Assembly (NCBI GenBank): GCA_903851235.1
Contig: CAINNR010000015.1
Span: forward strand, 11,327-75,326
DNA from: an uncultured Candidatus Berkelbacteria bacterium
GTDB lineage: Bacteria; Patescibacteriota; UBA1384; XYA2-FULL-43-10; CAINNR01
Direction of reading: 5' to 3'
DNA: 64,000 nucleotides
Part shown: one piece after another, positions 1-64,000 of the stretch
How the letters are laid out: every line of letters begins with the position of its first letter
Numbering within the stretch: position 1 is the stretch's first letter
Made by a program: the position numbers and the translations under genes
Notes under the pieces: model-generated
What the model was told of the DNA's origin: nothing
Seen by the model: only the letters and a program-made list of their open reading frames with translations
Databases searched by the model: none

Positions 1-6
1 GATATT

Positions 7-696
7 TTGTCGCTGTTAATGTTGCAAAACCAAACAAAAATGCTGTCGGACGATCTATCACAGGCAACATTCAATTTACCGGTTAAAAATACCGCCGGCG
101 CCGATGTTTATCCCGGCAAAAACGCCGTTGATTTTTACTCGAGCTATTCAAATCCGGCAGCAGCAAACTACACTTGGAACCCCTCAATGCCGAATGATGT
201 CGACGCTTTTGTCCAGAATAAGGCGGCGATGATCTTCGGCTACTCGGATTTGGCGACCTATCTGCGCCAAGTTTACCCGAACTTTCAATTTCAGCAAGCG
301 CTAATGCCGCAGGTCGGCGACATCAATAATATTGTCGATTATGCCCATTACACTTCCTACGTTGTGCCTGAAGCATCGCCAAACGCTTCAACCGCTTGGG
401 AGTTTATCACCTCGCTTTCAACCGACGAAGCTTCAACTTACAAATCGGCGACAAAGGAAATTTCTTCGAAAAAAGTTGAAACTGATGTTGTGCTGAAAAA
501 TCGTGGTGATGGCGCGCCAACGCAGGATCAGATCAAAACCGCCCAGAGTTGGAACAAGGGTCGTTATCCGGTTGATATCGATACGCAGTTAAAACAAGCG
601 ATCGATCGAGTCAATTCTCACGCCCAAACCTCGCAAGCATCGCTTGATACCGCGGCGTCAAATGTCACTGAGCTTTTACGAAAAACAACTTGGTAG
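7..696 (+). CDS. hypothetical protein, probably 5'-truncated by window edge
   Basis: ORF open to the window start and continuing to a stop at 696; no recognisable motif; followed by a 9-bp-stem hairpin at 724..744. Confidence 0.35.
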   Translation: MSLLMLQNQTKMLSDDLSQATFNLPVKNTAGADVYPGKNAVDFYSSYSNPAAANYTWNPSMPNDVDAFVQNKAAMIFGYSDLATYLRQVYPNFQFQQALMPQVGDINNIVDYAHYTSYVVPEASPNASTAWEFITSLSTDEASTYKSATKEISSKKVETDVVLKNRGDGAPTQDQIKTAQSWNKGRYPVDIDTQLKQAIDRVNSHAQTSQASLDTAASNVTELLRKTTW

Positions 697-761
697 TGCG
701 GAATTTATCCGATTAGTTTATGAATCCTGAATCAAATTCAGGATGACAAGCGGAAATAATT

Positions 762-1241
762 ATGACACTGATATTCAAAAAAATTGCTTTCACTGTTTTT
801 ACTGTGTTTTTCGTTTTTTGTTTTTTTCTGAATTTTGCTTATGCAGCCACGACACCGGCAACAACAACTACCCCTGCAACAACATCGACTACCGCCGCCG
901 GTGTCGGTGTCGGTGTCAGTTACCCCGGTGGTGCAAATTCGAATGTTATCAAAAGCGGCGGCAGTTACACTTATACCCAGTACATTTGTCTACTCTACAG
1001 TTTTGGGATGAAAGCTGCAGTCGCCCTGTCAATTTTAATGATCGTTTACGCCGGCTATAAATACCTGACCAGCCGCGGCGACTCCGGTTCGATTAATGAG
1101 GCCAAGGATATTTTAGTCAGCACTTTAATGGGCGTGGCACTTTTAATGTTGGTAGTTCTTATCGCCAACATCGCCGGACTTAAGACCGAAAATTGGCTCT
1201 TAAGTCCCAATGCAGATAAATCCTGTTCACTCGAAAACTAA
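762..1241 (+). CDS. secreted T4SS pilin-like protein (TrbC/VirB2-like two-TM pilin module)
   Basis: N-terminal signal peptide and Thr/Pro-rich linker. C-terminal TM1-YAGYKYLTSRGD-x-AK-TM2 module matches the hairpin architecture of VirB2/TrbC-type conjugative pilins. Paralogous to 3516..3860 and to the two C-terminal modules of 1251..3335. Confidence 0.4.
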   Translation: MTLIFKKIAFTVFTVFFVFCFFLNFAYAATTPATTTTPATTSTTAAGVGVGVSYPGGANSNVIKSGGSYTYTQYICLLYSFGMKAAVALSILMIVYAGYKYLTSRGDSGSINEAKDILVSTLMGVALLMLVVLIANIAGLKTENWLLSPNADKSCSLEN

Positions 1242-1250
1242 ATAATTATT

Positions 1251-3335
1251 ATGTCAGAAAAAAAACCTATTTCAACTCGAATGATAACAAATGTCTTAAT
1301 TTCATTGTTCGGTTTTGTTATTCTGGGAGCGACAATTTTAATAAGCTGGCAAATTTGGCTCGCATCGGCCGACAACCTTTATGTCACCGACCCGAGCTTT
1401 ACCGTTTCTTATCCGCAACCAAAATTTAATTTGGCCAGTGATATTCCCAAAACTTATGTGATTAGAAAAAATGTTCCTGACATCAACGGCGTAATGCGCG
1501 ACTTTTTGGAGGTTTATGACAAGACAACTGTCGATGCGGCATTAGGTAACAACACAAAACAGCCACCAACTTATGCCATCAATTTCCAAGTAGGTGGCAC
1601 GACACATCGGATGGCGATTTTGCCTTTGACTAGTTATGATTATTCAAAAAACGGGGGCGCCAGCCTTGATTCAGCAACTTACAAGCTTCTGACTTATGCC
1701 GAATCAGTTGCAACAACCGATCAAGCCAGCGAAATTGATACCGCCAGAACTAAATATGGCGATGCCGCCAGCCCGACAACTTTGACTAACGCCTCTGTTT
1801 ATGTCAGGCCGTCAGTCAACAGCGTTCCCGCTGACGGCAAAACCGTCGTGCCAATAAAAATTTCAATCAATCCGTCACGAATTGATTCAAAACTGATAAA
1901 TCATGTTTCGGTTTTCGCCACCACATCCGCCACCACATTTACACCAACCGTTGATGATGCCGGAAAACAGGCAATTTGCACCGATGCCAATACCAAGCCG
2001 CCAACCGCACCACTATCGAACCTTTTGGGCGAAACAACTTGCGACGCCAGTGGAAATTGCGGCAGTGTTAATTTCACTGCGCCAAGCTCCACCGGCGCCC
2101 ATCAAATTTTTGCCGTTGCGATGAAATCGAATACAAAAACCGCTTGCGCTTCGGCAAATGTTTTAGGCTGGTCAGTTCTTGACGGATCGCAGTTAATCAA
2201 TGTTTATAAAGGTGTGGTTGAGTCCGGTGCCGATTTGACAGTTTCTTTTAACAACCCAGTCACCGTCGGTACACAATTTTTGGTTCGAGTACAAAGCACA
2301 AATCCGAAAATCGACCACGTTTCGCTTTTTGTCGCTAAAACCGGCGATGGCGGTTATGATTCAATTGATAACGCCGGGATTTGCAAAGCTGCCAATGCCA
2401 ATGACGCAACCACTAGTTGCACACTTTGTCTCCATGGCATAGCCGATTTCTCCGCCGGTGTTCGCGACCAAGCAATTCCGGTAACATTGGACCAGAGCGG
2501 CGAACACCGAATTATCGCTGTCGGTGTCTCCGATAAAAATCCTTGCTCCGCTGCTGATCCGGCAAGCAGTGTTGTCGGTAATTTGGTCACGGTTAACAAG
2601 GAAGGTGTCGTCTCCGCCGTCTCCGCCACTGATATCACCGGCACCGGTAAAACCGATGCAACCGGAAATGCAGGGAGTGGTGGTGGCTCCGGAACTTCAG
2701 TTGACACCGGTAGTGGGTATGTTAAGCCAGGTTGGGCTACAAGTCTCGCCAAATCGGTATCCATCACGAACATCGAGACTCTACTTAAGAAGCTCGGGCC
2801 GTTCACCCTTTATATCCTCGGTTTTCTCGCCGTACTGGCAATAATTATTGCTGGAATGAAATATATTTCCTCCTCCGGCGATCAGAAAAAATCCGAATCG
2901 GGCAAAAAAGCCCTGCTCTATTCGGTCTACGGGATTATCGCAACCGTTCTTTGCGTCGAGTTGGTCCAACTGACCATTTCCGAAGTTCAAAAAATCGTTG
3001 GTAACAAATTGGACACTAGCGCGTTGAATCCTAACAGCGGGACGGGGTTGTTATCGGGTATGGGTGGCGGGCCGAACGCCAGCGTTATGGACATTATCGG
3101 TCACAAAGATCCCCCATATGGATTTATTTGGCAGGTAATTACTCTAGCGGTTTATTACGCCGAATTCGTTGCCGTCTTTTACATTTTGTATGCCAGCTTT
3201 TTGTACATCACTTCATTTGGTGATGACAGCAAGGCCGAGAGCGCCAAAAAAACCATCATTTGGGCGGTTATCGGCATGGCTTTCATAATTTCCGCCAATG
3301 TCTTGCTCGGCATTTTCGGCAATGTACTGTCATAA
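1251..3335 (+). CDS. large membrane-anchored Cys-containing extracellular protein with two tandem C-terminal pilin-like modules
   Basis: N-terminal TM helix, about 500-aa extracellular region with many Cys. C-terminus carries two copies of the TM-Y(I/L)(S/T)S.GD..K.ES.KK-TM module (IIAGMKYISSSGDQKKSESGKK; LYASFLYITSFGDDSKAESAKK) seen in the neighbouring small pilin-like proteins. Confidence 0.5.
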   Translation: MSEKKPISTRMITNVLISLFGFVILGATILISWQIWLASADNLYVTDPSFTVSYPQPKFNLASDIPKTYVIRKNVPDINGVMRDFLEVYDKTTVDAALGNNTKQPPTYAINFQVGGTTHRMAILPLTSYDYSKNGGASLDSATYKLLTYAESVATTDQASEIDTARTKYGDAASPTTLTNASVYVRPSVNSVPADGKTVVPIKISINPSRIDSKLINHVSVFATTSATTFTPTVDDAGKQAICTDANTKPPTAPLSNLLGETTCDASGNCGSVNFTAPSSTGAHQIFAVAMKSNTKTACASANVLGWSVLDGSQLINVYKGVVESGADLTVSFNNPVTVGTQFLVRVQSTNPKIDHVSLFVAKTGDGGYDSIDNAGICKAANANDATTSCTLCLHGIADFSAGVRDQAIPVTLDQSGEHRIIAVGVSDKNPCSAADPASSVVGNLVTVNKEGVVSAVSATDITGTGKTDATGNAGSGGGSGTSVDTGSGYVKPGWATSLAKSVSITNIETLLKKLGPFTLYILGFLAVLAIIIAGMKYISSSGDQKKSESGKKALLYSVYGIIATVLCVELVQLTISEVQKIVGNKLDTSALNPNSGTGLLSGMGGGPNASVMDIIGHKDPPYGFIWQVITLAVYYAEFVAVFYILYASFLYITSFGDDSKAESAKKTIIWAVIGMAFIISANVLLGIFGNVLS

Positions 3336-3382
3336 TTTTTTGGCTGATTTTGTCCGTACTTTCGAGATTCATTGGCCCGCAA

Positions 3383-3412
3383 GATCACCTTCGGTAGACT
3401 CCGGAAGATGAT
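3383..3412 (+). repeat. 30-nt conserved upstream motif (copy 1), shared with 44371..44400
   Basis: gatcaccttcggtagactccggaagatgat; 27/30 identical to the reverse complement of 44371..44400; contains an imperfect hairpin cttcgg-uagacu-ccggaag. Confidence 0.5.
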
Positions 3413-3448
3413 TAAGTAGGAGGAAGTTTTCACGAAATTCCAAAAAAC

Positions 3449-3478
3449 TTGACAACCTTTTAGCAATGATACTAGAAT
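3449..3478 (+). promoter_or_regulatory. sigma70-like promoter for pilin-like gene 3516..3860
   Basis: TTGACA (3449-3454), 18-nt spacer, TAGAAT (3473-3478), 38 nt upstream of a GAGGAGG RBS and the ATG. Confidence 0.4.
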
Positions 3479-3515
3479 ATAATTAAGCAATAAATTAAAT
3501 AAAATTTGAGGAGGA

Positions 3516-3860
3516 ATGATGATTTCGACGATTATGAATTGGTTGGTTCCAAAAGCACATGCGGCGATGACATGGAATTTTCTTACGGTTAGCGAGACCG
3601 CCGGGGGAACTGGTACAACTGGACTCACGAGCATTGCTGACAAAATAATTACTTGGGCATCACTTATCGCGGGTATATTAGCTGTTCTATTTCTTATTTA
3701 TTCCGGCATCCTCTATATCACAGCCGGGGGGAATCCAGATTCCGCCAAAAAAGGTCAACAAGGTATTATCAATGCCATTATCGGAATTGTCATTATCACT
3801 ATAGCCTACTTTCTGGCCACAACAATCGCTCACTTCGCTGGCACTGCAACAACTCCTTAG
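3516..3860 (+). CDS. T4SS pilin-like protein (TrbC/VirB2-like)
   Basis: Strong RBS GAGGAGG. TM-LIYSGILYITAGGNPDSAKKGQQ-TM hairpin module, same family as 762..1241. Confidence 0.45.
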   Translation: MMISTIMNWLVPKAHAAMTWNFLTVSETAGGTGTTGLTSIADKIITWASLIAGILAVLFLIYSGILYITAGGNPDSAKKGQQGIINAIIGIVIITIAYFLATTIAHFAGTATTP

Positions 3861-3965
3861 TAGTGCTTCCAGTACTCGTCCAAAAAACAATCAAAAACCG
3901 TCTTGACTTGTTGGAACTATCCAATAAATCGAGGCGGTTTTTTGTTTAGATCAATTAGATTTTAT

Positions 3966-5090
3966 TCAGGAGATAAAGTCCAAATAGTTTTCTCTGTTAA
4001 TAATTTTAAATGTCGCATTTTTGTAAGCAGACCAATCGCTCGGCGGCAAAACTTTTTTTAACGGAGACCATTTGCATTCAAAACCAAAAAGCCGACCGTC
4101 GCGCTCTTCAACCAAATCAATCTCTTGCCCGCCATAAGTTCGCCAAAAATAGGAATTACCATAAATACCCAAGTAAGTTCTCTTTTTCAATCGTTCGGCA
4201 ATTACAAAATTTTCCCACAATTGCCCGACATCATTTCTGTCATTAAGCGAATTAAATTGTGATATCACTGCGTTGCGAATACCGTTGTCAAGAAAAAAAT
4301 ATTTGCTTTTACTCGTCACTTCAGACCGAAGATTGCCACTGTAACCATTGAGTCGAAATATTACAAATGATTTTTCCAATAAATCCAGATAACGAGCAAC
4401 GGTTTTGACATCAATTGATAGTTGATTAGAAAGTTCATTTAAAGACACCTCTTTACCAATTTGAAAGGCCAAAAGTTTCAAAAGATCAAACAGCATTTTA
4501 GGGTTTTTGATTTTATCAAAGGCTAAAATATCCTTAAAAAGATAAGAGTTGGTTGTTTCTTCCAATATATTAATCTTTTCCGCTTTACTTTTTGCAAGCA
4601 AAACTTCCGGATAACTGCCAAAAATCATCAATTCAGTTAATTCTTCTTTTAATTCAAAAGTGTTTTTTGAATCCGATAGTTCGGTCTCTGCGATCGGAAA
4701 AAGTTTCAAAGTGGTTTTGCGACCGGTTAACGGCTCGCCAACTTGGTTTGCCAAATCAAAAGATGATGATCCGGTGGCGATAATTCGAAGTCCAGGTAGT
4801 TGGTCAACAAGAATTTTTAATCCTTGCCCGATTCCAGGAATCCGTTGCGCCTCGTCGATGGCTAAAAGTTCATATCCTTTAATATATTCTAAAATTTGTT
4901 TAAAATCTTCTGAGCCGAGAATTTGTTGGGTTCGAATGTTGTCACCGGAATCAAGTTTGTATTTTAATTTGCTTTTGTCCAAATAATTTTGCAAAAGTGT
5001 GGTTTTGCCTACGCGACGAGGACCCAAAATAATTAGGGCTTTACCTTGCTTTAAATATTTGTCCAAGTTGTCATAATATCTTTTTATCAT
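3966..5090 (-). CDS. AAA+ ATPase, DUF4143-family ATP-binding protein
   Basis: Walker A GPRRVGKTT near the N-terminus, Walker B LLAIDEAQ, length and layout typical of the AAA_14+DUF4143 family. Confidence 0.65.
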   Translation of the reverse strand: MIKRYYDNLDKYLKQGKALIILGPRRVGKTTLLQNYLDKSKLKYKLDSGDNIRTQQILGSEDFKQILEYIKGYELLAIDEAQRIPGIGQGLKILVDQLPGLRIIATGSSSFDLANQVGEPLTGRKTTLKLFPIAETELSDSKNTFELKEELTELMIFGSYPEVLLAKSKAEKINILEETTNSYLFKDILAFDKIKNPKMLFDLLKLLAFQIGKEVSLNELSNQLSIDVKTVARYLDLLEKSFVIFRLNGYSGNLRSEVTSKSKYFFLDNGIRNAVISQFNSLNDRNDVGQLWENFVIAERLKKRTYLGIYGNSYFWRTYGGQEIDLVEERDGRLFGFECKWSPLKKVLPPSDWSAYKNATFKIINRENYLDFIS

Positions 5091-5278
5091 AAATCAATGA
5101 TATCACACTCCATAAATTAAGTCAAATTTATGGAGTACCACTCCATAAATTATGACCAAAAACAAGCATTTTAATACTAATCTTTCGTTACGCGCCAGAC
5201 TTCGGTTGTGGTGGTCACACCCTTTGGAACTTGAATCAATTAAAATAATTAGATTGAATTGGAAATTGGCTTCGAACT

Positions 5279-5611
5279 ATTTGGCCAAAATCTTTTTTAC
5301 TTGTTTTTTCAGAACCGGTAAATCAATTTTTGCTACATCCCAAACTATTTTTAGGTCGATATCGTTATAGCCATGAATTAAGCGGTTTCTCATACCGGTA
5401 ACTTTGTGGGTTTCCAGTTCCGGATATTTTTCAATAAAATCATCTGACAGTTTTTTGTCGCTTCTCCAATTACCTCAATGTTTCGAAAAACCGCATCTTG
5501 AGTTTTGCCATCGTTGTCAAATTGATTAAAACTTATCTTTGAAGTATATTCTTCAATTTTTTAAATGCATTCAATTATGTCGTTCAGATATGGTTTATTT
5601 AGTTTTTTCAT
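5279..5611 (-). pseudogene. hepT: HepT (DUF86/HEPN) toxin pseudogene: in-frame TAA plus frameshift
   Basis: Minus-strand translation gives MKKLNKPYLNDIIECI*KIEEYTSK..NIEVIGEATKN then, in another frame, KLSDDFIEKYPELETHKVTGMRNRLIHGYNDIDLKIVWDV (HEPN R-x4-HxY motif). In-frame TAA at complement 5561..5563; frame change in the T6 run 5451..5456. Start overlaps the MNT stop by 17 nt. Confidence 0.6.
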
Positions 5612-5918
5612 AAAAAATTTTTAAATCTTTTAAAATATATGGCTTAAATTCTTTGCGCAACATTTTCCCATCAGCCAAATCAATTTTCTTGCCGATTTTT
5701 TCTTCTAAGTCAGAATAAAGTCCGCCCATATCGAACAATGATGTGCCATCGGGATAAATAACATAAAAATCAATGTCGCTTTTTTCCGTTGCTTCTCCGC
5801 GGGCAAAGGAACCAAAAACTCCGGCACGGATGACACCATACTTTTTTAAAATTGGCGTTACAGAGATTTTTAATTGTTCCAACTCTTTGTCGTTCATGTT
5901 GAGCATATTATAACACAA
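5595..5918 (-). CDS. mntA: MNT-type nucleotidyltransferase antitoxin (HepT/MNT module)
   Basis: GVFGSFARGEATEKSDIDF minimal nucleotidyltransferase motif; directly upstream of and overlapping the hepT remnant. Confidence 0.7.
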   Translation of the reverse strand: MCYNMLNMNDKELEQLKISVTPILKKYGVIRAGVFGSFARGEATEKSDIDFYVIYPDGTSLFDMGGLYSDLEEKIGKKIDLADGKMLRKEFKPYILKDLKIFYEKTK

Positions 5919-5993
5919 AAATCATCCGTTTCGTCATTGCGAGGCAATCTATCTAATTGAAGATTGCCACGGCACGAATCCTCGCAATGACAA

Positions 5994-7646
5994 TTAGTCT
6001 TTTGTTACACGCCAAACTTCGGTTGTTGTTGTCACACCTTTTAGAACTTGAATCAAACCATCCTGCTCCATTGTGATCATTCCCTCTGAGAGGGCGGTTT
6101 TTGTAAACTCGGCGATGGTTGCTTGCCGGCCGATAAGCGCTTCCATCTCCGCCGACGGCACCAAAACTTCGGCGATAACTTGGCGGCCGGAGTAACCGGA
6201 TTTGTTGCAAACCGTGCAACCGGCACCGCGCTTGAGTTTTATTTGATTGATCGGCAAATCGAGCATTGCGGCAATTTGCGGTTCAATCCGCTCCTTAATC
6301 GGAGAGAGAATATTCTTTATTTCTTCCCAAACCGGTTCGGTCGGCGAAAACTCCTCGGCACATTTGGGACAAACTTTTCGCACCAGCCGCTGGCCCATAA
6401 TTAAATTGATTGAACCGGCCAAAAGAAACGGCCGAACACCGATTTCCAAAAGTCGCGGTAGCGCGGCGGCAGCGGTGTTTGAGTGAAGTGTGGATAATAA
6501 GAGATGGCCCGTCAGCGCCGCCTGGACGCCGATTTCCGCTGTTTCCTTGTCGCGTATCTCACCAACCATTAAAATGTCCGGATCCTGGCGCAGTGCGGCT
6601 CGCAGACCATCGGCAAAAGTATAGTTGGCCTCCGGATCAACCTGGCTTTGTTCGACGCCGGAAATTCGGTATTCAATCGGGTCCTCAAGCGAGATAATTT
6701 TAATTCCAGGTTTTTTAAGCTCCATTATCATCGCATAAAGCGTCGTCGATTTTCCCGAGCCGGTCGGGCCGGTATTTAGTATCATACCGTGCGGTTTGGA
6801 AATCGCCGACTCGATTATTTTTACTGCATCCGGTCGGAAACCCAAATCGGCCAGCTTTTGAATCGACATCTCCTGACCCAGGAGCCGAAGGACGAGGCTT
6901 TCGCCGTAGGCCGAAGGCAAGGTTGAGACACGGAGGTCGATTCCGTTTGATCCGCGCTTAATCGAAAAACGTCCATCTTGCGGTTCAGCTGTGACATCCA
7001 TCTTTAATTTTGCCAGAAATTTTATCCGGGATAATAGAAATTTGTAAGTCTGGGTGTTCATTCGCAAAACATCCTGTAAGACACCATCAATTCGATATCG
7101 GGCCAAAAAATCGTCGGCACCGGGCTCGATGTGAATGTCGGAGGCATCCATTTTCGCTGCCGCAAATAATATCAAGTCAAGAAGTTCCGTCGTTGTCACC
7201 TTTTTCGCCGCCTCGGTGATGTCGGCAATCGTCTTGACCTGATCAATCAAATCCTCCTGCCGCTGAGAAACATTTAGGGCTTTCTTTTGCTGGCGTTCCT
7301 GTAGCTGGCGGAAAGAGTCAATGGCAAAAAGCAGGCCGGTTTTCGAAACCAACGAGAAGATGAACTTTGAATTATTCGTCCGCGAATACTCTTCAAGGTA
7401 ATTTTGTAACCGATCATTAACGGAACTGATGACCGCAAGCTTAATTTCCTTACCGATTTTCAAATACGGCACAAAGTTGAATTCCGACATTTTTTCCGCC
7501 GGAAACAGTAAATAAAGCTCGGAAGCAAATGGATAGCCGACCAAATCGATGTACGGCATGCCGAGCTTCCCGGCTAAACTTTGCGTCAGTTCCTCTTCAT
7601 CCTGCCGACGCAAATTAAACAATTTTTGATCAATATCAACCATCAA
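5994..7646 (-). CDS. pilB: GspE/PilB-family secretion/pilus assembly ATPase
   Basis: Walker A GPTGSGKSTT, Asp/His boxes, C-terminal CPKC...CTVC tetracysteine, N-terminal GSPII_E_N-like region. Confidence 0.8.
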   Translation of the reverse strand: MMVDIDQKLFNLRRQDEEELTQSLAGKLGMPYIDLVGYPFASELYLLFPAEKMSEFNFVPYLKIGKEIKLAVISSVNDRLQNYLEEYSRTNNSKFIFSLVSKTGLLFAIDSFRQLQERQQKKALNVSQRQEDLIDQVKTIADITEAAKKVTTTELLDLILFAAAKMDASDIHIEPGADDFLARYRIDGVLQDVLRMNTQTYKFLLSRIKFLAKLKMDVTAEPQDGRFSIKRGSNGIDLRVSTLPSAYGESLVLRLLGQEMSIQKLADLGFRPDAVKIIESAISKPHGMILNTGPTGSGKSTTLYAMIMELKKPGIKIISLEDPIEYRISGVEQSQVDPEANYTFADGLRAALRQDPDILMVGEIRDKETAEIGVQAALTGHLLLSTLHSNTAAAALPRLLEIGVRPFLLAGSINLIMGQRLVRKVCPKCAEEFSPTEPVWEEIKNILSPIKERIEPQIAAMLDLPINQIKLKRGAGCTVCNKSGYSGRQVIAEVLVPSAEMEALIGRQATIAEFTKTALSEGMITMEQDGLIQVLKGVTTTTEVWRVTKD

Positions 7647-7707
7647 CCCTCCGGGAAGTTATAAGACAAGAGATACAAATGTTTGCAATTTCTAATTCGA
7701 TTATCGG

Positions 7708-8625
7708 TTATTGATTTGCCAGTTTGTTGTAAATCAGTGTCCAGTAAGTCGAAAAATAGGCGTTGATTATGCCGCTGATCAGTAATATCAGCGCAATGTA
7801 TGCCAAAGCGGCTGGCGCGCCAAAGGCGATAACGGCAGCGAAACCGCCGGCGAAATAAATTCCGACACCAATGGCAAATAACACTCCGCCGACGATTAAA
7901 GCGATGAGTGCTAACCCGATTCCGGCCGCTAAACTCAGCGCCGCTTGAATCAACCAGGCAAGAATCACATTGGCGAAGTGGTGATGAACCAACTCTCTGG
8001 CGGCCGAAAACGCCGCGATAATTTTTTTGTTTTTGATCACAATTTCCCGATAACCGAATTGCAGTATCCAGCTAAGATATGCCGCCATAACGATGATTCC
8101 CAAAATCAACAATAGTCCGACCGGAATGACGATGATTAAAAACCAAAGACTGACTGACGCAACCAAGATGATTAAAGTTGCAACCAGCCCGGCAAGAACG
8201 AACACAATTGCAAAAATCATCAGCGCTACAAGTAATGTTAATCCGACGAAGCGCCAAAAATAGTTTTGGCCGGTGTGAAACGCGCTGTGAAATTCCGGTT
8301 TTTCATCCTCCGATTCAGCTTTGCCGATACTATAAATCAAGCCGGCTTTGGCCGAATATGAAACAAAAAGTAGAATTAACGAGATGATAAAAATCGCCAG
8401 GACAATTACCGTAAATTCCGCTCGATTACCGGAGACCCAATCAGCCAGCTTGTTCATCGATGATTGCATTGTATTCGAAGTGTTGGAAAAACTGCTGCTG
8501 GAATTATAGTAATTACCGACACCGCCTCCACCCTCGGCCAAGGCGGCCAAAATTCCCAAATACCAAAGCGCGCGGTATTTTTTAATATAGCCGAATGTTT
8601 TCCTTAAAATTTCAGCCCATTTCAT
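7708..8625 (-). CDS. polytopic membrane protein, unknown function
   Basis: Gly/Ser-rich stretch near N-terminus followed by at least 6 predicted TM helices; no recognised catalytic motif. Confidence 0.4.
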   Translation of the reverse strand: MKWAEILRKTFGYIKKYRALWYLGILAALAEGGGGVGNYYNSSSSFSNTSNTMQSSMNKLADWVSGNRAEFTVIVLAIFIISLILLFVSYSAKAGLIYSIGKAESEDEKPEFHSAFHTGQNYFWRFVGLTLLVALMIFAIVFVLAGLVATLIILVASVSLWFLIIVIPVGLLLILGIIVMAAYLSWILQFGYREIVIKNKKIIAAFSAARELVHHHFANVILAWLIQAALSLAAGIGLALIALIVGGVLFAIGVGIYFAGGFAAVIAFGAPAALAYIALILLISGIINAYFSTYWTLIYNKLANQ

Positions 8626-8752
8626 AGTTTCTCCTTCAAATATTAATCTTGTATATATTTTACCACAAAAATCATTTTTCTTGATTTGTCCGATGATTGA
8701 TGATATAAAGATTGTGCTCTAGACAAATACAATCCGGCGAAGGGACGACGAG

Positions 8753-10120
8753 ATGAGACCGAGAGCGCTGTTACAGGCATTGTTGGTTTCCGGTGACGTT
8801 CAAGCCGCGGTCAGATTAGCACAACAGGAAATGGGACGCAACTTAACAAATCGCGAGCTGTTTCTGACGGCTAATCGCTTAATTCGCTGGGCGATAAAAA
8901 ACGGCTCTGATGATTTAATGCCGACCGAACCCAGCGGCACAATCGTTAATGGGCTGATATCCGACGTAGCCAATCTACTCGGGTCGCAGGCAAATGAGTT
9001 GTATGAGAAAATCTGCAATGCATTTTGCGACACCTGCGAACAAATGTTTGGGATTGATTCAGCGGGTCGATATCTGTCGGATGCGATTTATTGGTGTCAT
9101 ATGATTACCGACGTTCGACGGAGAAAACGGATCGGGTGCCGGATCTTGTCATTGGCAATCAACGGCGGTTATCTCAGCTCGGCGGACGATATCGCAAGTT
9201 TTTTGAGAGTAACGATCAGCCCGATCCACCGACTTTACTGTTTGATACTGTGTAGCGACCGAAATCTTTGGGAGAAAGAAGTTTTCCAGCATGAATATCG
9301 TCGCTGTTTCTGCGGCGAAAAAGCCGAAGTGCAAGAGCAGATAATCTCTTTGGTTGTTGATCGATTGGCAACCAACGGTCACATTCGAGTAGCGCTGAAA
9401 ACTGCCATTCCGCTTCTACCGGCAGAAAAGCGCCGTGGATCGTTGGAAAAAGCGGTGGAGGAAATTGTCTCAGGCGGCGCTTGGTACGAAGACATCGTAA
9501 ACGACCTAAGTGAACTTGGTCGGCCTCTGACAAAAAAAGAGATTTTGGTCTGGATTCCCAATCACATGCAGACCAGAGCATCCGGAAGCTTTATTAACGC
9601 TCGCAGAATGATTTTTACTCTTCGGAAATCGGAAATGGAACAAGCAAAGGCGACACTTTACCAACTCCGATACCTAAATTCCGATGAAATTTTAAAAGCC
9701 ACACGACACATCGGCAGTAAGCGTATTCGCCACCAAATTCTTGAATCACTGTTTTTCTCATTATTGGAACATGACATGTATCTGGAAGAAAACCAGCGAA
9801 TAGACTATACCTATCAGAAGATTAACGATTTCAGCGCCGATCTTGGTTGGGTTCGTGATCAAAGACGGCTTCACCGGCTCTTCCGCGAAGCCTGTAACAA
9901 ACGCCAGCAAATAGATTATGCCCATTCTATGTTGCCGGTATTCCGACCGTCGGATAAGATTTGGGCTACTGAGATGTTGATTGCCTCTCATATTTGCTTC
10001 CGCGACGCTTCAGATGGGCGGACTCTTGCGCTTGAACTTGCCACAACGCTTCCACCCGAACTGGCGACAAAATATCAACAAATTCTCTCCAAGCCGGTAA
10101 AAGTTGAAGTTGCCGAATAG
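8753..10120 (+). CDS. hypothetical cytoplasmic protein (455 aa, Cys-rich)
   Basis: Long ORF with AAGGGA RBS, own promoter-like TTGATT/TATAAA upstream and a terminator downstream; no recognisable domain. Confidence 0.4.
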   Translation: MRPRALLQALLVSGDVQAAVRLAQQEMGRNLTNRELFLTANRLIRWAIKNGSDDLMPTEPSGTIVNGLISDVANLLGSQANELYEKICNAFCDTCEQMFGIDSAGRYLSDAIYWCHMITDVRRRKRIGCRILSLAINGGYLSSADDIASFLRVTISPIHRLYCLILCSDRNLWEKEVFQHEYRRCFCGEKAEVQEQIISLVVDRLATNGHIRVALKTAIPLLPAEKRRGSLEKAVEEIVSGGAWYEDIVNDLSELGRPLTKKEILVWIPNHMQTRASGSFINARRMIFTLRKSEMEQAKATLYQLRYLNSDEILKATRHIGSKRIRHQILESLFFSLLEHDMYLEENQRIDYTYQKINDFSADLGWVRDQRRLHRLFREACNKRQQIDYAHSMLPVFRPSDKIWATEMLIASHICFRDASDGRTLALELATTLPPELATKYQQILSKPVKVEVAE

Positions 10121-10132
10121 CATAAACACGCT

Positions 10133-10161
10133 GCCCCGATACCGCATCGGGGCGTTTTTTT
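10133..10161 (+). terminator. rho-independent terminator
   Basis: gccccgat-accgc-atcggggc hairpin followed by TTTTTTT, 13 nt after the stop. Confidence 0.65.
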
Positions 10162-10240
10162 CTGTCGGCTATTGTATTATCGGAAAAAATCGGTAATAAT
10201 CAAGTCACCTCGTAGACACCCGACGATTGGAGGGTAACAG

Positions 10241-10777
10241 ATGACCATCAAAGATGTTGTCAAGCAGCGGAACAACATTAGGAAAGCCTGCTGGGGAGTT
10301 CTGTCCAGATATCCATCAGCAATTGAAGATCTGGTCGAAGATATCATTTTCCACATCGCCGGTAGGTTGGATAAATTCAGAGCTGAGAGTTCATTTGAGA
10401 CTTGGGTCCATCGAATCGCTACCAACCAAGCGATCAACAAGCTGAAAAAGCTGAAAAAAGAGGAGTGTTTGTCGCTTGATGCCTCAATTGGTGGCACAAC
10501 AGAGGATATCGATTTTGTCGACGTTTTGCTCGGCGACGGTCATTACGACCCTATGCCATCAATAGGGAGATTTCACGATTTGGAAACAATTCGCAATTCA
10601 CTCGCTTGGCTAAGGGAACACCACAATACGAATTATCGAGCGCTTTCGTTAGTTGTAGTTTACGGTTTTAGTAATCAATTTGCAGCGGAATATCTGGGTA
10701 TTTCACCGACATCAGTCCGGACAAGAATATTCCGAGCTAGAGAATCATTACGAAAAAGATTGGTTACTGAGAGATAG
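10241..10777 (+). CDS. ECF-type sigma-70 family RNA polymerase sigma factor
   Basis: Region 2-like WVHRIATNQAINKLKK and region 4 HTH YLGISPTSVRTRIFRARESLRKRL; GGAGGG RBS. Confidence 0.65.
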   Translation: MTIKDVVKQRNNIRKACWGVLSRYPSAIEDLVEDIIFHIAGRLDKFRAESSFETWVHRIATNQAINKLKKLKKEECLSLDASIGGTTEDIDFVDVLLGDGHYDPMPSIGRFHDLETIRNSLAWLREHHNTNYRALSLVVVYGFSNQFAAEYLGISPTSVRTRIFRARESLRKRLVTER

Positions 10778-10809
10778 AACCTATGGTCTCGCCCAGTGCG
10801 CGACCTTTT

Positions 10810-11937
10810 TTATTTGCTATTTTCTTCGATTATTTTCTTATAAACCTTGGCGCTTTTGCGCGGCTGGCGATTAATATCATGCAGACCGAATTTCATTGTG
10901 TACCCACTCGACCATTCAAAATTGTCAATCAGAGACCAGTAAAAGTAGCCTCGAAGATCGGTGCCATCGGCGATGGCACGAGATAATTGCGAAAGATTGC
11001 CTTGAATAAATTTTTGGCGATCGACGTCAGCGGCCGGCGTGCCGTTTTCTGTTAGGTAGATCGGTAATCTCCAGCGCTTGGCCTCGATTAGCAGCTGATA
11101 TAGACTGTCGGCAATTTTTCCGCTTAGAATCGGCTTTTTCGCTTGAACTTTGTATGAGGCGTAGGAGTTAATACCGAGAAAATCAAGTTGCTTTCGGATT
11201 CGGCCGATAAAATATTCATTGACTATCCATCTTGCCAATCGGCTCAAGATTCGATCAAAAATATTTCGTCCGGCCGGTAAAAACGCGGTCATATTCATCG
11301 CAATTCCTACCTTGACCCTTGGATTGGCCTTTTTCATACTAATGTATGCTTGTTTATGAGCGGAAATTTGGTTAAAAAATGCCTTGACCCCAAGGATATA
11401 ACTCTTCTTTCCTGGGCACCAATCAGCAATAAAATAGCCTTTGTTGATATAGACATTCGGCTCATTTAATACCGACCATAATTCAACCGATCGCCCGAAC
11501 TCCTGCGCCATCCGGCCGGCAAAGCGAGCAAAATAGTCGATGGTTTTTCTGTTGGTAAATCCACCGATGTCGGCGACCCAAAGTGGAAGAGTGAAGTGAA
11601 ATAACGTCACCATCGGCGTGATATTATTTTTATTCAGTTCGTCGATCATTTCCCGATAGCGACCGATAACTTTTTTGTCAAAAAAACCTGGCGTTGGCTC
11701 GATTCGCGACCATTCGATGGAAAATCGATAGGCGTTTTGCGAAGTATTTTTCAGTAGTCGGATGTCTTGGCGCCATTTGTTCCAACTATCGGCTGAAATT
11801 TCTGATGTTCTGTGATCTGAAACATTGCCGGGAATTTTTTCCCAGCGCGCCCAATCGTTATTTAAATGACCTTCTATTTGGTGTGCCGCAGTCGCGGCAC
11901 CAAATAGGAAGTTTTTTGGAAATTTGAGTTTATGCAT
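10810..11937 (-). CDS. glycoside hydrolase family 1 beta-glucosidase
   Basis: FLFGAATAAHQIEG N-terminal signature, acid/base LNEP and nucleophile YLTENG motifs. Start moved to the Met preceding KLKFPKNFLFGAA (complement 11935..11937). Confidence 0.8.
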   Translation of the reverse strand: MHKLKFPKNFLFGAATAAHQIEGHLNNDWARWEKIPGNVSDHRTSEISADSWNKWRQDIRLLKNTSQNAYRFSIEWSRIEPTPGFFDKKVIGRYREMIDELNKNNITPMVTLFHFTLPLWVADIGGFTNRKTIDYFARFAGRMAQEFGRSVELWSVLNEPNVYINKGYFIADWCPGKKSYILGVKAFFNQISAHKQAYISMKKANPRVKVGIAMNMTAFLPAGRNIFDRILSRLARWIVNEYFIGRIRKQLDFLGINSYASYKVQAKKPILSGKIADSLYQLLIEAKRWRLPIYLTENGTPAADVDRQKFIQGNLSQLSRAIADGTDLRGYFYWSLIDNFEWSSGYTMKFGLHDINRQPRKSAKVYKKIIEENSK

Positions 11938-11980
11938 TTGATTTTTATATTGCCGGGATGACAGGATTGTTGACTGGGAA

Positions 11981-12289
11981 TTATATGTTATCGCTATCAA
12001 TGCTTTCTTGCATATAACGATAAACGATTGAAATAATTTCGCGGATATCGCCGTTGACATTTTTATATATTAAATTGTCAAAAGCAATATTTTTAAATTC
12101 ACGAATTGGGTCACTGATTAGGGCATGAATGAAAGATTGCGTTGCCCCATTTACACCACCAAAATCGATAATGACTTCATTTTGCTTCAATAATGCCGGC
12201 ATAAGCTGTTCTATCCTTATTCTTTTGGCAATGTCCTTGTTTTCAGCAAAATCTCCGGCCATTCTTTTAATTTTAATAAGATTTTTCAT
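11981..12289 (-). CDS. STAS-like DUF4325 protein (partner of GHKL ATPase)
   Basis: VIIDFGGVNGATQSFIHALI matches the DUF4325 core; start overlaps the upstream ATPase gene by 4 nt (operon). Confidence 0.5.
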   Translation of the reverse strand: MKNLIKIKRMAGDFAENKDIAKRIRIEQLMPALLKQNEVIIDFGGVNGATQSFIHALISDPIREFKNIAFDNLIYKNVNGDIREIISIVYRYMQESIDSDNI

Positions 12290-13254
12290 ATAAATCTTGG
12301 TCTCCTGTATTTCTCGCGTTTGCGTTCACGGATAGCTTTGTCATAAACTACACCGATGCCAGTCAATAATTCATTAAATTCTGGAGTTTCGTCAAGCGAA
12401 ATATCCACCGCTACCAATGTTCCCTGAAAACTTGGCGCATTATTTATTTCGCCATGCGGATCTCTACTTGGGTCGGCATATAATCTTGGCACCCCCTTGA
12501 TTCGTTTGTTATGCTTATGAAGAGTATATTCGGCACTACCACTATAAATAGCAAAGTAATTACGGGTAATTTTCGCTATCGACTTAACAAAGAACAATCC
12601 GGCGCCGGCATTTTCAGCAGTACCTCCTTCGCGTCTCGTTGTGCCCGTAATTCCTGGTGTTAAAGCCAATTTTATGGCTTCGATATGTGTTTTGGGATGC
12701 CAGTGAGTTTGTAAACTTTTCCAAATACCGATACCGGTATCGCAAATTCCGATACTGACCCGATTGGTTTTTTTGTAATATTGAGCAGCGACGACGGCGC
12801 CGCTCTTTGCAAAAGAGTGTTCCAGAACGTTTCTTACTAACTCACCAAAAATATATTTAATCACTGTCGCGTTTTTTTCTGATAGATGTAGAAGTGGAAT
12901 CATATCGGTAATAAAATGAGATTGTTCTTCAGCTGTTTTAATAATTTTAATAGGCAGGAATCGTCCGGATTCTTCTTTTTTATGATAATGAAATGGTGAA
13001 GATGTTTTTACAAAGTTAAAAAGCCCCATTCTGTCTAAATATCGTCCTGTGTCAGGAATGTCGCCAATAATTTCTGTGTTTTTCATACCAACTTTGATCG
13101 CCAGTGCAACTACCAAAACAAGATTAGCTGGATGAACAGTAATCCATTTATTATGAGTTGTTATCTCTAGTTTTCTTGGGTTTGAAAGGTCAAGAGATTC
13201 TACAAATTGTCGAAAATTTCGCAGATTCCCTTGATTTGATAAAAATATTCTCAT
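12286..13254 (-). CDS. GHKL-superfamily (histidine-kinase-like) ATPase, anti-sigma/serine-kinase-like
   Basis: N-box GELVRNVLEHS, G1 DTGIGI, G2 GAGLFF in the C-terminal half; about 150-aa N-terminal extension of unknown function. Confidence 0.6.
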   Translation of the reverse strand: MRIFLSNQGNLRNFRQFVESLDLSNPRKLEITTHNKWITVHPANLVLVVALAIKVGMKNTEIIGDIPDTGRYLDRMGLFNFVKTSSPFHYHKKEESGRFLPIKIIKTAEEQSHFITDMIPLLHLSEKNATVIKYIFGELVRNVLEHSFAKSGAVVAAQYYKKTNRVSIGICDTGIGIWKSLQTHWHPKTHIEAIKLALTPGITGTTRREGGTAENAGAGLFFVKSIAKITRNYFAIYSGSAEYTLHKHNKRIKGVPRLYADPSRDPHGEINNAPSFQGTLVAVDISLDETPEFNELLTGIGVVYDKAIRERKREKYRRPRFI

Positions 13255-13534
13255 AAGTATACTTTACCCGTCAGATGATTTTGTGTCAATAGGCACTCTA
13301 CGGGTAATTACTCCATAGGAGATCAGAATGTGAAATTGGATTTAGGCTAAATATGGCATAGTCAGGGTATCTCAATGCAATCACCAGCAAACCCCAGCAC
13401 AAATACTTATTGTACAAATCACTCGAATAAGGAATTCTCGGCAGAAAAGATAGTCGCTGTCCCCAAAAGAAAGTATTTGGGAAATTTGAGTTTGTCCATT
13501 TGGTTGTATTTTCTGGCGGACTGGATGCACTTCA

Positions 13535-13570
13535 CTTCGAATACCTTTTTGTCTGGCTTGACCAGTTAAG
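13535..13570. repeat. left copy of imperfect direct repeat flanking the AbiE cassette
   Basis: cttcgaatacctttttgtctggcttgaccagttaag; 33/36 identical to 15259..15294. Weaker similarity extends about 35 nt further on the left (tgtccatttgg..ggcggactg vs tgtctcatttggcgggctg). Confidence 0.6.
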
Positions 13571-13633
13571 GAAGACATACGATTCCGATAACATTTGCTA
13601 AATCACACCACAGATAATTTTGTCTGCGTCAAA

Positions 13634-14350
13634 TTAATTACTTTCGTTTATTAACCCTGGTTTGTCAGCATAAAGCTTTAAGCGAAAAAGCAGGTCGGAA
13701 ATCATTTTTGTTTTAACGTAGTTTTTTTGCTTGATATCTAGAATTTCACCTAAACCTTGTAGAATATTTAGCGTCCCTTTATTTTTTTCGAGGTAACCGG
13801 CCATCTTACTGAAGTATGCCGGTAATTCCATCCCTGTTCGACTTAAAATGATTTCTTTTTTAATCGGCCAATCATTGTTGAGAAAAAACCAACAGTCGAA
13901 CCAGTCACGATTCACCATTATTTTACGATCAAAGATAGCAACTAATTTATTGGCCGCAAGACAGTCTTTGTCCATGACTATAATCGGCAGACCATAATAT
14001 TCTTGAATGTTATAGGTATTTTCCGTATTTACCCTTTTTGAAATTTCGATTTTTATGCTGTGATCACCGTTTTTGTATGAGAGGCGGAAAAAGATCGTAT
14101 TTTGTTTGATCATTTCATCTTTGATATCCCCATACTTTATGGCAATAGATTTAACTTGATCGAAGATTTGTTGGTTATTGTCTTGAGATAAAAGATCAAA
14201 GTCCAAATCTGTCGAGAATCTTGGCAGATTGTAAAAAAGATAAGCCGCCGTGCCACCTTTAAACCCGAGCTTTTGGCTTAAACTCGGTTCACTGTAAATA
14301 TCAAATAGTATTTTTGTCATAAAATTTTCATGCACGGCTCGATCAAGCAT
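13634..14350 (-). CDS. abiEii: AbiEii/AbiGii-family nucleotidyltransferase toxin (type IV TA / abortive infection)
   Basis: LGFKGGTAAYLFYNLPRFSTDLDFDL matches the DUF1814/AbiEii signature; overlaps upstream abiEi by 8 nt. Confidence 0.7.
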   Translation of the reverse strand: MLDRAVHENFMTKILFDIYSEPSLSQKLGFKGGTAAYLFYNLPRFSTDLDFDLLSQDNNQQIFDQVKSIAIKYGDIKDEMIKQNTIFFRLSYKNGDHSIKIEISKRVNTENTYNIQEYYGLPIIVMDKDCLAANKLVAIFDRKIMVNRDWFDCWFFLNNDWPIKKEIILSRTGMELPAYFSKMAGYLEKNKGTLNILQGLGEILDIKQKNYVKTKMISDLLFRLKLYADKPGLINESN

Positions 14351-14927
14351 AATTTTCCTTTAGTCTTTTAATTTGTGATAAAAGTCGTTTATTAGAATAA
14401 GCCCGTGCGATCCGAAGACACAAATCCCAGTCGATATCGGTCAATTGATCAAAAACAAAATCTGGCGAGAGATAGAGAGTGTCGACAATCGACCTTTCCT
14501 TGGAAGCCACGGTTTTATTGCCAAGAAAGTGTATTCCAGCCGGATTGAGAAGGATTGGACCTTTAATTTTTTTATATACATATTCCGTATTTCCAACTGT
14601 AATCGACCGGCTTTGGTTTGAAACCGAATATATCCTTGAATCATATTGAAAATTGATTCCATTTTGCGCTAGAGCAGAATACAGGCCGAAATAAGACGGG
14701 GTAATCATTTTATTGGCCAGTTCAATCTTGTCATAGTTTTTACCAAGAGCGTAAAATCCCTTGCGAATGAGGAAGAGTTTTTGCGATTTGATCAAGCGGT
14801 TAATCTTTGTTTTAAGATAGTCATCTTTGTCAATCCGCCAAATTAAACTTAGGTCTTTAATCGAAAAGACGGTTTTTTGGCTTCGATAAAGCAAAACAAT
14901 TGGGTCTATTTTATTAGCTGATGTCAT
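14343..14927 (-). CDS. abiEi: AbiEi-family antitoxin/transcriptional regulator
   Basis: Length and IKDLSLIWRIDKDDYLKTKINRLIKSQKLFLIRKGFYAL winged-helix-like N-terminus typical of AbiEi; operon with abiEii. Confidence 0.6.
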   Translation of the reverse strand: MTSANKIDPIVLLYRSQKTVFSIKDLSLIWRIDKDDYLKTKINRLIKSQKLFLIRKGFYALGKNYDKIELANKMITPSYFGLYSALAQNGINFQYDSRIYSVSNQSRSITVGNTEYVYKKIKGPILLNPAGIHFLGNKTVASKERSIVDTLYLSPDFVFDQLTDIDWDLCLRIARAYSNKRLLSQIKRLKENYA

Positions 14928-15258
14928 ATATAAGTTATCAATAATGATTACCTATATTGTATATTATCAAATTAAATTTGTCAATAGTCACCGGCTCTTT
15001 GTCTCAATTTTGGCATAATATCAAATTCGGGGGGCTAAATTACCGGGTTTTGATGCATCAGTAGTAGATAATTGATCATTTATTTGCAGAAACTTGTAAT
15101 TAAATGGCTTAGAAGGATTTACAGGACTTACTAAACAGCCATTTTCAGACCCCATATTTTGCTATTAAGCCTTATTTTTAGTCCATTTTACAGAGCAATT
15201 TTGGACTTGCAGCCGATGAAACCTGGTCTTGTCTCATTTGGCGGGCTGAAACAATTTC

Positions 15259-15294
15259 CTTCGAATACCTTTTAGTCTGGTTTGACCAATTAAG
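15259..15294. repeat. right copy of imperfect direct repeat flanking the AbiE cassette
   Basis: cttcgaataccttttagtctggtttgaccaattaag; see 13535..13570. Confidence 0.6.
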
Positions 15295-15365
15295 ACAGAT
15301 TTTCAACATTCTCTGAATTTGCTGTCCTGCGTCCTTCAGTCTTTAATTGTTCCGATTATTTTGGT

Positions 15366-15662
15366 TCATTGTTCACGAATGACGAAAGATCGTTTATTGA
15401 TCTCTTGTAGAATCTTTAATGTTGCCTGTACCGACATGTTATCGCTTGGTAATAATACTAATTTATCTCCAAGTTGCTCAAATAAGGGGCCTAAAAATTC
15501 GTCCCCCCAAGAAGGGGAAAAAGTCAAAACGCCGGAGAAATCAATTTCCAAATTTTCATTTGGCTTAATGCCTTTGAATGCCGGTTGAAAAGCCTTGAAA
15601 GCTTCAAGTCCGGCTTGGCGAGAAATAAGTGTTGTCCCAAATTTTTTTAGTTCTATTAACAT
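15366..15662 (-). CDS. STAS-like DUF4325 protein (second copy)
   Basis: LEIDFSGVLTFSPSWGDEFLGPL core; immediately downstream of the HTH-GHKL ATPase gene. Confidence 0.5.
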   Translation of the reverse strand: MLIELKKFGTTLISRQAGLEAFKAFQPAFKGIKPNENLEIDFSGVLTFSPSWGDEFLGPLFEQLGDKLVLLPSDNMSVQATLKILQEINKRSFVIREQ

Positions 15663-15693
15663 AGATTTGTCCTTAATTATTTTATGATTAATA

Positions 15694-16413
15694 TTAGAAT
15701 TGGATTATAGCGGAACAACCCCTGAACATCTCTTGCCCGCGGGTAAGACGAAACTCCCTACCAGGCGACTTAATTCGAACTTCGGCATCTCCACTCTCAA
15801 AGAATAGGTCAATTGGCTGAGTTGTGGTAACTTCTCGAACAAACTTTAATCCATTTCCGCGTTTTTCCGGAGATCGTCCCGAGAGGATCTCTGTAAAGGC
15901 AACCTTAACTGCTTCAGTGTGATTTTTTAATGTAGGGCGTACCTGACGAAGTGTCTCCAAAATACCAAGACCACGGTCAGCAAGCACAATCTGCTTTTTG
16001 TTAATATCATATCCGAAAAAAATACCCGGCACATCCGGCCACTTCCCAAGATTGTGATCAAAGGAATTGTTTCCTATTTCACCAGTAATAGCAATGATAA
16101 CTGAAAACAATTTCTCAAAACCAGGTTGCTCCATCAACAATAATTCCAGCCTTGATAGCCTAACTTGAAAAACTGCGCTATTACTACAGTAAAATGCGGA
16201 AGGGAATTCCGAGCCCTCTTTCGCCCAATTATGAGCAAGCTTAACATTGTCACTTGAAAATATTTCAAGATCATTTTCTCTATAAAATCTGTGTACTCCC
16301 CCTTGTTTTCTGATCGCGACAAGCTTTCCACTACTGTCCCAGCGGCGGAGTGTGTCAATTGAAACACCAAGTATTTTTGATGCTTGAGAAATTGTAAGTA
16401 GTTGTTCTTCCAT
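15694..16413 (-). CDS. MerR/excisionase-type HTH fused to GHKL-family ATPase
   Basis: N-terminal ISQASKILGVSIDTLRRWDSSGKL HTH; C-terminal N-box GEIGNNSFDH, G1 DRGLGI, G2 GNGLKF. Confidence 0.55.
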   Translation of the reverse strand: MEEQLLTISQASKILGVSIDTLRRWDSSGKLVAIRKQGGVHRFYRENDLEIFSSDNVKLAHNWAKEGSEFPSAFYCSNSAVFQVRLSRLELLLMEQPGFEKLFSVIIAITGEIGNNSFDHNLGKWPDVPGIFFGYDINKKQIVLADRGLGILETLRQVRPTLKNHTEAVKVAFTEILSGRSPEKRGNGLKFVREVTTTQPIDLFFESGDAEVRIKSPGREFRLTRGQEMFRGCSAIIQF

Positions 16414-16446
16414 AATTTACCTCTGTAAATATATTAACACGAGATG

Positions 16447-16499
16447 TTAAACTATGCAAGTTTGTCATAAAACTATGCAAGTAATAGTTAAACTATGGA
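16447..16499. repeat. three 21-nt-spaced direct repeats (candidate operator) upstream of HTH-GHKL gene
   Basis: ttaaactatgcaagt (16447-16461), taaaactatgcaagt (16468-16482), ttaaactatgga (16488-16499); 34-86 nt upstream of the start at 16413. Confidence 0.4.
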
Positions 16500-16679
16500 T
16501 TTACACAACAACCTGAGATAGTTAACATCAATTGAAGCTTAATTTTCACTAACTAGAATTGTTAATTTTTGTTTGACGACAAGATTCGAACACATCCAAC
16601 CTGTAGTATTATTTTACATAAACAAGAAAAACTGTAAAAAAGACTCTTTTTTCATTACTCAAACATGGTGTTTATCTCA

Positions 16680-16757
<78 letters not shown>

Positions 16758-16772
<15 letters not shown>

Positions 16773-17015
16773 AAACTTTTTTATTATCTCCAATTTTTCT
16801 TTCCGCCCAGCCGAATGTTTTAAATACCACTCTCTTTTGCAAGCTTCCGATCGGGAATCGAACGATTCGGAATAAATCAACTTCCATGGTCTAAACGGTT
16901 TGGTTGATTTCGCTCCACCATGGTTATGTTCAGCCAATCTGCGATTCTGGTCGGTTGTTATTCCAACATAATGACGTCGTTTGGAGTTTTCTATCATGTA
17001 GACAAAATATTTCAT
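16758..17015 (-). CDS. GIY-YIG nuclease-superfamily protein (UPF0213/YhbQ-like)
   Basis: YFVYMIENSKRRHYVGITTDQNRRLAEHNHG matches GIY-x10-YVG...R..EH; the last 15 nt overlap the tRNA 3' region, so the true stop may differ. Confidence 0.55.
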
Positions 17016-17123
17016 ATAATTTCTTGATCGATTTAACTTGGCTACGCTTGGATTATAGCTGATAGTTTGATAAGTTTCAATAAAAAAAATCCTCAGATTA
17101 ATGCGGATTTTTTAATAAAAATT

Positions 17124-17360
17124 CTATTTGTAAGTGTTTTCATTTCTTCGTGAAATTGTCAACACAGTAATTTTCCCCTCGTCAATACGATATATAATAC
17201 GCTGGTCACCCAGTCGAAGGCGAAAAACATCGCCCCTGTTCTTAAGTTTTTTAATGTCCAGTCCTACAAGATTATTTGAAAAAAGTTTTGATAACACACT
17301 CTTGATATTCTTTCGCTCTTTCTCCGATAATTTTGCCAGTGCCTTTTCAATTTTATCCAT
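17124..17360 (-). CDS. RelE/ParE-family type II toxin
   Basis: RLRLGDQRIIYRIDEGKITVLTISRRNE C-terminal pattern typical of RelE/ParE. Confidence 0.65.
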   Translation of the reverse strand: MDKIEKALAKLSEKERKNIKSVLSKLFSNNLVGLDIKKLKNRGDVFRLRLGDQRIIYRIDEGKITVLTISRRNENTYK

Positions 17361-17369
17361 TTTTTTTTC

Positions 17370-17597
17370 CTATAATCGGCTCAGCAAATCCTCGATTGCA
17401 ACTCCGCCTTTTTGAATTTTAGTAAAGTCAATCACTTCTTCCCATAATTCTTCCTCGTCGTGGTTAATGGGACAGATACGAAAAACCGGTTTGGATTTTT
17501 TTACCACCAAAAAACAATCGCCGGCAGCAATTTTCTTTTCGTAAGCAGGCAAATTTTCTCTTAATTCTTTTAGACCGATTATTTTTTCCATACACAA
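17370..17597 (-). CDS. putative Phd/YefM-like antitoxin
   Basis: 75-aa acidic protein immediately upstream of the RelE-like gene with a 9-nt gap; classical antitoxin position. Confidence 0.45.
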   Translation of the reverse strand: MCMEKIIGLKELRENLPAYEKKIAAGDCFLVVKKSKPVFRICPINHDEEELWEEVIDFTKIQKGGVAIEDLLSRL

Positions 17598-17668
17598 AGT
17601 TTAACTTAAGATAAACTTTGTGTCAATAACTATAAATACAGTGTGATAGTTCAGTAATCTGACAATGA

Positions 17669-18541
17669 TTATTTTCTCTTTCTCACCGTGATTTCCACCC
17701 CTTTAGCTCGTTCGCGCTTTTCGTCTGACTCGATCATTTTTTGATGCTCCGGGTGAAGCTCGGTTCCATCATCAGCGGCTGAATTATCAATTGTGTACTC
17801 CGGAAGTTCGGAAATCGGCACATCGGGAAATTTGCCCCAAAAGCCAAGTTTGTAATGCCAGTTGATATACCACTGCTGAAGAATCATCACCAGCGATGTG
17901 ATCACCCAGTATATTGCCAGGCCGGAGGGAAGCTGTCGGGCGATAAAAATTGTGATTAATGGGAAAAAGTAGATTATCTGCTTGTTCATCATCGCCATCG
18001 GATCGTTCGTGCCCTTCGATTGCGGTGGTTGCGGCATCATCTTAGTTTGGACAAATTGCAGAGCGCCGGCAACAATCGGCAAAATCCAAAGATCCGGTTT
18101 GGAAACATTAATTCCGAGAAAATTCAGATTAATTCCCGACGGTTTTGGAATGAAATGATAAAGAAGATTTAGGTGATCAAGATTGAAACCGATCAAAATC
18201 ACTCGGTAAAAAACAATTAAGACCACCATTTGAACGATCAGTGGCAAACAACTGCCGTAGGGCGAAACTTTGTGTTCTTTAAATAATCTTTGCATCTCCT
18301 GCGACATTTTCAACTGATCGGTTTTGTATTTCGCTCGAACTTGATTTAACAACGGTTGAATTTTTTGCATTTCGATTGTCGATTTTGAGGCTTTAAGTGA
18401 CGTCGGCAACAAAATTATCCGTATAATTATAGTCAAAAGAATAATCGCCAAGGCGACCTGATGCCCGGGAATAACGGCAACGAAATACATCAGCATGTTA
18501 TAAAACGGAATATAGAGAATTGTGGTAAAAAAATGAGCCAT
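17669..18541 (-). CDS. yidC: membrane protein insertase YidC/Oxa1 (short Gram-positive type)
   Basis: Five TM helices, conserved C-terminal basic tail, synteny with yidD-rnpA-rpmH. Confidence 0.85.
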   Translation of the reverse strand: MAHFFTTILYIPFYNMLMYFVAVIPGHQVALAIILLTIIIRIILLPTSLKASKSTIEMQKIQPLLNQVRAKYKTDQLKMSQEMQRLFKEHKVSPYGSCLPLIVQMVVLIVFYRVILIGFNLDHLNLLYHFIPKPSGINLNFLGINVSKPDLWILPIVAGALQFVQTKMMPQPPQSKGTNDPMAMMNKQIIYFFPLITIFIARQLPSGLAIYWVITSLVMILQQWYINWHYKLGFWGKFPDVPISELPEYTIDNSAADDGTELHPEHQKMIESDEKRERAKGVEITVRKRK

Positions 18542-18691
18542 AAACTCCTTAAGTTAAAATCAAAATGTCAAAATCCAAATTTCAAATGAAATACTTGCGA
18601 CAAATGTTCAAAAAATTCAGTTTTTTAACCTCGACTTGCCGAAGGTGAGACGGGTGAGCTTCATTTGATATTTGAGCTTTGAGTTTTGGGC

Positions 18692-18925
18692 TTATTCCAG
18701 CGGGTCACATCCCCCATGACTCCATGGATTACATCGTAGCACACGCCAAGCCCCAAGCGCAATGCCCCTGATTACTCCCCGCTTCTCAATTGCTAACTTG
18801 CAATATTCGGAGCAATCCGGCTGATACTTACAGTAACCAGCAGGATAACGGCTGGAAAACCAGCCGTGGTCAGGCGACAGGGTTTTTTGATATAGTTCGA
18901 TAATTTTTATAAGAAATTTTTTCAT
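18692..18925 (-). CDS. yidD: membrane protein insertion efficiency factor YidD
   Basis: CKYQPDCSEYCKLAIEKRGVIRGIALGAWRVLRCNPWSHGGCDPLE signature. Confidence 0.8.
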   Translation of the reverse strand: MKKFLIKIIELYQKTLSPDHGWFSSRYPAGYCKYQPDCSEYCKLAIEKRGVIRGIALGAWRVLRCNPWSHGGCDPLE

Positions 18926-18990
18926 GAATTTTCATAGTCATTTCAAACAATAACATTGAAATGACTAAACTATTTGAGAGTATTGGATAT

Positions 18991-19326
18991 TTACCCGATC
19001 TTTTTTAATAAATCGGATAATTCTGTCTGGACGTCGGCAAGTTTTAACGGCCAATTTGGCAATTTGTGGGCGGTCAGAACAGCATCAAAGCCTTTCGGCA
19101 AAGTTTGTAACTCTAGGCGAATAACTTCTCGCAGGCGGCGTTTTAAGGCGTTTCTTCGAGTCGCCCTTTTATCAACCTTGGTACCGACAACGACAGCGAA
19201 ACGGATAGCGCCCAGGCGATTTGGCGCATAACGTATAGAAAAATTGACCGACCGAATCGATTTGCCGAATTTGAAAACTCTTTGAATCTCATTTGATTTT
19301 CTAAGCCGATTGATATTATTCAGCAT
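18991..19326 (-). CDS. rnpA: ribonuclease P protein component
   Basis: Basic 111-aa protein with RLRKSNEIQRVFK N-terminus, position upstream of yidD. Confidence 0.8.
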   Translation of the reverse strand: MLNNINRLRKSNEIQRVFKFGKSIRSVNFSIRYAPNRLGAIRFAVVVGTKVDKRATRRNALKRRLREVIRLELQTLPKGFDAVLTAHKLPNWPLKLADVQTELSDLLKKIG

Positions 19327-19354
19327 TGAACTGATGATAGCACTATTTTACGAA

Positions 19355-19387
19355 CAAAAAAAGGCGCCTGACCCGAAGGCCAGACGC
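19355..19387 (-). terminator. rho-independent terminator of the high-GC cassette (UUCG tetraloop)
   Basis: On minus strand gcgucuggcc-UUCG-ggucaggcgc (10-bp stem with 2 GU) followed by UUUUUUU. Confidence 0.65.
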
Positions 19388-19412
19388 TTGTTACATTTGT
19401 GAATGTCGGAAT

Positions 19413-20033
19413 CTAGAAGTTGATCTTGAGGCTGCCCTCGATACGGGCGGTGTCAGTAGTCTTATTGTTCACCCCCCACAGGTAGCGGAGCGACAACGAG
19501 CTACCACCGGGGCCGCTGATCTCGACTTTCGGACCGACGCCCAGTGTATTCCCGGTCCCTTCCTGCCAACAGTTCGAGACGGCAACGCCGACTCGGACAT
19601 TGTGGCGGACCGGATGACTGACGGCCACCTGGTTCGTGTACAGCACCCAGGGGCCGTTGTTGAGGGGAATATAGGCACCACCTGCGGACTCAAACTTCCA
19701 GTCCGATCCCAGCTCGTGGTTGTACACCCAGAACGGCTCCGCGAAGAGCTGGGACGACTTGTCCCACCATGAGACATAGCCACCCAGCAGCAGTGTGTCA
19801 CTCTTGCCGGCCTTCACAGGCCAAAGGCGGCCTGCTTCGTAGACCGGGAAGTCCGGCTGAGAGAAAGACCACAGCTCCCAGCCGCTGGCATCGAGCCAAG
19901 CGCTGGTCAGACCAGCGTGCCCACCTCGGGGCATGTCCACACGCCCAAGGAGCGTGCCATCTGCGTGGGCGACGGCGGACGACAGAACCAACATCATCAA
20001 GGCGACGAACAGAACAGCGGTGCGTTGCATCAT
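19413..20033 (-). CDS. high-GC ORFan: secreted protein with signal peptide, C-terminal Phe (beta-barrel-like)
   Basis: Roughly 60% GC versus roughly 40-50% in flanks. Start at MMQRTAVLFVALMMLVLSSAVAHA with AGGGAGG RBS. Alternating hydrophobic pattern, ends ...IEGSLKINF. Inserted between rpmH and rnpA. Confidence 0.5.
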   Translation of the reverse strand: MMQRTAVLFVALMMLVLSSAVAHADGTLLGRVDMPRGGHAGLTSAWLDASGWELWSFSQPDFPVYEAGRLWPVKAGKSDTLLLGGYVSWWDKSSQLFAEPFWVYNHELGSDWKFESAGGAYIPLNNGPWVLYTNQVAVSHPVRHNVRVGVAVSNCWQEGTGNTLGVGPKVEISGPGGSSLSLRYLWGVNNKTTDTARIEGSLKINF

Positions 20034-20098
20034 ACTGGAAACGCCTCCCTCTGCTTGGTTTTTTGGTACCAAGCGACCGGATATGACTGTGTATGGGC

Positions 20099-20127
20099 AT
20101 TATAGCAAAAGTATATACTTTTGTCAA
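20099..20127 (-). promoter_or_regulatory. consensus sigma70 promoter driving the high-GC ORF
   Basis: Minus strand TTGACA (20122-20127), 17 nt spacer, TATAAT (20099-20104). Confidence 0.5.
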
Positions 20128-20128
20128 C

Positions 20129-20159
20129 TAAAAAAGAGCCTCTTGGACTCTATTTTTTT
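20129..20159. terminator. bidirectional hairpin, likely rpmH terminator
   Basis: agagcc-tcttg-gactct hairpin flanked by AAAAAA upstream and TTTTTTT downstream on the plus strand. Confidence 0.4.
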
Positions 20160-20175
20160 ATTGGATGATAAAAAT

Positions 20176-20313
20176 CTAGGCGACGGAAAGTAGTTTGCGA
20201 CCTTTTTTTCGTCGTCGGGCAATAACAGCAACACCATCGGCTGTTTTCATCCTGGTCAGAAAACCGTGGTTTTTATGTCGTCTTCGATTGTTCGGCTGAT
20301 AGGTTCTTTTCAT
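20176..20313 (-). CDS. rpmH: 50S ribosomal protein L34
   Basis: Minus-strand translation [45 protein letters not shown] (45 aa), below the ORF-track length cutoff; divergent from dnaA. Confidence 0.85.
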
Positions 20314-20434
20314 AACAATGAGATATTATCAAAAACGAAGATAAAAAGCAAGACTTTAATTTTAAAATAGCTATTCCAATGTTTGCAAATTGAAAAAAGA
20401 GAATTGAAAATTGTGGCCACCGCTTGCATAGCCT

Positions 20435-20443
20435 GTGGATAAC
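20435..20443. promoter_or_regulatory. DnaA box (TGTGGATAA) in rpmH-dnaA intergenic region
   Basis: Perfect match to the TTATCCACA consensus, 37 nt upstream of the dnaA start. Confidence 0.5.
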
Positions 20444-20479
20444 TTGCTATGTTTTGTGTAGATTAAATTTAAGGAAAAA

Positions 20480-21865
20480 ATGGACAAAGATTTGGAGAAA
20501 ATCTGGAAAACGGCACTTGGTGAATTGGAAGTTGTTTTGTCGAAACCGAACTTCACCACCTGGTTTAAAGACACATTTATTATCGACTACAAAAATGCTG
20601 TTTTTACAATTGGGGTGCGATCTTTTTTCTTTGAAGACACCTTAAAAAAACGCTTTACAAAAGAGATTCGGGCAGCGTTGCAAAAACAGGTTGACAAACC
20701 GATTGAGGAGATAAAATTTAAGACCGCCTCCCCCGCCAATCAAACAGAAACTCCGGCTAAAATTCCGGTAGTTATCCACAGGCCTGTGGATAACTCTGAC
20801 AGTTATTCACAGGTTGAAAACCCTGTTAATAACTCAGGAAATGATTCTTTAAAAGAAACTTACACTTTTGAAAATTTTATTGTCGGCTCATCAAATCAAT
20901 TAGCCAATGCCGCAGCCCGAGCATCGGCGCAAAAACCGGGCAAGAGCTATAATCCACTGTTTATCTACGGTGATCCGGGACTTGGTAAAACTCATTTGGC
21001 ACAAGCAATTGGAAATTTTGCCATCAGTCAAAAACCTAAAACCAAGGTTGTTTATGCTTCTTGTGAAACCTTTACCAATGAATACATCGACTCGGTTCGT
21101 GGCGGTAAAGCCAAAGATTTTAAAGATCATTATCGAAATGTTGATATTTTAATTATTGATGATGTCCAATTTCTTGGTAACAAGGAGGGAACCAAAGAGG
21201 AGTTTTTCCACACCTTCAATCACCTACATCAGAAAAATAAGCAGATAGTCCTAACTTCCGATCGACCGCCAAAGGAGATAAAGGGTTTGGAGAAACGCTT
21301 GATCAGTCGTTTTGAGTGGGGGATGGTGGCTGATATTCAAACACCGGATTACGAAATGCGCTTGGCAATTCTGAAAAACAAGTGTCATGAACATAAAAAG
21401 CTGGTAAGTGATGATATCCTTGAATTTATCGCCAAAAATATCGATTCGAATATTCGCGAGCTTGAGGGCGCGCTCAACAAGCTTTTCGCTCATATTGAAT
21501 TAATCAATAAGGAACCATCTTTGGTTATGGCCCAGGATATTTTATCTGATTCAATTTCCCAAAATACAAAGAGACAGGTGGTTTCGGCTGAAAAAGTATT
21601 AAAAGCGGTCCAGAAATTTTACAATGTTTCGATTGATGATATTGTTTCTCAAAAAAGAAATAAAGAGATCATCCGGCCGCGTCACGTAGCAATGTATATA
21701 CTGTATAATATCGTCGGTTTATCATATCCAGAGGTTGGTCGCGAACTTGGCGGTAAAAACCACTCGACAGTTATGCATGGTTGTAAGACGGTTAATAAGG
21801 ATATGAATAATTCAAAACAGTTTAAAGATGAGGTTGAAATGTTGAAGGAGATAATTTTTGAATAG
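20480..21865 (+). CDS. dnaA: chromosomal replication initiator protein DnaA
   Basis: N-terminal W..L..L motif, AAA+ Walker A GDPGLGKTHL, Walker B LIIDDVQF, C-terminal DnaA-box binding HTH; synteny with dnaN/recF. Confidence 0.95.
   Translation: MDKDLEKIWKTALGELEVVLSKPNFTTWFKDTFIIDYKNAVFTIGVRSFFFEDTLKKRFTKEIRAALQKQVDKPIEEIKFKTASPANQTETPAKIPVVIHRPVDNSDSYSQVENPVNNSGNDSLKETYTFENFIVGSSNQLANAAARASAQKPGKSYNPLFIYGDPGLGKTHLAQAIGNFAISQKPKTKVVYASCETFTNEYIDSVRGGKAKDFKDHYRNVDILIIDDVQFLGNKEGTKEEFFHTFNHLHQKNKQIVLTSDRPPKEIKGLEKRLISRFEWGMVADIQTPDYEMRLAILKNKCHEHKKLVSDDILEFIAKNIDSNIRELEGALNKLFAHIELINKEPSLVMAQDILSDSISQNTKRQVVSAEKVLKAVQKFYNVSIDDIVSQKRNKEIIRPRHVAMYILYNIVGLSYPEVGRELGGKNHSTVMHGCKTVNKDMNNSKQFKDEVEMLKEIIFE
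20771..20811. promoter_or_regulatory. intragenic cluster of three DnaA boxes inside dnaA
   Basis: TTATCCACA (20772-20780) ggcc TGTGGATAA (20786-20794) form a perfect 23-bp palindrome; TTATTCACA at 20803-20811. Confidence 0.45.
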
Positions 21866-22307
21866 TTATTCACATGGCTTTTTAAACTATTAGTCTTTAA
21901 ATATACAATAATCATAATAATAAGGGCTGTTGATAACTGGATAACAGTAAATTTAATCCCAAATAACTAGTGTCTGTGGTTGATAAACTGTTAATAAAAC
22001 GGTTAACAAAGCTGTTAATTACCCGGTAGGTTGTTAATAACTTTTAAAATAAATAGTTAAATTGATGGTAGTATAGTATAGACTGTGGATAACTACCAAA
22101 GTTATCAACAGGGCTGTTAATAACTCTGTGGATAACTACACTATTTGATTAGGGAATCAGTGGTAATTTATTGCAAAAGTTATCAACAAGATAATAAATT
22201 ATAGATTGTAAAATATTAAATTATAATAGCGGAAATAATTATTAACAAATCATTTAATCATTGCTATTTAATATTTTAACTTCATTATTTATCTAAAAAG
22301 GAGAATT
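21866..22307. promoter_or_regulatory. candidate oriC (dnaA-dnaN intergenic region with DnaA boxes and AT-rich unwinding element)
   Basis: Perfect TGTGGATAA at 22084-22092 and 22127-22135, one-mismatch boxes at 21928-21936, 22103-22111, 22180-22188, gggctgtt(g/a)ataac repeats, very AT-rich 22190-22300. Confidence 0.6.
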
Positions 22308-23414
22308 ATGAAAATATCATGCACGCAGGCAAAGCTAAATAAGGGTCTGTCAATCGTCTCAAGAATCGTCGGAACCAGGACAACATTACCGGTTTTATCA
22401 AATATATATTTGGAGGCCAAGGATGGCCAACTGAAACTATCGGCCACCGACCTTGAAATCGGTGTTACAACTTCAATCGGTGCCAAGGTTGACGAAGAAG
22501 GCTCATTAACGGTTCCGGCTCGGCTAATCTCAGATTTTATCGCTGCCAACTCAGATGAAAATCTGGAATTGGAGTCAAAAGCGACGACACTTCATCTTAA
22601 AAGCCAAAGGTACGAAGCGAATATAAAGGGAATCGACTCCTCTGAATATCCGGTTTTGCCCGAGGTGTCAAAGGACTCACTTGTTGAACTGGCGGTTGCT
22701 GACTTTACCGGAGCGATTTCCGAGGTTGTTGTCGCTTGCGCCACCGATGATACTCGCCCGGTTCTGGCCGGCATCTACTTTAAATTTGACACCGACACAC
22801 TATATCTTGTCGCCACCGACAGTTATCGTTTGGCGGAGAAAAAAATCGATGTTCCCGGCTTAAATATTAACAAGGAATTTATCGTCCCAGCCAGGACTAT
22901 GCAAGAGATTCTCCGTATATCATCTTCAGTTGAAAACCCGGAGAAGATTGCAATATCGGCGACTGAAAATCAGGTCTCTTTTAATATCGCCGGCACACAA
23001 GTGGTGTCAAGGCTGATCGAAGGCGCGTTTCCAAACTATAAACAAATAATTCCTTCAGCCTACAAATCATCGGCGGAAATCGATCTTCATGATTTTTCCT
23101 CCGCAATCAAAATGGCCTCACTTTTTGCCAGGCAGGGTGGAAACAACGTCAAAATTAAATTTATCGCTGCCGAAGCCATTATCACCAGTGTTGCCGACCA
23201 AGTTGGTGACAATATCTCCAAAGTACCGGCAAAATCGTCCGCCGATTCCGAGGAGATCACCTTCAATGCCAAATACATCGCTGATATTTTGCAAGTTTTG
23301 CCGGACAAAAAACTCCTATTTGAGGTCAATGACAAGTTTTCCGCCGGCGCAATCCGACCGGAAAAAGCTAAGGATTTTGTTTACATCATCATGCCACTTA
23401 GAGTGGAAGAGTAA
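22308..23414 (+). CDS. dnaN: DNA polymerase III beta sliding clamp
   Basis: 368 aa, three-domain clamp pattern, position after dnaA, AAAGGAG RBS. Confidence 0.9.
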   Translation: MKISCTQAKLNKGLSIVSRIVGTRTTLPVLSNIYLEAKDGQLKLSATDLEIGVTTSIGAKVDEEGSLTVPARLISDFIAANSDENLELESKATTLHLKSQRYEANIKGIDSSEYPVLPEVSKDSLVELAVADFTGAISEVVVACATDDTRPVLAGIYFKFDTDTLYLVATDSYRLAEKKIDVPGLNINKEFIVPARTMQEILRISSSVENPEKIAISATENQVSFNIAGTQVVSRLIEGAFPNYKQIIPSAYKSSAEIDLHDFSSAIKMASLFARQGGNNVKIKFIAAEAIITSVADQVGDNISKVPAKSSADSEEITFNAKYIADILQVLPDKKLLFEVNDKFSAGAIRPEKAKDFVYIIMPLRVEE

Positions 23415-23506
23415 CTTAATAAACAGGAGAGTTCAAATGTCAAACGAAGCTTATAATATAAAAATTTTAAATATTTGTCATTTGAATTTCATTCAGCATT
23501 CGATTT

Positions 23507-24550
23507 TTGAAATTTGAACTTATGCTTCATCATTTGACTCTCATCAACTATCGCAATCACTCAAAATTTGATCTCGATTTGTCCGAGATTACTGTTTTAG
23601 TCGGCAAAAATGGAATAGGCAAGACAAATATCTTGGAATCGATCGGCTTGCTTTCATCATGTCGATCTTTTCGCGGCGACAATCGGCTGGAGTTGATTAA
23701 ATTTGATAATGATTACACCAGGGTTGTCGCTGATGATCTGGAAATCTTTATTCAGCGAACACCGCGCTTGATTTTTCAGGTCAAAGACAGGGGAATCAAG
23801 CGCAAGGTCGCCGATTTTGTCGGCACTCTACCATCGGTGGTTTTTTCACCGGAGAGTTTGGCAATTATTACCGGCGAACCAAAGGAACGACGACGATTTT
23901 TGGATATCGTGATCTGTCAAAAGGATCACAAATATCTTCGTGGACTACAGGATTATAAAAAAGTCTTGTCTCAGCGAAACAATCTGCTTAAATTGATCTC
24001 CGACGGGCGAGCGAGTGCTGACCAACTCGATTTTTGGGACAAAGAATTGGTTGCGGCGGCAAAAATTATTACCGACGGCAGAGATCAAGCAATCAGCGAT
24101 TTTTCACAGCACTTAGTTCGGTTCTATCGAACAATTTCCGGCCAAAAAAAAGCCTCAATTGAAATTATTTATTTTGCCAAAGCCGGTGCTGATTTCGCGG
24201 CCAAATTAAAGACAAAAAGGGGAATTGATATCGCCGCCGGGCTGACAACATCGGGCCCGCACCGTGATGACCTGCAATTTATCTTAAATAATCTGGAAGC
24301 GGAAAAATATGCCTCGAGAGGGGAATTAAGAAGCATTGTTTTATCGCTGAAAATGGCCGAGCTGAAATATTTGGAACATGGTGTTAAACCGATACTGCTT
24401 TTAGATGACATTTTTTCTGAATTTGATGGCGATCACCGCCGACATTTGTACCAGTTGATTAAAAATTATCAAACCGTTCTGACTACTACCGACCGTGAAC
24501 ACTTGTCGCCCCTGCTCTTGACAAATGCCACTGTCGTAGAAGTGAAATAA
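23507..24550 (+). CDS. recF: DNA replication and repair protein RecF
   Basis: LTLINYRNH start, Walker A GKNGIGKTNILE, SMC-like signature and Walker B LLLDDIFSEFD. Confidence 0.9.
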   Translation: MKFELMLHHLTLINYRNHSKFDLDLSEITVLVGKNGIGKTNILESIGLLSSCRSFRGDNRLELIKFDNDYTRVVADDLEIFIQRTPRLIFQVKDRGIKRKVADFVGTLPSVVFSPESLAIITGEPKERRRFLDIVICQKDHKYLRGLQDYKKVLSQRNNLLKLISDGRASADQLDFWDKELVAAAKIITDGRDQAISDFSQHLVRFYRTISGQKKASIEIIYFAKAGADFAAKLKTKRGIDIAAGLTTSGPHRDDLQFILNNLEAEKYASRGELRSIVLSLKMAELKYLEHGVKPILLLDDIFSEFDGDHRRHLYQLIKNYQTVLTTTDREHLSPLLLTNATVVEVK

Positions 24551-24649
24551 TGGATTATGGCACTGGACAAAGAATTTTTTTTCTGCTATAATTAAATAAG
24601 CAACTTAACAAAGCCCCGCAGTGTAATATTGCGGGACAAAGGAGCGGAA

Positions 24650-24802
24650 ATGACTGAAAAAGAGCCAGAAGCTCAAGTTATTGCCGATGAGAGTAGGGTC
24701 AAGCGCAAGCCGGATCTTACGCTCGTTCAAGCAATTACAATGAGTGTTGTCGCCATTTTAGCAGTTGCGGTAGGCACCGTTTACGGAACCATCCTCTTTT
24801 AA
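24650..24802 (+). CDS. small membrane protein (50 aa), hypothetical
   Basis: AAAGGAGCGGAAATG RBS; MTEKEPEAQVIADESRVKRKPDLTLVQAITMSVVAILAVAVGTVYGTILF with one TM helix; TATAAT at 24587-24592 and a 6-bp-stem hairpin 24615-24635 in the leader; terminator follows. Confidence 0.35.
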   Translation: MTEKEPEAQVIADESRVKRKPDLTLVQAITMSVVAILAVAVGTVYGTILF

Positions 24803-24829
24803 AAAATATGGAGGGATAAGTTCTAAAAA

Positions 24830-24862
24830 ATCACCTGAGATTATATCAATGGTGATTTTTTG
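24830..24862 (+). terminator. rho-independent terminator
   Basis: atcacc-tgagattatatcaatg-ggtgat hairpin followed by TTTTTTG. Confidence 0.5.
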
Positions 24863-24887
24863 TTGCCCAAAGTGCTATTATCAGGAT

Positions 24888-25160
24888 ATGGACAGAATTG
24901 ACAAAATATTGATGCCGGTAATGGCCAAGAAGGGGCTCGGTGGGGCGGCGGTAGCGGCTCAGATTTGCTTTTATGCCTCTGAATATGGCAAAGGTAGTTT
25001 TGTTGCAACTTCGTTTTCTAAGGGCGTTCTAAAGCTTTCCTGTGCTGATTCAATTGACGCCGGCGAGGTGCAAATGATGAGTGAGGAAATAATTACTCAT
25101 GTTAATGAAAAAATCGGGAGAGAAATAGTTTCAAGGATAAGAATAGTGAACTCATCGTAG
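24888..25160 (+). CDS. hypothetical protein (90 aa)
   Basis: Start placed at MDRIDKIL after the terminator; Gly/Ala-rich small protein, no confident family assignment. Confidence 0.35.
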   Translation: MDRIDKILMPVMAKKGLGGAAVAAQICFYASEYGKGSFVATSFSKGVLKLSCADSIDAGEVQMMSEEIITHVNEKIGREIVSRIRIVNSS

Positions 25161-25219
25161 CTAAGTCTTCTCTAATCGAATAATGCGTCCAATGAAGCTT
25201 GTGTCTACTATCAAGCTAT

Positions 25220-25249
25220 TGACTTTTTAGTTCTCATATGCTATAATTG
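25220..25249 (+). promoter_or_regulatory. near-consensus sigma70 promoter for second high-GC ORF
   Basis: TTGACT (25220-25225), 18 nt spacer, TATAAT (25244-25249). Confidence 0.45.
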
Positions 25250-25314
25250 GGCGTTATGGTGAAGTTGCGCGAGGCAATCACCAAACAGTACGATTGAAAA
25301 GGACTGATCGAATA

Positions 25315-25914
25315 ATGAAAAAGACTTTGGTTGTTATACTGGTTCTTGCCGTACTGGCCGTTCCAGCGCTCGCGAAGGATCGCGGGCACAACGGAGGAGG
25401 GGACAAACGCGGCGGTGGAGAGCACCATGGACGTCCGGCGATCACGCTGGGCAGTGTCCTGGGCGCGGCAGCGGGTTTGTACCTGCTGTCGCGTATTGAT
25501 CGCTGCGTGCCGGAGTATATGCCGGCACCGTGCCTGCCTGTCTACCAGACGCCGGTGTACGGACCGGTGTTGCAGGATCCCGTTTGCCAGTTGCCGGGGT
25601 ACGGCGGTATTGGTCACACCGGTCGTTACGACGTGCCCTGCGTTGTCGAGTCGCAGGGCAACCGCATGATCGTCAACCGGCCCTATCGGCCGGGGACCCA
25701 GCTGACGGTGGAGGGCGAGTGGGTGACGGACCCGAACACTTTGCAGCCGCTGTATAGGAGGGAGCAGGGGTCGTTGGTTGTTGTTACATCCAACGGAGCC
25801 ACCTCTCTCTGCGACGTATTGCGTGGTGGCGCAAATCGCGGAGACGATATCATTGTCGTCGCCACCCCCTCTCCTGTGCCAGCACCGGCCACGGCACCGG
25901 TATATCAGCCGTAA
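25315..25914 (+). CDS. high-GC ORFan: secreted Cys-containing protein
   Basis: Roughly 60% GC. Signal peptide MKKTLVVILVLAVLAVPALA. Gly/His-rich segment, six Cys, Pro-rich C-terminus. Confidence 0.5.
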   Translation: MKKTLVVILVLAVLAVPALAKDRGHNGGGDKRGGGEHHGRPAITLGSVLGAAAGLYLLSRIDRCVPEYMPAPCLPVYQTPVYGPVLQDPVCQLPGYGGIGHTGRYDVPCVVESQGNRMIVNRPYRPGTQLTVEGEWVTDPNTLQPLYRREQGSLVVVTSNGATSLCDVLRGGANRGDDIIVVATPSPVPAPATAPVYQP

Positions 25915-25922
25915 GAACACAA

Positions 25923-25960
25923 GCGCTCCCCGACAGATCATGTCCGGGAGCGCTTTTTTC
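25923..25960 (+). terminator. rho-independent terminator
   Basis: gcgctccc-cgacagatcatgtcc-gggagcgc followed by TTTTTT. Confidence 0.65.
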
Positions 25961-26001
25961 ATTTCAATTAAACACACTAAGGTGTGGTATACATTGCTGT
26001 G

Positions 26002-29000
26002 TTAGAATCCGATATGGGTATAATTTGTTGTTTGCGGATTGACCCAGAGTCCGGCGCGGGAGCCACTGCAACCGCCGACTTTGGAACAGATAACATCATC
26101 CACCTTATATTGCCAGTAATCAACATCCTCTTGGCGGCCGGTCATAATTTGCGACGGAATCGCCAAGGCGTCGCCGGTTCGTTCCGATAATGCCAACACA
26201 TCACCGGCCAAAGTTTTCGCCTTGTACTGGGCGGCGGTAATATAGCCGGACTTTTTCGCCGTCGGATCCAAGCCATTAAAGGTGCCGAGATTCCCGTTGT
26301 CGGAAACAGAAGGATCGGGTTTGGCATCAACCCCGGGATAGTAACCGTCGGCGGTACAGGTGACCTCGGTCTTGTAAACACCGAATAAATTCATTAGGAC
26401 AAAGATTGCGACCGAAATCGGATTAAAGCCGGTGATAAGCATTGAAACCAACATCGAACCGGTGCCGGGAACCAAGCCGACAGCGGTTTCAAATTGGCCG
26501 ATCTGTTTTGAGAAAACCAAATTGACGACGAAAGCGATGCCGGCGGATTCAACATTTGACAGGTTCCCCTTGGCGTCAGCTAATTGTTTATTTGCTGTCA
26601 CGAGGTTTTTCGCTTCTGCAGCGCCCCCGGTTGCAGCATCTGCGGCACCGGCTACAGCCATATTGGCACTGGAGATAGCGGCGTTGGCGGCAACAATTTC
26701 TCGGTAGGTCGTATAAATAGTGAATGCTGTGCCCGATGGCAGACCGAGCGCTTTATCGGCCCAACCGGTGATCTTGCTGATGCCCCAATCTTTGTAAATA
26801 TTTTCCAGGCTTTTTATCGGCGTGCCGACTCCCGGGATGGTGATATCGGCGGTGAAATTGCCGTTTTTCAAGCCGTAAGCCAGGGCGGTGAAAGTTCCCG
26901 GTTGGAGCTGAAACCCGAGTAAATTGCCGAGTTTGCCATCGATCCAACTGTCAAGATTCGCCATTTTGCCGTTTTTGACCATTGTATCGAGATCAAAACC
27001 CTTTGGATTCTGGAAAAATGATGTCAGTGAGTTATACAGATCAATTCCAAGATCAAGCTTATTGTAACTGACACCGTTAAACGATAGAGTGCCGAGAGCA
27101 TTTTTTGCGTAACTCATCAACATTGCTGTTCGCTGGACACCGTTGCCGGAGTACATGGTTTTAACGAAGCCGGCGGGGATATTTTGATCAACTTGGTAAA
27201 GTTTGGCATCAGCCATTCGCCAGAGCAGATTGTTTTTTGTTACAGTGTCGGCCTGTTTTCGAGCCGCTTCCTGTACGCTGTTTAAATCCTCAATTGATTG
27301 AGAATTTTTTTGTACCGCCGCCATCATCGCCACCGGATCAACCGTCGGATTCGCCGGATAGTCTTGGGCAAAGCCGGTGCTTGCAGCATCGTAGGCAGCA
27401 TAAGTCGAATAACTCGAAGCTGTTGGGTTGGTCGGGTCATAACAAGTATTCCCCATTGCCGTTGATCCGGGGGCGCACTGACTGGCATATAAGGTTGTCG
27501 CCGGTGAACCGGCCATCTCTGCCGTCTCGGTTACCGACGCGATCGGGTTCGCTTTGTTCAAATTTGTCAGATAGTTGTTGGTTGCGCTGTCAACGTAAGA
27601 TTTTTCTAACGTCGGGTTACCCATGATCGAATAATAGATATCTTCATATGTAATGCGAAAATATGCCGGTAGATTGGCGGTGGTTGAACCGTTGTAAATG
27701 TGCAGGGCTTCCGCCGATTTAACCGCAGCCGTGATCTCCAAAACTCGCAAATCGCCATGAACCAACATGTTGGTGCTTTGCAAAATCAAGTCCTGTGTTT
27801 TCGGCATACCGGCGTAATTTCCACTGCCCGGACTTGGGGTGGCGATGATACCGATTTTCGACAGGTAATCGCCGACCAATTGCTCGCCGATCTGTTGCCC
27901 ATAATACTCCCAGCGGTCGGCACTAGAGCTTATTGATATGGCACCAAAATGACCGGTGGTCGGTATTGAGTCACTAGCGCGAAAAGTTGTCAGGCCGGTT
28001 TTCCAACCGTCGGAATATGGAAGAGGCCCACCGAGGCCGATGTAGGCGGCGGTAAATGAGGCGCCGGCGGTTGGATCAAGACCGAGTGAATTATCGAGTT
28101 TCTCAATACCGGAGAGCAACAACGATGCGGCAGCTTGCTCCGGATTGGTAATAATTCGGCCGATTGTGCCGGCGGAAAGCCCGAGTTTGCTGTCAAGATC
28201 AATGCCAAAAACTTGGGAGAAGTTATTAAAGATTGCGCCGTAATCACATGAAGTGGCGGCCGAAGTCCCAATTATTGTCTTGCTGCCGCAGGCTTTGATT
28301 CGCTGGAAGGTGTTTGTAAAACCATCAATCTTGCCCAGCGTTGCGGAATCGATTCCCAGTAGTTTGCCCCACGTATCGATGCCTGTCGGTGTTAAGCCGA
28401 TCACGGTGTTGGCGACATCGTGGCGGTAGTCGTCGGGAGTTATTTTTGAAGTCAGAAGTTGCTGAGTCGTTCCGGCCGGAAGTCCGAGCTGGGAGTCGAT
28501 GCCACTGACCTGATTTAAAAAGTTGGTCGTTTGATAGAGAGTAATACTTTGTGTCGGGTTTGAGGTGGAAAATGCGTCGGCTGAACTACCGTTAAAAGCT
28601 AAATTTAGTGTTGAAGTGATATTTTTTTCAAGCGCCGGATTCGTCAGGGCGATCGGGGCGATATTAGCGGTGCTGGCGGGATAGTTAACGTGACTTTCGG
28701 CCAGTTGATATTGGCTGGCGATTGATTGCTCGGCGATTGAAGCGGCCAACGATAAATTTGTAATCGCATCCGGGGTCAGAATTTCCGACGGTGGCAATTG
28801 GAATGCCCGAGCGAAGGCCACCGGGCCAATATTATCCATCAACTCCTGCAAGGTTGAGCCGCGGAAGGAGTTTGACGGCAAGTTGAGAACCTTCTCGATT
28901 TTCGCCCCACCGATATTTTCATAAATGTTTCCTGAGAGAGAAACAGTGCCGAGACCGAGCATACCGCCGACAAAATTGGCACCCAAATTCGCCAGCGAAC

Positions 29001-32000
29001 AGTTACGAATAATTGACGACGTTGATTGAATTATATTAATAACCTGATTCGAGCCGACTCCAAGTTGACTCTCGAGATATTTTGAGCCGATTTTATCAAC
29101 CGCTAGGGTGCCGTTTCCGGAGAGCAGATCGAAAATATCGCTAGCATCAATTTTCATTCCGGCAACGGTGACACCCATGCCGGCGAAGACTGCAGTCGTA
29201 ATTCGGCTTTCAGCCGTTCGCTTGCCGATTGTCTCCAAATACGGATTGATCGGTTTCTGACTCAAATTGGCGAGTAGATCTTTGCGGTTGAAAAGGTTTT
29301 GCAGCGTAGTGACGGGGATGTTTAATTTGTTGCTGATATTTGCTAGTTCATCACTTGAAAACGCCGCCGCTTTTGATGGAGTGGAGAGAAAACTGTTCAA
29401 CTCGCTCTGATAAGTTGCGGCTGTTGCGGCATCAAAAGAGTTTGGAACGGCCGGGTTGGAAGCCAAACCCTGGGACAAGGCTTTGACAAAGTCGACTTGC
29501 GAGCTCGCGTTGCTTTCGGCGTAACTTCTGGCTTCATTGATGCTCGGAAATGCGTGAGTGCCACTGGCGTCGGCATAAACATAGGAGTTATCGACTATCT
29601 GACTGCTGACAGAGAAAGTAATACCGTTTTGTTTTGTATAACTGAAACCGACCGGGCAACTGCCGGTAGTCGTCGGGCTGGCGATCTGCGAAGTGAAGCC
29701 GTTATGGGCGTTATATGTTATCAGGTTAGCGTAATTTTGATTCAAGCCATTAGTCAAACTTTGAGCGCTGGTTTTGACCCGAGTGAAAGTGTCGATGACA
29801 TTTTGGGGTAAATTTAATCGTCCGGCGATCAGCTCGGCGTCGGAGCTGCCCAAAGTATCGGTTGAAACTGACTGTCCGGAGAGAAATTTCAAACTTGTTC
29901 CGGCCGGTAGTGCCAATGAAGTATCTAGATTGCCGGCGGCCAGCGCCACCTGCGAACCGCTAGCGAATGAGCTGGCACCGGTGATTGAAGAAATATCAGC
30001 CGGCAAATTAAGCGCTCTCATAACTTGGGCCCCGGCTTCGGCCGAGGAGATGCCCCAAACCTTGCTTACATGATCGCGAACGTCGGAAAGTGTTGCCAGT
30101 GTGCCCGGAGTGCCACCCTGAAAGAAGTTTGGCGGCAGATGTAAGGTTTCCTCCAGTTGGGCTTGACCGATAGATTGGAAGAAGGCGTCTTGCCCATCAA
30201 TATTTGACGAGTCGGTTTTATTTTTAATAAAAGTGGCGTAATAGTAAATTGAATTTTTCGGCAGGTCGAGTGAACTTTCAATTTTGTTGGCACCGATCGA
30301 AATTAGAAAATTCTCCGGTGTCATCTTGCCGGCCAGCATCAGAGCTAAAGAGGCGGCTGAGATCTGGGTGCCGGAGCTGGCCGAGGTTGAATCGTTGGTA
30401 TTTTGAACGCCGATGCTGCCGAGATCGGAGAGTTGGAGCGATGAAATAGAGGATTGCGGTTTACCGGTCAAAATTTCCTCGACTGCCTGGGCAATATCGG
30501 CAAAATCAAGCGCGGTGGTGTTGGCTTTATCTTTTAAACTTTGGTTGGCGGCGACAGAGTTTTTCAGAGCGCCTGAGGCCTGGTCGAAATTAACCGCCGA
30601 GTTTCTAGTGACACTAATTGCTTGAATCCCGGATGATAGGCCATTGGTGTCAGCTTTTTCCACCTCTGATTTGGCACTAGCGATGTTGGTTTTGAAAATC
30701 CCGATATTGGCATCGCTGCTGGTAACACCGGCCCAATCACTTTGAATTTTTGCTGTTTTTGTCTGAATCAACTGGATTCTGGTTTTGTAAAAATCGACAG
30801 TTTTCAGAGCTGAGGTAATCTCCGGGTGCTGGGCCAAATAAGAGGCTTCAGCTTGTTTTACCGCCGAAGAATTTGCGATTCCGTTGTAGAGCGCGGTCTG
30901 GCCAAGACTTTTCAGCACCGGTTGCGGATTGACATTCGAGCAGCCGAATAGGCGGAAAAAATCACCACGTGAAAGACCGTAAGTTGTCATGAATTGACTT
31001 TCCGGCAAAGTCACGACTTTCGTCGTTGTCGTTCCGGCGATGGTGATGGTTACTGTTGCCACTGATGGAACGGCGCAATCGCTACTGGTAAGTTTGTTAT
31101 TAAACCACTGTACTAATGCGGCCCGAACATCACTGTCGCCATTGAAAGCTTGGGCCAAGGTGTCGGCGCCGATCTGTTGAAAGTTCGATGCCAAGTTTGT
31201 GCCGGCCAAAATGTCGGTCATTCGGGCGTTGGCGCTGGCGGTGGTGATACTGTTTGATGTACTATCGACTGATAGTCTGGCGGCATTGGCGGCGGCGGTT
31301 GATGAGGCGAAAGAGTAAACACTATCAGCCAAAATCTTGTTGGCAACCAGCGTCGCATAGGCATCCGGTGGTAGAGCGCCGGATTTGTACTGAGCGGAGT
31401 AATTATTTAACCCCAGTCCAAGTTTTTCATCAACACTGGTCGGATTTTGATAAACCAAATCAATTTTTCGCTGACCGGCGACGGTTTCAAGTTTTTTAAA
31501 ATTAGTATCGGTGCCGAACGCTCCTGCCGGCAAAGCCAAATCATTTTCAATCGTTCGCCGTCCAATTACCAACCTCAAACTCGTCGGATCAGTGATTGAA
31601 GATGACAGCGTGTTGGTCGGCAGATTGAGCGCCGACTCGACATGGCGTTCGCCGGTATTAATCAAAATTTCATTCAAATTATTGCCCTGAATTGAGCCCC
31701 AAGGCAGATTTAACTTCTTCTCCAGTTGGGCTTCGCCGATTTTGGCTTCCAAGTCATTTACGTCGGCCAAATTGGCATTGATAAAAGCTTGCCGCGGTAA
31801 ATTCAAATCATCGGCCAGCGCCATGCCGCCGATTTTTTTGATTGTGTCGGCAAAGTCCGTGCCGGAAATCGCCATATTCGGAGAATTTAACATTTCGCCG
31901 ATCAGCGATTTTCCGATTAAACCGACGATGTCGGAGAAGCCGGCTTTCGATAAATCGGTCGTCGAATCAACGGATATTCCCAACTGATCGAGTAAATCGA

Positions 32001-33246
32001 TGTAATTTCCACTTGCCAGTTGTCGAAGATTGGCATTTAGGCTGGAATAGTCTGGTGGTGGCGAGGTATCATAGCCGGAGGAGGTTTGCCAGGCAAGACT
32101 TATTGGTGTCGCCGGTAATTTTGTTTTATCATCAGAGCCGATTCGTTTCTTCTTTATCAGTGTGCACTTAATATTGTCTACGGCGGAAATGTCAACCGCT
32201 TCACCCTTATAATGAGCGGAGAGATTACTGGCGGTTTCGGCGTCGGAGAAAACCAAATCGCCCTGACTGGCTCCGGCGGAATCGATAACCTCGGCTTGTC
32301 CGGTCGCTGAAGCGATTGTTGGATCGGCGCTGAGAGCATTCTTATCTGCGCTGGAGACATCGCTAACTGTGGTCAGCGAGGATTTACTTGAGCTGGTGTT
32401 CTGAGCGATCTGTTGATAAATTGCCGTTGATTCTCTTGAAGTTTGTTTGGCATCGCGGTTGTAACCGTTACGAATTCGCAAAACCTTGATCAATTCGTGA
32501 CCGGCGCCACCTTGATCCTTTGGTGTAACCAGATTAACCAAAAGTTCCAGAACACGGCGATCAATTACAACTTTATTTTGGGCGTTATCAATTATCGCAT
32601 TGACTGAAGTTTGGTCGTATTTCAGCATGTCGGCGGCTTGATTTTGATCGACACCGGCGATGCAGGCGAAATTCGGCAGATCATTTTTCAGATTCGAAAC
32701 GATGTTGGTTCGCGCAGTATTCTGGGCCGTGGTTATCAAATTTTGGTAGCCGGTCGGGTCGGCGGTTTTCATTGTTGCAATATCAGCAATCGTTTTACCG
32801 CTCGCCGCTGCCAGTGAATCATCATGATTGGCAAAGTCAGGAATAACATTTCCTAAACAGGATAATGTTCGAATATCCTGCAAATCCGAGGGGTTGAAAA
32901 CCAGTTTAGGTGAGGAGGAAATGTTTTCTGTCGCCCAGAGAAACCCACCGATGCCACCATTTTCGCCCTCCAGGTAGTTGTTGCTGGTAAATTGCATTAG
33001 TGACTTAACCGATGCTGGCAAATTATCATTGATCGTTGGTACATTTATTCCAACATCAATCCCACCAACTTGGTCACCTTCACTATCAATTGCTTCTATC
33101 GGGTTTTGGTCTTGATTATCATTGGACACGGCGGGAGAATCAACCGGATCGGCGTGAGCACTTTGAATATACACAATTAAATTCAGCGGCAAAATAATCG
33201 CCAAAATGTTGAAGATGACTAAACTTTTTTTCAGAAAAGGTTTCAT
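26002..33246 (-). CDS. giant (2414 aa) secreted, C-terminally membrane-anchored surface protein with degenerate xLxLP repeats
   Basis: Signal peptide MKPFLKKSLVIFNILAIILPLNLIVYIQSAHA; about 15 instances of (L/A)(N/G/A/H/D)LP(x)(N/G/S) repeats (DLNLPRQ, KLNLPWG, ALNLPTN, SLALPAG, RLNLPQN, VLNLPSN, LGLPAGT, ALGLPSG ...); hydrophobic segment near C-terminus; start overlaps the M23 gene stop by 1 nt. Confidence 0.7.
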   Translation of the reverse strand: MKPFLKKSLVIFNILAIILPLNLIVYIQSAHADPVDSPAVSNDNQDQNPIEAIDSEGDQVGGIDVGINVPTINDNLPASVKSLMQFTSNNYLEGENGGIGGFLWATENISSSPKLVFNPSDLQDIRTLSCLGNVIPDFANHDDSLAAASGKTIADIATMKTADPTGYQNLITTAQNTARTNIVSNLKNDLPNFACIAGVDQNQAADMLKYDQTSVNAIIDNAQNKVVIDRRVLELLVNLVTPKDQGGAGHELIKVLRIRNGYNRDAKQTSRESTAIYQQIAQNTSSSKSSLTTVSDVSSADKNALSADPTIASATGQAEVIDSAGASQGDLVFSDAETASNLSAHYKGEAVDISAVDNIKCTLIKKKRIGSDDKTKLPATPISLAWQTSSGYDTSPPPDYSSLNANLRQLASGNYIDLLDQLGISVDSTTDLSKAGFSDIVGLIGKSLIGEMLNSPNMAISGTDFADTIKKIGGMALADDLNLPRQAFINANLADVNDLEAKIGEAQLEKKLNLPWGSIQGNNLNEILINTGERHVESALNLPTNTLSSSITDPTSLRLVIGRRTIENDLALPAGAFGTDTNFKKLETVAGQRKIDLVYQNPTSVDEKLGLGLNNYSAQYKSGALPPDAYATLVANKILADSVYSFASSTAAANAARLSVDSTSNSITTASANARMTDILAGTNLASNFQQIGADTLAQAFNGDSDVRAALVQWFNNKLTSSDCAVPSVATVTITIAGTTTTKVVTLPESQFMTTYGLSRGDFFRLFGCSNVNPQPVLKSLGQTALYNGIANSSAVKQAEASYLAQHPEITSALKTVDFYKTRIQLIQTKTAKIQSDWAGVTSSDANIGIFKTNIASAKSEVEKADTNGLSSGIQAISVTRNSAVNFDQASGALKNSVAANQSLKDKANTTALDFADIAQAVEEILTGKPQSSISSLQLSDLGSIGVQNTNDSTSASSGTQISAASLALMLAGKMTPENFLISIGANKIESSLDLPKNSIYYYATFIKNKTDSSNIDGQDAFFQSIGQAQLEETLHLPPNFFQGGTPGTLATLSDVRDHVSKVWGISSAEAGAQVMRALNLPADISSITGASSFASGSQVALAAGNLDTSLALPAGTSLKFLSGQSVSTDTLGSSDAELIAGRLNLPQNVIDTFTRVKTSAQSLTNGLNQNYANLITYNAHNGFTSQIASPTTTGSCPVGFSYTKQNGITFSVSSQIVDNSYVYADASGTHAFPSINEARSYAESNASSQVDFVKALSQGLASNPAVPNSFDAATAATYQSELNSFLSTPSKAAAFSSDELANISNKLNIPVTTLQNLFNRKDLLANLSQKPINPYLETIGKRTAESRITTAVFAGMGVTVAGMKIDASDIFDLLSGNGTLAVDKIGSKYLESQLGVGSNQVINIIQSTSSIIRNCSLANLGANFVGGMLGLGTVSLSGNIYENIGGAKIEKVLNLPSNSFRGSTLQELMDNIGPVAFARAFQLPPSEILTPDAITNLSLAASIAEQSIASQYQLAESHVNYPASTANIAPIALTNPALEKNITSTLNLAFNGSSADAFSTSNPTQSITLYQTTNFLNQVSGIDSQLGLPAGTTQQLLTSKITPDDYRHDVANTVIGLTPTGIDTWGKLLGIDSATLGKIDGFTNTFQRIKACGSKTIIGTSAATSCDYGAIFNNFSQVFGIDLDSKLGLSAGTIGRIITNPEQAAASLLLSGIEKLDNSLGLDPTAGASFTAAYIGLGGPLPYSDGWKTGLTTFRASDSIPTTGHFGAISISSSADRWEYYGQQIGEQLVGDYLSKIGIIATPSPGSGNYAGMPKTQDLILQSTNMLVHGDLRVLEITAAVKSAEALHIYNGSTTANLPAYFRITYEDIYYSIMGNPTLEKSYVDSATNNYLTNLNKANPIASVTETAEMAGSPATTLYASQCAPGSTAMGNTCYDPTNPTASSYSTYAAYDAASTGFAQDYPANPTVDPVAMMAAVQKNSQSIEDLNSVQEAARKQADTVTKNNLLWRMADAKLYQVDQNIPAGFVKTMYSGNGVQRTAMLMSYAKNALGTLSFNGVSYNKLDLGIDLYNSLTSFFQNPKGFDLDTMVKNGKMANLDSWIDGKLGNLLGFQLQPGTFTALAYGLKNGNFTADITIPGVGTPIKSLENIYKDWGISKITGWADKALGLPSGTAFTIYTTYREIVAANAAISSANMAVAGAADAATGGAAEAKNLVTANKQLADAKGNLSNVESAGIAFVVNLVFSKQIGQFETAVGLVPGTGSMLVSMLITGFNPISVAIFVLMNLFGVYKTEVTCTADGYYPGVDAKPDPSVSDNGNLGTFNGLDPTAKKSGYITAAQYKAKTLAGDVLALSERTGDALAIPSQIMTGRQEDVDYWQYKVDDVICSKVGGCSGSRAGLWVNPQTTNYTHIGF

Positions 33247-33248
33247 AA

Positions 33249-34673
33249 TTACGGAGTTTTATTTAAAACGCTCAAATCACGGACGTATAAATACTCGCCG
33301 ATAACATTGTATTTTTTATTACTGCTGTGAAAATTGGCTACGTCTTCGGCGGTTGTGGTAACGGCGTGATTATCACAAAGAAGTTCGAAGTGAAGGTGAG
33401 GGTGATTCAGACCGGTCCAACTTGCGCCAATTTTTTGACCGACGGTTACATCGTCACTGCTGGTTACACTTTGCATATGGGCGTACACCGCTCTAAAGGT
33501 TTTACCGACGCTGTCTTTGCCTTCAATATATATGTAGTCGCCGGAGTGGTTCCCGCGCTTTGTAATATGACCGGAGAAGGCGGCGTAAACCGGTGTGCCA
33601 CCCGAATCGCCAATATCAGTGGCGTCATTGGTGCATTTGTTATTGTTGATGAATGTGCCATGTCCGGGAACCGATTCGCATCTCATAAACGATCCACCAT
33701 GCAATGTGCTGTTAAATCCCTTTACATCTTTTGGACTGATTGGATAGGCGGTTTCTCCGCTGAAGTGAAAAGGAACCGTGGCGAAGATATCCAAAAGTTG
33801 CCCGACGGCGGTGACGATTTTCAGGCCGGCGGCATTTTCTTTCGCATCGCCTTGCGGCAGCGTTTGAAAAGCTTTGACTAGTCCGACAATTTCATCAATC
33901 TTTGCTGAAATTTTTGCTTTGGTTGTAGAGTCATAGTTGCTTAGAGGCGGCGAATTCAGATCATTTTTCATTGCCGCCAAGTCACCTTGCAATCCGGAGA
34001 GGACATCGGCTGTTAATGACTTGGTGACATCGCTGTTTCCGCTCAATGCCAAAATTTTGGAAATCCATGGGCGATCATGCAAGATATCGGTGGCTTCTAC
34101 TGGGCTTGAACCGTTGACGTTCGGTGTTTGGAGGGCGCGAATAAGGAAAACCAGTGCGACGACAATGATAACTATTCCGACGATGGCGAGCAAAATCGGT
34201 AACCAATATCCGGCCGTTGTGGCGGCGATTTTAGTTCCGATTTGAGCCGCCCATTTTGTTGCTGATCCAACGGCTTTTTTCACCGCATCGCCAGCGACAT
34301 CGGCTAGCGGTTTTGCGGCGCGTTTAGTCGCTGTTTTTTTCTCATCTTCGGCTTGTTCTTTGGCTTTTTCTTGCGCCGTTTCGCGCGGCTGTACCGCCGG
34401 ACCACCGGGTTGAGCCTCCTTGACCGCTGCTGGCGTAAAAACATCATCCGATTTAAATTCCGGCACCTCGGCTTGCTGAATTTGCTCCTCAGGCGTGCCC
34501 GATTTTACCTTTGCTGTTTCATTTGCATTATCATCGGTTTTCGGTTGATGAGCATCTTCGATTTCTTCTTCATCAATATCAAAATCGGCCGAAGTTTCCG
34601 TCGGAACATTAATTTGAGCCCGTTTAATATCGTCGGCGACCCTCCGTTTGTACTGATCTGGCGACTCAGCCAC
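33249..34673 (-). CDS. membrane-anchored M23 (LytM-type) metallopeptidase
   Basis: Acidic disordered cytoplasmic N-terminus, one TM, C-terminal HxxxD (HGGSFMRCESVPGHGTFINNNKCTND), DIGDSGGTPVYAAFSG and HLHFEL motifs. Confidence 0.7.
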   Translation of the reverse strand: MAESPDQYKRRVADDIKRAQINVPTETSADFDIDEEEIEDAHQPKTDDNANETAKVKSGTPEEQIQQAEVPEFKSDDVFTPAAVKEAQPGGPAVQPRETAQEKAKEQAEDEKKTATKRAAKPLADVAGDAVKKAVGSATKWAAQIGTKIAATTAGYWLPILLAIVGIVIIVVALVFLIRALQTPNVNGSSPVEATDILHDRPWISKILALSGNSDVTKSLTADVLSGLQGDLAAMKNDLNSPPLSNYDSTTKAKISAKIDEIVGLVKAFQTLPQGDAKENAAGLKIVTAVGQLLDIFATVPFHFSGETAYPISPKDVKGFNSTLHGGSFMRCESVPGHGTFINNNKCTNDATDIGDSGGTPVYAAFSGHITKRGNHSGDYIYIEGKDSVGKTFRAVYAHMQSVTSSDDVTVGQKIGASWTGLNHPHLHFELLCDNHAVTTTAEDVANFHSSNKKYNVIGEYLYVRDLSVLNKTP

Positions 34674-34723
34674 TGATCCCTCCGTTTCAAATTAGTCGAA
34701 TGAGTCTAATCGGACCAATTGGA

Positions 34724-36049
34724 CTAATTTGAAATTAATTTAACAAAATACAATTTTCCGGCCGAAGTGAAAACCGCTCCAGATTTGTCATCACTCAAAG
34801 AAACTTCGCTGACCGTTGAATTGCCTTGACCGGCAAAGTAAAAATCGGAAGTTTTCCCATCAATTAAACCTACAACTATCATTTTACTCTCCGCGGAATC
34901 GATTGGCAAGAAAATTTGATCCGGATTTTTCCATAATTTGACATCCGAAGCGCGAGCGGCGATTCCCAAATCACGATTATTACTGCCATCTGAGTTTATT
35001 ACCGAAAGAGTTTGTCTCAGCGGATTTTGCGGATTGTTGGAAAATGTCGAGTAAATAATTTTTTTGCTGTCAGAGCTAAAAACCGCTTCTTTTTGGTTGC
35101 CGGCTGTGTTTAGTGGCGTGACTACTTTGGTATAGACATCCATCAGATAAATTTTGTTTTGATTGAAATCAGCGTTTCTTGGAATAATCAGCAGATATTG
35201 TGAATCGGGTGAAAAGGCGAGGTAGGGGTTCTCGATGTTAAGCTCGGCCAAATTTGCCGCTCGGTAAATGTTTTGATTACTGGCATCGGAAAAAATCAGT
35301 GATCGCTCACCACCGGGCGGGGCGTAATAATAGGCGAGGCGCGAACCATCGGGGGCCCAAACTATGTCGCCGACATTGTTACTGAAAAGCGTCTCGCTTT
35401 GATTGATAAAATCGTACTTTTTGAAATCCAATAAATTAACTGTTGTGCCGGTTTTTACCAAAATCAAATTTTTGTCCGGCGACCAGATTATCTTTGATTT
35501 CGGGTCGATCGGTGTCGAGGTGATTTGCTGGTTAGTAGCAACTGTCGCACCGCCGGAATTATCAATATCCAGAGTTGATAAATAGAATAAATTATTGCTA
35601 AGGCTCTGATAAAAAACCTTGTTATCGGAAATCGCGATGTGAGCGGCTGAGTCAGCGATTTTATTCGGCTCCGGCGCTTTGACTAAATCAATTTTTTTTG
35701 AATAATTTTGTCCGCGTGATAATGTGATTTCCTCTTTGAAGCCGACGTAATTATCGGCGTCGACGCGCAAAGTGTGTTTACCCAAACCGGTGACGAAACT
35801 GGCCGAGCCGTTCAACAGCTGGGCCGGTGAATTGTCCAGTGTGACGATGGCGTTTGTCGGTGCGACTTCAACCGAGACTTTGGCGTGGATGAAAAAGAGA
35901 AAATAAATCAGCGCAGCAAGGAAAATAAAAAATCCGATCAAAACCATCCGGAATATTAGAGTTTGTTGTTTTTGTTTTATCTTTCCCATAATATTTACTT
36001 CGGGCATCCGGGAGTTGTATCTGCTGGTAATAATTTGAAATCTGGCCAA
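34724..36049 (-). CDS. membrane-anchored PEGA-domain plus TolB-like (PD40/WD40-like) beta-propeller protein
   Basis: N-terminal TM; PEGA-like VEVAPTNAIVTLDNSPAQLLNG..GKHTLRVDADNYVGF; repeated SPD/APDG blades (IIWSPDKN, IVWAPDGS, LAFSPDSQ, VFSSDSKK). True start probably a downstream Met (complement 36007 or 35989), since the listed start overlaps the upstream gene. Confidence 0.5.
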   Translation of the reverse strand: MARFQIITSRYNSRMPEVNIMGKIKQKQQTLIFRMVLIGFFIFLAALIYFLFFIHAKVSVEVAPTNAIVTLDNSPAQLLNGSASFVTGLGKHTLRVDADNYVGFKEEITLSRGQNYSKKIDLVKAPEPNKIADSAAHIAISDNKVFYQSLSNNLFYLSTLDIDNSGGATVATNQQITSTPIDPKSKIIWSPDKNLILVKTGTTVNLLDFKKYDFINQSETLFSNNVGDIVWAPDGSRLAYYYAPPGGERSLIFSDASNQNIYRAANLAELNIENPYLAFSPDSQYLLIIPRNADFNQNKIYLMDVYTKVVTPLNTAGNQKEAVFSSDSKKIIYSTFSNNPQNPLRQTLSVINSDGSNNRDLGIAARASDVKLWKNPDQIFLPIDSAESKMIVVGLIDGKTSDFYFAGQGNSTVSEVSLSDDKSGAVFTSAGKLYFVKLISN

Positions 36050-37413
36050 GATATCTGACTGGTATCATAATTTCCACCGTATTGGAAGTGCATTGTGTCG
36101 CAAGTGCAGAAAAATTTTCCACCCCAAAAGAAACCGTCTTTTTGGAAAATATCACTAACAGTTTTTGGTATATTAGTCGAGCAGCTAGAACTATCCCTTG
36201 CTTGACCGCCGGAGATTGAACTTCGTTTATTGTTTGGGTTTTGGTTAGGGTTTATATCAATTGCTGTCCCGAATCCATGTGGGCTGATTGTGCCTTTGCG
36301 ATTGGTATTTTCTCTAACACTAGTTCCTTGAACGTCGCTAAAATTGTAAGTTACACCAGCGGCTTTCAAATCGGCCTGAACTTTATCAAGCGCCGAGGTT
36401 ATTGCTTTGTTGACTCCACCGGAGATGTTGTGACCCATGAACGAGTAAGAAACAATATTTTTTCCCGGGGTGCCGACGGCATTCTGAACATCTGTAATAT
36501 TTTTCCAAATTCCAACTTGGTCATATTGCCCCAAACTGGTTCCGACGGTACGAAAATCCATTGAGGAGTTGGAGCCGGAGGTGGCACCACAATTATCAGA
36601 CCCTCCGGTTGCACCGGAACCGGCGGCTGTAGTAAATCGCCATCTCGTTTTTGCGTCGCTCTCGGCGCCCAAACTTGTCATTGCGATTTGCGATATGTCA
36701 AGACCAACCCTATTAGCCGGTCGTGCATTATTCAAGACATATCCCGAGTCAGTATAGACATATGGTCCGGAGTCGATGACTGCCAGCACCACAGTTTTCC
36801 CGTTATATTCAACTTCAATTCTTGGGCACTGGTTAACATTTCCATGGCAGGCGACTGGTATGCTTGTTAGGGGAAGCGCAGCAAAGTATTCGGTCGGTCG
36901 ACTACAGCCGGTTGGAAGACCGCTTCTGCCGACGCAGTTGTCGACATCATCGGTGCATGTCATACACTCCTCCATGTCTTTAGCTGATGATAATGCCGTT
37001 GAGTCTTTATGGCACCATTTATACTTCATATCTCGGTTATGTTGGGATTTATCACATTTGCCGCCAAAGGTTGTTGTCACTATGTTTTCATGCCAATCGG
37101 TTGTAGCGCCAGCGGGAATTGCAACTGTTCCGGACAAACCACTGTTCATGCAAGCTTGGGCGCTGTTGCCATTTGGATCGCCGATTGAGCGAACGTAAAA
37201 AGCGATTGCAGAACCCCAAGCGGCGGCTGCCGACAGACCCATAAAAAGAACAACAAGAATCGAGACGATTATTGCTTTTCGCCACTTATTCTTATCACCA
37301 CCTATGGTGAAAAAGTTTTTGACTTTATCAATTGGGTTCGAGGATTGGCCACCAGTGGTGGCATTTGGCGTTTCGTTTTGTTCTGTTGTTTCATCAGGCA
37401 TAAAATTTACCAA
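35995..37413 (-). CDS. bifunctional cell-wall hydrolase: RlpA-like DPBB domain + M15 (LAS-family) peptidase domain
   Basis: TM anchor; PTEYFAALP...CPRIEVEYNGKTVVLAVIDSGPYV...GLDISQIAMTSLG matches the RlpA/DPBB core (V.V.N..NGKSVVVRVNDRGP); C-terminal HGFGTAIDIN and WGGKFFCTCDTMHFQY match M15 peptidase metal-binding motifs. Confidence 0.6.
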   Translation of the reverse strand: MVNFMPDETTEQNETPNATTGGQSSNPIDKVKNFFTIGGDKNKWRKAIIVSILVVLFMGLSAAAAWGSAIAFYVRSIGDPNGNSAQACMNSGLSGTVAIPAGATTDWHENIVTTTFGGKCDKSQHNRDMKYKWCHKDSTALSSAKDMEECMTCTDDVDNCVGRSGLPTGCSRPTEYFAALPLTSIPVACHGNVNQCPRIEVEYNGKTVVLAVIDSGPYVYTDSGYVLNNARPANRVGLDISQIAMTSLGAESDAKTRWRFTTAAGSGATGGSDNCGATSGSNSSMDFRTVGTSLGQYDQVGIWKNITDVQNAVGTPGKNIVSYSFMGHNISGGVNKAITSALDKVQADLKAAGVTYNFSDVQGTSVRENTNRKGTISPHGFGTAIDINPNQNPNNKRSSISGGQARDSSSCSTNIPKTVSDIFQKDGFFWGGKFFCTCDTMHFQYGGNYDTSQISWPDFKLLPADTTPGCPK

Positions 37414-37480
37414 TTACTTTCAATCAAAATATAAAATATATATGATAGATTTCTGATAATCTCGAAATGATTTTGAAAAA

Positions 37481-39274
37481 TTAATTATTCGGGTAAAGCG
37501 AATCACATTTGGCTTTTTGCTGGGTTAACGAATTGGTCTGCGTTCTTGCCACCAAATCCCAGATAGGAATTTTGGAAAGATCCGGTTTTTGATTGGTGTA
37601 ATTTGTCCAAATTATCTGGCATTGCTCAAGCGTCGGGTTACCGGTTGAGCCAAACCATGTGAGAGGGTTATACCAAACTGTTTGGCTGGTTGACGATGGA
37701 GTTGTTGTGGCCGCTTGGCTGGTTGACGACTGGACCAAAGTTGTCCCAGTCGCTGATGGCGACAAAGTGCTACCGGAGGTTGGAGAACTGGGATCCATCA
37801 GCCCAGGTTGAGCAACCGGCGACGTTGTCGTGGTTGAGACGCTGGCGGTGGTTTTTGCTGCCCCACTCTTAATATTGACCAGTCCAATGTAGTCGTTATA
37901 ACCGTGACCAATTGCTCTTTTTTTGTAAATCGACACACCCCATTTGTAAAGTCTGGCTTTGTCGTCGTCGGTCAGACCGGCGGTATTTAGCGGGATGGAT
38001 AGAGTTTTTGGTAGATTGTCATAATCAATAATAAACGAACCAACTTCCTTGAATGTCAGCGGCGACTTAAAATAACCGCCGTAACCCAGGTCGTGCCACG
38101 GAGTGGCATTGATAACGACACCGAATTCAGTTTTGGCATTGACCTTTGGTGTTGCCCCATTCACTTTGGACAAACCTTTTGGACTCGGGTAGGCATCGCC
38201 GATCGTAATATTCAGTGTATTGCCACTTACGGTCATCGAAGTTTTATCATAACCGCTGGCGCGAAAATATCCCAAATAACCATCTTTGTAAAAAGTGTTG
38301 TTCATGTAAGTCGAATTCATCGCCATCATTACTTTGTCCAGCGCCAAGATACAGGTCATTTCGGTGTAAAGTTGCGTGCTTTGTCCGTTAACCGCGGTTA
38401 CTTTATGGTCGGCGCCACGGGTGATATCAATAGAATTTACATTGGTTTTGTAACCGGAAGCGCTAGAACTTACGGTATATTTTCCGTTCGGTGCGGCAAC
38501 TTCAGCCACCCAATAATTGCCGAAATTATAAGTTTTCTTTACAGCTGATATGCCGCCAGTTGCGTTGCTGGCGGAAATAAAATGTCCTTTGTCAATTTTG
38601 TTAGGGTTTTTAAAATTGGCGTCGTAACTTTCCGGGTCGACTGGAGCGACCGTGCCGCGAACCGCATAATCGGTGACAATTACTTTTATGCCGGAGTTAT
38701 CGGGAACAGCGTCTTTTAACTGCGTGCATTTCCCTGACATTGGGATGCCAATACAACCGTGAGTAGCGCCAGAAGAAAAATGAATACCTAAATGGCGACA
38801 CTTTTTCCCGTCCTTAGTTTCTTGATTAGCGGGGCAAACCGGATCACCGCCAAAAGTTGGGTTGCCGTCTAAGTTTAAGAACCATTCTCCACTTAAAGCT
38901 CCGGTCAGAGGTTTGGTCCAATCCGCGGCGCTGTAGACACCCAACGATGTCATACAAGTGGCATCAGTAGGAGCTCCTGATGTTCCGCATCCGGCAATAC
39001 TTGGTTGATAAATACTTTCTTTAATTTTTGTTGGCGAAGTGCCGACATTAACCGGAGTGATAATAATGGGACCGCTGCTATTATAGCCAGTTAGCGCACC
39101 CTCGCCTGTTTGAGGATTTATGGCCACAACAATCAACTGAATGTTTCCGGCATTTGTACTTGGGGACAATGTATCGGCGGCGATTTTATTGAGATAAATG
39201 TATATTCCCAGAGCAATTAATCCCAAAAAAACTACCGACAAACCGACAAACAAGAAAACTTTTGATCGTTTCAT
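37481..39274 (-). CDS. membrane-anchored L,D-transpeptidase (YkuD)-like domain protein with Ser/Thr-rich C-terminal region
   Basis: TM anchor; RHLGIHFSSGATHGCIGIP resembles the YkuD catalytic H...S.GC(I/V) motif; C-terminal low-complexity S/T-rich tail. Confidence 0.4.
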   Translation of the reverse strand: MKRSKVFLFVGLSVVFLGLIALGIYIYLNKIAADTLSPSTNAGNIQLIVVAINPQTGEGALTGYNSSGPIIITPVNVGTSPTKIKESIYQPSIAGCGTSGAPTDATCMTSLGVYSAADWTKPLTGALSGEWFLNLDGNPTFGGDPVCPANQETKDGKKCRHLGIHFSSGATHGCIGIPMSGKCTQLKDAVPDNSGIKVIVTDYAVRGTVAPVDPESYDANFKNPNKIDKGHFISASNATGGISAVKKTYNFGNYWVAEVAAPNGKYTVSSSASGYKTNVNSIDITRGADHKVTAVNGQSTQLYTEMTCILALDKVMMAMNSTYMNNTFYKDGYLGYFRASGYDKTSMTVSGNTLNITIGDAYPSPKGLSKVNGATPKVNAKTEFGVVINATPWHDLGYGGYFKSPLTFKEVGSFIIDYDNLPKTLSIPLNTAGLTDDDKARLYKWGVSIYKKRAIGHGYNDYIGLVNIKSGAAKTTASVSTTTTSPVAQPGLMDPSSPTSGSTLSPSATGTTLVQSSTSQAATTTPSSTSQTVWYNPLTWFGSTGNPTLEQCQIIWTNYTNQKPDLSKIPIWDLVARTQTNSLTQQKAKCDSLYPNN

Positions 39275-39312
39275 AATCTCCCCAAAATTAATTTAATTTA
39301 TTCATAATAATA

Positions 39313-40815
39313 TTATCGAACCGGTCCAACCGTTGTACCGCTGACAAATTGCCAATTAAATCTATCAATGATTTTGGGATCGCCGCCCAAATATGTCATC
39401 GCGGTCGGACTGATGTCCAAGCCGGCCGGATTGCTTTTTTGTGGTGAACAGCCGCCGACATTTATCCCACTTTCGACCGATGGTCGATCCGGTCCACAAA
39501 TATAACTCTTATCGACGGTATTGCACGGACCGCTGTCAACAACCGCCAGGATCACCGATTTTCCATTTGCCGGGTTTGTAACTTTAATCCGCATACATTT
39601 ATTTATATCGCCGTTGCACTGTTGTGCGACTGCTCCGTATGGCAAAGAGGCGAAATATTGGGTTGGACCATCGCAACCGGTAGAAATGTGACTGCCACCG
39701 GCGTAGCACGGATCACCATTGTCAGCGCACTTTCCATCTTTGCCACAACCACCGAACTGAGTTGTCCGAATATTTGTTCGAATTAAGTCTTGGCAAGCGC
39801 AGACAAAAGTTGCTGGGAAACTTTTGAGCCCGGAATAAGTAATTGGGGAGACAACATTATAACTTCGATCTTCGCTTCGTGGTACCAGAATATCCGGGTT
39901 TAGATCACCTCGCCCTGGAATGAGCGGAACGATACGGGTTTTCACAGCGAAACCGTTGATCCAACTTTGGTATTTGGCATCATCAGACAAACCGGATAAA
40001 TCCGGATCGAATTTTAACGAAGTTGTCTTGATGACCGATTCAAGTGGAAGTTTAATAGTCTGCAAACTTTTGCCTGAAGATGCAATCTGTTTGGCGCCGG
40101 ACCAATTTTCGGACACGGCATAAACATCAAAATAGACATCGGCTTTTGGCACTGCGCTGGTTCCACCGCTAATTATCCAACTATTTCCAAGTTTTATCGG
40201 CACGGTAAAAGTTGCGGTTGACGGGATTTGTTTATTTTGTACTTGGCTTAATGAAATATAATTGCGCAGATAATGGACGTCATTTTTGCTCAAATGATAA
40301 AAACCTTGGTAGCCGGCAGCGTAAGCGCCCCAATTATAAAGACTGTACATCAAATCAGTTTCGCGATCGACAAAATAATTATTTTGCACGCTTCCGCCGT
40401 TTGTCAGTAAGGTTGAAATTACCGCTGTTCCGGTTGGGCTCTTAAGGTGAACATCGGCGGCTCTTTTTGCGTTGTATTTTCCACCGGAGAGATAGACGGC
40501 GTAACTGCATGAGTTGGGGCTCGGAACGCTAATACTGTAATTACCGGATGAATCAGTTGTTGCCGAATAACTTTTATCGCTACAATCTACCAGTGTGACG
40601 GTAACTCCGATCGCAACTTTGCCATAGATGGCGCTTTCCAAACTATAGTTGACGGCATCCAAACTCTCAAAAACTTTTCCTTTAAAGACTGCGCTGTTAA
40701 GTTGATCGGCTTTAATAAAAGCGAGAAAAAATATCGCGATTACGAATAATACGCAGGCAACCACAATTAAGGATACTGTTGTCGAAACCCTGACATTTTT
40801 TATTTTCATAATCAT
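39313..40815 (-). CDS. membrane-anchored carboxypeptidase-regulatory-like domain + RlpA-like DPBB domain protein
   Basis: TM anchor; GKVAIGVTVTLVDCSDKSYSATTDSSGNYSISVP (CarbopepD_reg-like); C-terminal PTQYFASLP...CMRIKVTNPANGKSVILAVVDSGP...AGLDISPTAMTYLGG DPBB core. Confidence 0.55.
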   Translation of the reverse strand: MIMKIKNVRVSTTVSLIVVACVLFVIAIFFLAFIKADQLNSAVFKGKVFESLDAVNYSLESAIYGKVAIGVTVTLVDCSDKSYSATTDSSGNYSISVPSPNSCSYAVYLSGGKYNAKRAADVHLKSPTGTAVISTLLTNGGSVQNNYFVDRETDLMYSLYNWGAYAAGYQGFYHLSKNDVHYLRNYISLSQVQNKQIPSTATFTVPIKLGNSWIISGGTSAVPKADVYFDVYAVSENWSGAKQIASSGKSLQTIKLPLESVIKTTSLKFDPDLSGLSDDAKYQSWINGFAVKTRIVPLIPGRGDLNPDILVPRSEDRSYNVVSPITYSGLKSFPATFVCACQDLIRTNIRTTQFGGCGKDGKCADNGDPCYAGGSHISTGCDGPTQYFASLPYGAVAQQCNGDINKCMRIKVTNPANGKSVILAVVDSGPCNTVDKSYICGPDRPSVESGINVGGCSPQKSNPAGLDISPTAMTYLGGDPKIIDRFNWQFVSGTTVGPVR

Positions 40816-40821
40816 ATTTTT

Positions 40822-42969
40822 CTACATACTTTCTTGGTCGCCGGGGGTTTGGCCGGATTGGGCCAGAAGTTGCTCCGGATTGGTGGTGATTACCTGATCC
40901 TCGGAGTAGGAAGCTATGACTTTGATCGCCACATGATTCAAGCCGGCAAAAAACAAGCCTTCGCCGACATCGCTTTCCAGGAGAAGATATTTTTCACCCT
41001 CGGTTAAGCCGAAAGTTTCGGCGATGATATCAACTGACGCCGTCGATTGTTTCAAAAGAATTTGCATTGATGAGTTGGAAACAATTGATTTTCCATATCG
41101 TGATGAGAGGAAATCCTCGACATCTTGGCTGATGATCGTTAATCCCAAATAGTATTTTCTGGCGCGTTTCGCCAAGCCGTGGAGGAATTTGGCCGAGTCT
41201 TCGTACTGCATCATCCACCAAGCTTCATCAATAATCATCAACCGGCGACGCATATCCATCCGAATTTTGGTCCAAATATAATTTAGAATCGTGTACATTG
41301 CCACCGGTCGGAGTGCTTCCTCCAAATCACGGACGGAGAAGACGACAAAACCGGGTTTTAGTTCAAAGTTGGTCGGAGCATTGAACAGTCCGGCAAATGT
41401 TCCCTCAACGTACTTTGACAGCCTCCTGGTGATACTTTCGGTGCCGTTCATGTTGGAGAGAACGTTGTAAAAATCCTGCATAATCGGCGGTTCGTTTTTC
41501 TGGCTCTCCGGATCGGTGGTTATATCCTTTAGGGCATATGCTTCGTACAGACCTTTTTCAACCAATGAATCCTCCTCCGGTGTTAAACCGGCAACCATCA
41601 AATTGATCAAACCGTGAACCGAAGAGATATTCGATCGCAGAACATCCTCGCCTGACTCTTTCTCTGGATCGAGTCCGCGCGGCAAATCAAAGGGATTAAT
41701 TCGCTGCTGGGAATTTAGCGAATAGCGTAAATAACTGCCACCGACGGCATCGCAAAGATTTTTGTACTCCGATTCCGGATCGACAATAATAATATCGGTG
41801 CCGAACATCAAACTTCGCAAGGCTTCCAATTTGATCATGTAAGATTTACCCGAACCGGACTTGGCAAAGACGACCGAGTTGGCATTTTCCAGCGAGAAGC
41901 GGTCGAAAATGATCAATGAATTATTGTGGCGATTAATACCGTATAAAATTCCATCCTCCTGGGTCAACTCCGATGAGGTGAAGGGGAAGATTGATGAGAC
42001 TGAGCCGGTGTCCAAATTTCGCAGAACGGAAATTGAGTCGCGCATCATCGGTGCGGTGGAGATAAATCCCTCTGACATTTGTAACAGCGTTTCTTTGGTG
42101 TAAATTAACATTCCACCCAAAGTTGATTCTAACTGTTTAGTTACAGTGTTTAACTCCTCGAGTGTGTGAGCGTAAATCGTAAAGTATAATCCCAATTGGA
42201 AGAGTCGAACCTCACCGCGTTGCAAGACATCACGCAATGATTCAACATCACCAAGCGCAGTTTCCAACTCCGGGTCGCGCGGTTGGCCCTTTTCTTGGGC
42301 AATCATAAGTGATGACTGAATTTTGCCCACTTGGCTTTTCAGATCTTTCATAACATTAGTGGTTTCCAGCGGATGGATGTGCATGCCGATGTCCATTGTA
42401 ATGTCATAATTAATTAGCGGTGAAAGCCAATTGGCGTCAAGATAACGCGGATAGGTGTAGACGAAAAGTGTTTTACAAAATGTGTCACCGAGTTGCAAAT
42501 AATTTGGATTAAGGACGAAGGCCGCCGGCGCAATAATGTCTCGAACAGTTAACATTCCCTCCTGGAAGATTTTTTGCGCTTCCCTGACCTCAAGATTCTC
42601 TTGAGCAATGGTGCGAGGATCGGTGCTGATCGCAGTTGGCTGATCGGTCAAATTGGGTTTACTTGTGGCGAGCGGAGTCGAACCATTGGTCTCACTGGAC
42701 AAATCTGGTTTGGGCGTCAGCGACTGGACCGGAATGGCGACTTGTGGCGGCAATTTGAATTTTGTCGTCACATTCGCCTGATCCGAAAGACCGGTTTTGT
42801 TACCTGTCTTTTTCACTTGATCGGCTTGCCAAAAATCAGCCGAGTCGTTAGTCGGCTGTACCGGATTTGCCGAATTCACCGGCGCGCCAAAAGTAGCAGC
42901 AGGTGTTGCGTTGATTGGAGTACTTGCTGGCGGAGTATCGGGAATTAAATTTTGGTTTGTTTGGGCCAT
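40822..42969 (-). CDS. virB4: VirB4/TraE/PrgJ-family T4SS ATPase (C-terminal ATPase part)
   Basis: Disordered 130-aa N-terminus, then DUF87-like region; Walker A AKSGSGKSYMIK, Walker B MIIDEAWWMM, C-terminal motifs typical of VirB4/CagE. Confidence 0.85.
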   Translation of the reverse strand: MAQTNQNLIPDTPPASTPINATPAATFGAPVNSANPVQPTNDSADFWQADQVKKTGNKTGLSDQANVTTKFKLPPQVAIPVQSLTPKPDLSSETNGSTPLATSKPNLTDQPTAISTDPRTIAQENLEVREAQKIFQEGMLTVRDIIAPAAFVLNPNYLQLGDTFCKTLFVYTYPRYLDANWLSPLINYDITMDIGMHIHPLETTNVMKDLKSQVGKIQSSLMIAQEKGQPRDPELETALGDVESLRDVLQRGEVRLFQLGLYFTIYAHTLEELNTVTKQLESTLGGMLIYTKETLLQMSEGFISTAPMMRDSISVLRNLDTGSVSSIFPFTSSELTQEDGILYGINRHNNSLIIFDRFSLENANSVVFAKSGSGKSYMIKLEALRSLMFGTDIIIVDPESEYKNLCDAVGGSYLRYSLNSQQRINPFDLPRGLDPEKESGEDVLRSNISSVHGLINLMVAGLTPEEDSLVEKGLYEAYALKDITTDPESQKNEPPIMQDFYNVLSNMNGTESITRRLSKYVEGTFAGLFNAPTNFELKPGFVVFSVRDLEEALRPVAMYTILNYIWTKIRMDMRRRLMIIDEAWWMMQYEDSAKFLHGLAKRARKYYLGLTIISQDVEDFLSSRYGKSIVSNSSMQILLKQSTASVDIIAETFGLTEGEKYLLLESDVGEGLFFAGLNHVAIKVIASYSEDQVITTNPEQLLAQSGQTPGDQESM

Positions 42970-42980
42970 TTCAAGTTGAT

Positions 42981-43769
42981 CTAATTAGTCAAATTTGTTT
43001 TATCAACGGGTGGACTTGCTACAGTTGCCGTTACAGCCCCCGTTTTATTATCAGCATTTGTGGCCGGTGTTTCCGCTGTCGTTGTCGGCGCGATTGCCTT
43101 CTCGGCCGCTTCGGCCTGTTTTTTCATTTTGTCCTGTTCGCGAACGTATTCGGTATTATCAATCACCGGTGTTTCGTCAACAGTGTTGACCGGCTTTTCA
43201 ATATCCAGTTCAGTTGGTGTTTCCCTACGGCTGACAATATTCGCCTGAAGCGTTTCCAAATCACCCAGCCGTTCTTTGTCGGCGATGCCGGGATTATAAA
43301 AATTGTAAAAAAGTTCAATCAATTCGCCGGTTGTTAACTGTTTGCAGTGAAGGCCGATTGATCCGAGTCCGGAGGCGATGACACCGGCTCGCTCTCGCAG
43401 TTCGTTGCCGTGAGTTGTGAAAACCTTCTCGGAAATTTTCAGCAGCGAAACCGAATTACCGCGATTTAGCAATTTATCGACAAAAGACAGATTTTGAAGC
43501 TCAATATTCTCCCAGCCAATGACAACATAAAAACGTTTTTTCATAATATTCGCCATGTTGATCAGCTCGGAAATAAAGTCAACATAGTCAGCTGTTTGGG
43601 CTTTTAAAAGTTCGATGGTCTGTTCCGCCGCTCTTTTTCGAAGTTTGGCCAGATACGGGGTCAGGTCAAGTTTTCGCGACTGAACCAAAATTTGGATCGG
43701 GAAGTGGAGTGAATTTAAGAAACCTTGAAATTGAAAAATTATTGAGTTCTGTTCCCGCTCGCTTTTCAA
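42981..43769 (-). CDS. VirB4/Tn916-Orf16 N-terminal-domain-like protein (split from ATPase part)
   Basis: IIFQFQGFLNSLHFPIQILVQSRKLDLTPYL...RFYVVIGWE resembles the conserved N-terminal region of Gram-positive VirB4 homologues (Tn916 Orf16 / TcpF); ends in a Thr/Ala-rich disordered tail 11 nt before the ATPase ORF, in a different frame. Confidence 0.4.
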   Translation of the reverse strand: MKSEREQNSIIFQFQGFLNSLHFPIQILVQSRKLDLTPYLAKLRKRAAEQTIELLKAQTADYVDFISELINMANIMKKRFYVVIGWENIELQNLSFVDKLLNRGNSVSLLKISEKVFTTHGNELRERAGVIASGLGSIGLHCKQLTTGELIELFYNFYNPGIADKERLGDLETLQANIVSRRETPTELDIEKPVNTVDETPVIDNTEYVREQDKMKKQAEAAEKAIAPTTTAETPATNADNKTGAVTATVASPPVDKTNLTN

Positions 43770-43932
43770 GCCGAAATTGATCGCGGTGACATCAAGAATC
43801 AGGCGGTACGAACCGTCCTTTAGGATGACAATTCCGTCCTCAACGCCGGCAATCTCCAGATTCTCCTGCGTCGATGCGGCAAGTTTTGTTTTGCTTGAAG
43901 CCAGAATCCCCTCCTTAGCTAATCAAATCAGT

Positions 43933-44349
43933 CTAATTTGGACTAGTCCGTCCGCGTTTATCTATTACACTTGCCAGCTTTTCAATATCGGCACGCGAAT
44001 ATCGTTTGTTGGCGTACGGATCGGCAACTCTCTCAACTTTCGGCTGATAAATCTCAACCCGGACATTATTTTCGCTTTTATGCCAAAGTCTGGTTTTCGG
44101 GTTGGCGGCATAGGCCATGGCGTTTTTCAGAAACTGACCAAAGGAGCGACCATTGACTTTAACGAAACAGATGCAAAATGTCAGGATAAAAATCGGCAAA
44201 GCCAGAACCCAGTTGATCGGGGATGGAAGTGAACTAATGGCGATATAACCGGCGCCGCCACCGAGAACGGCATAGACAAACTGGACCATCGAAAGTGGTC
44301 CCAAAATTTTATCCTCGATATCGATTTTTTGTGGCACTTTGAACTGCAT
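43933..44349 (-). CDS. PrgI/VirB3-like small two-TM T4SS protein
   Basis: 138 aa, conserved MQFKVPQKIDIEDKILGPLSMVQFVYAVLGG start and two adjacent TM helices as in the PrgI family; position upstream of VirB4. Confidence 0.4.
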   Translation of the reverse strand: MQFKVPQKIDIEDKILGPLSMVQFVYAVLGGGAGYIAISSLPSPINWVLALPIFILTFCICFVKVNGRSFGQFLKNAMAYAANPKTRLWHKSENNVRVEIYQPKVERVADPYANKRYSRADIEKLASVIDKRGRTSPN

Positions 44350-44370
44350 TGTTTTACGGTTCCTTGCTAA

Positions 44371-44400
44371 ATGATCTTTCGGAGTCTACCGAAGGTGACC
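44371..44400 (-). repeat. 30-nt conserved upstream motif (copy 2)
   Basis: Reverse complement ggtcaccttcggtagactccgaaagatcat; 27/30 identical to 3383..3412; 22 nt upstream of the PrgI-like start. Confidence 0.5.
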
Positions 44401-44601
44401 CCACAGGCGAATAATTTCCCGAAATTACGAATAAAATTCAATTGAGACACAAGAAACAAGATACAAACAAATCCCAAATTATTAAATCCAATATCCAAAC
44501 GGTTTAATATCTTGAAAATTGGAATTTGAATATTGTTTGGTTATTGCCGCTTGTAACTTGTATCTTCAACTATTGTATCAAATTTTTCCGCAATAGATAA
44601 A

Positions 44602-45831
44602 TTAGGCGGCTTTATTAATTGCTTCAACCGGTGAAACAGCGGCGATCTCCGGATCCGCAGCTTTATAAATATCAACTATACTATTCAGAATGCCCCACAA
44701 ACTTTCACCATTTCCATCGGTAGATTTTGAATTATCCGGCATCGCCGGTTCACCAATACCGTCTTGGAGGAGGGAATCCCAATTGTTTTCATCATCGGAA
44801 TCCCTCGCGCTCAAATTGGTGGTTGCGGTGGCTGTCGATATCAAAACCCTTTCTTTTAGCGCTGTTTTGTTCGCCATTTGGCTCTTAATTTGATCAAAAA
44901 AGAAATGACTTTCTTCAATCCAAGCGTTCAGAGCCGATTTATTCTTCATCAGATTTCGCTGATTTTCCGCTGGCATTACCCGCCAAATTGAATTTAAAAA
45001 ACCATTAAATTCACCGCCGGATTGCAGATAAGCGGCGATTTTCTCGGCCAAAATTTCCTCCGAAAGCCAGACCATTTTTTCCGCCTTATCTTCATCGGTT
45101 GCTTCCGGACGACTTATTGCCGCTGAATATTGATTGAGGGCGTTAACCGATCGATATGATTCTCTCAGACTGAGATCTCCGCCGTCAGTCACTAAGCCGC
45201 CGATTTTTGCTCGCATTTCACCGCTCTGACCGACTCCGTTGCGCGAAAGCCCGTGGGCGATTTCGTGCTTTAAAATGTGGACGATATTTTGTGGCACGCC
45301 ATCAACCTTTTGAAACAATTCATCATAAATTATAATCACCGGATAGTTTTTATCATACTCGCAAACCTTATCCACTCCGCCGCCGGATTCGCGGCGAACA
45401 ATGCGAAATGCCAGCGCCTGCAAAGTTTCGGCGTCCAAAGTTCCGTTGGCGACCAATTCAGCCAAAGCACAGGTGACCTCGACTTTCTCCTCGGGCGAAA
45501 AATTTCCGTAAAGTATTGGCTCCACCATCTCAAAATATTTTAACGTCTCAGATAAATTTTTCTCACTCAGATCGACGCCCTCGGCCCAACCTTTCGTACA
45601 ATTAACAATTTCCTCATCACTTAAGACTCCGGTTTGTTTTATTCGCAAAAAAGACTCGATTCCGGATCGTTGTTCAAGTCGTCGATTTTCTTTGTCGATA
45701 AGTGTTTTAATTTGAGCTTCCTTTTGCGGGTCCGGTTTGGCTTCGGGCTTGGCCTCGTCAGTCTTCGGCAACTCAACCGGAGTGGGAGTTTCGGCGCTAG
45801 AATCAATTAAATCCGATGGTAATTTGGGCAT
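44602..45831 (-). CDS. cytoplasmic HExxH zinc-metallopeptidase-like protein (candidate T4SS-associated effector/processing enzyme)
   Basis: NIVHILKHEIAHGL contains an HEIAH motif; no signal peptide or TM; Pro/Glu-rich N-terminus. Confidence 0.4.
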   Translation of the reverse strand: MPKLPSDLIDSSAETPTPVELPKTDEAKPEAKPDPQKEAQIKTLIDKENRRLEQRSGIESFLRIKQTGVLSDEEIVNCTKGWAEGVDLSEKNLSETLKYFEMVEPILYGNFSPEEKVEVTCALAELVANGTLDAETLQALAFRIVRRESGGGVDKVCEYDKNYPVIIIYDELFQKVDGVPQNIVHILKHEIAHGLSRNGVGQSGEMRAKIGGLVTDGGDLSLRESYRSVNALNQYSAAISRPEATDEDKAEKMVWLSEEILAEKIAAYLQSGGEFNGFLNSIWRVMPAENQRNLMKNKSALNAWIEESHFFFDQIKSQMANKTALKERVLISTATATTNLSARDSDDENNWDSLLQDGIGEPAMPDNSKSTDGNGESLWGILNSIVDIYKAADPEIAAVSPVEAINKAA

Positions 45832-45885
45832 AATTTCAATCTTTCTATTGACAAATTATAGGCGTTTGCTAAAATATAGTTAACG

Positions 45886-45948
45886 ATCGGGTGGGTCGCC
45901 GACCTGCAAGACTGTAAATTGCACTTAAGCGATCATTAAACACCCGAT
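45886..45948. ncRNA. candidate structured cis-element, copy A (43-nt conserved core in a variable closing stem)
   Basis: atcgggtg | tgggtcgccgacctgcaagactgtaaattgcacttaagcgatc | attaaa cacccgat; core 41/43 identical to copy B; outer stem differs from B by a compensatory G:C to C:G change; 55 nt upstream of the 409-aa gene start. Confidence 0.45.
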
Positions 45949-46196
45949 TTTGTTTTTGCTAAGAATTCCAGAATTTCAGCATCTTTAATTTTTATATCAG
46001 CTTTTTTAATGCGATAAGATCCTATGGCGTAAATATGAGCTGAAGATTGTTTGCCGATGCGGCGAAAATGTTTTTGCAGTTTTTGTTTTTCACCTGCGAA
46101 AATTATCAACGACTTATTTTTATCACCAGTAAACGCAATAACCTTTGGTTTATTGGTGTTTTCGATTTTACCACTCTGATCAATTTCAATTCTCAT
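45936..46196 (-). CDS. hypothetical protein (86 aa)
   Basis: Basic small ORF within the T4SS cluster, no motif recognised. Confidence 0.3.
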   Translation of the reverse strand: MRIEIDQSGKIENTNKPKVIAFTGDKNKSLIIFAGEKQKLQKHFRRIGKQSSAHIYAIGSYRIKKADIKIKDAEILEFLAKTKSGV

Positions 46197-46211
46197 ATTT
46201 CCGCATAATTA

Positions 46212-46655
46212 TTAAAATTGATTTAATATGCTGGCGATTTTCTTTGTCACATTTATAGTTAACTCTTCGGTGATGGTACTTTGGTCAAGCTTTTTGCCCT
46301 TTAAATTTTCAAAATAGGAAACCAAATCGGCCAAAATAAGGTTATAAATTTTCTCGGCTGTCGCCGTCTTGTCGGCAACTGACAATCCAACAAACGCTGT
46401 CTCGATTCGCGGATCGGAAAGTACAATTCGCTTGGCGGCGGCATCAGCCAAAGTTTTTAAATCGCCTTTTTGGTGCAAAACGTTATATACAAAAAGCCCG
46501 ACGTGATTTCCCGCCACAACATGAGCAGTGATATTTAAATTAACGGTCTTTTTTATCTGCTCAAAACTTTGACCGGGATGATTTCTGATAATCGTCACCG
46601 CCTTTTCAGCGTCGTCAAAGATTTTTTTTAATTTGTTTTTCAGTTCGTCAGCCAT
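46212..46655 (-). CDS. hypothetical cytoplasmic protein (147 aa)
   Basis: Acidic, predicted helical; directly downstream of the VirB6-like gene. Confidence 0.35.
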   Translation of the reverse strand: MADELKNKLKKIFDDAEKAVTIIRNHPGQSFEQIKKTVNLNITAHVVAGNHVGLFVYNVLHQKGDLKTLADAAAKRIVLSDPRIETAFVGLSVADKTATAEKIYNLILADLVSYFENLKGKKLDQSTITEELTINVTKKIASILNQF

Positions 46656-48947
46656 TTATTTTTCCTCCGTTTCAAATTTAGCAGATGGGTCAATTTTCAA
46701 AGCAATCTCTCTGGCAGTGAGTAAATCGTCACGAGCAACACTTTCTTGACCGGCTTTGGCTAATCGCTCAAGTTCATTTGGGTCGCCGCCGTTTTTTAGC
46801 TCCTGAGCGACGAATTGAAGTGTGGCTTCCTGTCTTTCAGCCATCCTGATTGCTTGCACACCGGTAGATCTTGCAACACGAGTCTGGAGGATTTTGAGTT
46901 GTTCAGCAGCTGCTGGAGTAATTCCTTTTATTTGAACATCGAGTTCTGGAACATGCCCTATTCCAAAGCCAACACTGGTTGGCTTAAACATGTCGGCCAT
47001 GGTTTTTGCACTATCGATACCTCCCTCACCTTTGTTTTTCAATGTTTCATTGATATCATCCAGGCGACTTTCAATCCCGGCCATATCTACTGGGACTGCG
47101 GAAGATGCCCGGCTTTCCTCCTCTTCCTCCTCGGCGTCATAATCATCACCCGCACCAGCGGGTTGTCGTTCTGCTCGTTGTCGAGCCCTTTGTGCTGCTT
47201 GACGTTCTGCATTAGATTGAGGAACTCTTGCGCCTCTATCAACACTTACGTCACGATGGTCTGTCACCATATAGCCACCTTCGCCCGGTTTGCGAAAAAA
47301 TTCCTCAATTGTTTTAACTTCACCTTCCGGCATACTTCCGTCTTCCAGTTCTGCCAATCGTTTGTTATTTACTCTTCTTCTGGCTTCCTGAGTTGATGCA
47401 ATGTAGGCGGCAATTTCGTCTCCTCTTTTTTCTGGATCATTTAGGTTGACGCCCTTGCCACCCTGATCCTTTGATTTCATTAAATTTACCTTGAAATAAT
47501 CCTCAATACCTTTTCTATATTCAGGTTCGGTTGAAACTCTATAAACATCTGCCCGTTCTCTGGTTCCATCGGCGTTCCTGTGATACAACTGTCTTTCGGC
47601 AAGATCTTTAAGTTTAAACTGGTCTTTGTAATTTGGACCGGATTCTTCTGCGCCAAGATCGCCAAACACAGCTTTTAGCCGTCCCTTGGTGACTGGGTCT
47701 TTAGCCCGGACATCTTCCAACCACTTTGGCCCTTTGTCTTCCAAGAAGTTCATGATATTAATTTTTTTCCTGATTTCTTCTTGTTTTTTTATCTTTCTAG
47801 CGTACAGATCTCTTGTGACCGTGCCCTTACCAATTGCCCGGTCTATTGATCGCACGACAGGCAATTTTCTCGCGCCTTCTCTTGCCCAGTTTTTTCCAAC
47901 GCCGTATTGAAAACTGACATAATCTTTTGCGGCTTTAACTCCGACTCCTCCAGTTGCGTTCCAAGCTGCTCCGCCGGTTTTGGACCAGGCTTTTTTGCCG
48001 AAGTTTGCCCAAGCGCCGACGGCGGCACCACCGGCTTTAAACGGCGAAGTGATCGCCATATACAAGCAAAGACCGGCAAAACCCATTTGCAAAACCCATG
48101 ATCCATCAGGTCCGATAGTATTTAGAAACTCGCCTGCCAGCCAGAGCCAGAAAACGGAAATTACCGGCATAAAAACCCATTTTAAGAATTGACTCCACCA
48201 CTGTTGAAAGTATTTTTTGGTAATCGGCAAAATCATTGCCATAAAAGCCGCCGGAGAAATGCAAATTAGAAAATACAGGAAATAATTTCGGATTAAAAAG
48301 ATGAAGGCCAAAATTGCGACTAAAACGGCGCCGACTGCGACGAAAATTTGTTTTAGAATGTAGACGAGAATGTATCCTGGGTAATTGCCGGTAAAACCGG
48401 CCGGACCTGTTGGCGATTGTTTTATCAAACCATTAAATGCTCCGGTGACATTGCCGGCGTTGTCACCGGTTAAGAAGGCGGAGATTGCTACATTGCCAAT
48501 ATCCAACAACATTCTAGCGATTAAGAAGCTGAAATTTGCCAGAATTATAGCGATAATAAATGTTGGTAGGAATTTTTTGACCGCGTACGAATCCAGCTGA
48601 ATTCGCAAGATATTCATAAAGGCGACCCAAATCAGAACGGCAAGAACCAAGGAATCCACAACTTTCATGATTGTGTACCAAATTGTGACCGTGGTCGCGC
48701 CCATGCCGGTAAAGCACAACGAAGCGTCTTTGACAGTGCCGGTTGCGGCTTTGACAGTCGAATCGCAACCATCTTTTGGCATCATAACTTGATAAATCGG
48801 TTCGACCGTTGGCAATGCGGCTTGAGCTTTGAGCGGAGAAAAGAAAACAAAAAAGCTGAATAGAAAAATCGTTACTGAAAAAATTAGCGTTTTGTGAAGA
48901 AAAATTAGGTTTTTGATTTTTTTATTCATATTTGCAACCGATTTCAT
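46656..48947 (-). CDS. VirB6/TrbL-like polytopic membrane protein with extended hydrophilic C-terminal domain
   Basis: N-terminal signal/TM, at least 7 TM helices in the first 330 aa, then about 400-aa charged C-terminal region (extended VirB6 type); position in the T4SS cluster. Confidence 0.55.
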   Translation of the reverse strand: MKSVANMNKKIKNLIFLHKTLIFSVTIFLFSFFVFFSPLKAQAALPTVEPIYQVMMPKDGCDSTVKAATGTVKDASLCFTGMGATTVTIWYTIMKVVDSLVLAVLIWVAFMNILRIQLDSYAVKKFLPTFIIAIILANFSFLIARMLLDIGNVAISAFLTGDNAGNVTGAFNGLIKQSPTGPAGFTGNYPGYILVYILKQIFVAVGAVLVAILAFIFLIRNYFLYFLICISPAAFMAMILPITKKYFQQWWSQFLKWVFMPVISVFWLWLAGEFLNTIGPDGSWVLQMGFAGLCLYMAITSPFKAGGAAVGAWANFGKKAWSKTGGAAWNATGGVGVKAAKDYVSFQYGVGKNWAREGARKLPVVRSIDRAIGKGTVTRDLYARKIKKQEEIRKKINIMNFLEDKGPKWLEDVRAKDPVTKGRLKAVFGDLGAEESGPNYKDQFKLKDLAERQLYHRNADGTRERADVYRVSTEPEYRKGIEDYFKVNLMKSKDQGGKGVNLNDPEKRGDEIAAYIASTQEARRRVNNKRLAELEDGSMPEGEVKTIEEFFRKPGEGGYMVTDHRDVSVDRGARVPQSNAERQAAQRARQRAERQPAGAGDDYDAEEEEEESRASSAVPVDMAGIESRLDDINETLKNKGEGGIDSAKTMADMFKPTSVGFGIGHVPELDVQIKGITPAAAEQLKILQTRVARSTGVQAIRMAERQEATLQFVAQELKNGGDPNELERLAKAGQESVARDDLLTAREIALKIDPSAKFETEEK

Positions 48948-50797
48948 AATATTTTCTTGACAGAAAAATTAGGCGGACTGCCGGTGGCACTCCATTTGGC
49001 TGTTAGGTTTGCCTTTGTAACTACAATTGTAATTACTGTTTCATTGTCAAAAACTTCAATTTCCGGAGAGCTATTTTTACTGATTTTAGCGAGGTAAGCG
49101 CTGTCTGAACAAGTGACTTTCACTTTGATTTTTTTATTGGTTGAGTCCGGTTCGTAGAACACTATTTTTTCTGGATAACTTTGCTGATTTCCACTTCCGC
49201 CGTTTGTTGTTGAGTCCCAGACAAAAATGTTGCCATCCAATGGTTTGTTAACCAGTGAGTTTGCCTTACTGAAGTCACTGGCAGAAAGTGTCAGAACGCC
49301 GCGAAATTCACTTGGCGAATTGCTGGTTGCCGATGCGACAGCTGTGGAAGTGTCTGTGCCACCTGCTGGCGTTGTTGCCGCTGGCGTTGTTGCCGGTGCC
49401 GTTCCGGTGTTGGCTGGACTGACAGTTGTTGTATCAACGTTGGCAAAGTTGATTTTCAACCCGATAAAACTTGTTAGCAAAAGCCGAGCTTCGGTCATGC
49501 CCCAAGCCGCCGCGTCGTGAATTAGTTGTGCCAACCCACAACCCATGCTGTTCATAATACCAACGATGTTTGTACCGGCGCTACCCAAACCGCCACAGGA
49601 GCTTTCCTTGTCCGGTCCGACAACCGTTGGGGTTTCAATAATTCCTTTGATTTTCTCAAAATTTTTGACGGTTTCATTTACAGCACTAGAAAAAGCATCG
49701 AGTGACAGGTAAACTTCAGCATCAGGTTTATCTTCAAGCGCTTTATCGTATTTAAAAATTTTCATTTTATCTGTGCAAGGCCATTTGCCACCATTGGTTC
49801 CATCGTTGAGTTGAGCGATATCTTTTTGTAATTGTTGGGCGTCGGAATACAAAGTGCCCATTACTTGGTTTCCAGCATCATTTAGGACCCATTTGACGCT
49901 AGAGGTTGTATCACCACCCCATTTTGTCTCAAAAGCGGTCAATGATGCTCCGGCTATGAGACCGATGCCGGCTCCAACTAAACCGCCGACTTTTGCGCCG
50001 GCAGTTCCACCGAGTGCTAAATTCAGGGCTGCTAAATTAACGACTCCTGTGAGTGCTGAAGTTCCATTATCTTTCCAGTATGTCCCTGATTGTGGTGCAA
50101 TAGTTAGCAATGTTCGAACATCACCTTTCAGTGATTCCCATTTAGTTGACATATCAGTACAAACCGCAGTTTTATCGCTAGTATTTAGGGTATAAAAAAC
50201 TTTTGTTCCATTCCAAGTGCCGGAGCTTATGGCTTTGACCATAGTTGCCAAATCAGGATTTGATGTGTTTAATCCGGCACATAGACTATTGTCTGCTGCA
50301 GTAAAATCTCCAGGGGTAATCTTTCTGTAAGAATTTGAATTGTTCAGGTCTGTAGTATATGCGTTACCCACAACCCAGAGTCCGGTTCCTGCCGGATTCC
50401 AAACTATCAGATAAATTGGAGAAGACCAACTGGAGATTAGTGATGTTTTAGCGCTGCAAACCGCGCTGCTCGGATTTACCAATTTCTGGAGATAAATTTG
50501 ATCGAATGAAGTAGCTTTTGTACCGTCTGATGTGGTAGGGATATCATCTGCATTTATTTGATCTGGAGTTATAGGGCCCACATCATCGAAAAGGTATTGA
50601 ACGGACGTGTCTCCTTGCTTCATTGTTACACTTGTTTCTGTGATGTCACTGCTGGTGAATTGAAACGAAAGTGATACCGAACCGGGCGCTGGTGGGCTGA
50701 CTGCCCTGGCTTTTTGGACAACAAAAATCTGGCCGAACGAATTAAAAACAATTCCGGCGATTATGACTGCGACCAAGAAGATCTTCGTCAGCCGCAC
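48944..50797 (-). CDS. secreted Ser/Thr-rich surface protein (617 aa)
   Basis: Signal peptide MRLTKIFLVAVIIAGIVFNSFGQIFVVQKARA; Thr/Ala/Pro-rich linker ATTPAATTPAGGTDTSTAVA; stop overlaps the VirB6-like start by 4 nt. Confidence 0.45.
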   Translation of the reverse strand: MRLTKIFLVAVIIAGIVFNSFGQIFVVQKARAVSPPAPGSVSLSFQFTSSDITETSVTMKQGDTSVQYLFDDVGPITPDQINADDIPTTSDGTKATSFDQIYLQKLVNPSSAVCSAKTSLISSWSSPIYLIVWNPAGTGLWVVGNAYTTDLNNSNSYRKITPGDFTAADNSLCAGLNTSNPDLATMVKAISSGTWNGTKVFYTLNTSDKTAVCTDMSTKWESLKGDVRTLLTIAPQSGTYWKDNGTSALTGVVNLAALNLALGGTAGAKVGGLVGAGIGLIAGASLTAFETKWGGDTTSSVKWVLNDAGNQVMGTLYSDAQQLQKDIAQLNDGTNGGKWPCTDKMKIFKYDKALEDKPDAEVYLSLDAFSSAVNETVKNFEKIKGIIETPTVVGPDKESSCGGLGSAGTNIVGIMNSMGCGLAQLIHDAAAWGMTEARLLLTSFIGLKINFANVDTTTVSPANTGTAPATTPAATTPAGGTDTSTAVASATSNSPSEFRGVLTLSASDFSKANSLVNKPLDGNIFVWDSTTNGGSGNQQSYPEKIVFYEPDSTNKKIKVKVTCSDSAYLAKISKNSSPEIEVFDNETVITIVVTKANLTAKWSATGSPPNFSVKKIL

Positions 50798-50813
50798 TGT
50801 GACCCTCCTAAGG

Positions 50814-51485
50814 TTATTTCGATATCCTATTAAGATTATCTAACAATTTCTGCCAATAATCAACTTTTTCTTTATCGCCAATTAATTTTTCGATCGAAAT
50901 TGAGTCCTCGATCGCCGTTTTATTTATTGGATCAACGGTATAGGCTTTGGCGAAAGCGTCGGCTGCTTTCTGCCGGAAGCCTGGTTTTAATTCACTAAAC
51001 ACCTGGTCGTTGTCGGCCAATTTTGCGTTTGCCAATCCGAGAAAAACCCAGCTTTGATAATCCCCTGGACCATTGTTGGCACAAAATTCGAGGTTGACGA
51101 CGGCGACATCCGACATACTGTTTTCAATTAGATTTTTATCAAAGTCCAGATCACAAATTTTGGAATCGGCACGATCAATGATCTTAAGTAAATCATTATT
51201 TTTCTCGTCAAGCAAAAAACTTCGCAGCACCAAAATGTTCGCCGCTGAATCACGGGTGGTTTTTTCCAGATTTTTTGCATCGGTATTTTGTGGCTCAAGT
51301 GTTTGGGCTTTTTGAAATTTTACCAATGCCAGAGTGTAATTTCGCTCGGCAAGTAAATTTTTACCATCGGAGAGATTTTTTTTGTAGACATAATTTCGCC
51401 AGGGAATGGCGAGAGCAAAAAATAGGATCAGCCCGATGATAATCCAAAATACAGTTTTTAGGTTTTTGTTTTCAGTAACTTTCAT
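50814..51485 (-). CDS. membrane-anchored hypothetical protein (possible TPR-like helical repeats)
   Basis: Start placed at MKVTENKNLKTVFWIIIGLILFFALAI (TM anchor); helical C-terminal region; the longer upstream extension would overlap element B. Confidence 0.4.
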   Translation of the reverse strand: MKVTENKNLKTVFWIIIGLILFFALAIPWRNYVYKKNLSDGKNLLAERNYTLALVKFQKAQTLEPQNTDAKNLEKTTRDSAANILVLRSFLLDEKNNDLLKIIDRADSKICDLDFDKNLIENSMSDVAVVNLEFCANNGPGDYQSWVFLGLANAKLADNDQVFSELKPGFRQKAADAFAKAYTVDPINKTAIEDSISIEKLIGDKEKVDYWQKLLDNLNRISK

Positions 51486-51519
51486 AAAGTCTGTCGCTAT
51501 TGCCAAAATTATTGGTAAT

Positions 51520-51576
51520 AATCGGCTGGGTCGCCGACCTGCAAGACTGTGCATTGCACTTAAGCGATCGCCGATT
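51520..51576. ncRNA. candidate structured cis-element, copy B
   Basis: aatcggc | tgggtcgccgacctgcaagactgtgcattgcacttaagcgatc | gccgatt; 35 nt upstream of the 50814..51485 gene start and 32 nt after the uppP stop. Confidence 0.45.
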
Positions 51577-51608
51577 CTTTGTTTTTAACAATAGAGCTGT
51601 TTAGGCAT

Positions 51609-52403
51609 TTATCTCGTAAAATATATTATTGCTACAATTGCGGCGATGATTAGGCGATAAATGGCAAAAAGTGAGTAGCCGTGTTTTTCAATGTAGCGGA
51701 GCAGAAATTTAATGGCGAAGAATCCGGTTATGGCGCTGACCAAAATGGCGATGAAAAACGCTAAATTGAATGATGACCAAGAGTAATCTTTTAGCGTCAA
51801 AAGAAAGGCACCGAGCAGCGTCGGGGTTGCTAGCAGGAAACTGAAACGAGTTGCCGACTGGCGATCCATGTTCAAAAACAAGCCGGCGGTAGTTGTGATG
51901 CCGCTTCTGGAAACGCCGGGAACGATGGCCAAAATTTGAGCGACACCGACGATAAAACCTTTGAGATAACCGATATCTTTAATTTGATCCTTGCCGTTGG
52001 TGATTGAATCCGCCAGCCACAGAAGCAGACCGAAGAACGCCAGTGTGATGGCGATTAGAAGCTCATTTCGGAATGCTGTTTGGGCCAATTTATCAAGAAA
52101 GTAGCCGCCGAGTGCCGCCGGAATTGTCGAGACGACAATAATCCAGAAAAGGTTGTGAGGATATTTGGTTTGTGGCTTGCCGTGCGGGTTTAACCCATCG
52201 CCGATTATTGAAATCCAATCGTGCCAAAAGAAAGCGATAATTGCGATCGCCGTGCCGAAGTGAAGAGCGACATCAAAATCCAGCCCCTGATAATGCCAGT
52301 TAAAAATATAGGGAATAACTACCAAGTGACCGGAAGAGGAAATCGGTAAAAATTCACTGATTCCTTGAATGATGCCGAGAATGATGGCGTGTAAAATTGT
52401 CAT
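51609..52403 (-). CDS. uppP: undecaprenyl-diphosphate phosphatase
   Basis: N-terminal GIIQGISEFLPISSSGHL motif and 8-TM BacA topology. Confidence 0.85.
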   Translation of the reverse strand: MTILHAIILGIIQGISEFLPISSSGHLVVIPYIFNWHYQGLDFDVALHFGTAIAIIAFFWHDWISIIGDGLNPHGKPQTKYPHNLFWIIVVSTIPAALGGYFLDKLAQTAFRNELLIAITLAFFGLLLWLADSITNGKDQIKDIGYLKGFIVGVAQILAIVPGVSRSGITTTAGLFLNMDRQSATRFSFLLATPTLLGAFLLTLKDYSWSSFNLAFFIAILVSAITGFFAIKFLLRYIEKHGYSLFAIYRLIIAAIVAIIYFTR

Positions 52404-52418
52404 AGAATCCTTTTGGTA

Positions 52419-52958
52419 TTACTCTGCTGAATTATTTGCCCAGAAATCCTCAAAGTGTTCCATAAACCAATATGCCAGTGTTCCGGCAAAAATGCCAATA
52501 ACCGCTCCGAATAAAATTGCCGACGGATAATGGAAGCCATTAGCGACGCGGGCGACGGAGATACAGAGCGCGACAAACAACGTCGCCAAACCGATTTTTT
52601 TGTTGCCGTAGAGAATTAGCGTTGTGGCGATAGCGAAAGATAAATATATCTGGATTGAGGGAAAACTGTTGGCAATAATTGGTCCCGTAGAGTAGCCGGT
52701 TGCCGACTGTGAATACCAGAAAAGCCAGAGAATAAAACCAAGCGCAACAGAAAAAATTGATGACAGGACGGCGGCAAAGAGAGCGTTTATTCGCTCGCAG
52801 ACAATCAGATAAATCAAACCGACGATTATCAAAACGATTCCGTAGTCGGCGAACCAAAAAATCAGATTCGACCAAAAACTTGACTGTTTGGCGAAATCAT
52901 TCAAATAAAAAAAACTGCTGTAGTTCAATTGTCGCAAGTTGTCAAAAATTTGGTCCAT
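52419..52958 (-). CDS. PAP2-family membrane phosphatase
   Basis: Six TM helices; SFPS and SVARVANGFHYPSAILFGAVIG resemble PAP2 motifs 2 and 3. Confidence 0.5.
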   Translation of the reverse strand: MDQIFDNLRQLNYSSFFYLNDFAKQSSFWSNLIFWFADYGIVLIIVGLIYLIVCERINALFAAVLSSIFSVALGFILWLFWYSQSATGYSTGPIIANSFPSIQIYLSFAIATTLILYGNKKIGLATLFVALCISVARVANGFHYPSAILFGAVIGIFAGTLAYWFMEHFEDFWANNSAE

Positions 52959-53003
52959 TTCAAATAAAATTTTAGTCTAATTAGGCGCATTTGTCCAATC
53001 GGG

Positions 53004-53942
53004 CTAACTGGATTTTTCCTCGGTTCGTTTCCCATGAAAGGCTTTGTGAACATCGCGCAAGTGTTGGTCGGTGACATGAGTGTAAATTTGGGTTGTTGAG
53101 ACGTTGGCGTGGCCGAGAAGTGATTGGACGCTTCTCAGATCGGCGCCATTGATTAAAAGATCGGTGGCGAATGTGTGGCGCAGTGTGTGCGGTGAAACTT
53201 TTTTGCTGATTCCGGCGGCCTTGGCGTATTTGGCTACGATTCGTTCAATTGACCTGACGGTTAATCTACTGCCGGCAATTTTGTTTAGTATCAACTCTTC
53301 ACTGTCACCGATCAATTTGATATAGGTTTCCAAAATTTGGTGAGCGGAATCAGACAAAAAAACCACTCGGACTTTGCCACCTTTACCGCGGACGGGAATT
53401 TCGTTGCGCTCCAAATTGATATCGCCGATGTTCAAGTTTGCCAGTTCGGAAACCCGAAGTCCGGTCGAAAACAAAAGTTCCAAAATTAAACGATCTCTTA
53501 GCCCTTTGAAACTGGCAATATTTGGCATTTTTATCAGCAGGACGATATCCTTGGCCTCTAAAAATTCAACTTTCCGCTCCTGACTTTTTGCCAAGGCAAC
53601 TTTCTGCGGTGCAAGCGAGACGATCCCGCGACCGGCAAGAAACCCCAAAAATGCCCGGAGAGTAATAATATGATAATTTTGTGTCGAACGTTTAAGCGGC
53701 CGTCCCATTTTATCGGACAAGCGATTTAAATACAGACGATACTCTTTGACAGCATCGGAAGTGATTGCGTCGGCAGTCAATGGTTCTTTATCGGCGGGAT
53801 TATTCTGTCGTTTGAAATCGTCGAACCAAGTAATAAATTTTGTCAGGTAACGATCATAATTTGAAATGGTTAAAAGCGACTGGCCTTTTTCCAGTTCGCA
53901 ATATTCGAGAAACTCGCGTTTTAGACTCCAAAGATCTTTCAT
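53004..53942 (-). CDS. tyrosine site-specific recombinase, XerC/XerD family
   Basis: C-terminal HTLRHTFATDLL...GHANVSTTQIYTHV (R-H-R-Y catalytic residues), N-terminal SAM-like core-binding domain. Confidence 0.8.
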   Translation of the reverse strand: MKDLWSLKREFLEYCELEKGQSLLTISNYDRYLTKFITWFDDFKRQNNPADKEPLTADAITSDAVKEYRLYLNRLSDKMGRPLKRSTQNYHIITLRAFLGFLAGRGIVSLAPQKVALAKSQERKVEFLEAKDIVLLIKMPNIASFKGLRDRLILELLFSTGLRVSELANLNIGDINLERNEIPVRGKGGKVRVVFLSDSAHQILETYIKLIGDSEELILNKIAGSRLTVRSIERIVAKYAKAAGISKKVSPHTLRHTFATDLLINGADLRSVQSLLGHANVSTTQIYTHVTDQHLRDVHKAFHGKRTEEKSS

Positions 53943-53992
53943 GTCGCATAATATTATAGCAAATCATTTGCATCGCCAACAAAAAATCGGCG

Positions 53993-54178
53993 CTAGTTGC
54001 GCCGAGCGACTTTCGTTGCTGACTCCGACCATGGCTGGCCGGTAACCAGTTTGTATTTTGCGCGGAACGCCATTCCGTCAGCATCTTTTATTGCCGCGCG
54101 GAGCTGGGCGTCAGCGGTTCCGTCCGGGTCGTAGGCCTCCAACTGCTCGGGGTTCATACTCTTCCGTTCAGATCTCAT
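53993..54178 (-). CDS. small high-GC ORFan (61 aa)
   Basis: Roughly 55% GC; AAGGGGG RBS; followed on the minus strand by cggcgc-aacta-gcgccg hairpin + TTTTTTG terminator (53975-54003). Confidence 0.3.
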   Translation of the reverse strand: MRSERKSMNPEQLEAYDPDGTADAQLRAAIKDADGMAFRAKYKLVTGQPWSESATKVARRN

Positions 54179-54261
54179 CTTTGGCCCCCTTAGTTTTCTT
54201 TACACTACGAGATTATCAAAATAACATCTAAAAATCAATTTTAGCTTGGTTACCAGAGGTC

Positions 54262-55617
54262 TTATTCTTCTGAGATTGACATTTTGAAACGTTTTGCCAG
54301 TTCGTATTTAACAACCCGTCGATCGGAGAACGGTTCGAACTTATTTTCGCCAACCGCCATTACTTCCTCTGCGCCTTTACCGGTAATAATGACGATATCA
54401 CTTCGCGTTGCCATACTGATCGCTTTGGCGATTGCTTCGTGACGATCGAGAATTTTCCAATAATTAGTGTTTAAGCGCCACTTGCCTTTTTTGCCCTTAA
54501 GCACGCCGGCGGCAACAACGTCAATTATCTCGCTTGGGTCTTCGTCATACGGATCCTCGTTCGTGACGATAACAAAATCAGCGAACTTTCCCGCCAAGGC
54601 GCCCATAATCGGCCGCTTGGTTTTATCGCGTCGGCCGGTGGCGCCGAGGACAGCGATGATTTTCCCGCCGCGTTTTGCCATCGATTGCCGAATCGTTTCA
54701 TAAACATTTTTCAACGAATCGGCGTTGTGGGCGTAGTCAACTATAACCTCAAAATCCTGTTTTGCCGAAACTATTATTCGCTCCATTCGACCGGGTACGC
54801 CGGAAACTTTTTCCAGTCCGGTTTTAATCTTATCGAAAGGAATTTCGCAGGCGATGCCGACAGCGACCGCCGCCAGCGCGTTCGAAATATTGAACATCCC
54901 GGGGATTTGCAGGTCAATCGTCGTTTGATTACCGGCGTAGACGGCGGTGAAAATTGAACCGGTCGGACTTTCCAAGATTTTTCTGGCGACCAAACCGTTT
55001 TCAACCGGCTTTTTGACTGAAAAGAAAATCTGGCGTTTGTTTTTCGCTTCAATAAATGTTTGTGCCACACTGTCATCGATGTTGATTATTGCCGTCGCGT
55101 TGGGGTTATCCTTGAAAACTTTGAGTTTGGCGTCGATATATTTTTCGCGCGATCCGTGGTATTCAATGTGGTCGTGTGAAATGTTGGAGAAGACCAAAAT
55201 ATCAAAGTTGATGCCCCAAACGCGGTGTTGATCGATCGCCTGAGATGTGACTTCCAAAACGGCGTATTTGCAACCGGCGCTGATGGCTTTTTTAAGAAAA
55301 CTATTGATCACAGCCGTTGGCGGTGTCGTTACCCAACGGGATTTATCACTGTGCATAGTGACTTTGTCGCCGATTTTAGTATTGATTGTTGTTTCCATCG
55401 CCGATTTTTCGCCCGTAGCATCCAAAACCGCCGCCACTAAATTTGCGATTGTGGTTTTGCCCTTGGTACCGGTGACGCCGATAATTTTTATCTTTTTTGA
55501 CGGATTGCCGGCGGAAAAATTCGACCAATTGGCTTGAAGCTTATGGTATTTGTTTTTACTAGACTGAGAGATAAGTTTTGAAATGTAACGCTTCATAATA
55601 TTGTTTGTTAAACCCAA
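54262..55617 (-). CDS. Mur ligase family protein, MurE-like
   Basis: IIGVTGTKGKTT P-loop, DHIEYHGSREKYIDAK Mur-ligase signature, DYAHNADSL C-terminal motif; shorter than canonical MurE. Confidence 0.55.
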   Translation of the reverse strand: MGLTNNIMKRYISKLISQSSKNKYHKLQANWSNFSAGNPSKKIKIIGVTGTKGKTTIANLVAAVLDATGEKSAMETTINTKIGDKVTMHSDKSRWVTTPPTAVINSFLKKAISAGCKYAVLEVTSQAIDQHRVWGINFDILVFSNISHDHIEYHGSREKYIDAKLKVFKDNPNATAIINIDDSVAQTFIEAKNKRQIFFSVKKPVENGLVARKILESPTGSIFTAVYAGNQTTIDLQIPGMFNISNALAAVAVGIACEIPFDKIKTGLEKVSGVPGRMERIIVSAKQDFEVIVDYAHNADSLKNVYETIRQSMAKRGGKIIAVLGATGRRDKTKRPIMGALAGKFADFVIVTNEDPYDEDPSEIIDVVAAGVLKGKKGKWRLNTNYWKILDRHEAIAKAISMATRSDIVIITGKGAEEVMAVGENKFEPFSDRRVVKYELAKRFKMSISEE

Positions 55618-55658
55618 ATGATAAAATGCTTAAATAATTTTGGCTTTGAACTTTGGAT

Positions 55659-56621
55659 TTATTTTCGTCTCATCTTTTCCACTGTCTTAAACAATTTGTA
55701 TTTTGCCGTTGAAAATACCAGATCCCAACTTCCAAGCGATTGAAATTCTTCACCGCCAAACTGTTTTTTGAATCTGGTTATGCCGGCCCATGGATGTTTT
55801 TCATCATCGGTCGGCGCAATTCCGAACATATCATAGAATTTGCAACCGCGGCGTTTTGCCTCGCGCATCACCTCCCAATGAAGTTTGTAGGGTGCCATTT
55901 TCTCTCTCTGCTCATCGCTCGATCCGCCAAAAAGATAAATACAACTGTCTTTGTAAAAAATGATAATTGCCGAGGCTAAAACTGAATCATGCTGGACTAC
56001 AGTGTTGTTGTTTGGTTCGTAATTTCGGGATTCATCGGTAATTTGGTCGCGAGCTTTAGCCGTGAACACCTGAACATAATCCTTTGGCGACAGGTTGTCA
56101 ATAAGCGCCTGAAAATAGCTCAGACTTCGATAGGAAATTTTCTGTCGTTTTGCCATCTGCTGATATAACTGATAAAAATCCTCAACACTGCCTTTCTCAA
56201 TCGCAAGCTGATTTTTCTCGGCAATTTTAATATTATATCGGCCCTTCTGTTTCATCTCTTTCAATATGTCATCTTCGGATTTTGTCAAATTTATCAGCAA
56301 TGTGTGCTCCGGTTGCATTTCCTCAAAAGCTTTGGCAAATCCCGATTTTCCCGGCAAGATGTCACCGGCGACTTCATCGTTCGATTCCATCCGATAAAAA
56401 AGTGATTTTTCCTCGATAGCGATTTTTTTGATTTGATCAAGAAAAATTTTTTGCATTGCCAATTTTGTTTGGTCGCGGCTCATCATTGGCGAGTAAAGCA
56501 TCGAGCCCAGTAGTGGAATTTTCCTTTCCAGGACAAGAATGTCAAAAACCCGCCAGCTTTTTTGCCAACCGGTTTTTAATTTGAATTTCTCCCATTCGGC
56601 TGTTTGGAAAATTGTCGCCAT
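55659..56621 (-). CDS. FemAB-family peptidoglycan interpeptide-bridge aminoacyltransferase-like protein
   Basis: FQTAEWEKFKLKTGW N-terminus and overall length typical of the FemABX family; adjacent to the MurE-like gene. Confidence 0.5.
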   Translation of the reverse strand: MATIFQTAEWEKFKLKTGWQKSWRVFDILVLERKIPLLGSMLYSPMMSRDQTKLAMQKIFLDQIKKIAIEEKSLFYRMESNDEVAGDILPGKSGFAKAFEEMQPEHTLLINLTKSEDDILKEMKQKGRYNIKIAEKNQLAIEKGSVEDFYQLYQQMAKRQKISYRSLSYFQALIDNLSPKDYVQVFTAKARDQITDESRNYEPNNNTVVQHDSVLASAIIIFYKDSCIYLFGGSSDEQREKMAPYKLHWEVMREAKRRGCKFYDMFGIAPTDDEKHPWAGITRFKKQFGGEEFQSLGSWDLVFSTAKYKLFKTVEKMRRK

Positions 56622-56724
56622 CAGACAAATTTTATATATTTAAATCATTGAATCATTTGGAATCCATTTTAAATTGAGGACTGGAAATTCTTGTTCCTCA
56701 TTTAATCTAGCAAATTTGTTGAAT

Positions 56725-56751
56725 AAAAAAAAGCGGCACTCTTGGTACCGC
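56725..56751 (-). terminator. terminator-like hairpin (member of duplicated gene-end module)
   Basis: Minus strand: hairpin gcggtaccaagagtgccgc followed by TTTTTTTT; about 50 nt homologous to 57380..57430. Confidence 0.4.
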
Positions 56752-56758
56752 TGTAAAA

Positions 56759-57298
56759 TCACTGAGTTCGTTGCAAAACTACCCGCCGGGTCAGTCGACC
56801 CTTGCCGAGTGGGTCGAGAAGATAAAGCGGAATTCGGGCGAGCCGACCGGGAATTTCCCGAATTGGCAACTGATAATCGGAACATTGGACTTTAACGAAC
56901 TTTCTGCGAAGTCGAAAGAACAATGTCTTGATGCCAAGTAGGTGCCAGCGTTCGCTCACAATGGTGATTCCAATCAAGTCAAAATTCAAGCAGTTTTTCT
57001 CGATGATTCTGATAACATTAATCACATTCTGGCGAGTGATCAATGACATGGTTTCAGTGAAGATTCTGCCGTTCCACTCCGGGCAGTTATCTCCCCACCA
57101 TTTTTCCATCAGTTTTGCTACCGGGGTAGTCTGACCCGGCGCGAAAACACCACCGGAAAAGATGACGGCGCCGTGATCATTACTGACAGCTTTTGCAGTT
57201 TTGAGGTTGGCAATGGTGTCGACGCCCAATTGATTACCGCTTACTCCCATACCAAAGACAACTAGGATCTTCGGCACCGGCACTGGCATTCCTCTCAC
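56759..57298 (-). CDS. DUF218/YdcF-family protein
   Basis: ILVVFGMGVSGNQ...GAVIFSGG...NT..N...SERWHL pattern typical of DUF218. Confidence 0.5.
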   Translation of the reverse strand: MRGMPVPVPKILVVFGMGVSGNQLGVDTIANLKTAKAVSNDHGAVIFSGGVFAPGQTTPVAKLMEKWWGDNCPEWNGRIFTETMSLITRQNVINVIRIIEKNCLNFDLIGITIVSERWHLLGIKTLFFRLRRKFVKVQCSDYQLPIREIPGRLARIPLYLLDPLGKGRLTRRVVLQRTQ

Positions 57299-57391
57299 CC
57301 TTTCGGAGTGGCAGAATAATCAGAATCTACCACCAAATGATAAAAATATCAATCCAGCGCTGAAAAAAATTGATTAAAAGTTCTATTGAAT

Positions 57392-57418
57392 AAAAAAAGC
57401 GGTGCTTTTGACACCGCT
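57392..57418 (-). terminator. rho-independent terminator
   Basis: Minus strand agcggtg-tcaaaag-caccgct followed by TTTTTTT. Confidence 0.6.
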
Positions 57419-57424
57419 ATGGAA

Positions 57425-57610
57425 TCACTGTTTTCGTCGTCGGGCGAGCTGTTTGTTGACCAGATCAGGACATCTGGGATCGCGGGTAATTCCCGTGTTG
57501 GTGATGGTGATTACTTCAATCTCCGGCTTTGACCCGTTCGTGACCTGAGCGGCAAGCTCTGCGAAATCATTCGCCGCTCGGCGGAGTGTATCCGAATCGT
57601 TGGCAGTCAT
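57425..57610 (-). CDS. small ORFan (61 aa) in own expression cassette
   Basis: About 52% GC; minus-strand TTGACT-17-TATTAT promoter and AGGAGG RBS in 57611..57688; terminator downstream. Confidence 0.35.
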   Translation of the reverse strand: MTANDSDTLRRAANDFAELAAQVTNGSKPEIEVITITNTGITRDPRCPDLVNKQLARRRKQ

Positions 57611-57688
57611 TTCACACCTCCTATCAAGAAAAATAATAATTTAAGTTGTATGGAAAGTCAACGGATTTTCTGCTAAAATCAATCAGAA

Positions 57689-58864
57689 ATGAAAAAAGAT
57701 GAAATTATAATTTTGGCGATTGAAACCAGTTGTGATGAAACGGCGGCGGCAGTTATTGTCGCTCCTTACGAATTTACAAATAAAACCGAGAGCGAAATTA
57801 CCAATAATGCGCCGTTAATTCTGTCGAATGTTATCAGTTCGTCGGCAGATTTGCACGCCAAAACCGCTGGAATCGTGCCGGAAGTTGCCAGTCGAGCACA
57901 GATGGAAGCGATATTGCCCGTAGTTGAGCAAGCTCTTCAACAAGCAAATTCAAAATTGCGGAGTGGGGATTTGTTGGAAGGTATAACCCACATTGCTGTC
58001 ACAAATGGGCCGGGACTTATTGGTTCGTTGTTGGTCGGTTTTAATGCGGCGAAAACTATCGCCTATGCCAGAAATTTGCCATTCATTTCGATCAACCATA
58101 TTGAAGGACACATTTACTCCGCCTTTGCGGGAACAAATAGGGAAAAACTGATGACGAATAACTTTGGTATCGAATTTCCGATCTTGGCGTTGACCGTTTC
58201 CGGCGGACACACATCTTTAACTTTGATGTCTGACCATGGCAAGTATCAAACTCAAGGCGAAACAATTGATGACGCCGCCGGTGAAGCTTTCGACAAGGTG
58301 GCAAAGCTGCTTGGGCTGGGGTATCCGGGTGGACCGGAAGTTTCGAAATTAGCGGAACAATATCGAAATAAAGTTCAAAAATCAAAATCCAAGAATCAAA
58401 ACGAAGAAATCGAATTTCCCCGGCCGTTGATCAACCAGCCGAATTTTAACTTTTCGTTTTCCGGCTTAAAAACTGCGGTACTGACTCAAGTTAAAAAACT
58501 TATGACTTTCGATTTACAACTTACGACTGAGCAAAAAGAGCAGATCTGCTGGGCTTTTGAGGAAGCGGCAGTTGATGTCCTTTGCACCAAAGCGATCAAG
58601 GCGGCACGAAAGTGTCGACCAAAAGCAATAATTCTTGCCGGTGGCGTTGCGGCGAACCGTCGATTGCAGCAAGAACTCAGAAATCGAATTGAAAAATATA
58701 ATTTGGAAGTCGAAGAAAAACATCAATTAAATTTTTTTACTCCCGGGGTTGGTATGACCGGCGACAATGCGGCGATGATCGGAATTGCCGCTTACTATCG
58801 GATTGTCAAGAATAACATTCCCGAACTTTTTGGCACGACTGTTGACTCAAACCTGAGTCTATAA
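57689..58864 (+). CDS. tsaD: tRNA N6-adenosine threonylcarbamoyltransferase
   Basis: LAIETSCDETAAAV N-terminal motif, GGVAANRRL C-terminal motif; contains a Lys-rich insertion. Confidence 0.85.
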   Translation: MKKDEIIILAIETSCDETAAAVIVAPYEFTNKTESEITNNAPLILSNVISSSADLHAKTAGIVPEVASRAQMEAILPVVEQALQQANSKLRSGDLLEGITHIAVTNGPGLIGSLLVGFNAAKTIAYARNLPFISINHIEGHIYSAFAGTNREKLMTNNFGIEFPILALTVSGGHTSLTLMSDHGKYQTQGETIDDAAGEAFDKVAKLLGLGYPGGPEVSKLAEQYRNKVQKSKSKNQNEEIEFPRPLINQPNFNFSFSGLKTAVLTQVKKLMTFDLQLTTEQKEQICWAFEEAAVDVLCTKAIKAARKCRPKAIILAGGVAANRRLQQELRNRIEKYNLEVEEKHQLNFFTPGVGMTGDNAAMIGIAAYYRIVKNNIPELFGTTVDSNLSL

Positions 58865-58890
58865 AAAAAACCGGATGAAACATCATCCGG
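58863..58890. terminator. bidirectional hairpin terminator
   Basis: AAAAAAAA ccggatg-aaacat-catccgg; on the minus strand the hairpin is followed by the T-run. Confidence 0.5.
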
Positions 58891-59140
58891 TGTCGGTTGG
58901 AGCTCCTCGCTTCTGTTGCCCGATTGCGACAACGGTTGCCCGATCTGCTTGCAGATCGGCGATGGCTTCGGTCACTGACTTGCCACCGCCCCGACTTGGC
59001 ACCACAACGATGCCATCACCGTCGTGCTCCAGGGTGCTTTCCTCCTGGTGGTAGCCTTGGTCATAGGACTCGCCAGCCAAATCGAGAATTGTTTTCCGAT
59101 CTTTACTGTCGAAAAGTTGCCTTTTGGCCATAATTATCAC
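58883..59140 (-). CDS. small high-GC ORFan (85 aa)
   Basis: About 58% GC; minus-strand TTGAAC-17-TATATT promoter-like sequence upstream; no motif. Confidence 0.3.
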   Translation of the reverse strand: MIIMAKRQLFDSKDRKTILDLAGESYDQGYHQEESTLEHDGDGIVVVPSRGGGKSVTEAIADLQADRATVVAIGQQKRGAPTDTG

Positions 59141-59228
59141 CTTCTTCGCGCGGAGTTAGGCCATCGACAAAAATATATCACAATCACAATCATCGTTCAA
59201 ACTAATTTCATTATAAAAATCCGCCGGG

Positions 59229-59669
59229 CTACGGCGGATCGGCGAGAATTTGTTGCAAGTATCCTACGGTTCCTGTCGATGGAGCTGTTAAGATCCATTG
59301 GAAACCGGCCTGTTCTAGCTCCTCTTTGTGCTGACCGAAATCTTCGATGACAATGCGATTTTTCAACTGAGTCGGAAGCTCGGCCAAGGCGGATAACCAC
59401 TCCGGACCGATGCCGGATTCTCGTGGCGCGACTTCGGTTAATACCAGTCGGTGGTTCTTCAGCCCATTAATAATCGCTTGAATTGATTTTTCAAATGTGT
59501 TTGAAAATATGCCTGAGACTTCAACCGACAATCCTTGCGCCCTTGCATGTCTAACTAAAGATTCCTTGCCACCCATTCGGAATGGAAAAATGATCAAGAC
59601 GTCAGCCACAGTAATCCCTCCCGAAGTTTGTCGTAAACTGTTTATAACAAAAATTGTGAAAAAAAGCAA
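59229..59669 (-). CDS. hypothetical protein
   Basis: 146-aa ORF (true start may be the internal MGGKESL); hairpin ccgccg-ggcta-cggcgg + T-run terminator on minus strand after the stop. Confidence 0.35.
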   Translation of the reverse strand: MLFFTIFVINSLRQTSGGITVADVLIIFPFRMGGKESLVRHARAQGLSVEVSGIFSNTFEKSIQAIINGLKNHRLVLTEVAPRESGIGPEWLSALAELPTQLKNRIVIEDFGQHKEELEQAGFQWILTAPSTGTVGYLQQILADPP

Positions 59670-59772
59670 CTAAGCGGACATTGCTAAAAAATTTCTACTC
59701 CACTGGAAAAGGTGGCTGGTCTTTGCTACACTAGCTATGGTAATGTTCAGCTTCTTATTAATCTTGCAAGCG

Positions 59773-61962
59773 ATGAAAAAAACCTTCAATAAAAATTGGC
59801 AACACTTGGAAATCGAATCCAAACTTTACAATAACTGGGAGCAATCCGGCTATTTTAAGCCGGAAATTTCGCAAAAGCTATCAGCCGGTAGCGATCAGCT
59901 GTCAGCTAATAAACCGTTCGTTATTGCCATTCCGCCGCCGAATGTTACCGGCAAATTGCACATCGGTCACGCCTATGGAACGACTTTACAGGATTTAATG
60001 ATTCGTTATCATCGTTTGCTCGGTGACGCCTCACTTTATATTCCCGGTATGGATCACGCCGGCATTGCGACCCAGGCTGTCGTTGATAAAAAATTGCGCA
60101 AAGAGGGCATTAACAAAAATGACATCGGTCGAGAGAAATTCGTCGAAGAAGTTTGGAAGTGGAAAGAGGAGTCGGGTGGAAAAATTTTGCAACAGTTGCG
60201 AGCGATCGGCGCGTCCTGTGATTGGGATCGTGAACGCTTCACATTGGATGCTGGATTATCGGACGCCGTTCGCCAAGCATTCATTCATCTTTATGAAAAA
60301 GATTTGATCTATCGAGGTTTGCGAACGGTAAACTGGTGCCCGAAATGTCACACGGCGATCGCCGATGACGAAGTCGAATACAAAAAGGAGATCGGAAAAT
60401 TTTATTGGATTAAATACGGTCCTTTTATATTGGCGACTTCGCGTCCGGAAACCAAGCTCGGCGATACCGCTGTTGCCGTCCATCCGGGTGACAAGAGATA
60501 CAAAGATATGGTCGGCAAAAAATATATGATTCCCGGAGTTCTGGGCGATTTTGAAGTTGAGGTTGTCGCTGACAACGCCGTCGATCCGAATTTCGGTAGC
60601 GGCGCAGTCAAGGTGACACCGGCGCACTCGATAATCGATTTTGAAATTTCCCAGCGACATAATATCCCGATCAAACAGGTGATCGACGATCGTGGCCGAA
60701 TGATGGAAAACAGCGGCAAATACGCCGGCATGACAACCAAGGAAGCGCGCGAGGAGATTGTCGCCGATATGATGAAGCTTGGACTGATCGATCACGTCGA
60801 TGAAAATTATGAACACAATATTGCGGTTTGTTATCGCTGTGGCGGCCAAATCGAGCCGATTCCTTCAAAACAGTGGTTTGTGAAAATGAAACCGTTGGCG
60901 GAGAAAGCCCGGCAGGCCGTCGAGTCCGGCGAAATCGAAATTATCCCGAAAAGATTTGAAAAAGTCTATTTTCATTGGCTCGATAACATTCGCGACTGGT
61001 GCGTCTCTCGCCAGCTTTGGTGGGGACATCAGATACCGGTATGGTATTCGGACTCAGAATTGTCGGAGGAGAAAATTTATGTTGGAGAAAATCCGCCGGA
61101 GGGCTACATTCAAGATGAAGACGTCTTGGATACCTGGTTTTCCTCGGCGCTGTGGCCGTTTTCAACTTTGGGCTGGCCCAATGGATCATCAGAAGATTAT
61201 CAGCGGTTTTACCCGACAACAGTGATGGAAACCGGCTACGACATCCTATTTTTCTGGGTTGCCAGAATGATTATGATGGGGCAAGAACTTACGGGGAAAA
61301 TTCCCTTCAAAACGGTCTATTTGCACGGTTTGGTTCGCGATGAGCATAATCGAAAGATGTCAAAATCGCTTGGCAACGCTTTGGATCCGCTAGATCTGAT
61401 CGCCAAATACGGCACCGATGCACTGCGAATGGGCCTGATTATCGGTTCAACACCGGGTCAAGATGTTGCCATCGGCGAAAGTAAAATTAGGGGTTATCGC
61501 AACTTTACCAATAAAATTTGGAATGCTTCGCGTTTTGTCTCACTGCGGGTGACCGATGGTGATTTACAAAGCGGGGAGCAGGGAGAAAGTAAAATTTCCG
61601 ATCTGAATATTGATGAAAAATTGTTGACCAAAGACGACCGTGAGATTCTGGTTTTGTACAAAACTGCTAAAGATCAAGTCACAAAGCATTTAAACAAATT
61701 CGAATTTTCATTAGCTGGAGAGTCTCTTTACAATTTTTTCTGGCATACTTTTTGTGACCAATATATCGAAAAATCAAAGTTACAGTTAGATGACGAAAAA
61801 ATTAAAGACAACACCAAAAAAATTCTGATAAAAATACTCTCGGAAAGTTTGATCATGCTTCATCCGTTCGCGCCGTTTGTGACCGAGGCCGTTTGGCAGG
61901 AGTTGCGAGAATTTACGCCCAATTTGGCCGAATCAATCATGATTTCAACTTGGCCCAAGTAA
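59773..61962 (+). CDS. valS: valine--tRNA ligase (compact form lacking C-terminal coiled coil)
   Basis: PPNVTGKLHIGHAYG class-I HIGH motif in ValRS form, KMSKSLGN motif, editing domain present; start moved to the Met preceding KKTFNKNWQHLE. Confidence 0.8.
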   Translation: MKKTFNKNWQHLEIESKLYNNWEQSGYFKPEISQKLSAGSDQLSANKPFVIAIPPPNVTGKLHIGHAYGTTLQDLMIRYHRLLGDASLYIPGMDHAGIATQAVVDKKLRKEGINKNDIGREKFVEEVWKWKEESGGKILQQLRAIGASCDWDRERFTLDAGLSDAVRQAFIHLYEKDLIYRGLRTVNWCPKCHTAIADDEVEYKKEIGKFYWIKYGPFILATSRPETKLGDTAVAVHPGDKRYKDMVGKKYMIPGVLGDFEVEVVADNAVDPNFGSGAVKVTPAHSIIDFEISQRHNIPIKQVIDDRGRMMENSGKYAGMTTKEAREEIVADMMKLGLIDHVDENYEHNIAVCYRCGGQIEPIPSKQWFVKMKPLAEKARQAVESGEIEIIPKRFEKVYFHWLDNIRDWCVSRQLWWGHQIPVWYSDSELSEEKIYVGENPPEGYIQDEDVLDTWFSSALWPFSTLGWPNGSSEDYQRFYPTTVMETGYDILFFWVARMIMMGQELTGKIPFKTVYLHGLVRDEHNRKMSKSLGNALDPLDLIAKYGTDALRMGLIIGSTPGQDVAIGESKIRGYRNFTNKIWNASRFVSLRVTDGDLQSGEQGESKISDLNIDEKLLTKDDREILVLYKTAKDQVTKHLNKFEFSLAGESLYNFFWHTFCDQYIEKSKLQLDDEKIKDNTKKILIKILSESLIMLHPFAPFVTEAVWQELREFTPNLAESIMISTWPK

Positions 61963-62058
61963 ATATTGGCATTAAAAATCCATTATGAAAAACGAAATTG
62001 AAATCTACTCCGGAAAGAGAGGAGTAGAGATAAAAGTTAAGTTTGAAAAGGAAACGTT

Positions 62059-62952
62059 TTGGCTGACACAAAACAGTTGGTAGAGCTTTTTAATACCTCT
62101 CAATCTGTTATCAGCCGTCATCTCAATAATATTTTTAATTCCGCTGAGTTGGATAAAAAAAGCAATATGCAAAAAATGCATAATGCTTTTTCAGACAAAC
62201 CTGTGACATCATACAGTCTCGATGCAGTAATTTCTGTCGGTTATCGTGTCAATTCAAAAAAAGCGACTGATTTTCGGATTTGGGCAACTGAAAAATTAGG
62301 AAATTATTTGCTTAGTGGTTATATTTTAGACCGGAAAAAACTTTCGGTTGCCTATGATAAATTTCAGGAGATTAAAGATACTTTACTTTTGATCGAGGAA
62401 AAATCAAAGTTTGCCGAACTTAGTGGGCAGGAAAAAAATCTTCTGGATATCATTGGCGAATATGCAAAAACTTTTGATTTGTTGGAAAAATACGATCAAG
62501 GTAAATTGGAGATCGGTCGAGTTAACAAATATTTAAAATTCAGCCTGGAATCTGACGATTGTTTAAGGATAATAGAAAGTTTGCGCCAAAGTTTGGTCAA
62601 AAAGAAGATGATTTCCGACCTTTTCGGTCAAAGTGCCGGCGATAAAATCACAGGTGTCATCTGATTAATAAATCAAACCTTTGACGGTGCTGACCTGTAT
62701 CCGAGCATTGAAGAAAAAGCCGCTAATTTGCTTTACTTTGTGATCAAAGATCACCCGTTTCTCGATGGTAACAAGCGTATTGGCTCGATTTTGTTCTTAT
62801 ATTTCTTGGAGAAAAATGGTTATCTTTACAAATCAAGCGGTGAGCAAAAAATCAATGATAATACCTTGACAGCTCTTTCACTTTTGGTTGCTGTCAGCGA
62901 TCCGAGAGACAAGGAAAATTTGGTTAAACTGGTGATAAATTTAATCAGGTAG
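62059..62952 (+). pseudogene. RhuM-family / Doc (Fic-fold) protein interrupted by in-frame TGA (62662..62664)
   Basis: N-terminal RhuM-like region (VISVGYRVNSKKATDFRIWATEKL) ends ...KITGVI-TGA, then continues in the same frame LINQTFDGADLYPSIEEKAANLLYFVIKDHPFLDGNKRIGS (Doc/Fic HPFxDGNKR motif) into ORF 62728..62952. Confidence 0.55.
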
Positions 62953-63063
62953 GAGTCTTTTCTACTAATTGAATAATGCCTCTAACGGATCCCATAGGTT
63001 GACAAAATCATGATCTTAGAGTTATAATTTCACTAGCTAATAATTAATTTGATAAGGAGAGAT

Positions 63064-63210
63064 ATGGGATCAGATTGTTCCAGTTGCACCCATTGTGACG
63101 ATTGCGGTGTTGCCGAGCCAAAAGTTAAGGAAACCGAAGCTTGCGAATGTTCGAAGTGTCATTGCAATCCGTGCAAATGCGGTGAGGAAAAAAAAGAAGA
63201 AAAGAAATAA
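63064..63210 (+). CDS. 48-aa Cys-rich peptide (metallothionein-like)
   Basis: TAAGGAGAGATATG RBS; MGSDCSSCTHCDDCGVAEPKVKETEACECSKCHCNPCKCGEEKKEEKK (10 Cys, CxxC and CxC arrays); terminator immediately downstream; not in ORF track (<60 aa). Confidence 0.5.
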   Translation: MGSDCSSCTHCDDCGVAEPKVKETEACECSKCHCNPCKCGEEKKEEKK

Positions 63211-63232
63211 TTTTTCTGAAATAATCAAAATT

Positions 63233-63257
63233 CCCGTGCAAATGCGCGGGTTTTTTG
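63233..63257 (+). terminator. rho-independent terminator
   Basis: cccgtgc-aaat-gcgcggg followed by TTTTTTG. Confidence 0.55.
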
Positions 63258-63314
63258 ATACTATCAAATAGTTAGACTTCTTGGTTTACCCGTTATCAGT
63301 TATCAGTTAAAATT

Positions 63315-63923
63315 ATGATTATTGACGCTTTGGCAAATTTTGCGACGACTGTAATTTCTCACCTTGGTTACCTGGGTATTTTTTTCTTGATGGGGCTTGA
63401 ATCGGCTTGCATTCCGATCCCATCGGAGGTGATCATGCCGTTTGCCGGTTTCTTGGTCATCAGCGGTCAATTTGGATTTATCGGCGTGGTGATTATCGGA
63501 TCGCTGGGGAATTTAGCCGGTTCACTTTTTTCCTATTGGGTTGGATATCGTGGTGGTCGGCCACTGATCGAAAAATACGGCAAATTTATCTTGCTTTCTC
63601 ATCGCGATTTGGATTCATCGGACCGCTTCTTTAAAAAATACGGTGATAGCACGGTATTTTTTTCACGTCTTCTTCCGGTTATTAGGACATTTATCTCCTT
63701 GCCGGCTGGAATATCGAGAATGGAAATAAAAAAATTTATTCTTTATACCTTGGCTGGCGTCATCCCGTTCACGGCTTTTTTGGCTTATGCCGGCGTAATA
63801 CTAAACAACAACTGGGACAGGCTTCGACCGTATTTTCATAAGTTCGATTTGGCGATTGTCATTGTTATTGTTTTGGCCATTGCGTGGTTTATTGTCAGAC
63901 ACTTGAAACACCGATCAAATTAG
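63315..63923 (+). CDS. DedA/VTT-family membrane protein
   Basis: FFLMGLESACIPIPSEVIMPFAGFLV and RLLPVIRTFISLPAGISRM conserved DedA segments. Confidence 0.8.
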   Translation: MIIDALANFATTVISHLGYLGIFFLMGLESACIPIPSEVIMPFAGFLVISGQFGFIGVVIIGSLGNLAGSLFSYWVGYRGGRPLIEKYGKFILLSHRDLDSSDRFFKKYGDSTVFFSRLLPVIRTFISLPAGISRMEIKKFILYTLAGVIPFTAFLAYAGVILNNNWDRLRPYFHKFDLAIVIVIVLAIAWFIVRHLKHRSN

Positions 63924-64000
63924 ACTGCTATGTTTTATATGTTTATACTTCCTCGCTTAGATCCCCAACCAAAAGATCATCAGAAGTTTATATCTCACCC

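Follow-up and report, generated by a model that had tools for sequence, protein, structure and literature searches.

The 64,000-nucleotide stretch of Candidatus Berkelbacteria DNA analysed here (the window) contains what is, by homology, a VirB2-like pilin array of a kind already known in Patescibacteria. One member of the array is a 694-aa protein in which a large ectodomain is joined to two tandem pilin modules, M1 and M2. This fusion design is conserved but apparently undescribed, while tandem fusion itself is common in databases. Conserved modules set against a variable ectodomain fit a host-contact adhesin on pilin modules, which may be incorporated into a pilus. Ultrasmall, host-dependent bacteria of this kind may in this way mount an adhesin on their type IV secretion pilus.

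The pilin array

Three plus-strand open reading frames are found where a sequence-only reading of the window had placed them. They encode a 159-aa protein (class A), the 694-aa protein (1251-3335) and a 114-aa protein (class B); features are listed in Table 1. The same reading had proposed four homologous two-helix modules in these adjacent genes, two in the 694-aa protein and one in each of the others, and this arrangement holds. In an alignment the four modules share the motif aG.kY(I/L)(T/S)s.Gd..ka...KK. Leave-one-class-out HMMs, each trained on three module classes taken exclusively from other genomes, were run on the complete set of 746 six-frame ORFs in the window. All four modules were recovered at E-values from 2e-10 to 4e-19, and the best unrelated ORF reached at most 10.8 bits. 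No fifth copy of the module was found in the window. Identity is 50-63% within and 17-27% between A, M1, M2 and B, which on sequence grounds are four old orthologous classes. Patescibacterial VirB2 arrays have been defined as 2-11 pilin genes, in tandem or with one non-pilin gene between them (PMC12102498). At least two adjacent genes matching a pilin profile, plus VirB4 in the genome, mark such an array; here there are three genes, and VirB4 is in the window.

Table 1. Features of the pilin array and of associated genes in the window
Feature	Position	Strand	Basis
SBP-like lipoprotein, C-terminal part	7..696	+	Pfam SBP_bac_1 22.7 bits (cut-off 26); synteny
Pilin class A (159 aa)	762..1241	+	PF18895 25.9 bits; leave-one-class-out HMM 36.3 bits (E 1.7e-10)
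694-aa protein: N-terminal signal peptide or anchor (aa 1-40)	1251..1370	+	Hydropathy, conserved motif
694-aa protein: conserved N-terminal alpha/beta ectodomain domain (aa 41-175, YKLLTYA motif)	1371..1775	+	AF2 pLDDT ~80
694-aa protein: variable ectodomain middle (aa 176-460), two beta-sandwich (Ig/FN3/MG-like) regions, 8 Cys	1776..2630	+	
694-aa protein: Gly/Ser/Thr-rich linker (aa 461-505), probably disordered	2631..2765	+	Composition; pLDDT <50 for residues 460-512
694-aa protein: pilin module M1 (aa 506-583)	2766..2999	+	PF18895 stretch 507-567; leave-one-class-out HMM 40.8 bits
694-aa protein: inter-module linker (aa 584-624), conserved GGPNA…DIIG	3000..3122	+	Alignments A1, A2
694-aa protein: pilin module M2 (aa 625-694 + stop codon)	3123..3335	+	Second PF18895 stretch; leave-one-class-out HMM 54.9 bits
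Sigma-70-like promoter TTGACA-18-TAGAAT, upstream of pilin B	3449..3478	+	11/12 consensus match only
Shine-Dalgarno GAGGAGG	3508..3514	+	Precedes ATG ATG start (3516/3519)
Pilin class B (113-114 aa)	3516..3860	+	PF18895 49.9 bits; leave-one-class-out HMM 63.6 bits
VirB4-like ATPase	40822..42969	-	Pfam TraG P-loop 111 bits, AAA_10, DUF87
PrgI (VirB3-like)	43933..44349	-	PF12666 40.6 bits (cut-off 27)
Polytopic membrane protein (763 aa), candidate VirB6-like platform	46656..48947	-	TrbL/VirB6 13.3 bits, below cut-off

The small pilins

Class A is 63% identical across genomes. It has a predicted signal peptide (…NFAYA↓A), a Thr/Pro-rich segment, a conserved GVGVGV and one VirB2-like module (~aa 70-150); hydropathy shows an N-terminal signal-like segment and two TM helices (77-95 and 117-135). 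L006 and L014 have an FN3-like insert in this protein. Class B has a short conserved leader, M..WLVPKAHA↓A, followed by one VirB2-like module, with TM helices at 50-68 and 83-101 in the 114-aa protein. The ORF is present as first read, but its length is probably one residue less: the second ATG (3519) has the better Shine-Dalgarno spacing, and a start there gives the 113-aa version which is also the gene call in an identical contig. A strong promoter and RBS of its own had been ascribed to this gene, and it does have by far the best match of both among the array genes. Class B, presumably abundant, is the likely candidate for major subunit. A tblastn search with pilin B against 72,556 plasmids returned no match.

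Domain layout of the 694-aa protein

Hydropathy divides the protein into an N-terminal hydrophobic segment (15-33), ~470 hydrophilic residues and, at the C-terminus, two TM hairpins (518-536/554-572 and 629-650/669-687). The N-terminus consists of a K/R-rich start, a ~22-aa hydrophobic core and a conserved W(L/F)xSA↓D. The protein had been described as membrane-anchored; the hydrophobic segment is there, but W(L/F)xSA↓D resembles a signal peptide and does not favour a permanent anchor. The segment looks like a cleavable signal peptide, cleavage being suggested by the A-x-A-like motif. 'Cys-rich' was an overstatement, as there are nine Cys residues, eight of them in the ectodomain.

The N-terminal domain of the ectodomain is 18-40% identical across the main family; its HMM matches double-module proteins only, and it is thus a family-specific domain. 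The middle of the ectodomain is at noise level (5-18% identity) and unalignable outside the closest relatives. AF2 predicts strands here at pLDDT 50-70, and Foldseek returned generic MG/FN3 matches only, such as complement C5 at E 4e-5. M1 (47-67% identity across the main family) comprises a short helix, a TM helix, a charged loop (SSSGDQKKSESGKK) and a second TM helix, with AF2 helices at 508-540 and 545-583. Conservation within the protein is highest in M2 (50-80% identity across the main family), where AF2 places helices at 625-653 and 659-693. In the inter-module linker, G606, G607, P608, I615, I616 and G617 are invariant in alignment A2 (n=4 sequences), and the double-module alignment A1 (n=6 sequences) likewise keeps the G-P core unchanged. 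The AF2 model of the whole protein has low overall confidence (pLDDT 59, pTM 0.30).

Family assignment

The term 'pilin' is an annotation by homology here. The modules had been assigned to VirB2/TrbC-like T4SS pilins rather than type IV prepilins, and the Pfam search agrees: the gathering threshold of PF18895 T4SS_pilin (26.6 bits) is exceeded by two of the three proteins, the 694-aa protein (58.1 bits, two stretches) and the 114-aa protein (over the full model). The 159-aa protein falls just short of this cut-off; its L001 orthologue has a weak precomputed PF18895 match. PF04956 TrbC/VirB2 (cut-off 27.9) is not reached by the 694-aa (15.1 bits) or 159-aa (10.1 bits) protein, nor is NCBIfam NF045849 (Mbov_0395 family pilin-like conjugal transfer protein, cut-off 40) by the 694-aa (38.8) or 114-aa (22.8) protein. 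More distant database relatives of the module do pass PF04956 (P0033, 37.4; P0020, 90.8; P0094, 109 bits). A sequence search of the PDB gave no match.

The class III signal peptide motif of type IV (PilA-type) pilins, G↓F/M-T-L-I-E, is absent from all three proteins, and the Pfam search at E up to 1 matched them to no type IV pilin family. By hydropathy each module has two TM helices; a type IV pilin has a single N-terminal hydrophobic helix and a globular head after it. VirB2-like pilins have two hydrophobic helices, a short charged loop and a leader, and the same features are seen here in hydropathy, AF2 helices and Lys-rich loops. The predicted leaders end in A-x-A, after which they would be cleaved. 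The 159- and 114-aa proteins also have the small single-module size (~50-150 aa) of such pilins; the 694-aa protein does not.

Genomic context

Judged by homology, the window holds a monoderm-type T4SS with VirB4, PrgI and a weak VirB6-like protein; it also holds dnaA. Cluster mates of the VirB4-like ATPase are named as TraC or DUF87 proteins of Berkelbacteria and Patescibacteria, and homologues of the 763-aa membrane protein adjoin pilin arrays in L019 and L023. In this genome the array is 37 kb from virB4, outside the T4SS cluster. In L019, L023 and L025, homologous arrays are directly beside VirB6-like, PrgI and VirB4 genes. The VirB4-like ATPase and its T4SS would be the partner machine of the array. 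Most window ORFs of at least 110 aa were scanned, and none was identified as a relaxase or coupling protein.

An SBP-like lipoprotein gene is directly upstream of the array in every related locus. In the window it runs past the start; the full length in relatives is 456-472 aa. In L004, where the orthologue is full-length, it contains a lipobox (LTGC) and weakly matches the sugar-binding SBP 3uor (E 2.7e-4).

The array could instead belong to a separate envelope device, not part of a T4SS, made up with this lipoprotein and perhaps a PilB-type ATPase. Such a device might, for example, capture or take up host-derived solutes, with the PF18895 hairpins as a membrane or conduit element. The lipoprotein gene keeps its place even in the distant Doudnabacteria-type loci L021 and L022, a PilB-type ATPase gene is adjacent in the window and in L001, L006-L008, L010, L011, L013, L014, L020 and L027, and the array stands apart from virB4. 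A review has also speculated that the Patescibacterial T4SS or pilus may import host molecules (PMC12857230). However, homologous arrays elsewhere in Patescibacteria abut T4SS genes, as in the three loci above, and a pilin is near virB4 in 1135/1948 assemblies (PMC12102498). The synteny with pilB, HSP20 and an NTP-transferase gene may largely reflect simple collinearity between relatives. Assignment to the SBPs is weak, the L001 orthologue of the lipoprotein has no Pfam match, and a permease or ABC ATPase gene is absent nearby. A separate device is improbable.

Conservation of the fusion

Orthologous loci keep the fusion, which is not unique to the 694-aa gene. At least 15 clusters at 50% identity carry ectodomain, M1 and M2; in ~15 representatives at this level (595-788 aa) the double module is at the extreme C-terminus. 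The gene order SBP-like lipoprotein, A, ectodomain-M1-M2, B is found in nine species-level genomes as well as in the window, and in the compared loci the ectodomain-M1-M2 gene always has free pilin genes on both sides. L015 has a different fusion partner and its M2-like module is a free gene; the fusion therefore joins array neighbours.

The architecture had been called unusual. This stands with respect to the literature, since no description of an ectodomain/tandem pilin fusion was found in the T4SS and Patescibacteria literature searched, but not in sequence space, where multi-module and domain-fused PF18895 proteins are common. Proteins with 2-10 modules dominate the best database matches, and 142/152 best representatives have at least two modules; it should be noted that a two-module profile as query favours such proteins. 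Other families have N-terminal extensions of 258-476 aa before 2-4 modules (e.g. L029). Across the sequences compared, N-terminal domain additions recur on pilin modules.

Chance likeness of hydrophobic helices, or a false fusion caused by assembly or frameshift error, would be an artefactual explanation. Short TM-rich sequences do yield many weak spurious Pfam matches, several of them among the present results, and L009 has the counterpart of the 694-aa gene as two ORFs. Against this, the leave-one-class-out HMMs give 36-64 bits for the modules, far above any other ORF; the same full-length architecture recurs in many samples, on contigs independent of one another; and at the protein level conservation of the fused frame extends across the junctions. 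An artefact is extremely improbable and is ruled out by the ~15 conserved clusters, the conserved loci and the HMM scores.

Comparison with known systems

Patescibacterial arrays of 2-11 genes were surveyed by Quinonero-Coronel et al. 2025 (PMC12102498), and Southlakia epibionticum ML1 has an essential six-pilin array (PMC10633639; PMC12857230). Like these, the present array consists of tandem divergent PF18895 paralogues from the same phylum (17-27% identity between paralogues, against a reported average of 25%), and is origin-proximal with a monoderm-type T4SS (VirB4, PrgI, VirB6-like). Unlike these, it has one member with a ~470-aa ectodomain and two covalently linked modules; in the published descriptions available, pilins are small single proteins and fusions of this kind do not appear. 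Its distance from virB4 and the preceding SBP-like lipoprotein also differ from published arrays.

VirB2, TrbC and TraA (PF04956) resemble the modules in their leader, two long hydrophobic helices, short charged loop and short N-terminal helix ahead of the hairpin, and relatives of the module pass PF04956. The predicted N-terminus is outside, so that a fused domain would be exposed on the pilus. The window proteins differ in being below the PF04956 cut-off, in the lack of a PDB sequence match and in their monoderm host. Classical conjugative pilins are single-module proteins of ~70-120 aa; we know of none with a natural large ectodomain or tandem fusion.

PrgF (VirB2-like) of pCF10 is likewise a small two-TM, charged-loop protein of a monoderm-type T4SS, and a VirB6-like pentamer has been proposed as the base on which it polymerises (bioRxiv 10.64898/2025.12.18.695078). 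The 694-aa protein is near but below the cut-off for the Gram-positive/Mycoplasma pilin-like proteins (NF045849). PrgF and the NF045849 proteins are single small proteins, unlike the 694-aa protein, and conjugative elements of this type differ from the window in that no relaxase or coupling protein was identified here.

VirB5/TraC tip adhesins and Bartonella Trw (duplicated trwL/trwJ genes, VirB2/VirB5) offer a functional analogy only. Common to both sides are a variable host-binding element tied to a T4SS pilus and pilin paralogues that have multiplied and diverged, a process thought to broaden the host range (discussed in PMC12102498). The 694-aa protein is not homologous to VirB5, and its putative binding domain would be covalently part of pilin modules, not a separate tip protein.

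A proposed host-contact adhesin on pilin modules

We propose, with about an even chance of being right, that the 694-aa protein is a host-contact adhesin borne on T4SS pilin modules. Solved structures of conjugative pili have the two ends of the pilin on the outside and its loop lining the lumen (bioRxiv 10.64898/2025.12.18.695078). The four modules are probably membrane-inserted hairpins with ends outside and the Lys-rich loop cytoplasmic, as in VirB2 pilins. Class B, small and apparently strongly expressed, would be the bulk subunit, with class A and the 694-aa protein as accessory subunits. Made with a signal peptide, the 694-aa protein would expose its ectodomain, a conserved N-terminal domain plus variable Ig/FN3-like sandwiches, outside the cell, and the flexible Gly/Ser linker would couple it to the covalently joined M1 and M2. 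The latter may polymerise with the other pilins, taking two neighbouring subunit positions in assembly on the VirB6-like platform. The variable ectodomain would be carried on the T4SS filament, most simply at its start and hence at its tip, and may serve there as the host-contact adhesin otherwise missing from monoderm-type T4SSs, which have no VirB5. An adhesin has not been detected in the Patescibacterial T4SS (PMC12102498), and pCF10 has no VirB5-like tip (bioRxiv 10.64898/2025.12.18.695078).

Several observations count against a filament. Attaching a domain of ~470 aa to a pilin makes heavy steric demands; an uncleaved N-terminal segment would tether the protein at both ends and bar its exit from the membrane; the array is detached from the T4SS cluster, PF04956 failed, the PDB gave no sequence match and the AF2 monomer model is of low confidence.

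Alternatively, the 694-aa protein may be a surface adhesin which stays in the membrane, its pilin-like hairpins being an anchor or a stationary part of the T4SS base. A base part would dock to VirB6-like or pilin partners, and the ectodomain would act at the cell surface. Four TM helices and a possibly uncleaved N-terminal segment suit this explanation, as does an ectodomain which is difficult to fit in a pilus lattice and variable like those of ordinary adhesins; a T4SS pilus has never been observed in any Patescibacterium (PMC12857230). An anchor, however, needs no two separately conserved pilin paralogues, charged loop or inter-module motif. Nor does it sit easily with M2 as the most conserved part of the whole protein, with a gene always placed between free pilin genes, or with the M2-like module as a free-standing pilin gene in L015. 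We regard a membrane-resident adhesin as somewhat unlikely.

Implications

The sole genetically tractable Patescibacterium cannot live as an epibiont without its T4SS and pilin array, and neither the Patescibacterial T4SS nor Gram-positive systems have yielded an adhesin or VirB5-like tip. Here, a rapidly diverging Ig-like surface domain is hard-wired to two conserved pilin modules, which makes it a concrete, testable candidate for the host-contact element. The ectodomain, or an epitope in it, could be used as a handle with which to locate the filament under the microscope. The database is rich in tandem pilin polyproteins, which pose a structural question for the T4SS field: how covalently linked protomers are accommodated in a five-start pilus lattice.

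A broader and more tentative reading, which we think rather unlikely, is that covalent fusion is general to Patescibacterial T4SS filaments and that ectodomain-M1-M2 is the functional equivalent of a VirB5 tip adhesin, choosing the host. If so, seeding or capping of the filament would fall to proteins with 2-10 tandem VirB2-like modules and to modules bearing folded N-terminal domains, and the orphan solute-binding lipoprotein might cooperate in taking host material. Ectodomain-M1-M2 would then set which host cell the epibiont's essential T4SS engages.

The pilin modules

The array encodes pilin A, a 694-aa protein and pilin B. The two pilins carry one module each, and the 694-aa protein, an N-terminal segment followed by an ectodomain, ends in the modules M1 and M2 (the double module). 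The sequence-only reading proposed that one VirB2/TrbC-type module of two helices occurs four times in these three adjacent genes, and this is confirmed by hydropathy, Pfam and profile HMMs. A common motif around the Lys-rich loop aligns all four hairpins. PF18895 (T4SS_pilin) matches the 694-aa protein in two stretches (58.1 bits) and the 114-aa protein (49.9 bits); the 159-aa protein scores 25.9 bits against a cut-off of 26.6. There is also a near-threshold match to NCBIfam NF045849, a Mycoplasma ICE pilin-like family (38.8; cut-off 40). HMMs were built from three of the module classes (A, M1, M2 and B) at a time, using other genomes only, and were run against the window's complete set of 746 six-frame ORFs. 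Each search recovered the left-out class, with scores of 36-64 bits (E 2e-10 to 4e-19), and every other ORF scored 10.8 bits or less; this is far more than chance would give, so the observation is real. No fifth copy of the module was found in the window, nor were additional pilin genes found adjoining virB4. A profile search of PDB sequences with the double module detected no relatives. Type IV (PilA-like) identity is rejected, in line with the earlier reading: the prepilin motif is absent and each module has two TM helices. Assignment of the modules to the pilin family is supported.

VirB2-like arrays are documented in Patescibacteria. A survey describes 441 of them, with 2-11 genes and an average identity of 25%, and PF18895 is among its profiles (PMC12102498); a pilin array is essential in Southlakia epibionticum (PMC10633639; PMC12857230). 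The family assigned from sequence was therefore right, and the array as such is of a known kind.

Coordinates of the array, its neighbours, the T4SS cluster and features of related loci (L numbers; loci in other genomes)
Feature	Position	Strand	Remarks
SBP-like lipoprotein gene	7-696	+	C-terminal part of the product
Inverted repeat CCTGAAT caa ATTCAGG	716-742		between SBP-like gene stop and pilin A start
Pilin A, 159 aa	762-1241	+	signal-like N-terminus, one TM hairpin (hydropathy)
694-aa protein	1251-3335	+	N-terminal hydrophobic segment, ~470-aa hydrophilic stretch with 8 Cys, two C-terminal TM hairpins (hydropathy)
Pilin B, 114 aa	3516-3860	+	one TM hairpin (hydropathy)
Pilin B leader	3516-3566
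AAA_14/DUF4143 ATPase gene	3966-5090	-	low GC (about 35%); between array and pilB
PilB-type T2SSE ATPase	5994-7646	-	385.9 bits; convergent to array
Low-GC stretch	12286-16413	-	about 37% GC
AbiEii-type toxin gene	13634-14350		within low-GC stretch
tRNA-Ser	16682-16772		next to low-GC stretch
Replication-origin neighbourhood	17669-24550		yidC, rnpA (-); dnaA, dnaN, recF (+)
2414-aa ORF	26002-33246	-	end of T4SS cluster; adjoins M23/M15 peptidase, PEGA/PD40 and CarboxypepD_reg-like genes
VirB4-like ATPase	40822-42969		monoderm-type T4SS cluster
PrgI/VirB3-like protein	43933-44349		40.6 bits
Polytopic 763-aa protein	46656-48947	-	T4SS cluster; weak TrbL/VirB6 match
M23 and M15 peptidases			T4SS cluster
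L001, SBP-like orthologue	5075-6445		full-length
L004, SBP-like orthologue	42-1442		full-length
L006, class A pilin	7437-8231		265 codons
L014, class A pilin	3398-4078		227 codons
L009, 694-aa orthologue	8097-10609		split in two ORFs (417 and 416 codons)
L015, array	8736-10927		more distant Berkelbacteria MAG
L028, six-module protein	1777-3435		among four small pilins
L029, pilin-module proteins	3405-9596		465, 913, 331 and 210 aa, then PKD-repeat protein

The fusion as a conserved family

The C-terminal 211 aa, used in a word-indexed search, gave just three fragments; the family was revealed by an exhaustive profile search of 1.84 billion representatives with the double module, which returned 19,130 matches at E<=1e-3 and 30 at E<=1e-30. 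About 15 representatives, each standing for one 50%-identity cluster, are 595-788 aa long and carry the double module at the extreme C-terminus. Among GTDB species genomes the family is present in Berkelbacteria/Patescibacteria MAGs. Orthologous loci retain the fusion: nine GTDB-genome loci and two metagenomic contigs keep the gene order of the window (HSP20, NTP-transferase, SBP-like lipoprotein, pilin A, ectodomain-M1-M2, pilin B), and in most loci a PilB-type ATPase, DUF7544 and GH1 lie beside the array on the opposite strand. A false gene fusion or other artefact is excluded; it is contradicted by the family found in the exhaustive search, by the conserved loci and by the leave-one-class-out scores. 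In L009 the orthologue is split, which could reflect a frameshift, a sequencing error or a pseudogene.

Across genomes, modules are 50-63% identical within a class and only 17-27% between classes; judged from sequence, the four classes are old. Compared with twelve main-family relatives, the window copy shares 47-67% of its residues in M1 and 50-80% in M2. Identity to these relatives is 18-40% in the N-terminal domain of the ectodomain; in the Ig-like middle it drops to noise (5-18%) for all but the two closest. The modules of two outlying relatives, P0079 and P0130, are just 23-36% identical. In L015 the large protein (494 aa) has M1 and a B-like module fused to it, and an M2-like module forms a gene of its own (114 codons), with a normal B gene after it. 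This shows that fusions join neighbouring members of the array, and that fusion partners have therefore changed during evolution.

Tandem modules and domain fusions

Two or more modules are found in 142 of the 152 best representatives, with up to ten in some; the search profile itself had two modules, which favours multi-module proteins in this count. Two kinds of protein are common among the best matches and lie within pilin arrays: those with 5-10 tandem T4SS_pilin modules, and those with 2-4 modules and a further 250-480 aa of other domains. Examples of one kind or the other are the database representatives P0018, P0019, P0020, P0023 and P0094 and proteins in L028 and L029. In P0018, P0020 and P0094 a Pfam search bears out 6-7 PF18895 stretches, and the classical TrbC/VirB2 model is also passed by several multi-module relatives. 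The class A pilins of L006 and L014 have an FN3-like insert between the signal peptide and the GVGVGV motif, and their ORFs are longer than the 159 aa of pilin A in the window. Both N-terminal domain display and tandem fusion are therefore recurrent in the superfamily. Two candidates were discarded: P0006 (175 aa), an apparent free-standing double module, is cut by a contig end, and the "8 stretches" of P0057 (1920 aa) are spurious repetitive sequence.

The architecture had been called unusual. No description of pilin modules fused to each other or to large domains was found in the literature searched on Patescibacterial and Gram-positive T4SSs, and neither the ectodomain-plus-double-module protein nor tandem pilin polyproteins more widely seem to have been described. 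Among database sequences the term fits less well, as such fusions recur.

Expression signals and leaders

The strong promoter and RBS noted earlier for the 114-aa gene are present: pilin B is preceded by a promoter close to consensus and by a strong Shine-Dalgarno sequence. In front of pilin A there is just a weak GGA, and the 694-aa gene lacks an obvious Shine-Dalgarno sequence. This contrast is consistent with pilin B as the bulk subunit. The inverted repeat upstream of pilin A could form a hairpin that modulates read-through. Class B pilins share a short conserved leader, M(N)WL(V/I)x(K/R)A(H/Y)A (window, L001, L006, L007, L010, L012-L015), which is unlike a typical Sec signal; it lacks a basic n-region and its hydrophobic core is short.

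The T4SS and other neighbours

The window also contains a T4SS cluster. The identical 694-aa protein and the VirB4 homologue of the window are both present on a metagenomic contig of 76,980 bp. Members of the sequence cluster to which VirB4 belongs bear the names Candidatus Berkelbacteria or Patescibacteria group bacterium. The 2414-aa ORF at the end of the T4SS cluster has no Pfam match at E<=0.001. The T4SS cluster and the array lie on opposite sides of the replication-origin neighbourhood, the pilin genes being about 17 kb from dnaA and 37 kb from virB4; T4SS genes near dnaA were also observed in the Patescibacteria survey (PMC12102498). Homologous arrays in L019, L023 and L025 directly adjoin VirB6-like, PrgI and VirB4 genes which, together with the T4SS in the window, supports a link between array and T4SS. 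A tblastn search for pilin B on plasmids gave no match.

In every related locus, the distant Doudnabacteria-type L021 and L022 among them, the gene next upstream of the array encodes an orphan SBP-like lipoprotein. Its full-length L004 orthologue has a lipobox (LTGC) and weakly matches the sugar-binding SBP 3uor; genes for an ABC permease or ATPase are absent from the vicinity. The PilB-type ATPase is also found at L001, L006-L008, L010, L011, L013, L014, L020 and L027, and its adjacency to the array recurs in at least two more distant lineages. No other type IV pilus genes lie next to it, and the adjacency may be a functional link or just synteny. This conserved neighbourhood is suggestive of a separate device formed by the array with the SBP-like lipoprotein and/or the PilB-type ATPase; such a device is improbable, as the evidence that the lipoprotein is an SBP is weak and simple collinearity may account for the adjacency among relatives.

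The AAA_14/DUF4143 gene is confined to the window, L002 and L006, a distribution suggestive of a variable or mobile gene. The low-GC stretch, which may be an island, also encodes a 194-aa ORF adjacent to the toxin gene, a HATPase_c-like protein and a MerR/HTH protein.

The 694-aa protein and its possible role

An AF2 model from a 4-sequence alignment was useless (pLDDT 37). A second, from 15 sequences, is of modest quality (pLDDT 59, pTM 0.30) and usable domain by domain only. It has an alpha/beta N-terminal domain in the ectodomain (residues 41-175, pLDDT about 80), two beta-sandwich regions (pLDDT 50-70), a disordered Gly/Ser linker and two long helical hairpins (508-583 and 625-693, pLDDT about 70), with a short helix before each. 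A Foldseek search of the PDB gave generic MG/FN3/Ig tandem-sandwich matches only. The N-terminal domain is restricted to this family; a word-indexed search with its alignment gave zero matches. A conserved W(L/F)xSA|D motif follows the N-terminal hydrophobic segment and suggests cleavage by signal peptidase. Especially if this segment is uncleaved, the protein could remain membrane-bound, with its modules serving as an anchor or basal part. This is less likely than the filament reading; an anchor poorly explains the strong conservation of two distinct pilin paralogues and of the motif between the modules.

It has been argued that Gram-positive T4SSs use small VirB2-like proteins (PrgF), proposed to form a polymer on a VirB6-like pentamer, with both termini of each subunit on the exterior and its charged loop in the lumen; no VirB5-like tip was found in that study (bioRxiv 10.64898/2025.12.18.695078). 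Beyond homology, architecture and conservation, we infer every step of what follows. Their homology to VirB2 predicts that the modules are embedded in the membrane, with the ends on its outer side and the basic loop on its inner side. Modules would be extracted onto a VirB6-like platform, for which the polytopic 763-aa protein is a candidate, and their ends would then lie on the filament surface. Pilin B would supply the bulk of the filament; the 694-aa protein would supply two adjacent protomers and expose its variable ectodomain. In the simplest reading, the 694-aa protein is a minor pilin which would be first into the filament and end at its tip, and a role as the host-binding element is plausible.

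Follow-up and report, generated by a model that had tools for sequence, protein, structure and literature searches.

Two kinase-STAS gene pairs on either side of an AbiE cassette in a Candidatus Berkelbacteria genome are relatives of CapK/CapS and VapK/VapS and appear to repress their own promoters

We analysed a 64,000-nucleotide stretch of DNA from an uncultured Candidatus Berkelbacteria bacterium (GCA_903851235.1 CAINNR010000015.1:11327-75326; hereafter the window) and found that two of its gene pairs, K1-S1 and K2-S2, are, judged by homology, effector-less relatives of the CapK/CapS and VapK/VapS stress and phage-defence switches. Our best explanation, to which we give a probability of about 0.5, is that they are two independent, horizontally mobile cassettes of the CapK-CapS/VapK-VapS superfamily, each made of a SpoIIAB-class GHKL serine kinase and a DUF4325 STAS-type partner, self-repressing and TA-like or defence-like. 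The four open reading frames marked on the minus strand by a first-pass annotation are all present, the ECF-type sigma gene it named is real, and AbiEi and AbiEii were found between the pairs, where it had placed an AbiE cassette. The features are as follows:

10241-10777, strand opposite to S1: ECF-type sigma gene
11981-12289, minus strand: S1, 102-aa DUF4325 partner (ORF, Pfam)
12286-13254, minus strand: K1, 322-aa kinase-like protein (ORF)
13261-13305, minus strand: K1-S1 promoter and operator (promoter scan, alignment of 55 loci)
15366-15662, minus strand: S2, 98-aa DUF4325-like STAS partner (ORF, Pfam)
15694-16413, minus strand: K2, 239-aa HTH-GHKL fusion (ORF, Pfam, NCBIfam)
16431-16500, minus strand: K2-S2 promoter and operator (sequence, repeats)
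16682-16772: tRNA-Ser
17124-17597: ParE/Phd-like pair

The start of S1 overlaps the stop of K1 by 4 bp, and the K2 and S2 reading frames lie 31 nt apart. Downstream of S1 is a GH1 glycosidase gene, and downstream of S2 is AbiEi.

K1 consists of an N-terminal STAS-like domain (about residues 1-85) followed by a GHKL domain, and it also carries a basic segment at residues 247-253 and a basic C-terminal helix. Its score against Pfam HATPase_c was 22.8 bits, under that family's cutoff, and the N (E138/N142), G1 (D172/G174/G176) and G2 (G217/G219) boxes are invariant among its homologues, whose alignment has a mean column identity of 84%. BLASTP matched K1 to CapK (E=5e-7) and VapK (E=3e-5); the alignment with CapK covers the STAS domain, the N box and G1, and includes YLDRMGLF against YLNRLGFF. 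A profile built from 51 K1 relatives scored 59.6 bits with VapK, collinear over positions 18-289, and 55.7 bits with CapK. Against the PDB, the fold of the K1 model was matched best by SpoIIAB, SiaB and UsfX, and its N-terminal domain by RsbV; the confidence of the model is low at residues 175-277, which take in the proposed DNA-reading segment. S1 scored 42 bits with Pfam DUF4325 (cutoff 23), its family profile matched VapS, and a homologue of S1 lies directly downstream of K1 in 79/79 loci, the two genes overlapping by 4 bp. The motif T50-Q51-S52-F53 is invariant in 65 distinct S1 sequences, with Ser52 as the candidate phospho-acceptor. By its sequence K1-S1 is VapK/VapS-like, a STAS-GHKL kinase with a STAS-only partner, lacking the VapC toxin. 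This agreement with VapK-VapS in architecture and gene order would fit VapKSC-type systems that are degenerate or lack a part, the toxin gene having been lost or lying unrecognised nearby. We consider that very unlikely, as neither a VapC/PIN homologue nor a recurrent third gene was found in 80 K1 loci and 80 K2 loci, and the strong purifying selection on both genes in hundreds of genomes would not be expected for remnants.

K2 begins with a winged HTH of the BldC/excisionase type (residues 5-45), which a helical linker joins to a GHKL kinase-like domain (about residues 100-239); the K2 model holds only the HTH, helices and GHKL domain, with no STAS domain. In the Pfam search K2 gave only MerR/HTH_17 matches (residues 1-53) and no ATPase family match, so its assignment as an ATPase rests on the identity of its core to that of K1 (31%, E=2e-10), on the boxes and on fold matches. 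The N (E112, N116), G1 (D146, G148, G150) and G2 (G186, G188) boxes are invariant in 32 homologues, the mean column identity being 79%, and Foldseek with the AF2 model (pLDDT 74.6) returned GHKL ATPases and BldC. The HTH was also recognised by sequence, through NCBIfam HTH_BldC and the PDB entry of BldC (6amk), and it shares 37-38% identity with the BldC fold at an rmsd of 2.4. S2 is the conserved downstream partner of K2 in 62 loci; it scored 22.0 bits with Pfam DUF4325 (E=1.4e-4), slightly below the cutoff of 23. T47, S51 and W52 of S2 are invariant, in the motif S49-P50-S51-W52, and S51 aligns with S54, the phospho-acceptor of CapS, which makes Ser51 the candidate phospho-acceptor of S2.

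These results bear out the domains proposed in the first-pass annotation: DUF4325 in the small proteins, though for S2 just under the threshold, GHKL ATPases in the large ones, and an HTH on one of these. Since all the boxes are invariant in K1 and K2, the objection that the ATPase domains might lack them fails. The suggested likeness to anti-sigma kinases and anti-anti-sigma partners also holds, given the folds matched by K1 and the serine, aligned with the CapS acceptor, that is invariant in both S families. A kinase function of K1 and K2, beyond a plain ATPase function, is something we infer by homology only. The supposed duplication of the pairs is not a recent one, as S1 and S2 have no BLASTP similarity and the kinases share only the GHKL core.

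Upstream of each kinase gene we identified a predicted operator that overlaps the promoter. The K1-S1 operator is a 13-bp inverted repeat, arranged as follows:

13293-13305, minus strand: left arm, ACCCGTAGAGTGC
13284-13289, minus strand: -35 element, TTGACA (promoter scan)
13266-13278, minus strand: right arm, TCATCTGACGGGT, its inner part degenerate in the window (8/13 positions for the arm)
13261-13266, minus strand: -10 element, TAAAGT, six nt before the ATG (promoter scan)

In 55 aligned loci, 87.6% of cells in the inverted repeat pair; sliding the register lowers this to 28-47%. Between the two arms, the inner triplets co-vary (TGC/GCA, CGT/ACG, TAC/GTA). Residue 249 of K1 tracks the operator triplet (0.93 overall, 0.90 in the environmental subset), a co-variation for part of which shared ancestry could account. 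The element occurs once in the 64-kb window, at its own promoter.

The K2-S2 operator is made of three direct repeats with a period of 20-21 bp:

16490-16500, minus strand: repeat, ATCCATAGTTT
16470-16480 and 16449-16459, minus strand: repeats, both TTGCATAGTTT

The repeat at 16449-16459 contains the -35 element TTGCAT (16454-16459), which a spacer of 17 nt separates from the -10 element TAATAT (16431-16436). Among 74 related K2 loci, 61 have at least three copies on the coding strand. The mean is 3.23 repeats per locus, whereas shuffled sequence gives 0.30 and the opposite strand 0.09; of 166 spacings, 137 measure 20-21 bp. HTH residues 14 and 20 of K2 predict the repeat type perfectly (normalised mutual information 1.0), and the motif is confined to its own promoter within the window. 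We refer to the K2 operator repeats in general as TGCATAGTTT repeats. These putative operators, which overlap the promoters of their own cassettes and whose variants co-vary with kinase residues, are newly found here, and both cassettes appear to repress their own promoters.

Relatives of both pairs, 60-89% identical and always paired, occur in hundreds of genomes and metagenome contigs of Patescibacteria (CPR), and natural K-S fusion proteins exist (P0258, P0371 and P0373). DNA similarity to about 160 related loci is limited to 11950-13350 and 15350-16500; each cassette has its own promoter as one sharp boundary and the S stop codon as the other, and the flanking genes differ at almost every K1 or K2 locus. 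K1-S1 and K2-S2 share a generic trait of type II TA systems, being mobile and patchy two-gene operons with operators over their promoters, discrete boundaries and varied contexts. K1-S1 and K2-S2 are separate, discrete two-gene cassettes; that the two are independent and horizontally mobile is part of our best explanation, which we hold with about even confidence. The same genes could also be domesticated, vertically inherited signalling modules of Patescibacteria, for example an ATP- or energy-state partner switch for a general process. Such a role would agree with the very strong purifying selection indicated by the column identities of K1 and K2, with the synteny of K1-S1 kept within oral Saccharibacteria clades, with the predominance of housekeeping genes near K1, and with a search that gave few matches on viral contigs and none on plasmids. 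However, the GTDB scan gave a patchy distribution, with matches in 379 species genomes, and identities of 75-81% between different CPR classes, together with variants at 62-67% inside Saccharibacteria, point to transfer. The sharp boundaries, the unique contexts, the operators that within the window would regulate only the cassettes themselves, the presence of two different cassettes amid AbiE and ParE/Phd genes, and a related K+S pair in a Clostridioides phage also argue against domestication, which we regard as unlikely.

The genes around the pairs bear on whether they control something else. As homologues of CapK/CapS, they might be CapKS-type controllers of adjacent downstream cargo, and in the window K2-S2 would then drive AbiE upon damage or infection. 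AbiEi/AbiEii come directly after K2-S2 on the same strand, and the 438-bp gap between S2 and AbiEi showed no terminator-like site. The neighbours of K2-S2 elsewhere include Fic, RhuM, methyltransferases and recombinases, and at one locus (L001) K2-S2 comes after an AlwI-type restriction-modification system, an arrangement shared by about 20% of capKS loci (PMC13373217). Nevertheless, the downstream gene varies by locus and is convergent in 27-34% of loci, with the same orientation bias as on the upstream side, and AbiE recurs at only 3 of about 160 related loci. In addition, AbiE has a strong promoter of its own (TTGACA-17-TACAAT, promoter scan) without the K2 repeat, S1 and S2 lack the wHTH by which CapS represses cargo promoters, and similarity ends at S. 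We therefore judge control of cargo to be doubtful, and the control of defence genes put forward in the first-pass annotation found no support, given the varying flanks and operators found only at the pairs' own promoters in the window. The defence context that it had read from the surrounding genes proved to be a weak association in our survey of related loci, since only a small minority of immediate neighbours, and few of the variable downstream genes, matched PADLOC models and the enrichment of defence genes was weak.

Classical partner switching, in which the kinases would be anti-sigma factors of the ECF sigma and thereby control defence genes, could draw on the SpoIIAB-like and RsbV-like folds and on an ECF-type sigma without an obvious anti-sigma 1.2 kb from S1. 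It is nonetheless the least probable of the explanations considered. No homologue of the window's sigma was present in the about 160 K1/K2 loci, the sigma gene lies on the other strand from S1 with the GH1 glycosidase between the two, and the discrete cassettes end before it. ECF sigmas are normally under dedicated anti-sigma proteins, not SpoIIAB-class kinases. Among about 160 related loci, none carries a homologue of the ECF sigma or of VapC and only three carry AbiE, so the proposed circuit controlling the ECF sigma and defence genes is not supported. In our best explanation the cassettes have no regulatory tie to the ECF sigma or AbiE, and the adjacency of K1-S1, K2-S2, ECF sigma and AbiE would be a chance product of the accessory-gene cluster next to tRNA-Ser. 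The other proposal of the first-pass annotation, a two-component module in its own right, stood as far as discrete, self-contained cassettes are concerned; their stand-alone TA-like or defence-like nature is plausible.

For these stand-alone cassettes we propose the following mechanism. K would bind S and phosphorylate its invariant serine, as CapK does on CapS and SpoIIAB on SpoIIAA, and phosphorylation of S would break up the K-S complex. The kinase would double as the autorepressor of its cassette: K2 might act via its BldC-like HTH on the three direct repeats covering the -35, and K1 via the basic segment around residues 247-253 on the inverted repeat flanking the -35 and reaching into the -10. 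ATP, together with a stress or infection cue, would set the balance between free K, K-S complex and phosphorylated S, and this balance would decide how strongly the cassette is expressed and how much kinase is free; for the STAS-bearing K1 the cue may, by analogy, be single-stranded DNA. Since neither a toxin nor a DNA-binding STAS protein travels with the pairs, and no cargo is conserved beside them, the output is most likely the kinase itself, which would act on a host or phage target, while S would be its cognate inhibitor and consumable substrate. With the kinase as output and S as inhibitor and substrate, the cassettes would be TA-like or defence-like accessory modules.

Pairs of DUF4325 proteins and ATPases had been called poorly characterised in the first-pass annotation, which is outdated: CapK/CapS and VapK/VapS/VapC have been characterised, VapS being a DUF4325 protein (Chambers et al., EMBO J 2026; PMC13373217). 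[quoted passage not shown] K1 has the architecture of VapK (STAS and GHKL kinase domains, no HTH) and aligns with it collinearly; S1, S2 and VapS all match Pfam DUF4325 (62.7 bits for VapS, S2 falling slightly below the cutoff), the kinase gene comes first and the STAS gene second, and the conserved serine stands at the start of the second STAS helix. In contrast to VapKSC, the cassettes have no VapC PIN toxin or other conserved third gene, and they occur in Patescibacteria, whereas VapKSC occurs in Proteobacteria. Compared with VapK, K1 has a 17-residue insertion, the basic segment and the basic C-terminal helix, and its palindromic operator is apparently read by the kinase; K2 does not have the STAS-GHKL architecture.

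With CapK-CapS the cassettes have in common the pairing of a GHKL kinase with a STAS substrate and operator sites in their own promoter, and K2 shares an N-terminal HTH with CapK. CapS has a DNA-binding wHTH and represses cargo promoters (PMC13373217), whereas S1 and S2 are a STAS-like domain only and what reads the DNA seems to lie in the kinases. CapK combines HTH, STAS and GHKL domains, while K1 has no HTH and K2 no STAS; the STAS and GHKL domains of CapK bind single-stranded DNA in a groove, and K2 has lost the former. Related K2-S2 loci also have no consistent downstream immune operon.

In structure the K1 model comes closest to the partner switches SpoIIAB-SpoIIAA, RsbW-RsbV, UsfX-RsfB and SiaB-SiaC, which resemble the cassettes in the GHKL boxes, the STAS partner with a conserved serine, and the kinase gene lying before the partner gene. 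They differ in that the cassettes lack both a cognate sigma factor and a PP2C phosphatase (no phosphatase was seen among recurrent neighbour families either), that K1 and K2 are larger, with an extra STAS domain or HTH, and that the cassettes are mobile and apparently self-regulating, not part of a developmental or stress regulon. Sequence and fold both place BldC, a MerR-like developmental regulator of Streptomyces, closest to the K2 HTH. BldC binds direct repeats as cooperative multimers (PMC5859096), and K2 is likewise associated with direct rather than inverted repeats; however, BldC has just 68 residues and stands alone, while the HTH of K2 is fused to a GHKL kinase domain and its repeats are two helical turns apart. 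The CapK/VapK kind was first described in 2026, and K1-S1 and K2-S2 differ from the described members.

All four open reading frames assigned to the two kinase/STAS pairs by the first-pass annotation are present on the minus strand. The region holds the following features.

Features of the region (window coordinates)
16682-16772, minus strand: tRNA-Ser(CGA)
15694-16413, minus strand: K2, an HTH-GHKL fusion of 239 aa
15366-15662, minus strand: S2, the DUF4325-like STAS partner of K2, 98 aa (Pfam DUF4325 22.0 bits, just below the cutoff of 23)
14343-14927, minus strand: AbiEi (Pfam/PADLOC)
13634-14350, minus strand: AbiEii (Pfam/PADLOC)
12286-13254, minus strand: K1, a kinase-like protein of 322 aa with STAS-like and GHKL domains
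11981-12289, minus strand: S1, the DUF4325 partner of K1, 102 aa, 4-bp overlap with K1 (Pfam DUF4325 42 bits)
10241-10777, plus strand: ECF-type sigma factor (Pfam/PADLOC)

The order of transcription is tRNA-Ser(CGA), K2, S2, AbiEi, AbiEii, K1, S1 and a GH1 glycosidase, with gaps of 438 bp between S2 and AbiEi and about 380 bp between AbiEii and K1. A GIY-YIG gene, a ParE/Phd-like pair and yidC-yidD-rnpA lie upstream of the tRNA gene. Both pairs belong to a small group of accessory genes next to a tRNA gene; the genome is assigned to Patescibacteria (CPR) from the source names of the closest homologues. AbiEi and AbiEii (13634-14927, minus strand; PADLOC E=7e-43 and 8e-60) form a complete type IV toxin-antitoxin (TA)/abortive-infection cassette with its own near-consensus promoter (TTGACA-17-TACAAT, 14956-14984) and a terminator-like hairpin just 3' of abiEii (13609-13628), and this cassette appears independent of the kinase cassettes on either side. 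A further TA pair lies between tRNA-Ser and yidC (17124-17597, minus strand): a 75-aa gene weakly resembling a Phd/YefM antitoxin comes first, and a 78-aa ParE-toxin-like gene (Pfam 29.7 bits) follows it. The final 15 nt of the GIY-YIG nuclease-domain ORF (16758-17015, minus strand, 85 aa) overlap the 5' end of tRNA-Ser(CGA), and the K2-S2, AbiE and K1-S1 cluster starts immediately downstream of this tRNA, suggesting an integration hotspot. Elsewhere in the window, the gene immediately preceding that of the ECF-type sigma factor, in the same orientation, encodes a 455-aa protein (8753-10120, plus strand) that matched neither Pfam nor PADLOC and is possibly the unrecognised partner or anti-sigma of this sigma factor. 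A short GC-rich patch at 19400-20130 (0.54 vs about 0.38 nearby) contains long overlapping ORFs in several frames, including one of 219 aa without a Pfam match (19413-20072).

The MerR/excisionase-type HTH covers residues 1-53 of K2 (Pfam/PADLOC), and the ATPase domains of K1 and K2 fall below Pfam thresholds. The K1 and K2 cores share 31% identity (E=2e-10), and alignments of 31 and 32 homologues showed an invariant N box (K1 E138/N142; K2 E112/N116), G1 (DxGxG) and G2 (GxGL), so that the assignment of both as GHKL ATPases is clear. The HMM search also bore out the DUF4325 call for S1 and placed S2 marginally under the threshold. BLASTP detected no similarity between S1 and S2, indicating that the pairs are distinct subfamilies; on the kinase-core and S1/S2 comparisons, we rejected the idea that they arose by a recent duplication. 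The AlphaFold model of K1 was reliable only for residues 1-170 and unreliable over 175-277; its best PDB matches were SpoIIAB, SiaB and UsfX, with RsbV for the N-terminal beta-alpha-beta domain. The K2 model (pLDDT 74.6) lacked a STAS domain and comprised a winged HTH followed by two helices and a GHKL domain; it matched GHKL ATPases and, for the HTH, BldC at 37-38% identity. No match for K1 or S1 was found by phmmer among PDB sequences, and PADLOC had no model for S1 or S2.

K2 was not accepted as PADLOC 'mad1', because the match reflects an excisionase-type HTH of generic kind; according to the MADS preprint, mad1 is a widespread regulator with limited effect when deleted. K1 was likewise not taken as DrmA, as the match covers only the N-terminal part of one DrmA model: K1 residues 38-245 align with positions 44-247 of the 1750-position PADLOC 'DrmA' (DISARM helicase) model PDLC02567 (E=4e-15). 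The kinases CapK and VapK gave no match to this model, and a K1-like STAS-GHKL module may form the N-terminal part of some DrmA-type proteins.

Relatives of K1 (75-87% identity, nearly all exactly 322 aa) occur in MAGs labelled Pacebacteria, Moranbacteria, Gottesmanbacteria, Nomurabacteria, Woesebacteria, Levybacteria, Shapirobacteria and Saccharibacteria. K1 as a single sequence found no match among genome contigs, whereas the alignment-based scan of one genome per GTDB species yielded 379 K1 matches. All 79 fetched loci have an S1 homologue directly after K1, overlapping it by 4 bp as in the window. The genes flanking K1 fell into 360 clusters and were unique in nearly every environmental locus, synteny being seen only within oral Saccharibacteria clades; 143 non-redundant neighbours matched 140 different Pfam families, mostly housekeeping. 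Relatives of K2 (58-89% identity) were present in more than 582 metagenome contigs, with S2 after K2 in 62 loci and variable flanks that include Fic (5 times), RhuM, methyltransferases, serine recombinases and many housekeeping genes. When window positions 10000-18000 were compared with all fetched loci by blastn, similarity was limited to 11950-13350 and 15350-16500, indicating that each cassette spans its promoter to the S stop codon and nothing beyond. Viral-contig matches were few, and tblastn with K1 gave no match in plasmids and only two distant matches in phages.

Several further loci were of note. In three proteins, P0258 (451 aa), P0371 (424 aa) and P0373 (422 aa), a K1-like kinase and a C-terminal DUF4325 domain are naturally joined in a single chain, Rosetta-stone evidence for joint action of K and S. 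Clostridioides phage ES-S-0173-01 (113 kb, unannotated) carries a K-S pair at about 81367-82580 of CP067352.1 (locus L178, 2468-3681): a 308-aa STAS-GHKL gene, 14 nt, and a 90-aa DUF4325-like gene with the motif ...ISNSFADE.... The gene after the pair is convergent and encodes an HTH-TPR protein. The phage thus carries a K-S unit of two genes outside Patescibacteria, and its K and S have the same motifs. On a 389-kb CPR contig (L001, 3165-7597), K2-S2 lies directly 3' of a RadC-methyltransferase fusion, an AlwI-type restriction enzyme and an N6/N4 methyltransferase, with a convergent Fic gene after it, echoing the placement of capKS after restriction-modification systems.

Three direct repeats were found upstream of K2, ATCCATAGTTT at 16490-16500 and TTGCATAGTTT at 16470-16480 and 16449-16459, the last of which contains the -35 hexamer of the K2 promoter (TTGCAT-17-TAATAT). 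Of 74 related loci, 61 had at least three RTAGWTW motifs on the coding strand of the 160 bp preceding K2; the mean per K2 locus was 3.23, vs 0.30 in shuffles and 0.09 on the opposite strand, and the repeat spacing was 20-21 bp in 137 of 166 cases. The K2 loci have two repeat types, TGCATAGWTT and TG(G/T)GTAGATT, and among 57 distinct K2 proteins the type was perfectly predicted by residues 14 (I/K/L/F vs Y) and 20 (D vs N). Positions 19 and 9, also within HTH helices, were the next best predictors; position 10 was also high (0.39), and all remaining positions were at most 0.45. K2 identity was 0.78 within a repeat type and 0.71 between types. Strong comparative evidence thus points to the K2 HTH as the predicted reader of the direct repeats and repressor of its own promoter, in keeping with its relationship to BldC, which binds direct repeats as cooperative multimers (PMC5859096). 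No further copies of the K2 operator were found in the 64-kb window. In most loci of both families (K2, L083-L162; K1, L003-L082), only 6-12 nt separate the end of the -10 element from the start codon, so the cassette mRNAs seem leaderless or near-leaderless; the K2 leader in the window is about 10 nt longer and has a GAGG motif.

Upstream of K1 lies an inverted repeat with the consensus ACCCGTAGAGTGC ... GCACTCTACGGGT, which flanks the -35 element TTGACA and extends into the -10 element.

Elements of the K1 operator and promoter
13293-13305, minus strand: left arm
13284-13289, minus strand: -35 element
13266-13278, minus strand: right arm
13261-13266, minus strand: -10 element

In the window, the right arm is degenerate in its inner part. 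Across 55 aligned K1 loci, pairing was seen in 87.6% of cells vs 28-47% in slid registers, and the inner triplets co-vary (TGC/GCA, CGT/ACG, TAC/GTA). No DNA-binding domain was recognisable in K1 or S1. The results showed that K1 residue 249, within a basic segment (K-H/Y-x-K-R-I/V-K), tracks the operator type, being K with TGC, D with CGT and R with TAC; normalised mutual information was 0.93 overall and 0.90 in 25 environmental sequences, among which K1 identity was 0.80 within and 0.76 between types. On this basis we tentatively propose K1 itself as the reader of its own operator, and make no structural claim for the putative DNA-reading segment because it falls where the model is unreliable. 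The window yielded no further copies of this operator. Many K1 loci (L019-L023, L029, L030, L035-L037) have, besides the promoter-proximal palindrome, a second CCCGTAG...CTACGGG palindrome about 60-110 bp upstream of K1, which recalls the two CapS sites of capKS.

The first-pass annotation had suggested a partner switch controlling the neighbouring ECF sigma factor or defence genes. Homologues of the window's sigma factor, and of VapC, were found in none of about 160 related loci; we rejected the sigma link, and such a circuit is very unlikely. The defence setting seen within the window, where AbiE and TA genes are present, is weak across loci, where PADLOC matches among neighbours of both cassettes were few. 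AbiE is an improbable regulated cargo, as it occurs in three of the related loci, has its own promoter and lacks the K2 repeats. The gene downstream of the cassettes is co-directional in 66-73% of loci, the same as upstream genes, indicating background strand bias rather than an operon signal, which also argues against AbiE as cargo. CapKS-like control of a variable cargo is a possible reading for the cassettes in general, as is a domesticated regulatory role in CPR.

The literature search yielded a single paper of direct relevance (Chambers et al., EMBO J 2026, PMC13373217). In it, CapK is an ssDNA-activated HTH-STAS-GHKL kinase that phosphorylates Ser54, the experimentally defined acceptor, of the STAS-wHTH repressor CapS, de-repressing adjacent immune operons, while VapK (STAS-GHKL) phosphorylates VapS (STAS only) and thereby releases the PIN toxin VapC. 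We took the protein sequences from its Appendix Table S2. VapS is a strong DUF4325 member (62.7 bits), placing S1, S2 and VapS in one Pfam family. The alignment of K1 to CapK runs from the STAS domain across the N box and G1 (E=5e-7; YLDRMGLF vs YLNRLGFF), and that to VapK covers the GHKL domain as far as the C-terminus (E=3e-5). A profile of K1 and 51 full-length relatives, drawn from a search of 1.84 billion representatives (2568 matches at E<=1e-3), scored 59.6 bits against VapK, collinearly (profile 18-289, VapK 29-286), and 55.7 bits against CapK. T50-Q51-S52-F53 was invariant in 65 distinct S1-family sequences, and T47, S51 and W52 in 60 distinct S2-family sequences. In the profile alignment, S2 Ser51, directly before the aromatic residue, falls on CapS Ser54, and VapS Ser48 sits one residue before that column.

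On comparative sequence evidence, the two pairs are mobile, self-contained, autoregulated kinase/STAS cassettes of the CapK-CapS/VapK-VapS superfamily, in both of which the ATP-binding boxes and a candidate phospho-serine are conserved and to which no sigma factor, toxin or cargo is linked. The kinase would phosphorylate S on Ser52 (S1) or Ser51 (S2), which would break up the K-S complex, and would also act as autorepressor, the switch being set by ATP level and a stress cue. For K1 this cue may be ssDNA, as K1 keeps the STAS-GHKL arrangement that forms the ssDNA groove of CapK. Because the cassette holds no other enzyme, the kinase is the likely output, with S as its inhibitor and substrate, which would make the cassettes TA-like or abortive-infection-like; this is the weakest step. 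We give a probability of about one in five to the specific proposal that they are minimal 'kinase-timer' TA/abortive-infection modules, in which the kinase is sensor, autorepressor and toxin, and S an antitoxin inactivated by its own toxin through phosphorylation, not proteolysis. A block in new S synthesis (phage takeover, cassette loss) would then free the kinase, which would arrest growth through sequestration of the housekeeping sigma factor or through phosphorylation of host or phage targets.

Patescibacteria have tiny genomes and few known regulators, and the phylum includes cultivable human oral Saccharibacteria; to our knowledge, almost none of its defence or stress circuitry has been characterised. 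If true, the 'kinase-timer' reading would represent a new class of TA logic widespread in these reduced genomes, including human oral Saccharibacteria; more generally, a kinase acting as effector would define a new toxin-antitoxin or defence logic. The natural K-S fusions and the phage-borne pair suggest a general, portable switch, and the operators, specificity residues (K2 14 and 20; K1 249) and candidate phospho-serines offer concrete handles for experiments.

The kinase/STAS superfamily itself has been known since 2026, when GHKL kinase and STAS pairs were first tied to bacterial immunity. PMC13373217, as far as consulted, does not describe a STAS-GHKL kinase that lacks an effector and is paired with a bare DUF4325 protein, a BldC-HTH-GHKL fusion without a STAS domain, operators read by the kinase and not the STAS protein, as proposed here, or the wide Patescibacteria spread of these cassettes. 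VapK lacks the 17-residue insertion found in K1 next to its basic segment. The forms linked to immunity at that time all have an obvious output, the CapS repressor domain or the VapC toxin; the window carries two stripped-down forms without an output of either type, yet across Patescibacteria these rank with the most conserved of the accessory genes.

Follow-up and report, generated by a model that had tools for sequence, protein, structure and literature searches.

The imperfect direct repeats that enclose the AbiE toxin–antitoxin operon (the pair R, or DR2) are most likely the junction scars of a small cassette that recombined into a growing, recombinase-less stack of three defence cassettes; the stack lies between a tRNA-Ser gene and a beta-glucosidase (GH1) gene in a Berkelbacteria-like genome. 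In the 64,000-nucleotide stretch of DNA analysed here (the window, to which all positions refer), R is the middle one of three staggered pairs of direct repeats, each with one two-gene cassette inside it. DR1 pairs the 3' end of a tRNA-Ser gene (CCGCCA) and the following 21 nt with the end of R_B and the following ~20-21 nt (22/27 identical), and brackets a MerR-GHKL/DUF4325 cassette. DR2 consists of R_A and R_B and brackets AbiEi/AbiEii, whereas DR3, which brackets a GHKL/DUF4325 cassette, consists of a 54-nt pseudo-copy of the GH1 5' end abutting R_A and of the real GH1 start. Read along the minus strand, the order is tRNA-Ser–O–F1, cassette 1 (MerR-GHKL/DUF4325), R_B–O–F2, cassette 2 (AbiEi/AbiEii), R_A–O–spacer–GH1', cassette 3 (GHKL/DUF4325) and GH1, where O is the heptamer (T/C)CCGCCA, the terminus of the tRNA-Ser, and F is the flank after O. 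On the left, the three junctions have the arms {tRNA, R, R}, and on the right {F, F, GH1 start}. The repeat copies are 78-92% identical; therefore, either the events are old or the recombining partners had diverged. No recombinase was detected within 10.8-18.5 kb, and the only gene of the Phage_integrase family (tyrosine recombinases) in the 64 kb is a Xer-like ORF at 53004-53942, 37 kb off. The cassette ends carry no inverted repeats. The spacer of ~200 nt between R_B/F2 and the AbiE unit (15016..15218, no strand assigned) shows no similarity to GH1, IGR_A or any locus compared.

The cores of R, at 13535-13570 and 15259-15294, are identical at 33 of 36 positions and differ at three, as an earlier note on this DNA had claimed. 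A degenerate 36-mer pattern allowing ≤3 mismatches has exactly two sites in the 64 kb, R_A and R_B, and any match at all in 0 of 100 dinucleotide shuffles of the window. Ungapped extension of the pair gives 48 nt at 83% identity, Smith-Waterman alignment matches 13514-13570 with 15239-15294, and blastn returns the pair at E=5e-10. Overall, the gapped similarity covers ~57-96 nt, its weaker part reaching up to ~13609/15324, so that the downstream copy, R_A, spans 13514..13609 and ends in TCCGCCA (13514-13520), and the upstream copy, R_B, spans 15239..15324 and ends in CCCGCCA (15239-15245), neither with an assigned strand. As a sequence feature, DR2 is statistically solid. The rest of the earlier description also holds: the interval between the copies contains AbiEii and AbiEi, as identified by Pfam and PADLOC, plus 331 nt of non-coding DNA and no recombinase; the genes on either side are of the DUF4325 and GHKL types; and the distances to the neighbouring minus-strand stop codons, put at 64-72 nt, are essentially right, measuring 63 nt from R_A to the AbiEii stop (13634) and 71 nt from R_B to the DUF4325_B stop (15366). 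The search for R elsewhere, which the note had proposed as a check, indicates that R is not a generic repeat, with two copies in the window and, for its 22-nt core, two chance-like matches in 185,579 GTDB species representatives, among which the window's own genome is apparently absent. The core has 0 matches in JGI metagenomes and 0 in IMG/VR; a second genome carrying R was found in none of these three collections, and nhmmer and blastn detected no R in the relatives' loci or beside homologous cassettes (L005-L045).

All three cassettes are encoded on the minus strand; cassettes 2 and 3 each have a promoter-like site of their own, and cassette 1 has a conserved leader. Cassette 1 (15359..16502) comprises this leader, which includes three (C/G)CATAGTTT operator-like repeats, a MerR-HTH/GHKL gene (15694-16413) and a DUF4325 gene (15366-15662), assigned with Pfam and PADLOC. 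Its similarity to four other loci (L025, L026, L029 and L030; 76-78% nucleotide identity) is confined to 16502..15359. Cassette 2, the AbiE unit (13631..14987; Pfam and PADLOC), contains AbiEi (14343-14927; PADLOC 7.2e-43) directly upstream of AbiEii (13634-14350; PF08843 (DUF1814) 8.8e-19, PADLOC AbiEii 8.3e-60), with an 8-nt overlap, behind a promoter-like site at 14984..14956 (promoter scan 11/12). Homology of this unit to L019 (80.6%), L043 (72%), L020 and L022 extends only over ~14987..13631, and the flanks are unrelated. Cassette 3 (11981..13289) has a GHKL ATPase gene (12286-13254) and a DUF4325 gene (11981-12289), with a promoter-like site at 13289..13261; the sites directly upstream of AbiEi and GHKL_A are strong. 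For both cassettes 1 and 2, similarity to other copies ends at the stop codon, and the copies elsewhere have unrelated flanks. These comparisons support AbiE as a discrete, horizontally mobile unit bracketed by R. MerR-GHKL cassettes in three other metagenome contigs are likewise bracketed by direct repeats without a recombinase (112 nt in L025, 75 nt in L030 and 30 nt in L039), and these brackets are locus-specific. No cassettes were found in viral contigs. We rejected the possibility that the two GHKL/DUF4325 modules of the window are recent paralogues, with R explained by a segmental duplication, because the GHKL proteins share only 31% identity across 118 aa and no alignment of the two DUF4325 proteins is possible.

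The tRNA-Ser(cga) gene (16682..16772, minus strand; ARAGORN, Rfam tRNA 58 bits) has its 3' end (…CTCCGCCA, at 16682) pointing toward the cassette array. The heptamer in which this adjacent tRNA terminates, (T/C)CCGCCA, also closes both R copies, neither of which lies within a tRNA. In DR1, the last 6 nt of the tRNA (CCGCCA) and the 21 nt of downstream flank F1 (16661..16687, minus strand) are matched by CCGCCA and the 20-nt flank F2 (15219..15244, minus strand). This is the best local match to the tRNA end and its flank in the whole 4.8-kb island (22/27, one gap), and its score was reached in 3/1000 shuffles against IGR_B and in 11/500 against the 4.8-kb island; an anchored F1–F2 test gave 40/2000. 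The similarity is short and of no more than moderate significance (p about 0.003-0.02, chosen post hoc). Over its left 60 nt, R shows no detectable similarity to the tRNA (760 and 964 of 2000 shuffles), and therefore O represents the only 6-7 nt common to all sites. A decayed 3' half of tRNA-Ser as the left arm of R (GGTATTCGAAG vs GGTTCGAAT) was considered and rejected, the anchored alignment being no better than shuffles. An att-like reading of R nevertheless gains support because both copies end in the tRNA-Ser terminus and because the tRNA and R_B are followed by similar stretches of 20 nt.

Two traces mark the 3' end of tRNA-Ser(cga) as a site of recombination in this clade. In locus L019, 58 nt made up of the tRNA 3' end and its flank occur twice, 440 nt apart, and the same tRNA-linked island contains an AbiE copy of L019's own. 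In the window, the segment comprising tRNA-Ser, GIY-YIG and ~65 nt (16682-17081) is inverted relative to relatives and the terminator hairpin at 17082-17113 has kept its place, so that one inversion breakpoint lies within a few nucleotides of the tRNA 3' end. The inversion puts the tRNA end beside the GH1 side, as is implied by the R_A–GH1' junction. No convincing inverted repeats able to mediate the inversion of tRNA/GIY-YIG were identified.

The conserved right-hand anchor of the hotspot is an intact GH1 beta-glucosidase gene (10810..11940, minus strand; Pfam 3.7e-85), whose orthologues in Berkelbacteria are 60-70% identical and in conserved synteny. Its start is duplicated as GH1' (13452..13505, minus strand), a pseudo-copy 8 nt after R_A that begins 6 nt before the ATG (AACCAAATG) and continues to codon 16 (MDKLKFPKYFLLGTAT). 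GH1' is 80% identical to the real 5' end at 11890..11943 (minus strand; blastn E=7e-8; Smith-Waterman score 56 vs 18.2±2.2 for shuffled sequences, reached in 0/500 shuffles) and 84% identical to the GH1 5' ends of L006-L008. Weaker similarity of the R_A/GH1' region extends to ~40 nt upstream of the GH1 ATG (~11983; anchored test of these 40 nt, 32/3000 shuffles). Since R_A abuts GH1', the repeat is tied to the ancestral tRNA-Ser/GH1 junction and not to either end of the Abi unit. A second GH1' relic, following R_B, was considered and discarded, there being no significant similarity.

In relatives, the hotspot consists of tRNA-Ser/GIY-YIG, one unrelated gene and GH1 (60-70% identity), and all three cassettes are missing. 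The earlier note had suggested looking for an empty site in which a single repeat copy joins the two GHKL modules; relatives without the cassettes do exist, but none was found with such a single R. Their tRNA is oriented opposite to that of the window and another gene occupies the slot, so the exact attB was not recovered, nor was a circular junction found. The content of the hotspot varies in every relative examined. Type IV pilus/T2SSE genes are found near the orthologous loci of relatives, and positions 5994-7655 of the window are 75% identical at the DNA level to the T2SSE gene of L006.

Independent assemblies of the same organism contain R_A at 100% identity (contigs L001-L004 and L013). 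The R_B segment rests on a single assembly, 15030-15310 being uncovered by the independent contigs, and an exact-protein look-up of the 43-aa ORF over R_B found no record of it. Two contigs from different samples end 55 nt past the DUF4325_B stop codon (the end of L012 maps to 15311, and that of the second contig was deduced from its gene coordinates), and upstream of 15015 contig L001, which comes from another sample, departs from the window and has an alternative 31 nt. The contig stops at 15311 and the alternative junction at 15015 are compatible with a population polymorphism at the R_B junction.

R itself most likely represents a recombination junction; its behaviour is not that of a gene, a structured RNA, a cassette-carried 3'-UTR or a generic repeat. 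As to the way in which it formed, we give about an even chance to circular cassettes having been inserted one after another, each by a single crossover, at an att-like site at the tRNA-Ser 3' end, in an accretion resembling that of cis-mobilizable elements (CIMEs). From the junctions we infer circular intermediates, a crossover at O, an order of events and a type of catalyst. The attB site would have been the tRNA-Ser 3' end directly followed by GH1. Two circles with a common attP-like site (R–O–F, ~85-120 nt), one of them the AbiE cassette as a circle of ~1.7 kb, would have integrated in tandem through single reciprocal crossovers, and the observed arms, {tRNA, R, R} and {F, F, GH1 start}, correspond to the B-O-P' / P-O-P' / P-O-B' mosaic expected from tandem integration. 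The two R copies would then represent attP-derived arms of neighbouring junctions, and R_A–GH1' a preserved old chromosomal junction. Cassette 3 would have entered later, at the GH1 5' end, duplicating ~54-90 nt of it. Because the cassettes encode no recombinase, catalysis would have to be provided in trans, by an integrase (lost since, or encoded elsewhere, as with CIME-type elements) or by the recombination machinery of the host.

The attL/attR-like, site-specific insertion proposed in the earlier note is thus retained in part. The apparent mobility of the AbiE unit, the relatives without cassettes, the non-generic nature of R and its CCGCCA ends all agree with it. However, a simple insertion between two GHKL modules does not stand, since both modules are independently acquired cassettes with their own repeat pairs; R is tied to the tRNA-Ser/GH1 junction, and the exact empty site was not found. 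The lack of an integrase in the island also speaks against att-like accretion, as do the short and only moderately significant DR1 match, the left part of R with its lack of tRNA similarity, the failure to find a circular junction or a second genome with R, the single assembly behind R_B and the 78-92% identity of the repeat copies. Furthermore, the repeats around this cassette family in other genomes are locus-specific, unrelated and of widely differing lengths, which fits homology-driven insertion better than a single dedicated site-specific system.

Such insertion could have been carried out by host homologous recombination on short, diverged homology, a circle being inserted by a single crossover and with no att-specific recombinase. 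The cassette would loop out from repeat to repeat, a related cell would take up the circle, and re-insertion would occur at the orthologous locus. We consider this explanation possible but doubtful. In its favour, the repeats around the cassette family vary by locus in both sequence and length (27, 30, 54-90, 57-96, 75 and 112 nt) and are site-derived, in L025, for example, from the 3' end of a 506-aa gene and in the window from the GH1 5' end. The repeats are imperfect, the bracketed units (1.2-2.6 kb) are all without a recombinase, and the nearby type IV pilus/T2SSE genes (in relatives, and at 5994-7655 in the window) are compatible with DNA uptake. On the other hand, with tracts that are short and 8-22% diverged, RecA-type recombination would be very inefficient, unless the divergence postdates insertion, and the first insertion at each locus would still require an illegitimate event. 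Moreover, host recombination leaves unexplained the junctions at the exact tRNA 3' end and the inversion breakpoint found there.

An improbable alternative dispenses with circles altogether and regards the repeats as scars of illegitimate recombination. Linear DNA from relatives would be anchored by homology at tRNA/GIY-YIG and joined illegitimately at its other end, each event bringing in the donor's stretch upstream of GH1, so that R_B (cut ~15 nt before the ATG) and R_A with GH1' (cut at +48) would be orthologous sequences from different donors. Consistent with this, the relics look like nested prefixes (R alone, and R plus the GH1 start), GH1' is about as close to the GH1 of another species (84%) as to the window's own (80%), and the hotspot is variable in every relative examined. 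However, R lies upstream of GH1 in none of the relatives examined, the likeness between the flank after the tRNA and that after R_B is unexplained, and so is the tight bracketing by direct repeats in L025, L030 and L039.

It is very unlikely that R is a duplicated functional cis-element or small gene, such as a terminator, 3'-UTR element, small RNA or small ORF. Both copies are indeed positioned 63-71 nt downstream of an operon, a minus-strand reading frame (LNWSSQTKRYSK vs LNWSNQTKRYSK) makes two of the three core differences synonymous, and gene callers predict a 65-aa ORF over R_A. Nevertheless, this ORF is not conserved in the R_B copy, and indels and stop codons break the frames just beyond the 36-nt core; Pfam finds nothing, and a phmmer search of 1.84 billion proteins yields nothing beyond tandem-repeat noise. 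Neither copy folds better than shuffled sequences on either strand (z -0.9 to +0.6), there is no Rfam match, no hairpin-plus-T-run terminator is present at R, and homologous cassettes elsewhere occur without R. The duplication of a 3'-UTR element, which the earlier note had named as its alternative, can be dismissed, since the homologues of the upstream cassettes diverge at their stop codons and carry no R. Two further coding readings were also rejected: a plus-strand remnant (FEYLFVWLDQLRK / FEYLLVWFDQLRQ), the upstream part of which is GH1' in antisense, an indel breaking the frames and Pfam giving no match, and the 3' end of a minus-strand gene (…LNWS[SN]QTKRYSK), for which phmmer finds only tandem-repeat proteins and a 4-nt indel breaks the frame just upstream. 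Finally, we give next to no credence to the idea that R derives by decay from a housekeeping gene, namely from the 5' end of atpC, or reflects a chance similarity: in the 185,579 species representatives, the 22-nt core is matched exactly only by the first atpC codons of two Roseivirgaceae MAGs (…VTPDEKVFEGEV…), but ~0.3 chance matches are expected in 596 Gb by our estimate and the two matches are homologous to each other, tblastn of Roseivirgaceae AtpC against the window gives E 0.2-0.3 with Pfam ATP-synt_DE_N not called, both copies have stop codons in frame, and the similarity of R_A to R_B is far beyond chance.

The preferred reading, serial accretion at the tRNA-Ser end, has parallels in genomic islands that accrete in tandem at tRNA/tmRNA genes and in CIMEs, which are att-flanked and have lost their integration genes (Pavlovic 2004 and Bellanger 2011, reviewed in PMC5704250; for Dehalococcoides ssrA islands, PMC3146451). 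As in those arrays, the cargo modules of the window stand in a row at a tRNA 3' end with imperfect direct repeats between them, internal junctions have arms in common with their neighbours, the units are without an integrase, and the cargo consists of defence and toxin–antitoxin genes. Unlike them, the units are very small (~1.4-1.7 kb, two genes each), the array holds no relic of integrase or transfer genes, the repeat has no more than CCGCCA and the 20-nt flank in common with the tRNA, and cassette 3 uses another duplicated segment, the GH1 5' end. This cassette is reminiscent of islands, such as those with dusA-specific integrases, that insert at the 5' end of a protein-coding gene and reconstitute it (PMC4482086): it is bracketed by a duplicated GH1 5' end, present as a truncated pseudo-fragment on one side and at the head of the intact gene on the other. 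It differs in having no integrase, in its size of 1.5 kb and in a duplicated tract that is only 80% identical.

The array also has features in common with integrons, being composed of small, one- or two-gene, recombinase-less units arranged head-to-tail at one site with a recurring separator of ~60-100 nt. Integron cassettes are bounded by attC and put in at attI by IntI, whereas IntI, attI and Pc are all missing from the window's array, R forms no attC-like imperfect palindrome or fold (z -0.87 to +0.63), the cassettes carry their own promoter-like sites, and the separators differ between junctions. In contrast to a transposon, MITE or REP-type repeat, R has only two copies in 64 kb and the cassette ends are without inverted repeats. 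We know of no description of such arrays in Patescibacteria/CPR.

Inferences about the assembly of defence islands usually draw on large elements that carry an integrase. In the window, the history of a tiny island appears legible from three staggered scars, which would record the order and the junctions of three independent acquisitions. A broader reading, which we put forward tentatively and think rather unlikely, is that in Patescibacteria/CPR two-gene defence modules (AbiE, MerR-GHKL/DUF4325 and GHKL/DUF4325) travel as autonomous-looking, recombinase-less micro-cassettes of 1.2-2.6 kb with locus-derived imperfect direct repeats of 27-112 nt, by a route distinct from integrons, transposons and integrase islands. 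That route might involve a recombinase acting in trans at tRNA ends, or uptake and Campbell-type insertion of looped-out circles. If true of CPR bacteria in general, it would explain the exchange of toxin–antitoxin and defence modules by very small genomes and would provide concrete junction sequences to seek in reads; if the pattern is not general, the window would contain an ordinary, decayed accretion array. The cargo of cassette 2 itself resembles the AbiE type IV toxin–antitoxin/abortive-infection system, with a nucleotidyltransferase domain in AbiEii, a match of AbiEi to the antitoxin model and the predicted antitoxin gene placed first with an 8-nt overlap, and at the sequence level nothing about it is unusual.

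Judged by its beta-glucosidase gene (GH1; 10810..11940, minus strand), the organism belongs to the Candidatus Berkelbacteria-like CPR bacteria. Relatives with 60–70% identical GH1 share the order rnpA–yidD–yidC, tRNA-Ser(cga) and a GIY-YIG gene on the opposite strand, a single variable gene (hydrolase, cupin or a 191-aa ORF) and GH1; in L005, a contig on which no tRNA was detected, a 23S-rRNA-IVP gene lies directly upstream of GH1. Since this gene varies and none of the relatives examined carries AbiE or GHKL/DUF4325 pairs at the locus, the tRNA-Ser–GH1 stretch represents a variable hotspot, which in the window holds three additional two-gene modules. Compared with four related Berkelbacteria loci, the tRNA-Ser gene (16682..16772, minus strand), the GIY-YIG gene overlapping it by 15 nt and ~65 nt upstream of GIY-YIG are inverted in the window (16682–17081). 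A conserved terminator hairpin, which adjoins the tRNA 3′ end in the relatives and the GIY-YIG upstream region in the window (17082–17113), has stayed in place, placing one inversion breakpoint no more than a few nucleotides from the tRNA 3′ end; following the inversion, this end points toward the cassette array. Between yidC and the hairpin, the window has a Phd/ParE-type toxin–antitoxin pair (17124–17597) that is missing there in all relatives examined, indicating that the other side of tRNA/GIY-YIG is also an insertion site.

The locus is described in the minus-strand direction, which all genes between 10.8 and 18.5 kb share. It consists of a MerR-GHKL/DUF4325 unit (GHKL_B, DUF4325_B), an AbiEi/AbiEii unit and a further GHKL/DUF4325 unit (GHKL_A, DUF4325_A). 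The AbiEi/AbiEii pair that the earlier note placed between the repeats is confirmed by Pfam (PF08843) and PADLOC (7e-43 and 8e-60), and both flanking modules are pairs of DUF4325 and a GHKL-type ATPase, as proposed there. The closest AbiE copy, in Patescibacteria contig L019, is likewise downstream of yidC–jag–tRNA-Ser(cga); its homology to the window (80.6% DNA identity) is limited to 14987 to 13631, from a promoter-like TTGACA-17-TACAAT through 3 nt beyond the stop codon, and identical limits were found in comparisons with L020, L022–24 and L043–45. In L043 (2441–4631), the AbiE pair is 73% identical and adjoins a Replic_Relax (replication-relaxation) gene and a long partial ORF, directly following them; a plasmid-like or conjugative element may be a further carrier of this AbiE lineage. 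The MerR-GHKL/DUF4325 unit is 76–78% identical to four JGI contigs from 16502 to 15359 only, and the homology again stops with the stop codon. Between the window's two GHKL modules the relationship is only distant, which implies separate acquisitions. A literature search on DUF4325 returned nothing relevant; the pairing of GHKL with DUF4325 has the look of a defence or partner-switching module not yet characterised. The GHKL_A protein (12286–13254) matches N-terminal positions 44–247 of 1750 in the PADLOC DrmA (DISARM) model (4e-15), and the ‘mad1’ model of 60 residues is matched by the N-terminus of MerR-GHKL_B. Every MerR-GHKL gene is preceded by two to three direct copies, 20–52 nt apart, of (T/C)(G/C)CATAG(G/T)TT (window 16443–16501; L025 1518–1556; L030 5913–5951; L033 5874–5956; L035 418–505; L039 1590–1677), which probably serve as operator for the MerR-type HTH domain.

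The direct repeat R has two cores, R_A (13535–13570) and R_B (15259–15294), for which the coordinates and the 33/36 identity reported earlier are correct. The copies are 83% identical over 48 nt in ungapped extension, align by Smith–Waterman over 13514–13570 and 15239–15294 (blastn E=5e-10) and lose gapped similarity at ~13609/15324. A degenerate pattern allowing three mismatches occurs exactly twice in the 64-kb window and in 0 of 100 dinucleotide shuffles. This pair (DR2, period 1724 nt) encloses AbiE and a ~200-nt spacer, and both copies terminate in (T/C)CCGCCA, the final bases of tRNA-Ser. The second pair (DR3, period 1562 nt) encloses the GHKL_A/DUF4325_A cassette and includes GH1′, in which the GH1 start is repeated over 54 nt, 8 nt after R_A (13452–13505). 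GH1′ encodes MDKLKFPKYFLLGTAT, the genuine start MHKLKFPKNFLFGAAT, and the copy ends after codon 16; it is 80% identical to 11890–11943 (blastn E=7e-8; score reached by 0/500 shuffles) and 84% identical to GH1 at its 5′ end in L006–8, with weaker similarity extending to ~40 nt upstream of the ATG (32/3000 shuffles). In the third pair (DR1, period ~1443 nt), which encloses the MerR-GHKL cassette, the 20 nt following R_B resemble the 21 nt following tRNA-Ser (CCGCCAAATGAGA-CAAGACCAGGTTT vs CCGCCAAGTGAGATAAACACCATGTTT). Nowhere in the 4.8-kb island does the tRNA end have a better match (11/500 shuffles; 3/1000 against the intergenic region of R_B alone; 40/2000 in an anchored test). The junctions are arranged around the common CCGCCA, with tRNA, R and R as left arms and F (the ~20-nt flank), F and the GH1 start as right arms. 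The left arm of R has no detectable likeness to the tRNA, and the sequence following R_B has no similarity to GH1.

Such a mosaic is the product expected if two circular elements sharing an attP-like site, R–CCGCCA–F, integrated in tandem at an attB in which the GH1 start follows the tRNA-Ser 3′ end. R_A–GH1′ would be the preserved right-hand chromosomal junction, and the third cassette would have inserted at the 5′ end of GH1 with a duplication of its own, as in described islands by which the target gene regains its 5′ end (PMC4482086). This geometry agrees with the inversion, through which the tRNA end comes to lie on the GH1 side, and with L019, where a 58-nt stretch of tRNA-Ser(cga) 3′ end and flank is duplicated 440 nt downstream (5690–5747/6130–6188), an att-like scar at the same tRNA as that of the window. 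The absence of a recombinase between the repeats, remarked on earlier, extends to the whole array; there is only a Xer-like gene, 37 kb off. The attL/attR-like interpretation in the earlier note is partly supported and can be refined: on the favoured reading, R is an arm common to two junctions of an accretion array of three cassettes between tRNA-Ser and GH1. The array is a variant of a known structure type, in an unusual lineage and on an unusually small scale.

In three other metagenome contigs, direct repeats also closely flank relatives of the MerR-GHKL cassette; these repeats are locus-specific, imperfect, unrelated in sequence and different in length. The L025 repeat (1383–1494/3993–4104; 112 nt, 89% identity) is the 3′ end of an upstream 506-aa host gene, and its copies differ in nine codons, four synonymously; that of L030 (5772–5846/8209–8283) has 75 nt at 93% identity, and that of L039 (1512–1541/2699–2728) 30 nt at 90%, the second copy beginning one base past the DUF4325 stop codon of a unit of only 1187 nt. 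Extra cargo includes a Fic-motif gene (L025) and a 347-aa ORF (L030), and none of the three units contains a recombinase. Campbell-type insertion of looped-out circles, driven by homology, accounts more readily than a single site-specific enzyme for repeats that derive from the locus and vary in length; as an origin of the array it is possible, if rather unlikely. It is quite improbable that linear donor DNA was joined illegitimately, dragging along the donor's own GH1-upstream stretch, which would account for the nested relics but leaves the tRNA-flank resemblance unexplained. The 3′-UTR element suggested as an alternative in the earlier note is contradicted by the absence of R beside homologous AbiE or MerR-GHKL/DUF4325 units in all loci compared, arguing that neither cassette carried R along.

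Other identities for R were considered. It folds no better than shuffles on either strand in either copy, lacks a terminator-like hairpin with T-run, and has no Rfam match, the sole one being the nearby tRNA. Each of the three candidate reading frames runs into indels or stop codons just beyond the core and lacks a Pfam match, and an exhaustive phmmer search with the best one retrieved tandem-repeat proteins only. The 22-nt core has no matches in JGI metagenomes and IMG/VR; its only matches among 185,579 species representatives are exact and fall in the first atpC codons (TPDEKVFEG) of two related Roseivirgaceae (Bacteroidota) MAGs (L017 6956–6977; L018 4418–4439). By our own estimate ~0.3 chance matches are expected, and as this fits the count, and tblastn and Pfam do not support an atpC fragment, we judge the match to be chance.

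The stretches 15015→12043 and 16868→15311 recur at 99.9–100% identity in independent assemblies of this organism, which confirms them. None of these assemblies crosses 15030–15310, so the context of R_B rests on one assembly. Two contigs from different samples terminate 55 nt past the DUF4325_B stop codon (L012 at window 15311), and in another sample the first 31 nt of L001 (1–31; ACTGGCTATCCACCACCAAAGATATAGAGGG) are unlike the window upstream of 15015. These ends and this junction are compatible with polymorphism at the R_B junction; the breaks at 15015/15016 and 15311 reflect either strain polymorphism or the R_B segment being the weakest part of the assembly.

Beyond GH1, the window has an ECF-type sigma-70 gene (10241–10777) and a 455-aa ORF without Pfam match (8753–10120) before a DUF7544 gene (8753–10777 in all); in relatives, GH1 is directly followed by DUF7544 or a short-chain dehydrogenase. 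Beside rnpA, a 1-kb stretch (19001–20100) of 54% G+C within a 36–39% G+C region may be foreign DNA; it has open frames on both strands, including a 219-aa ORF (19413–20072) without Pfam match.
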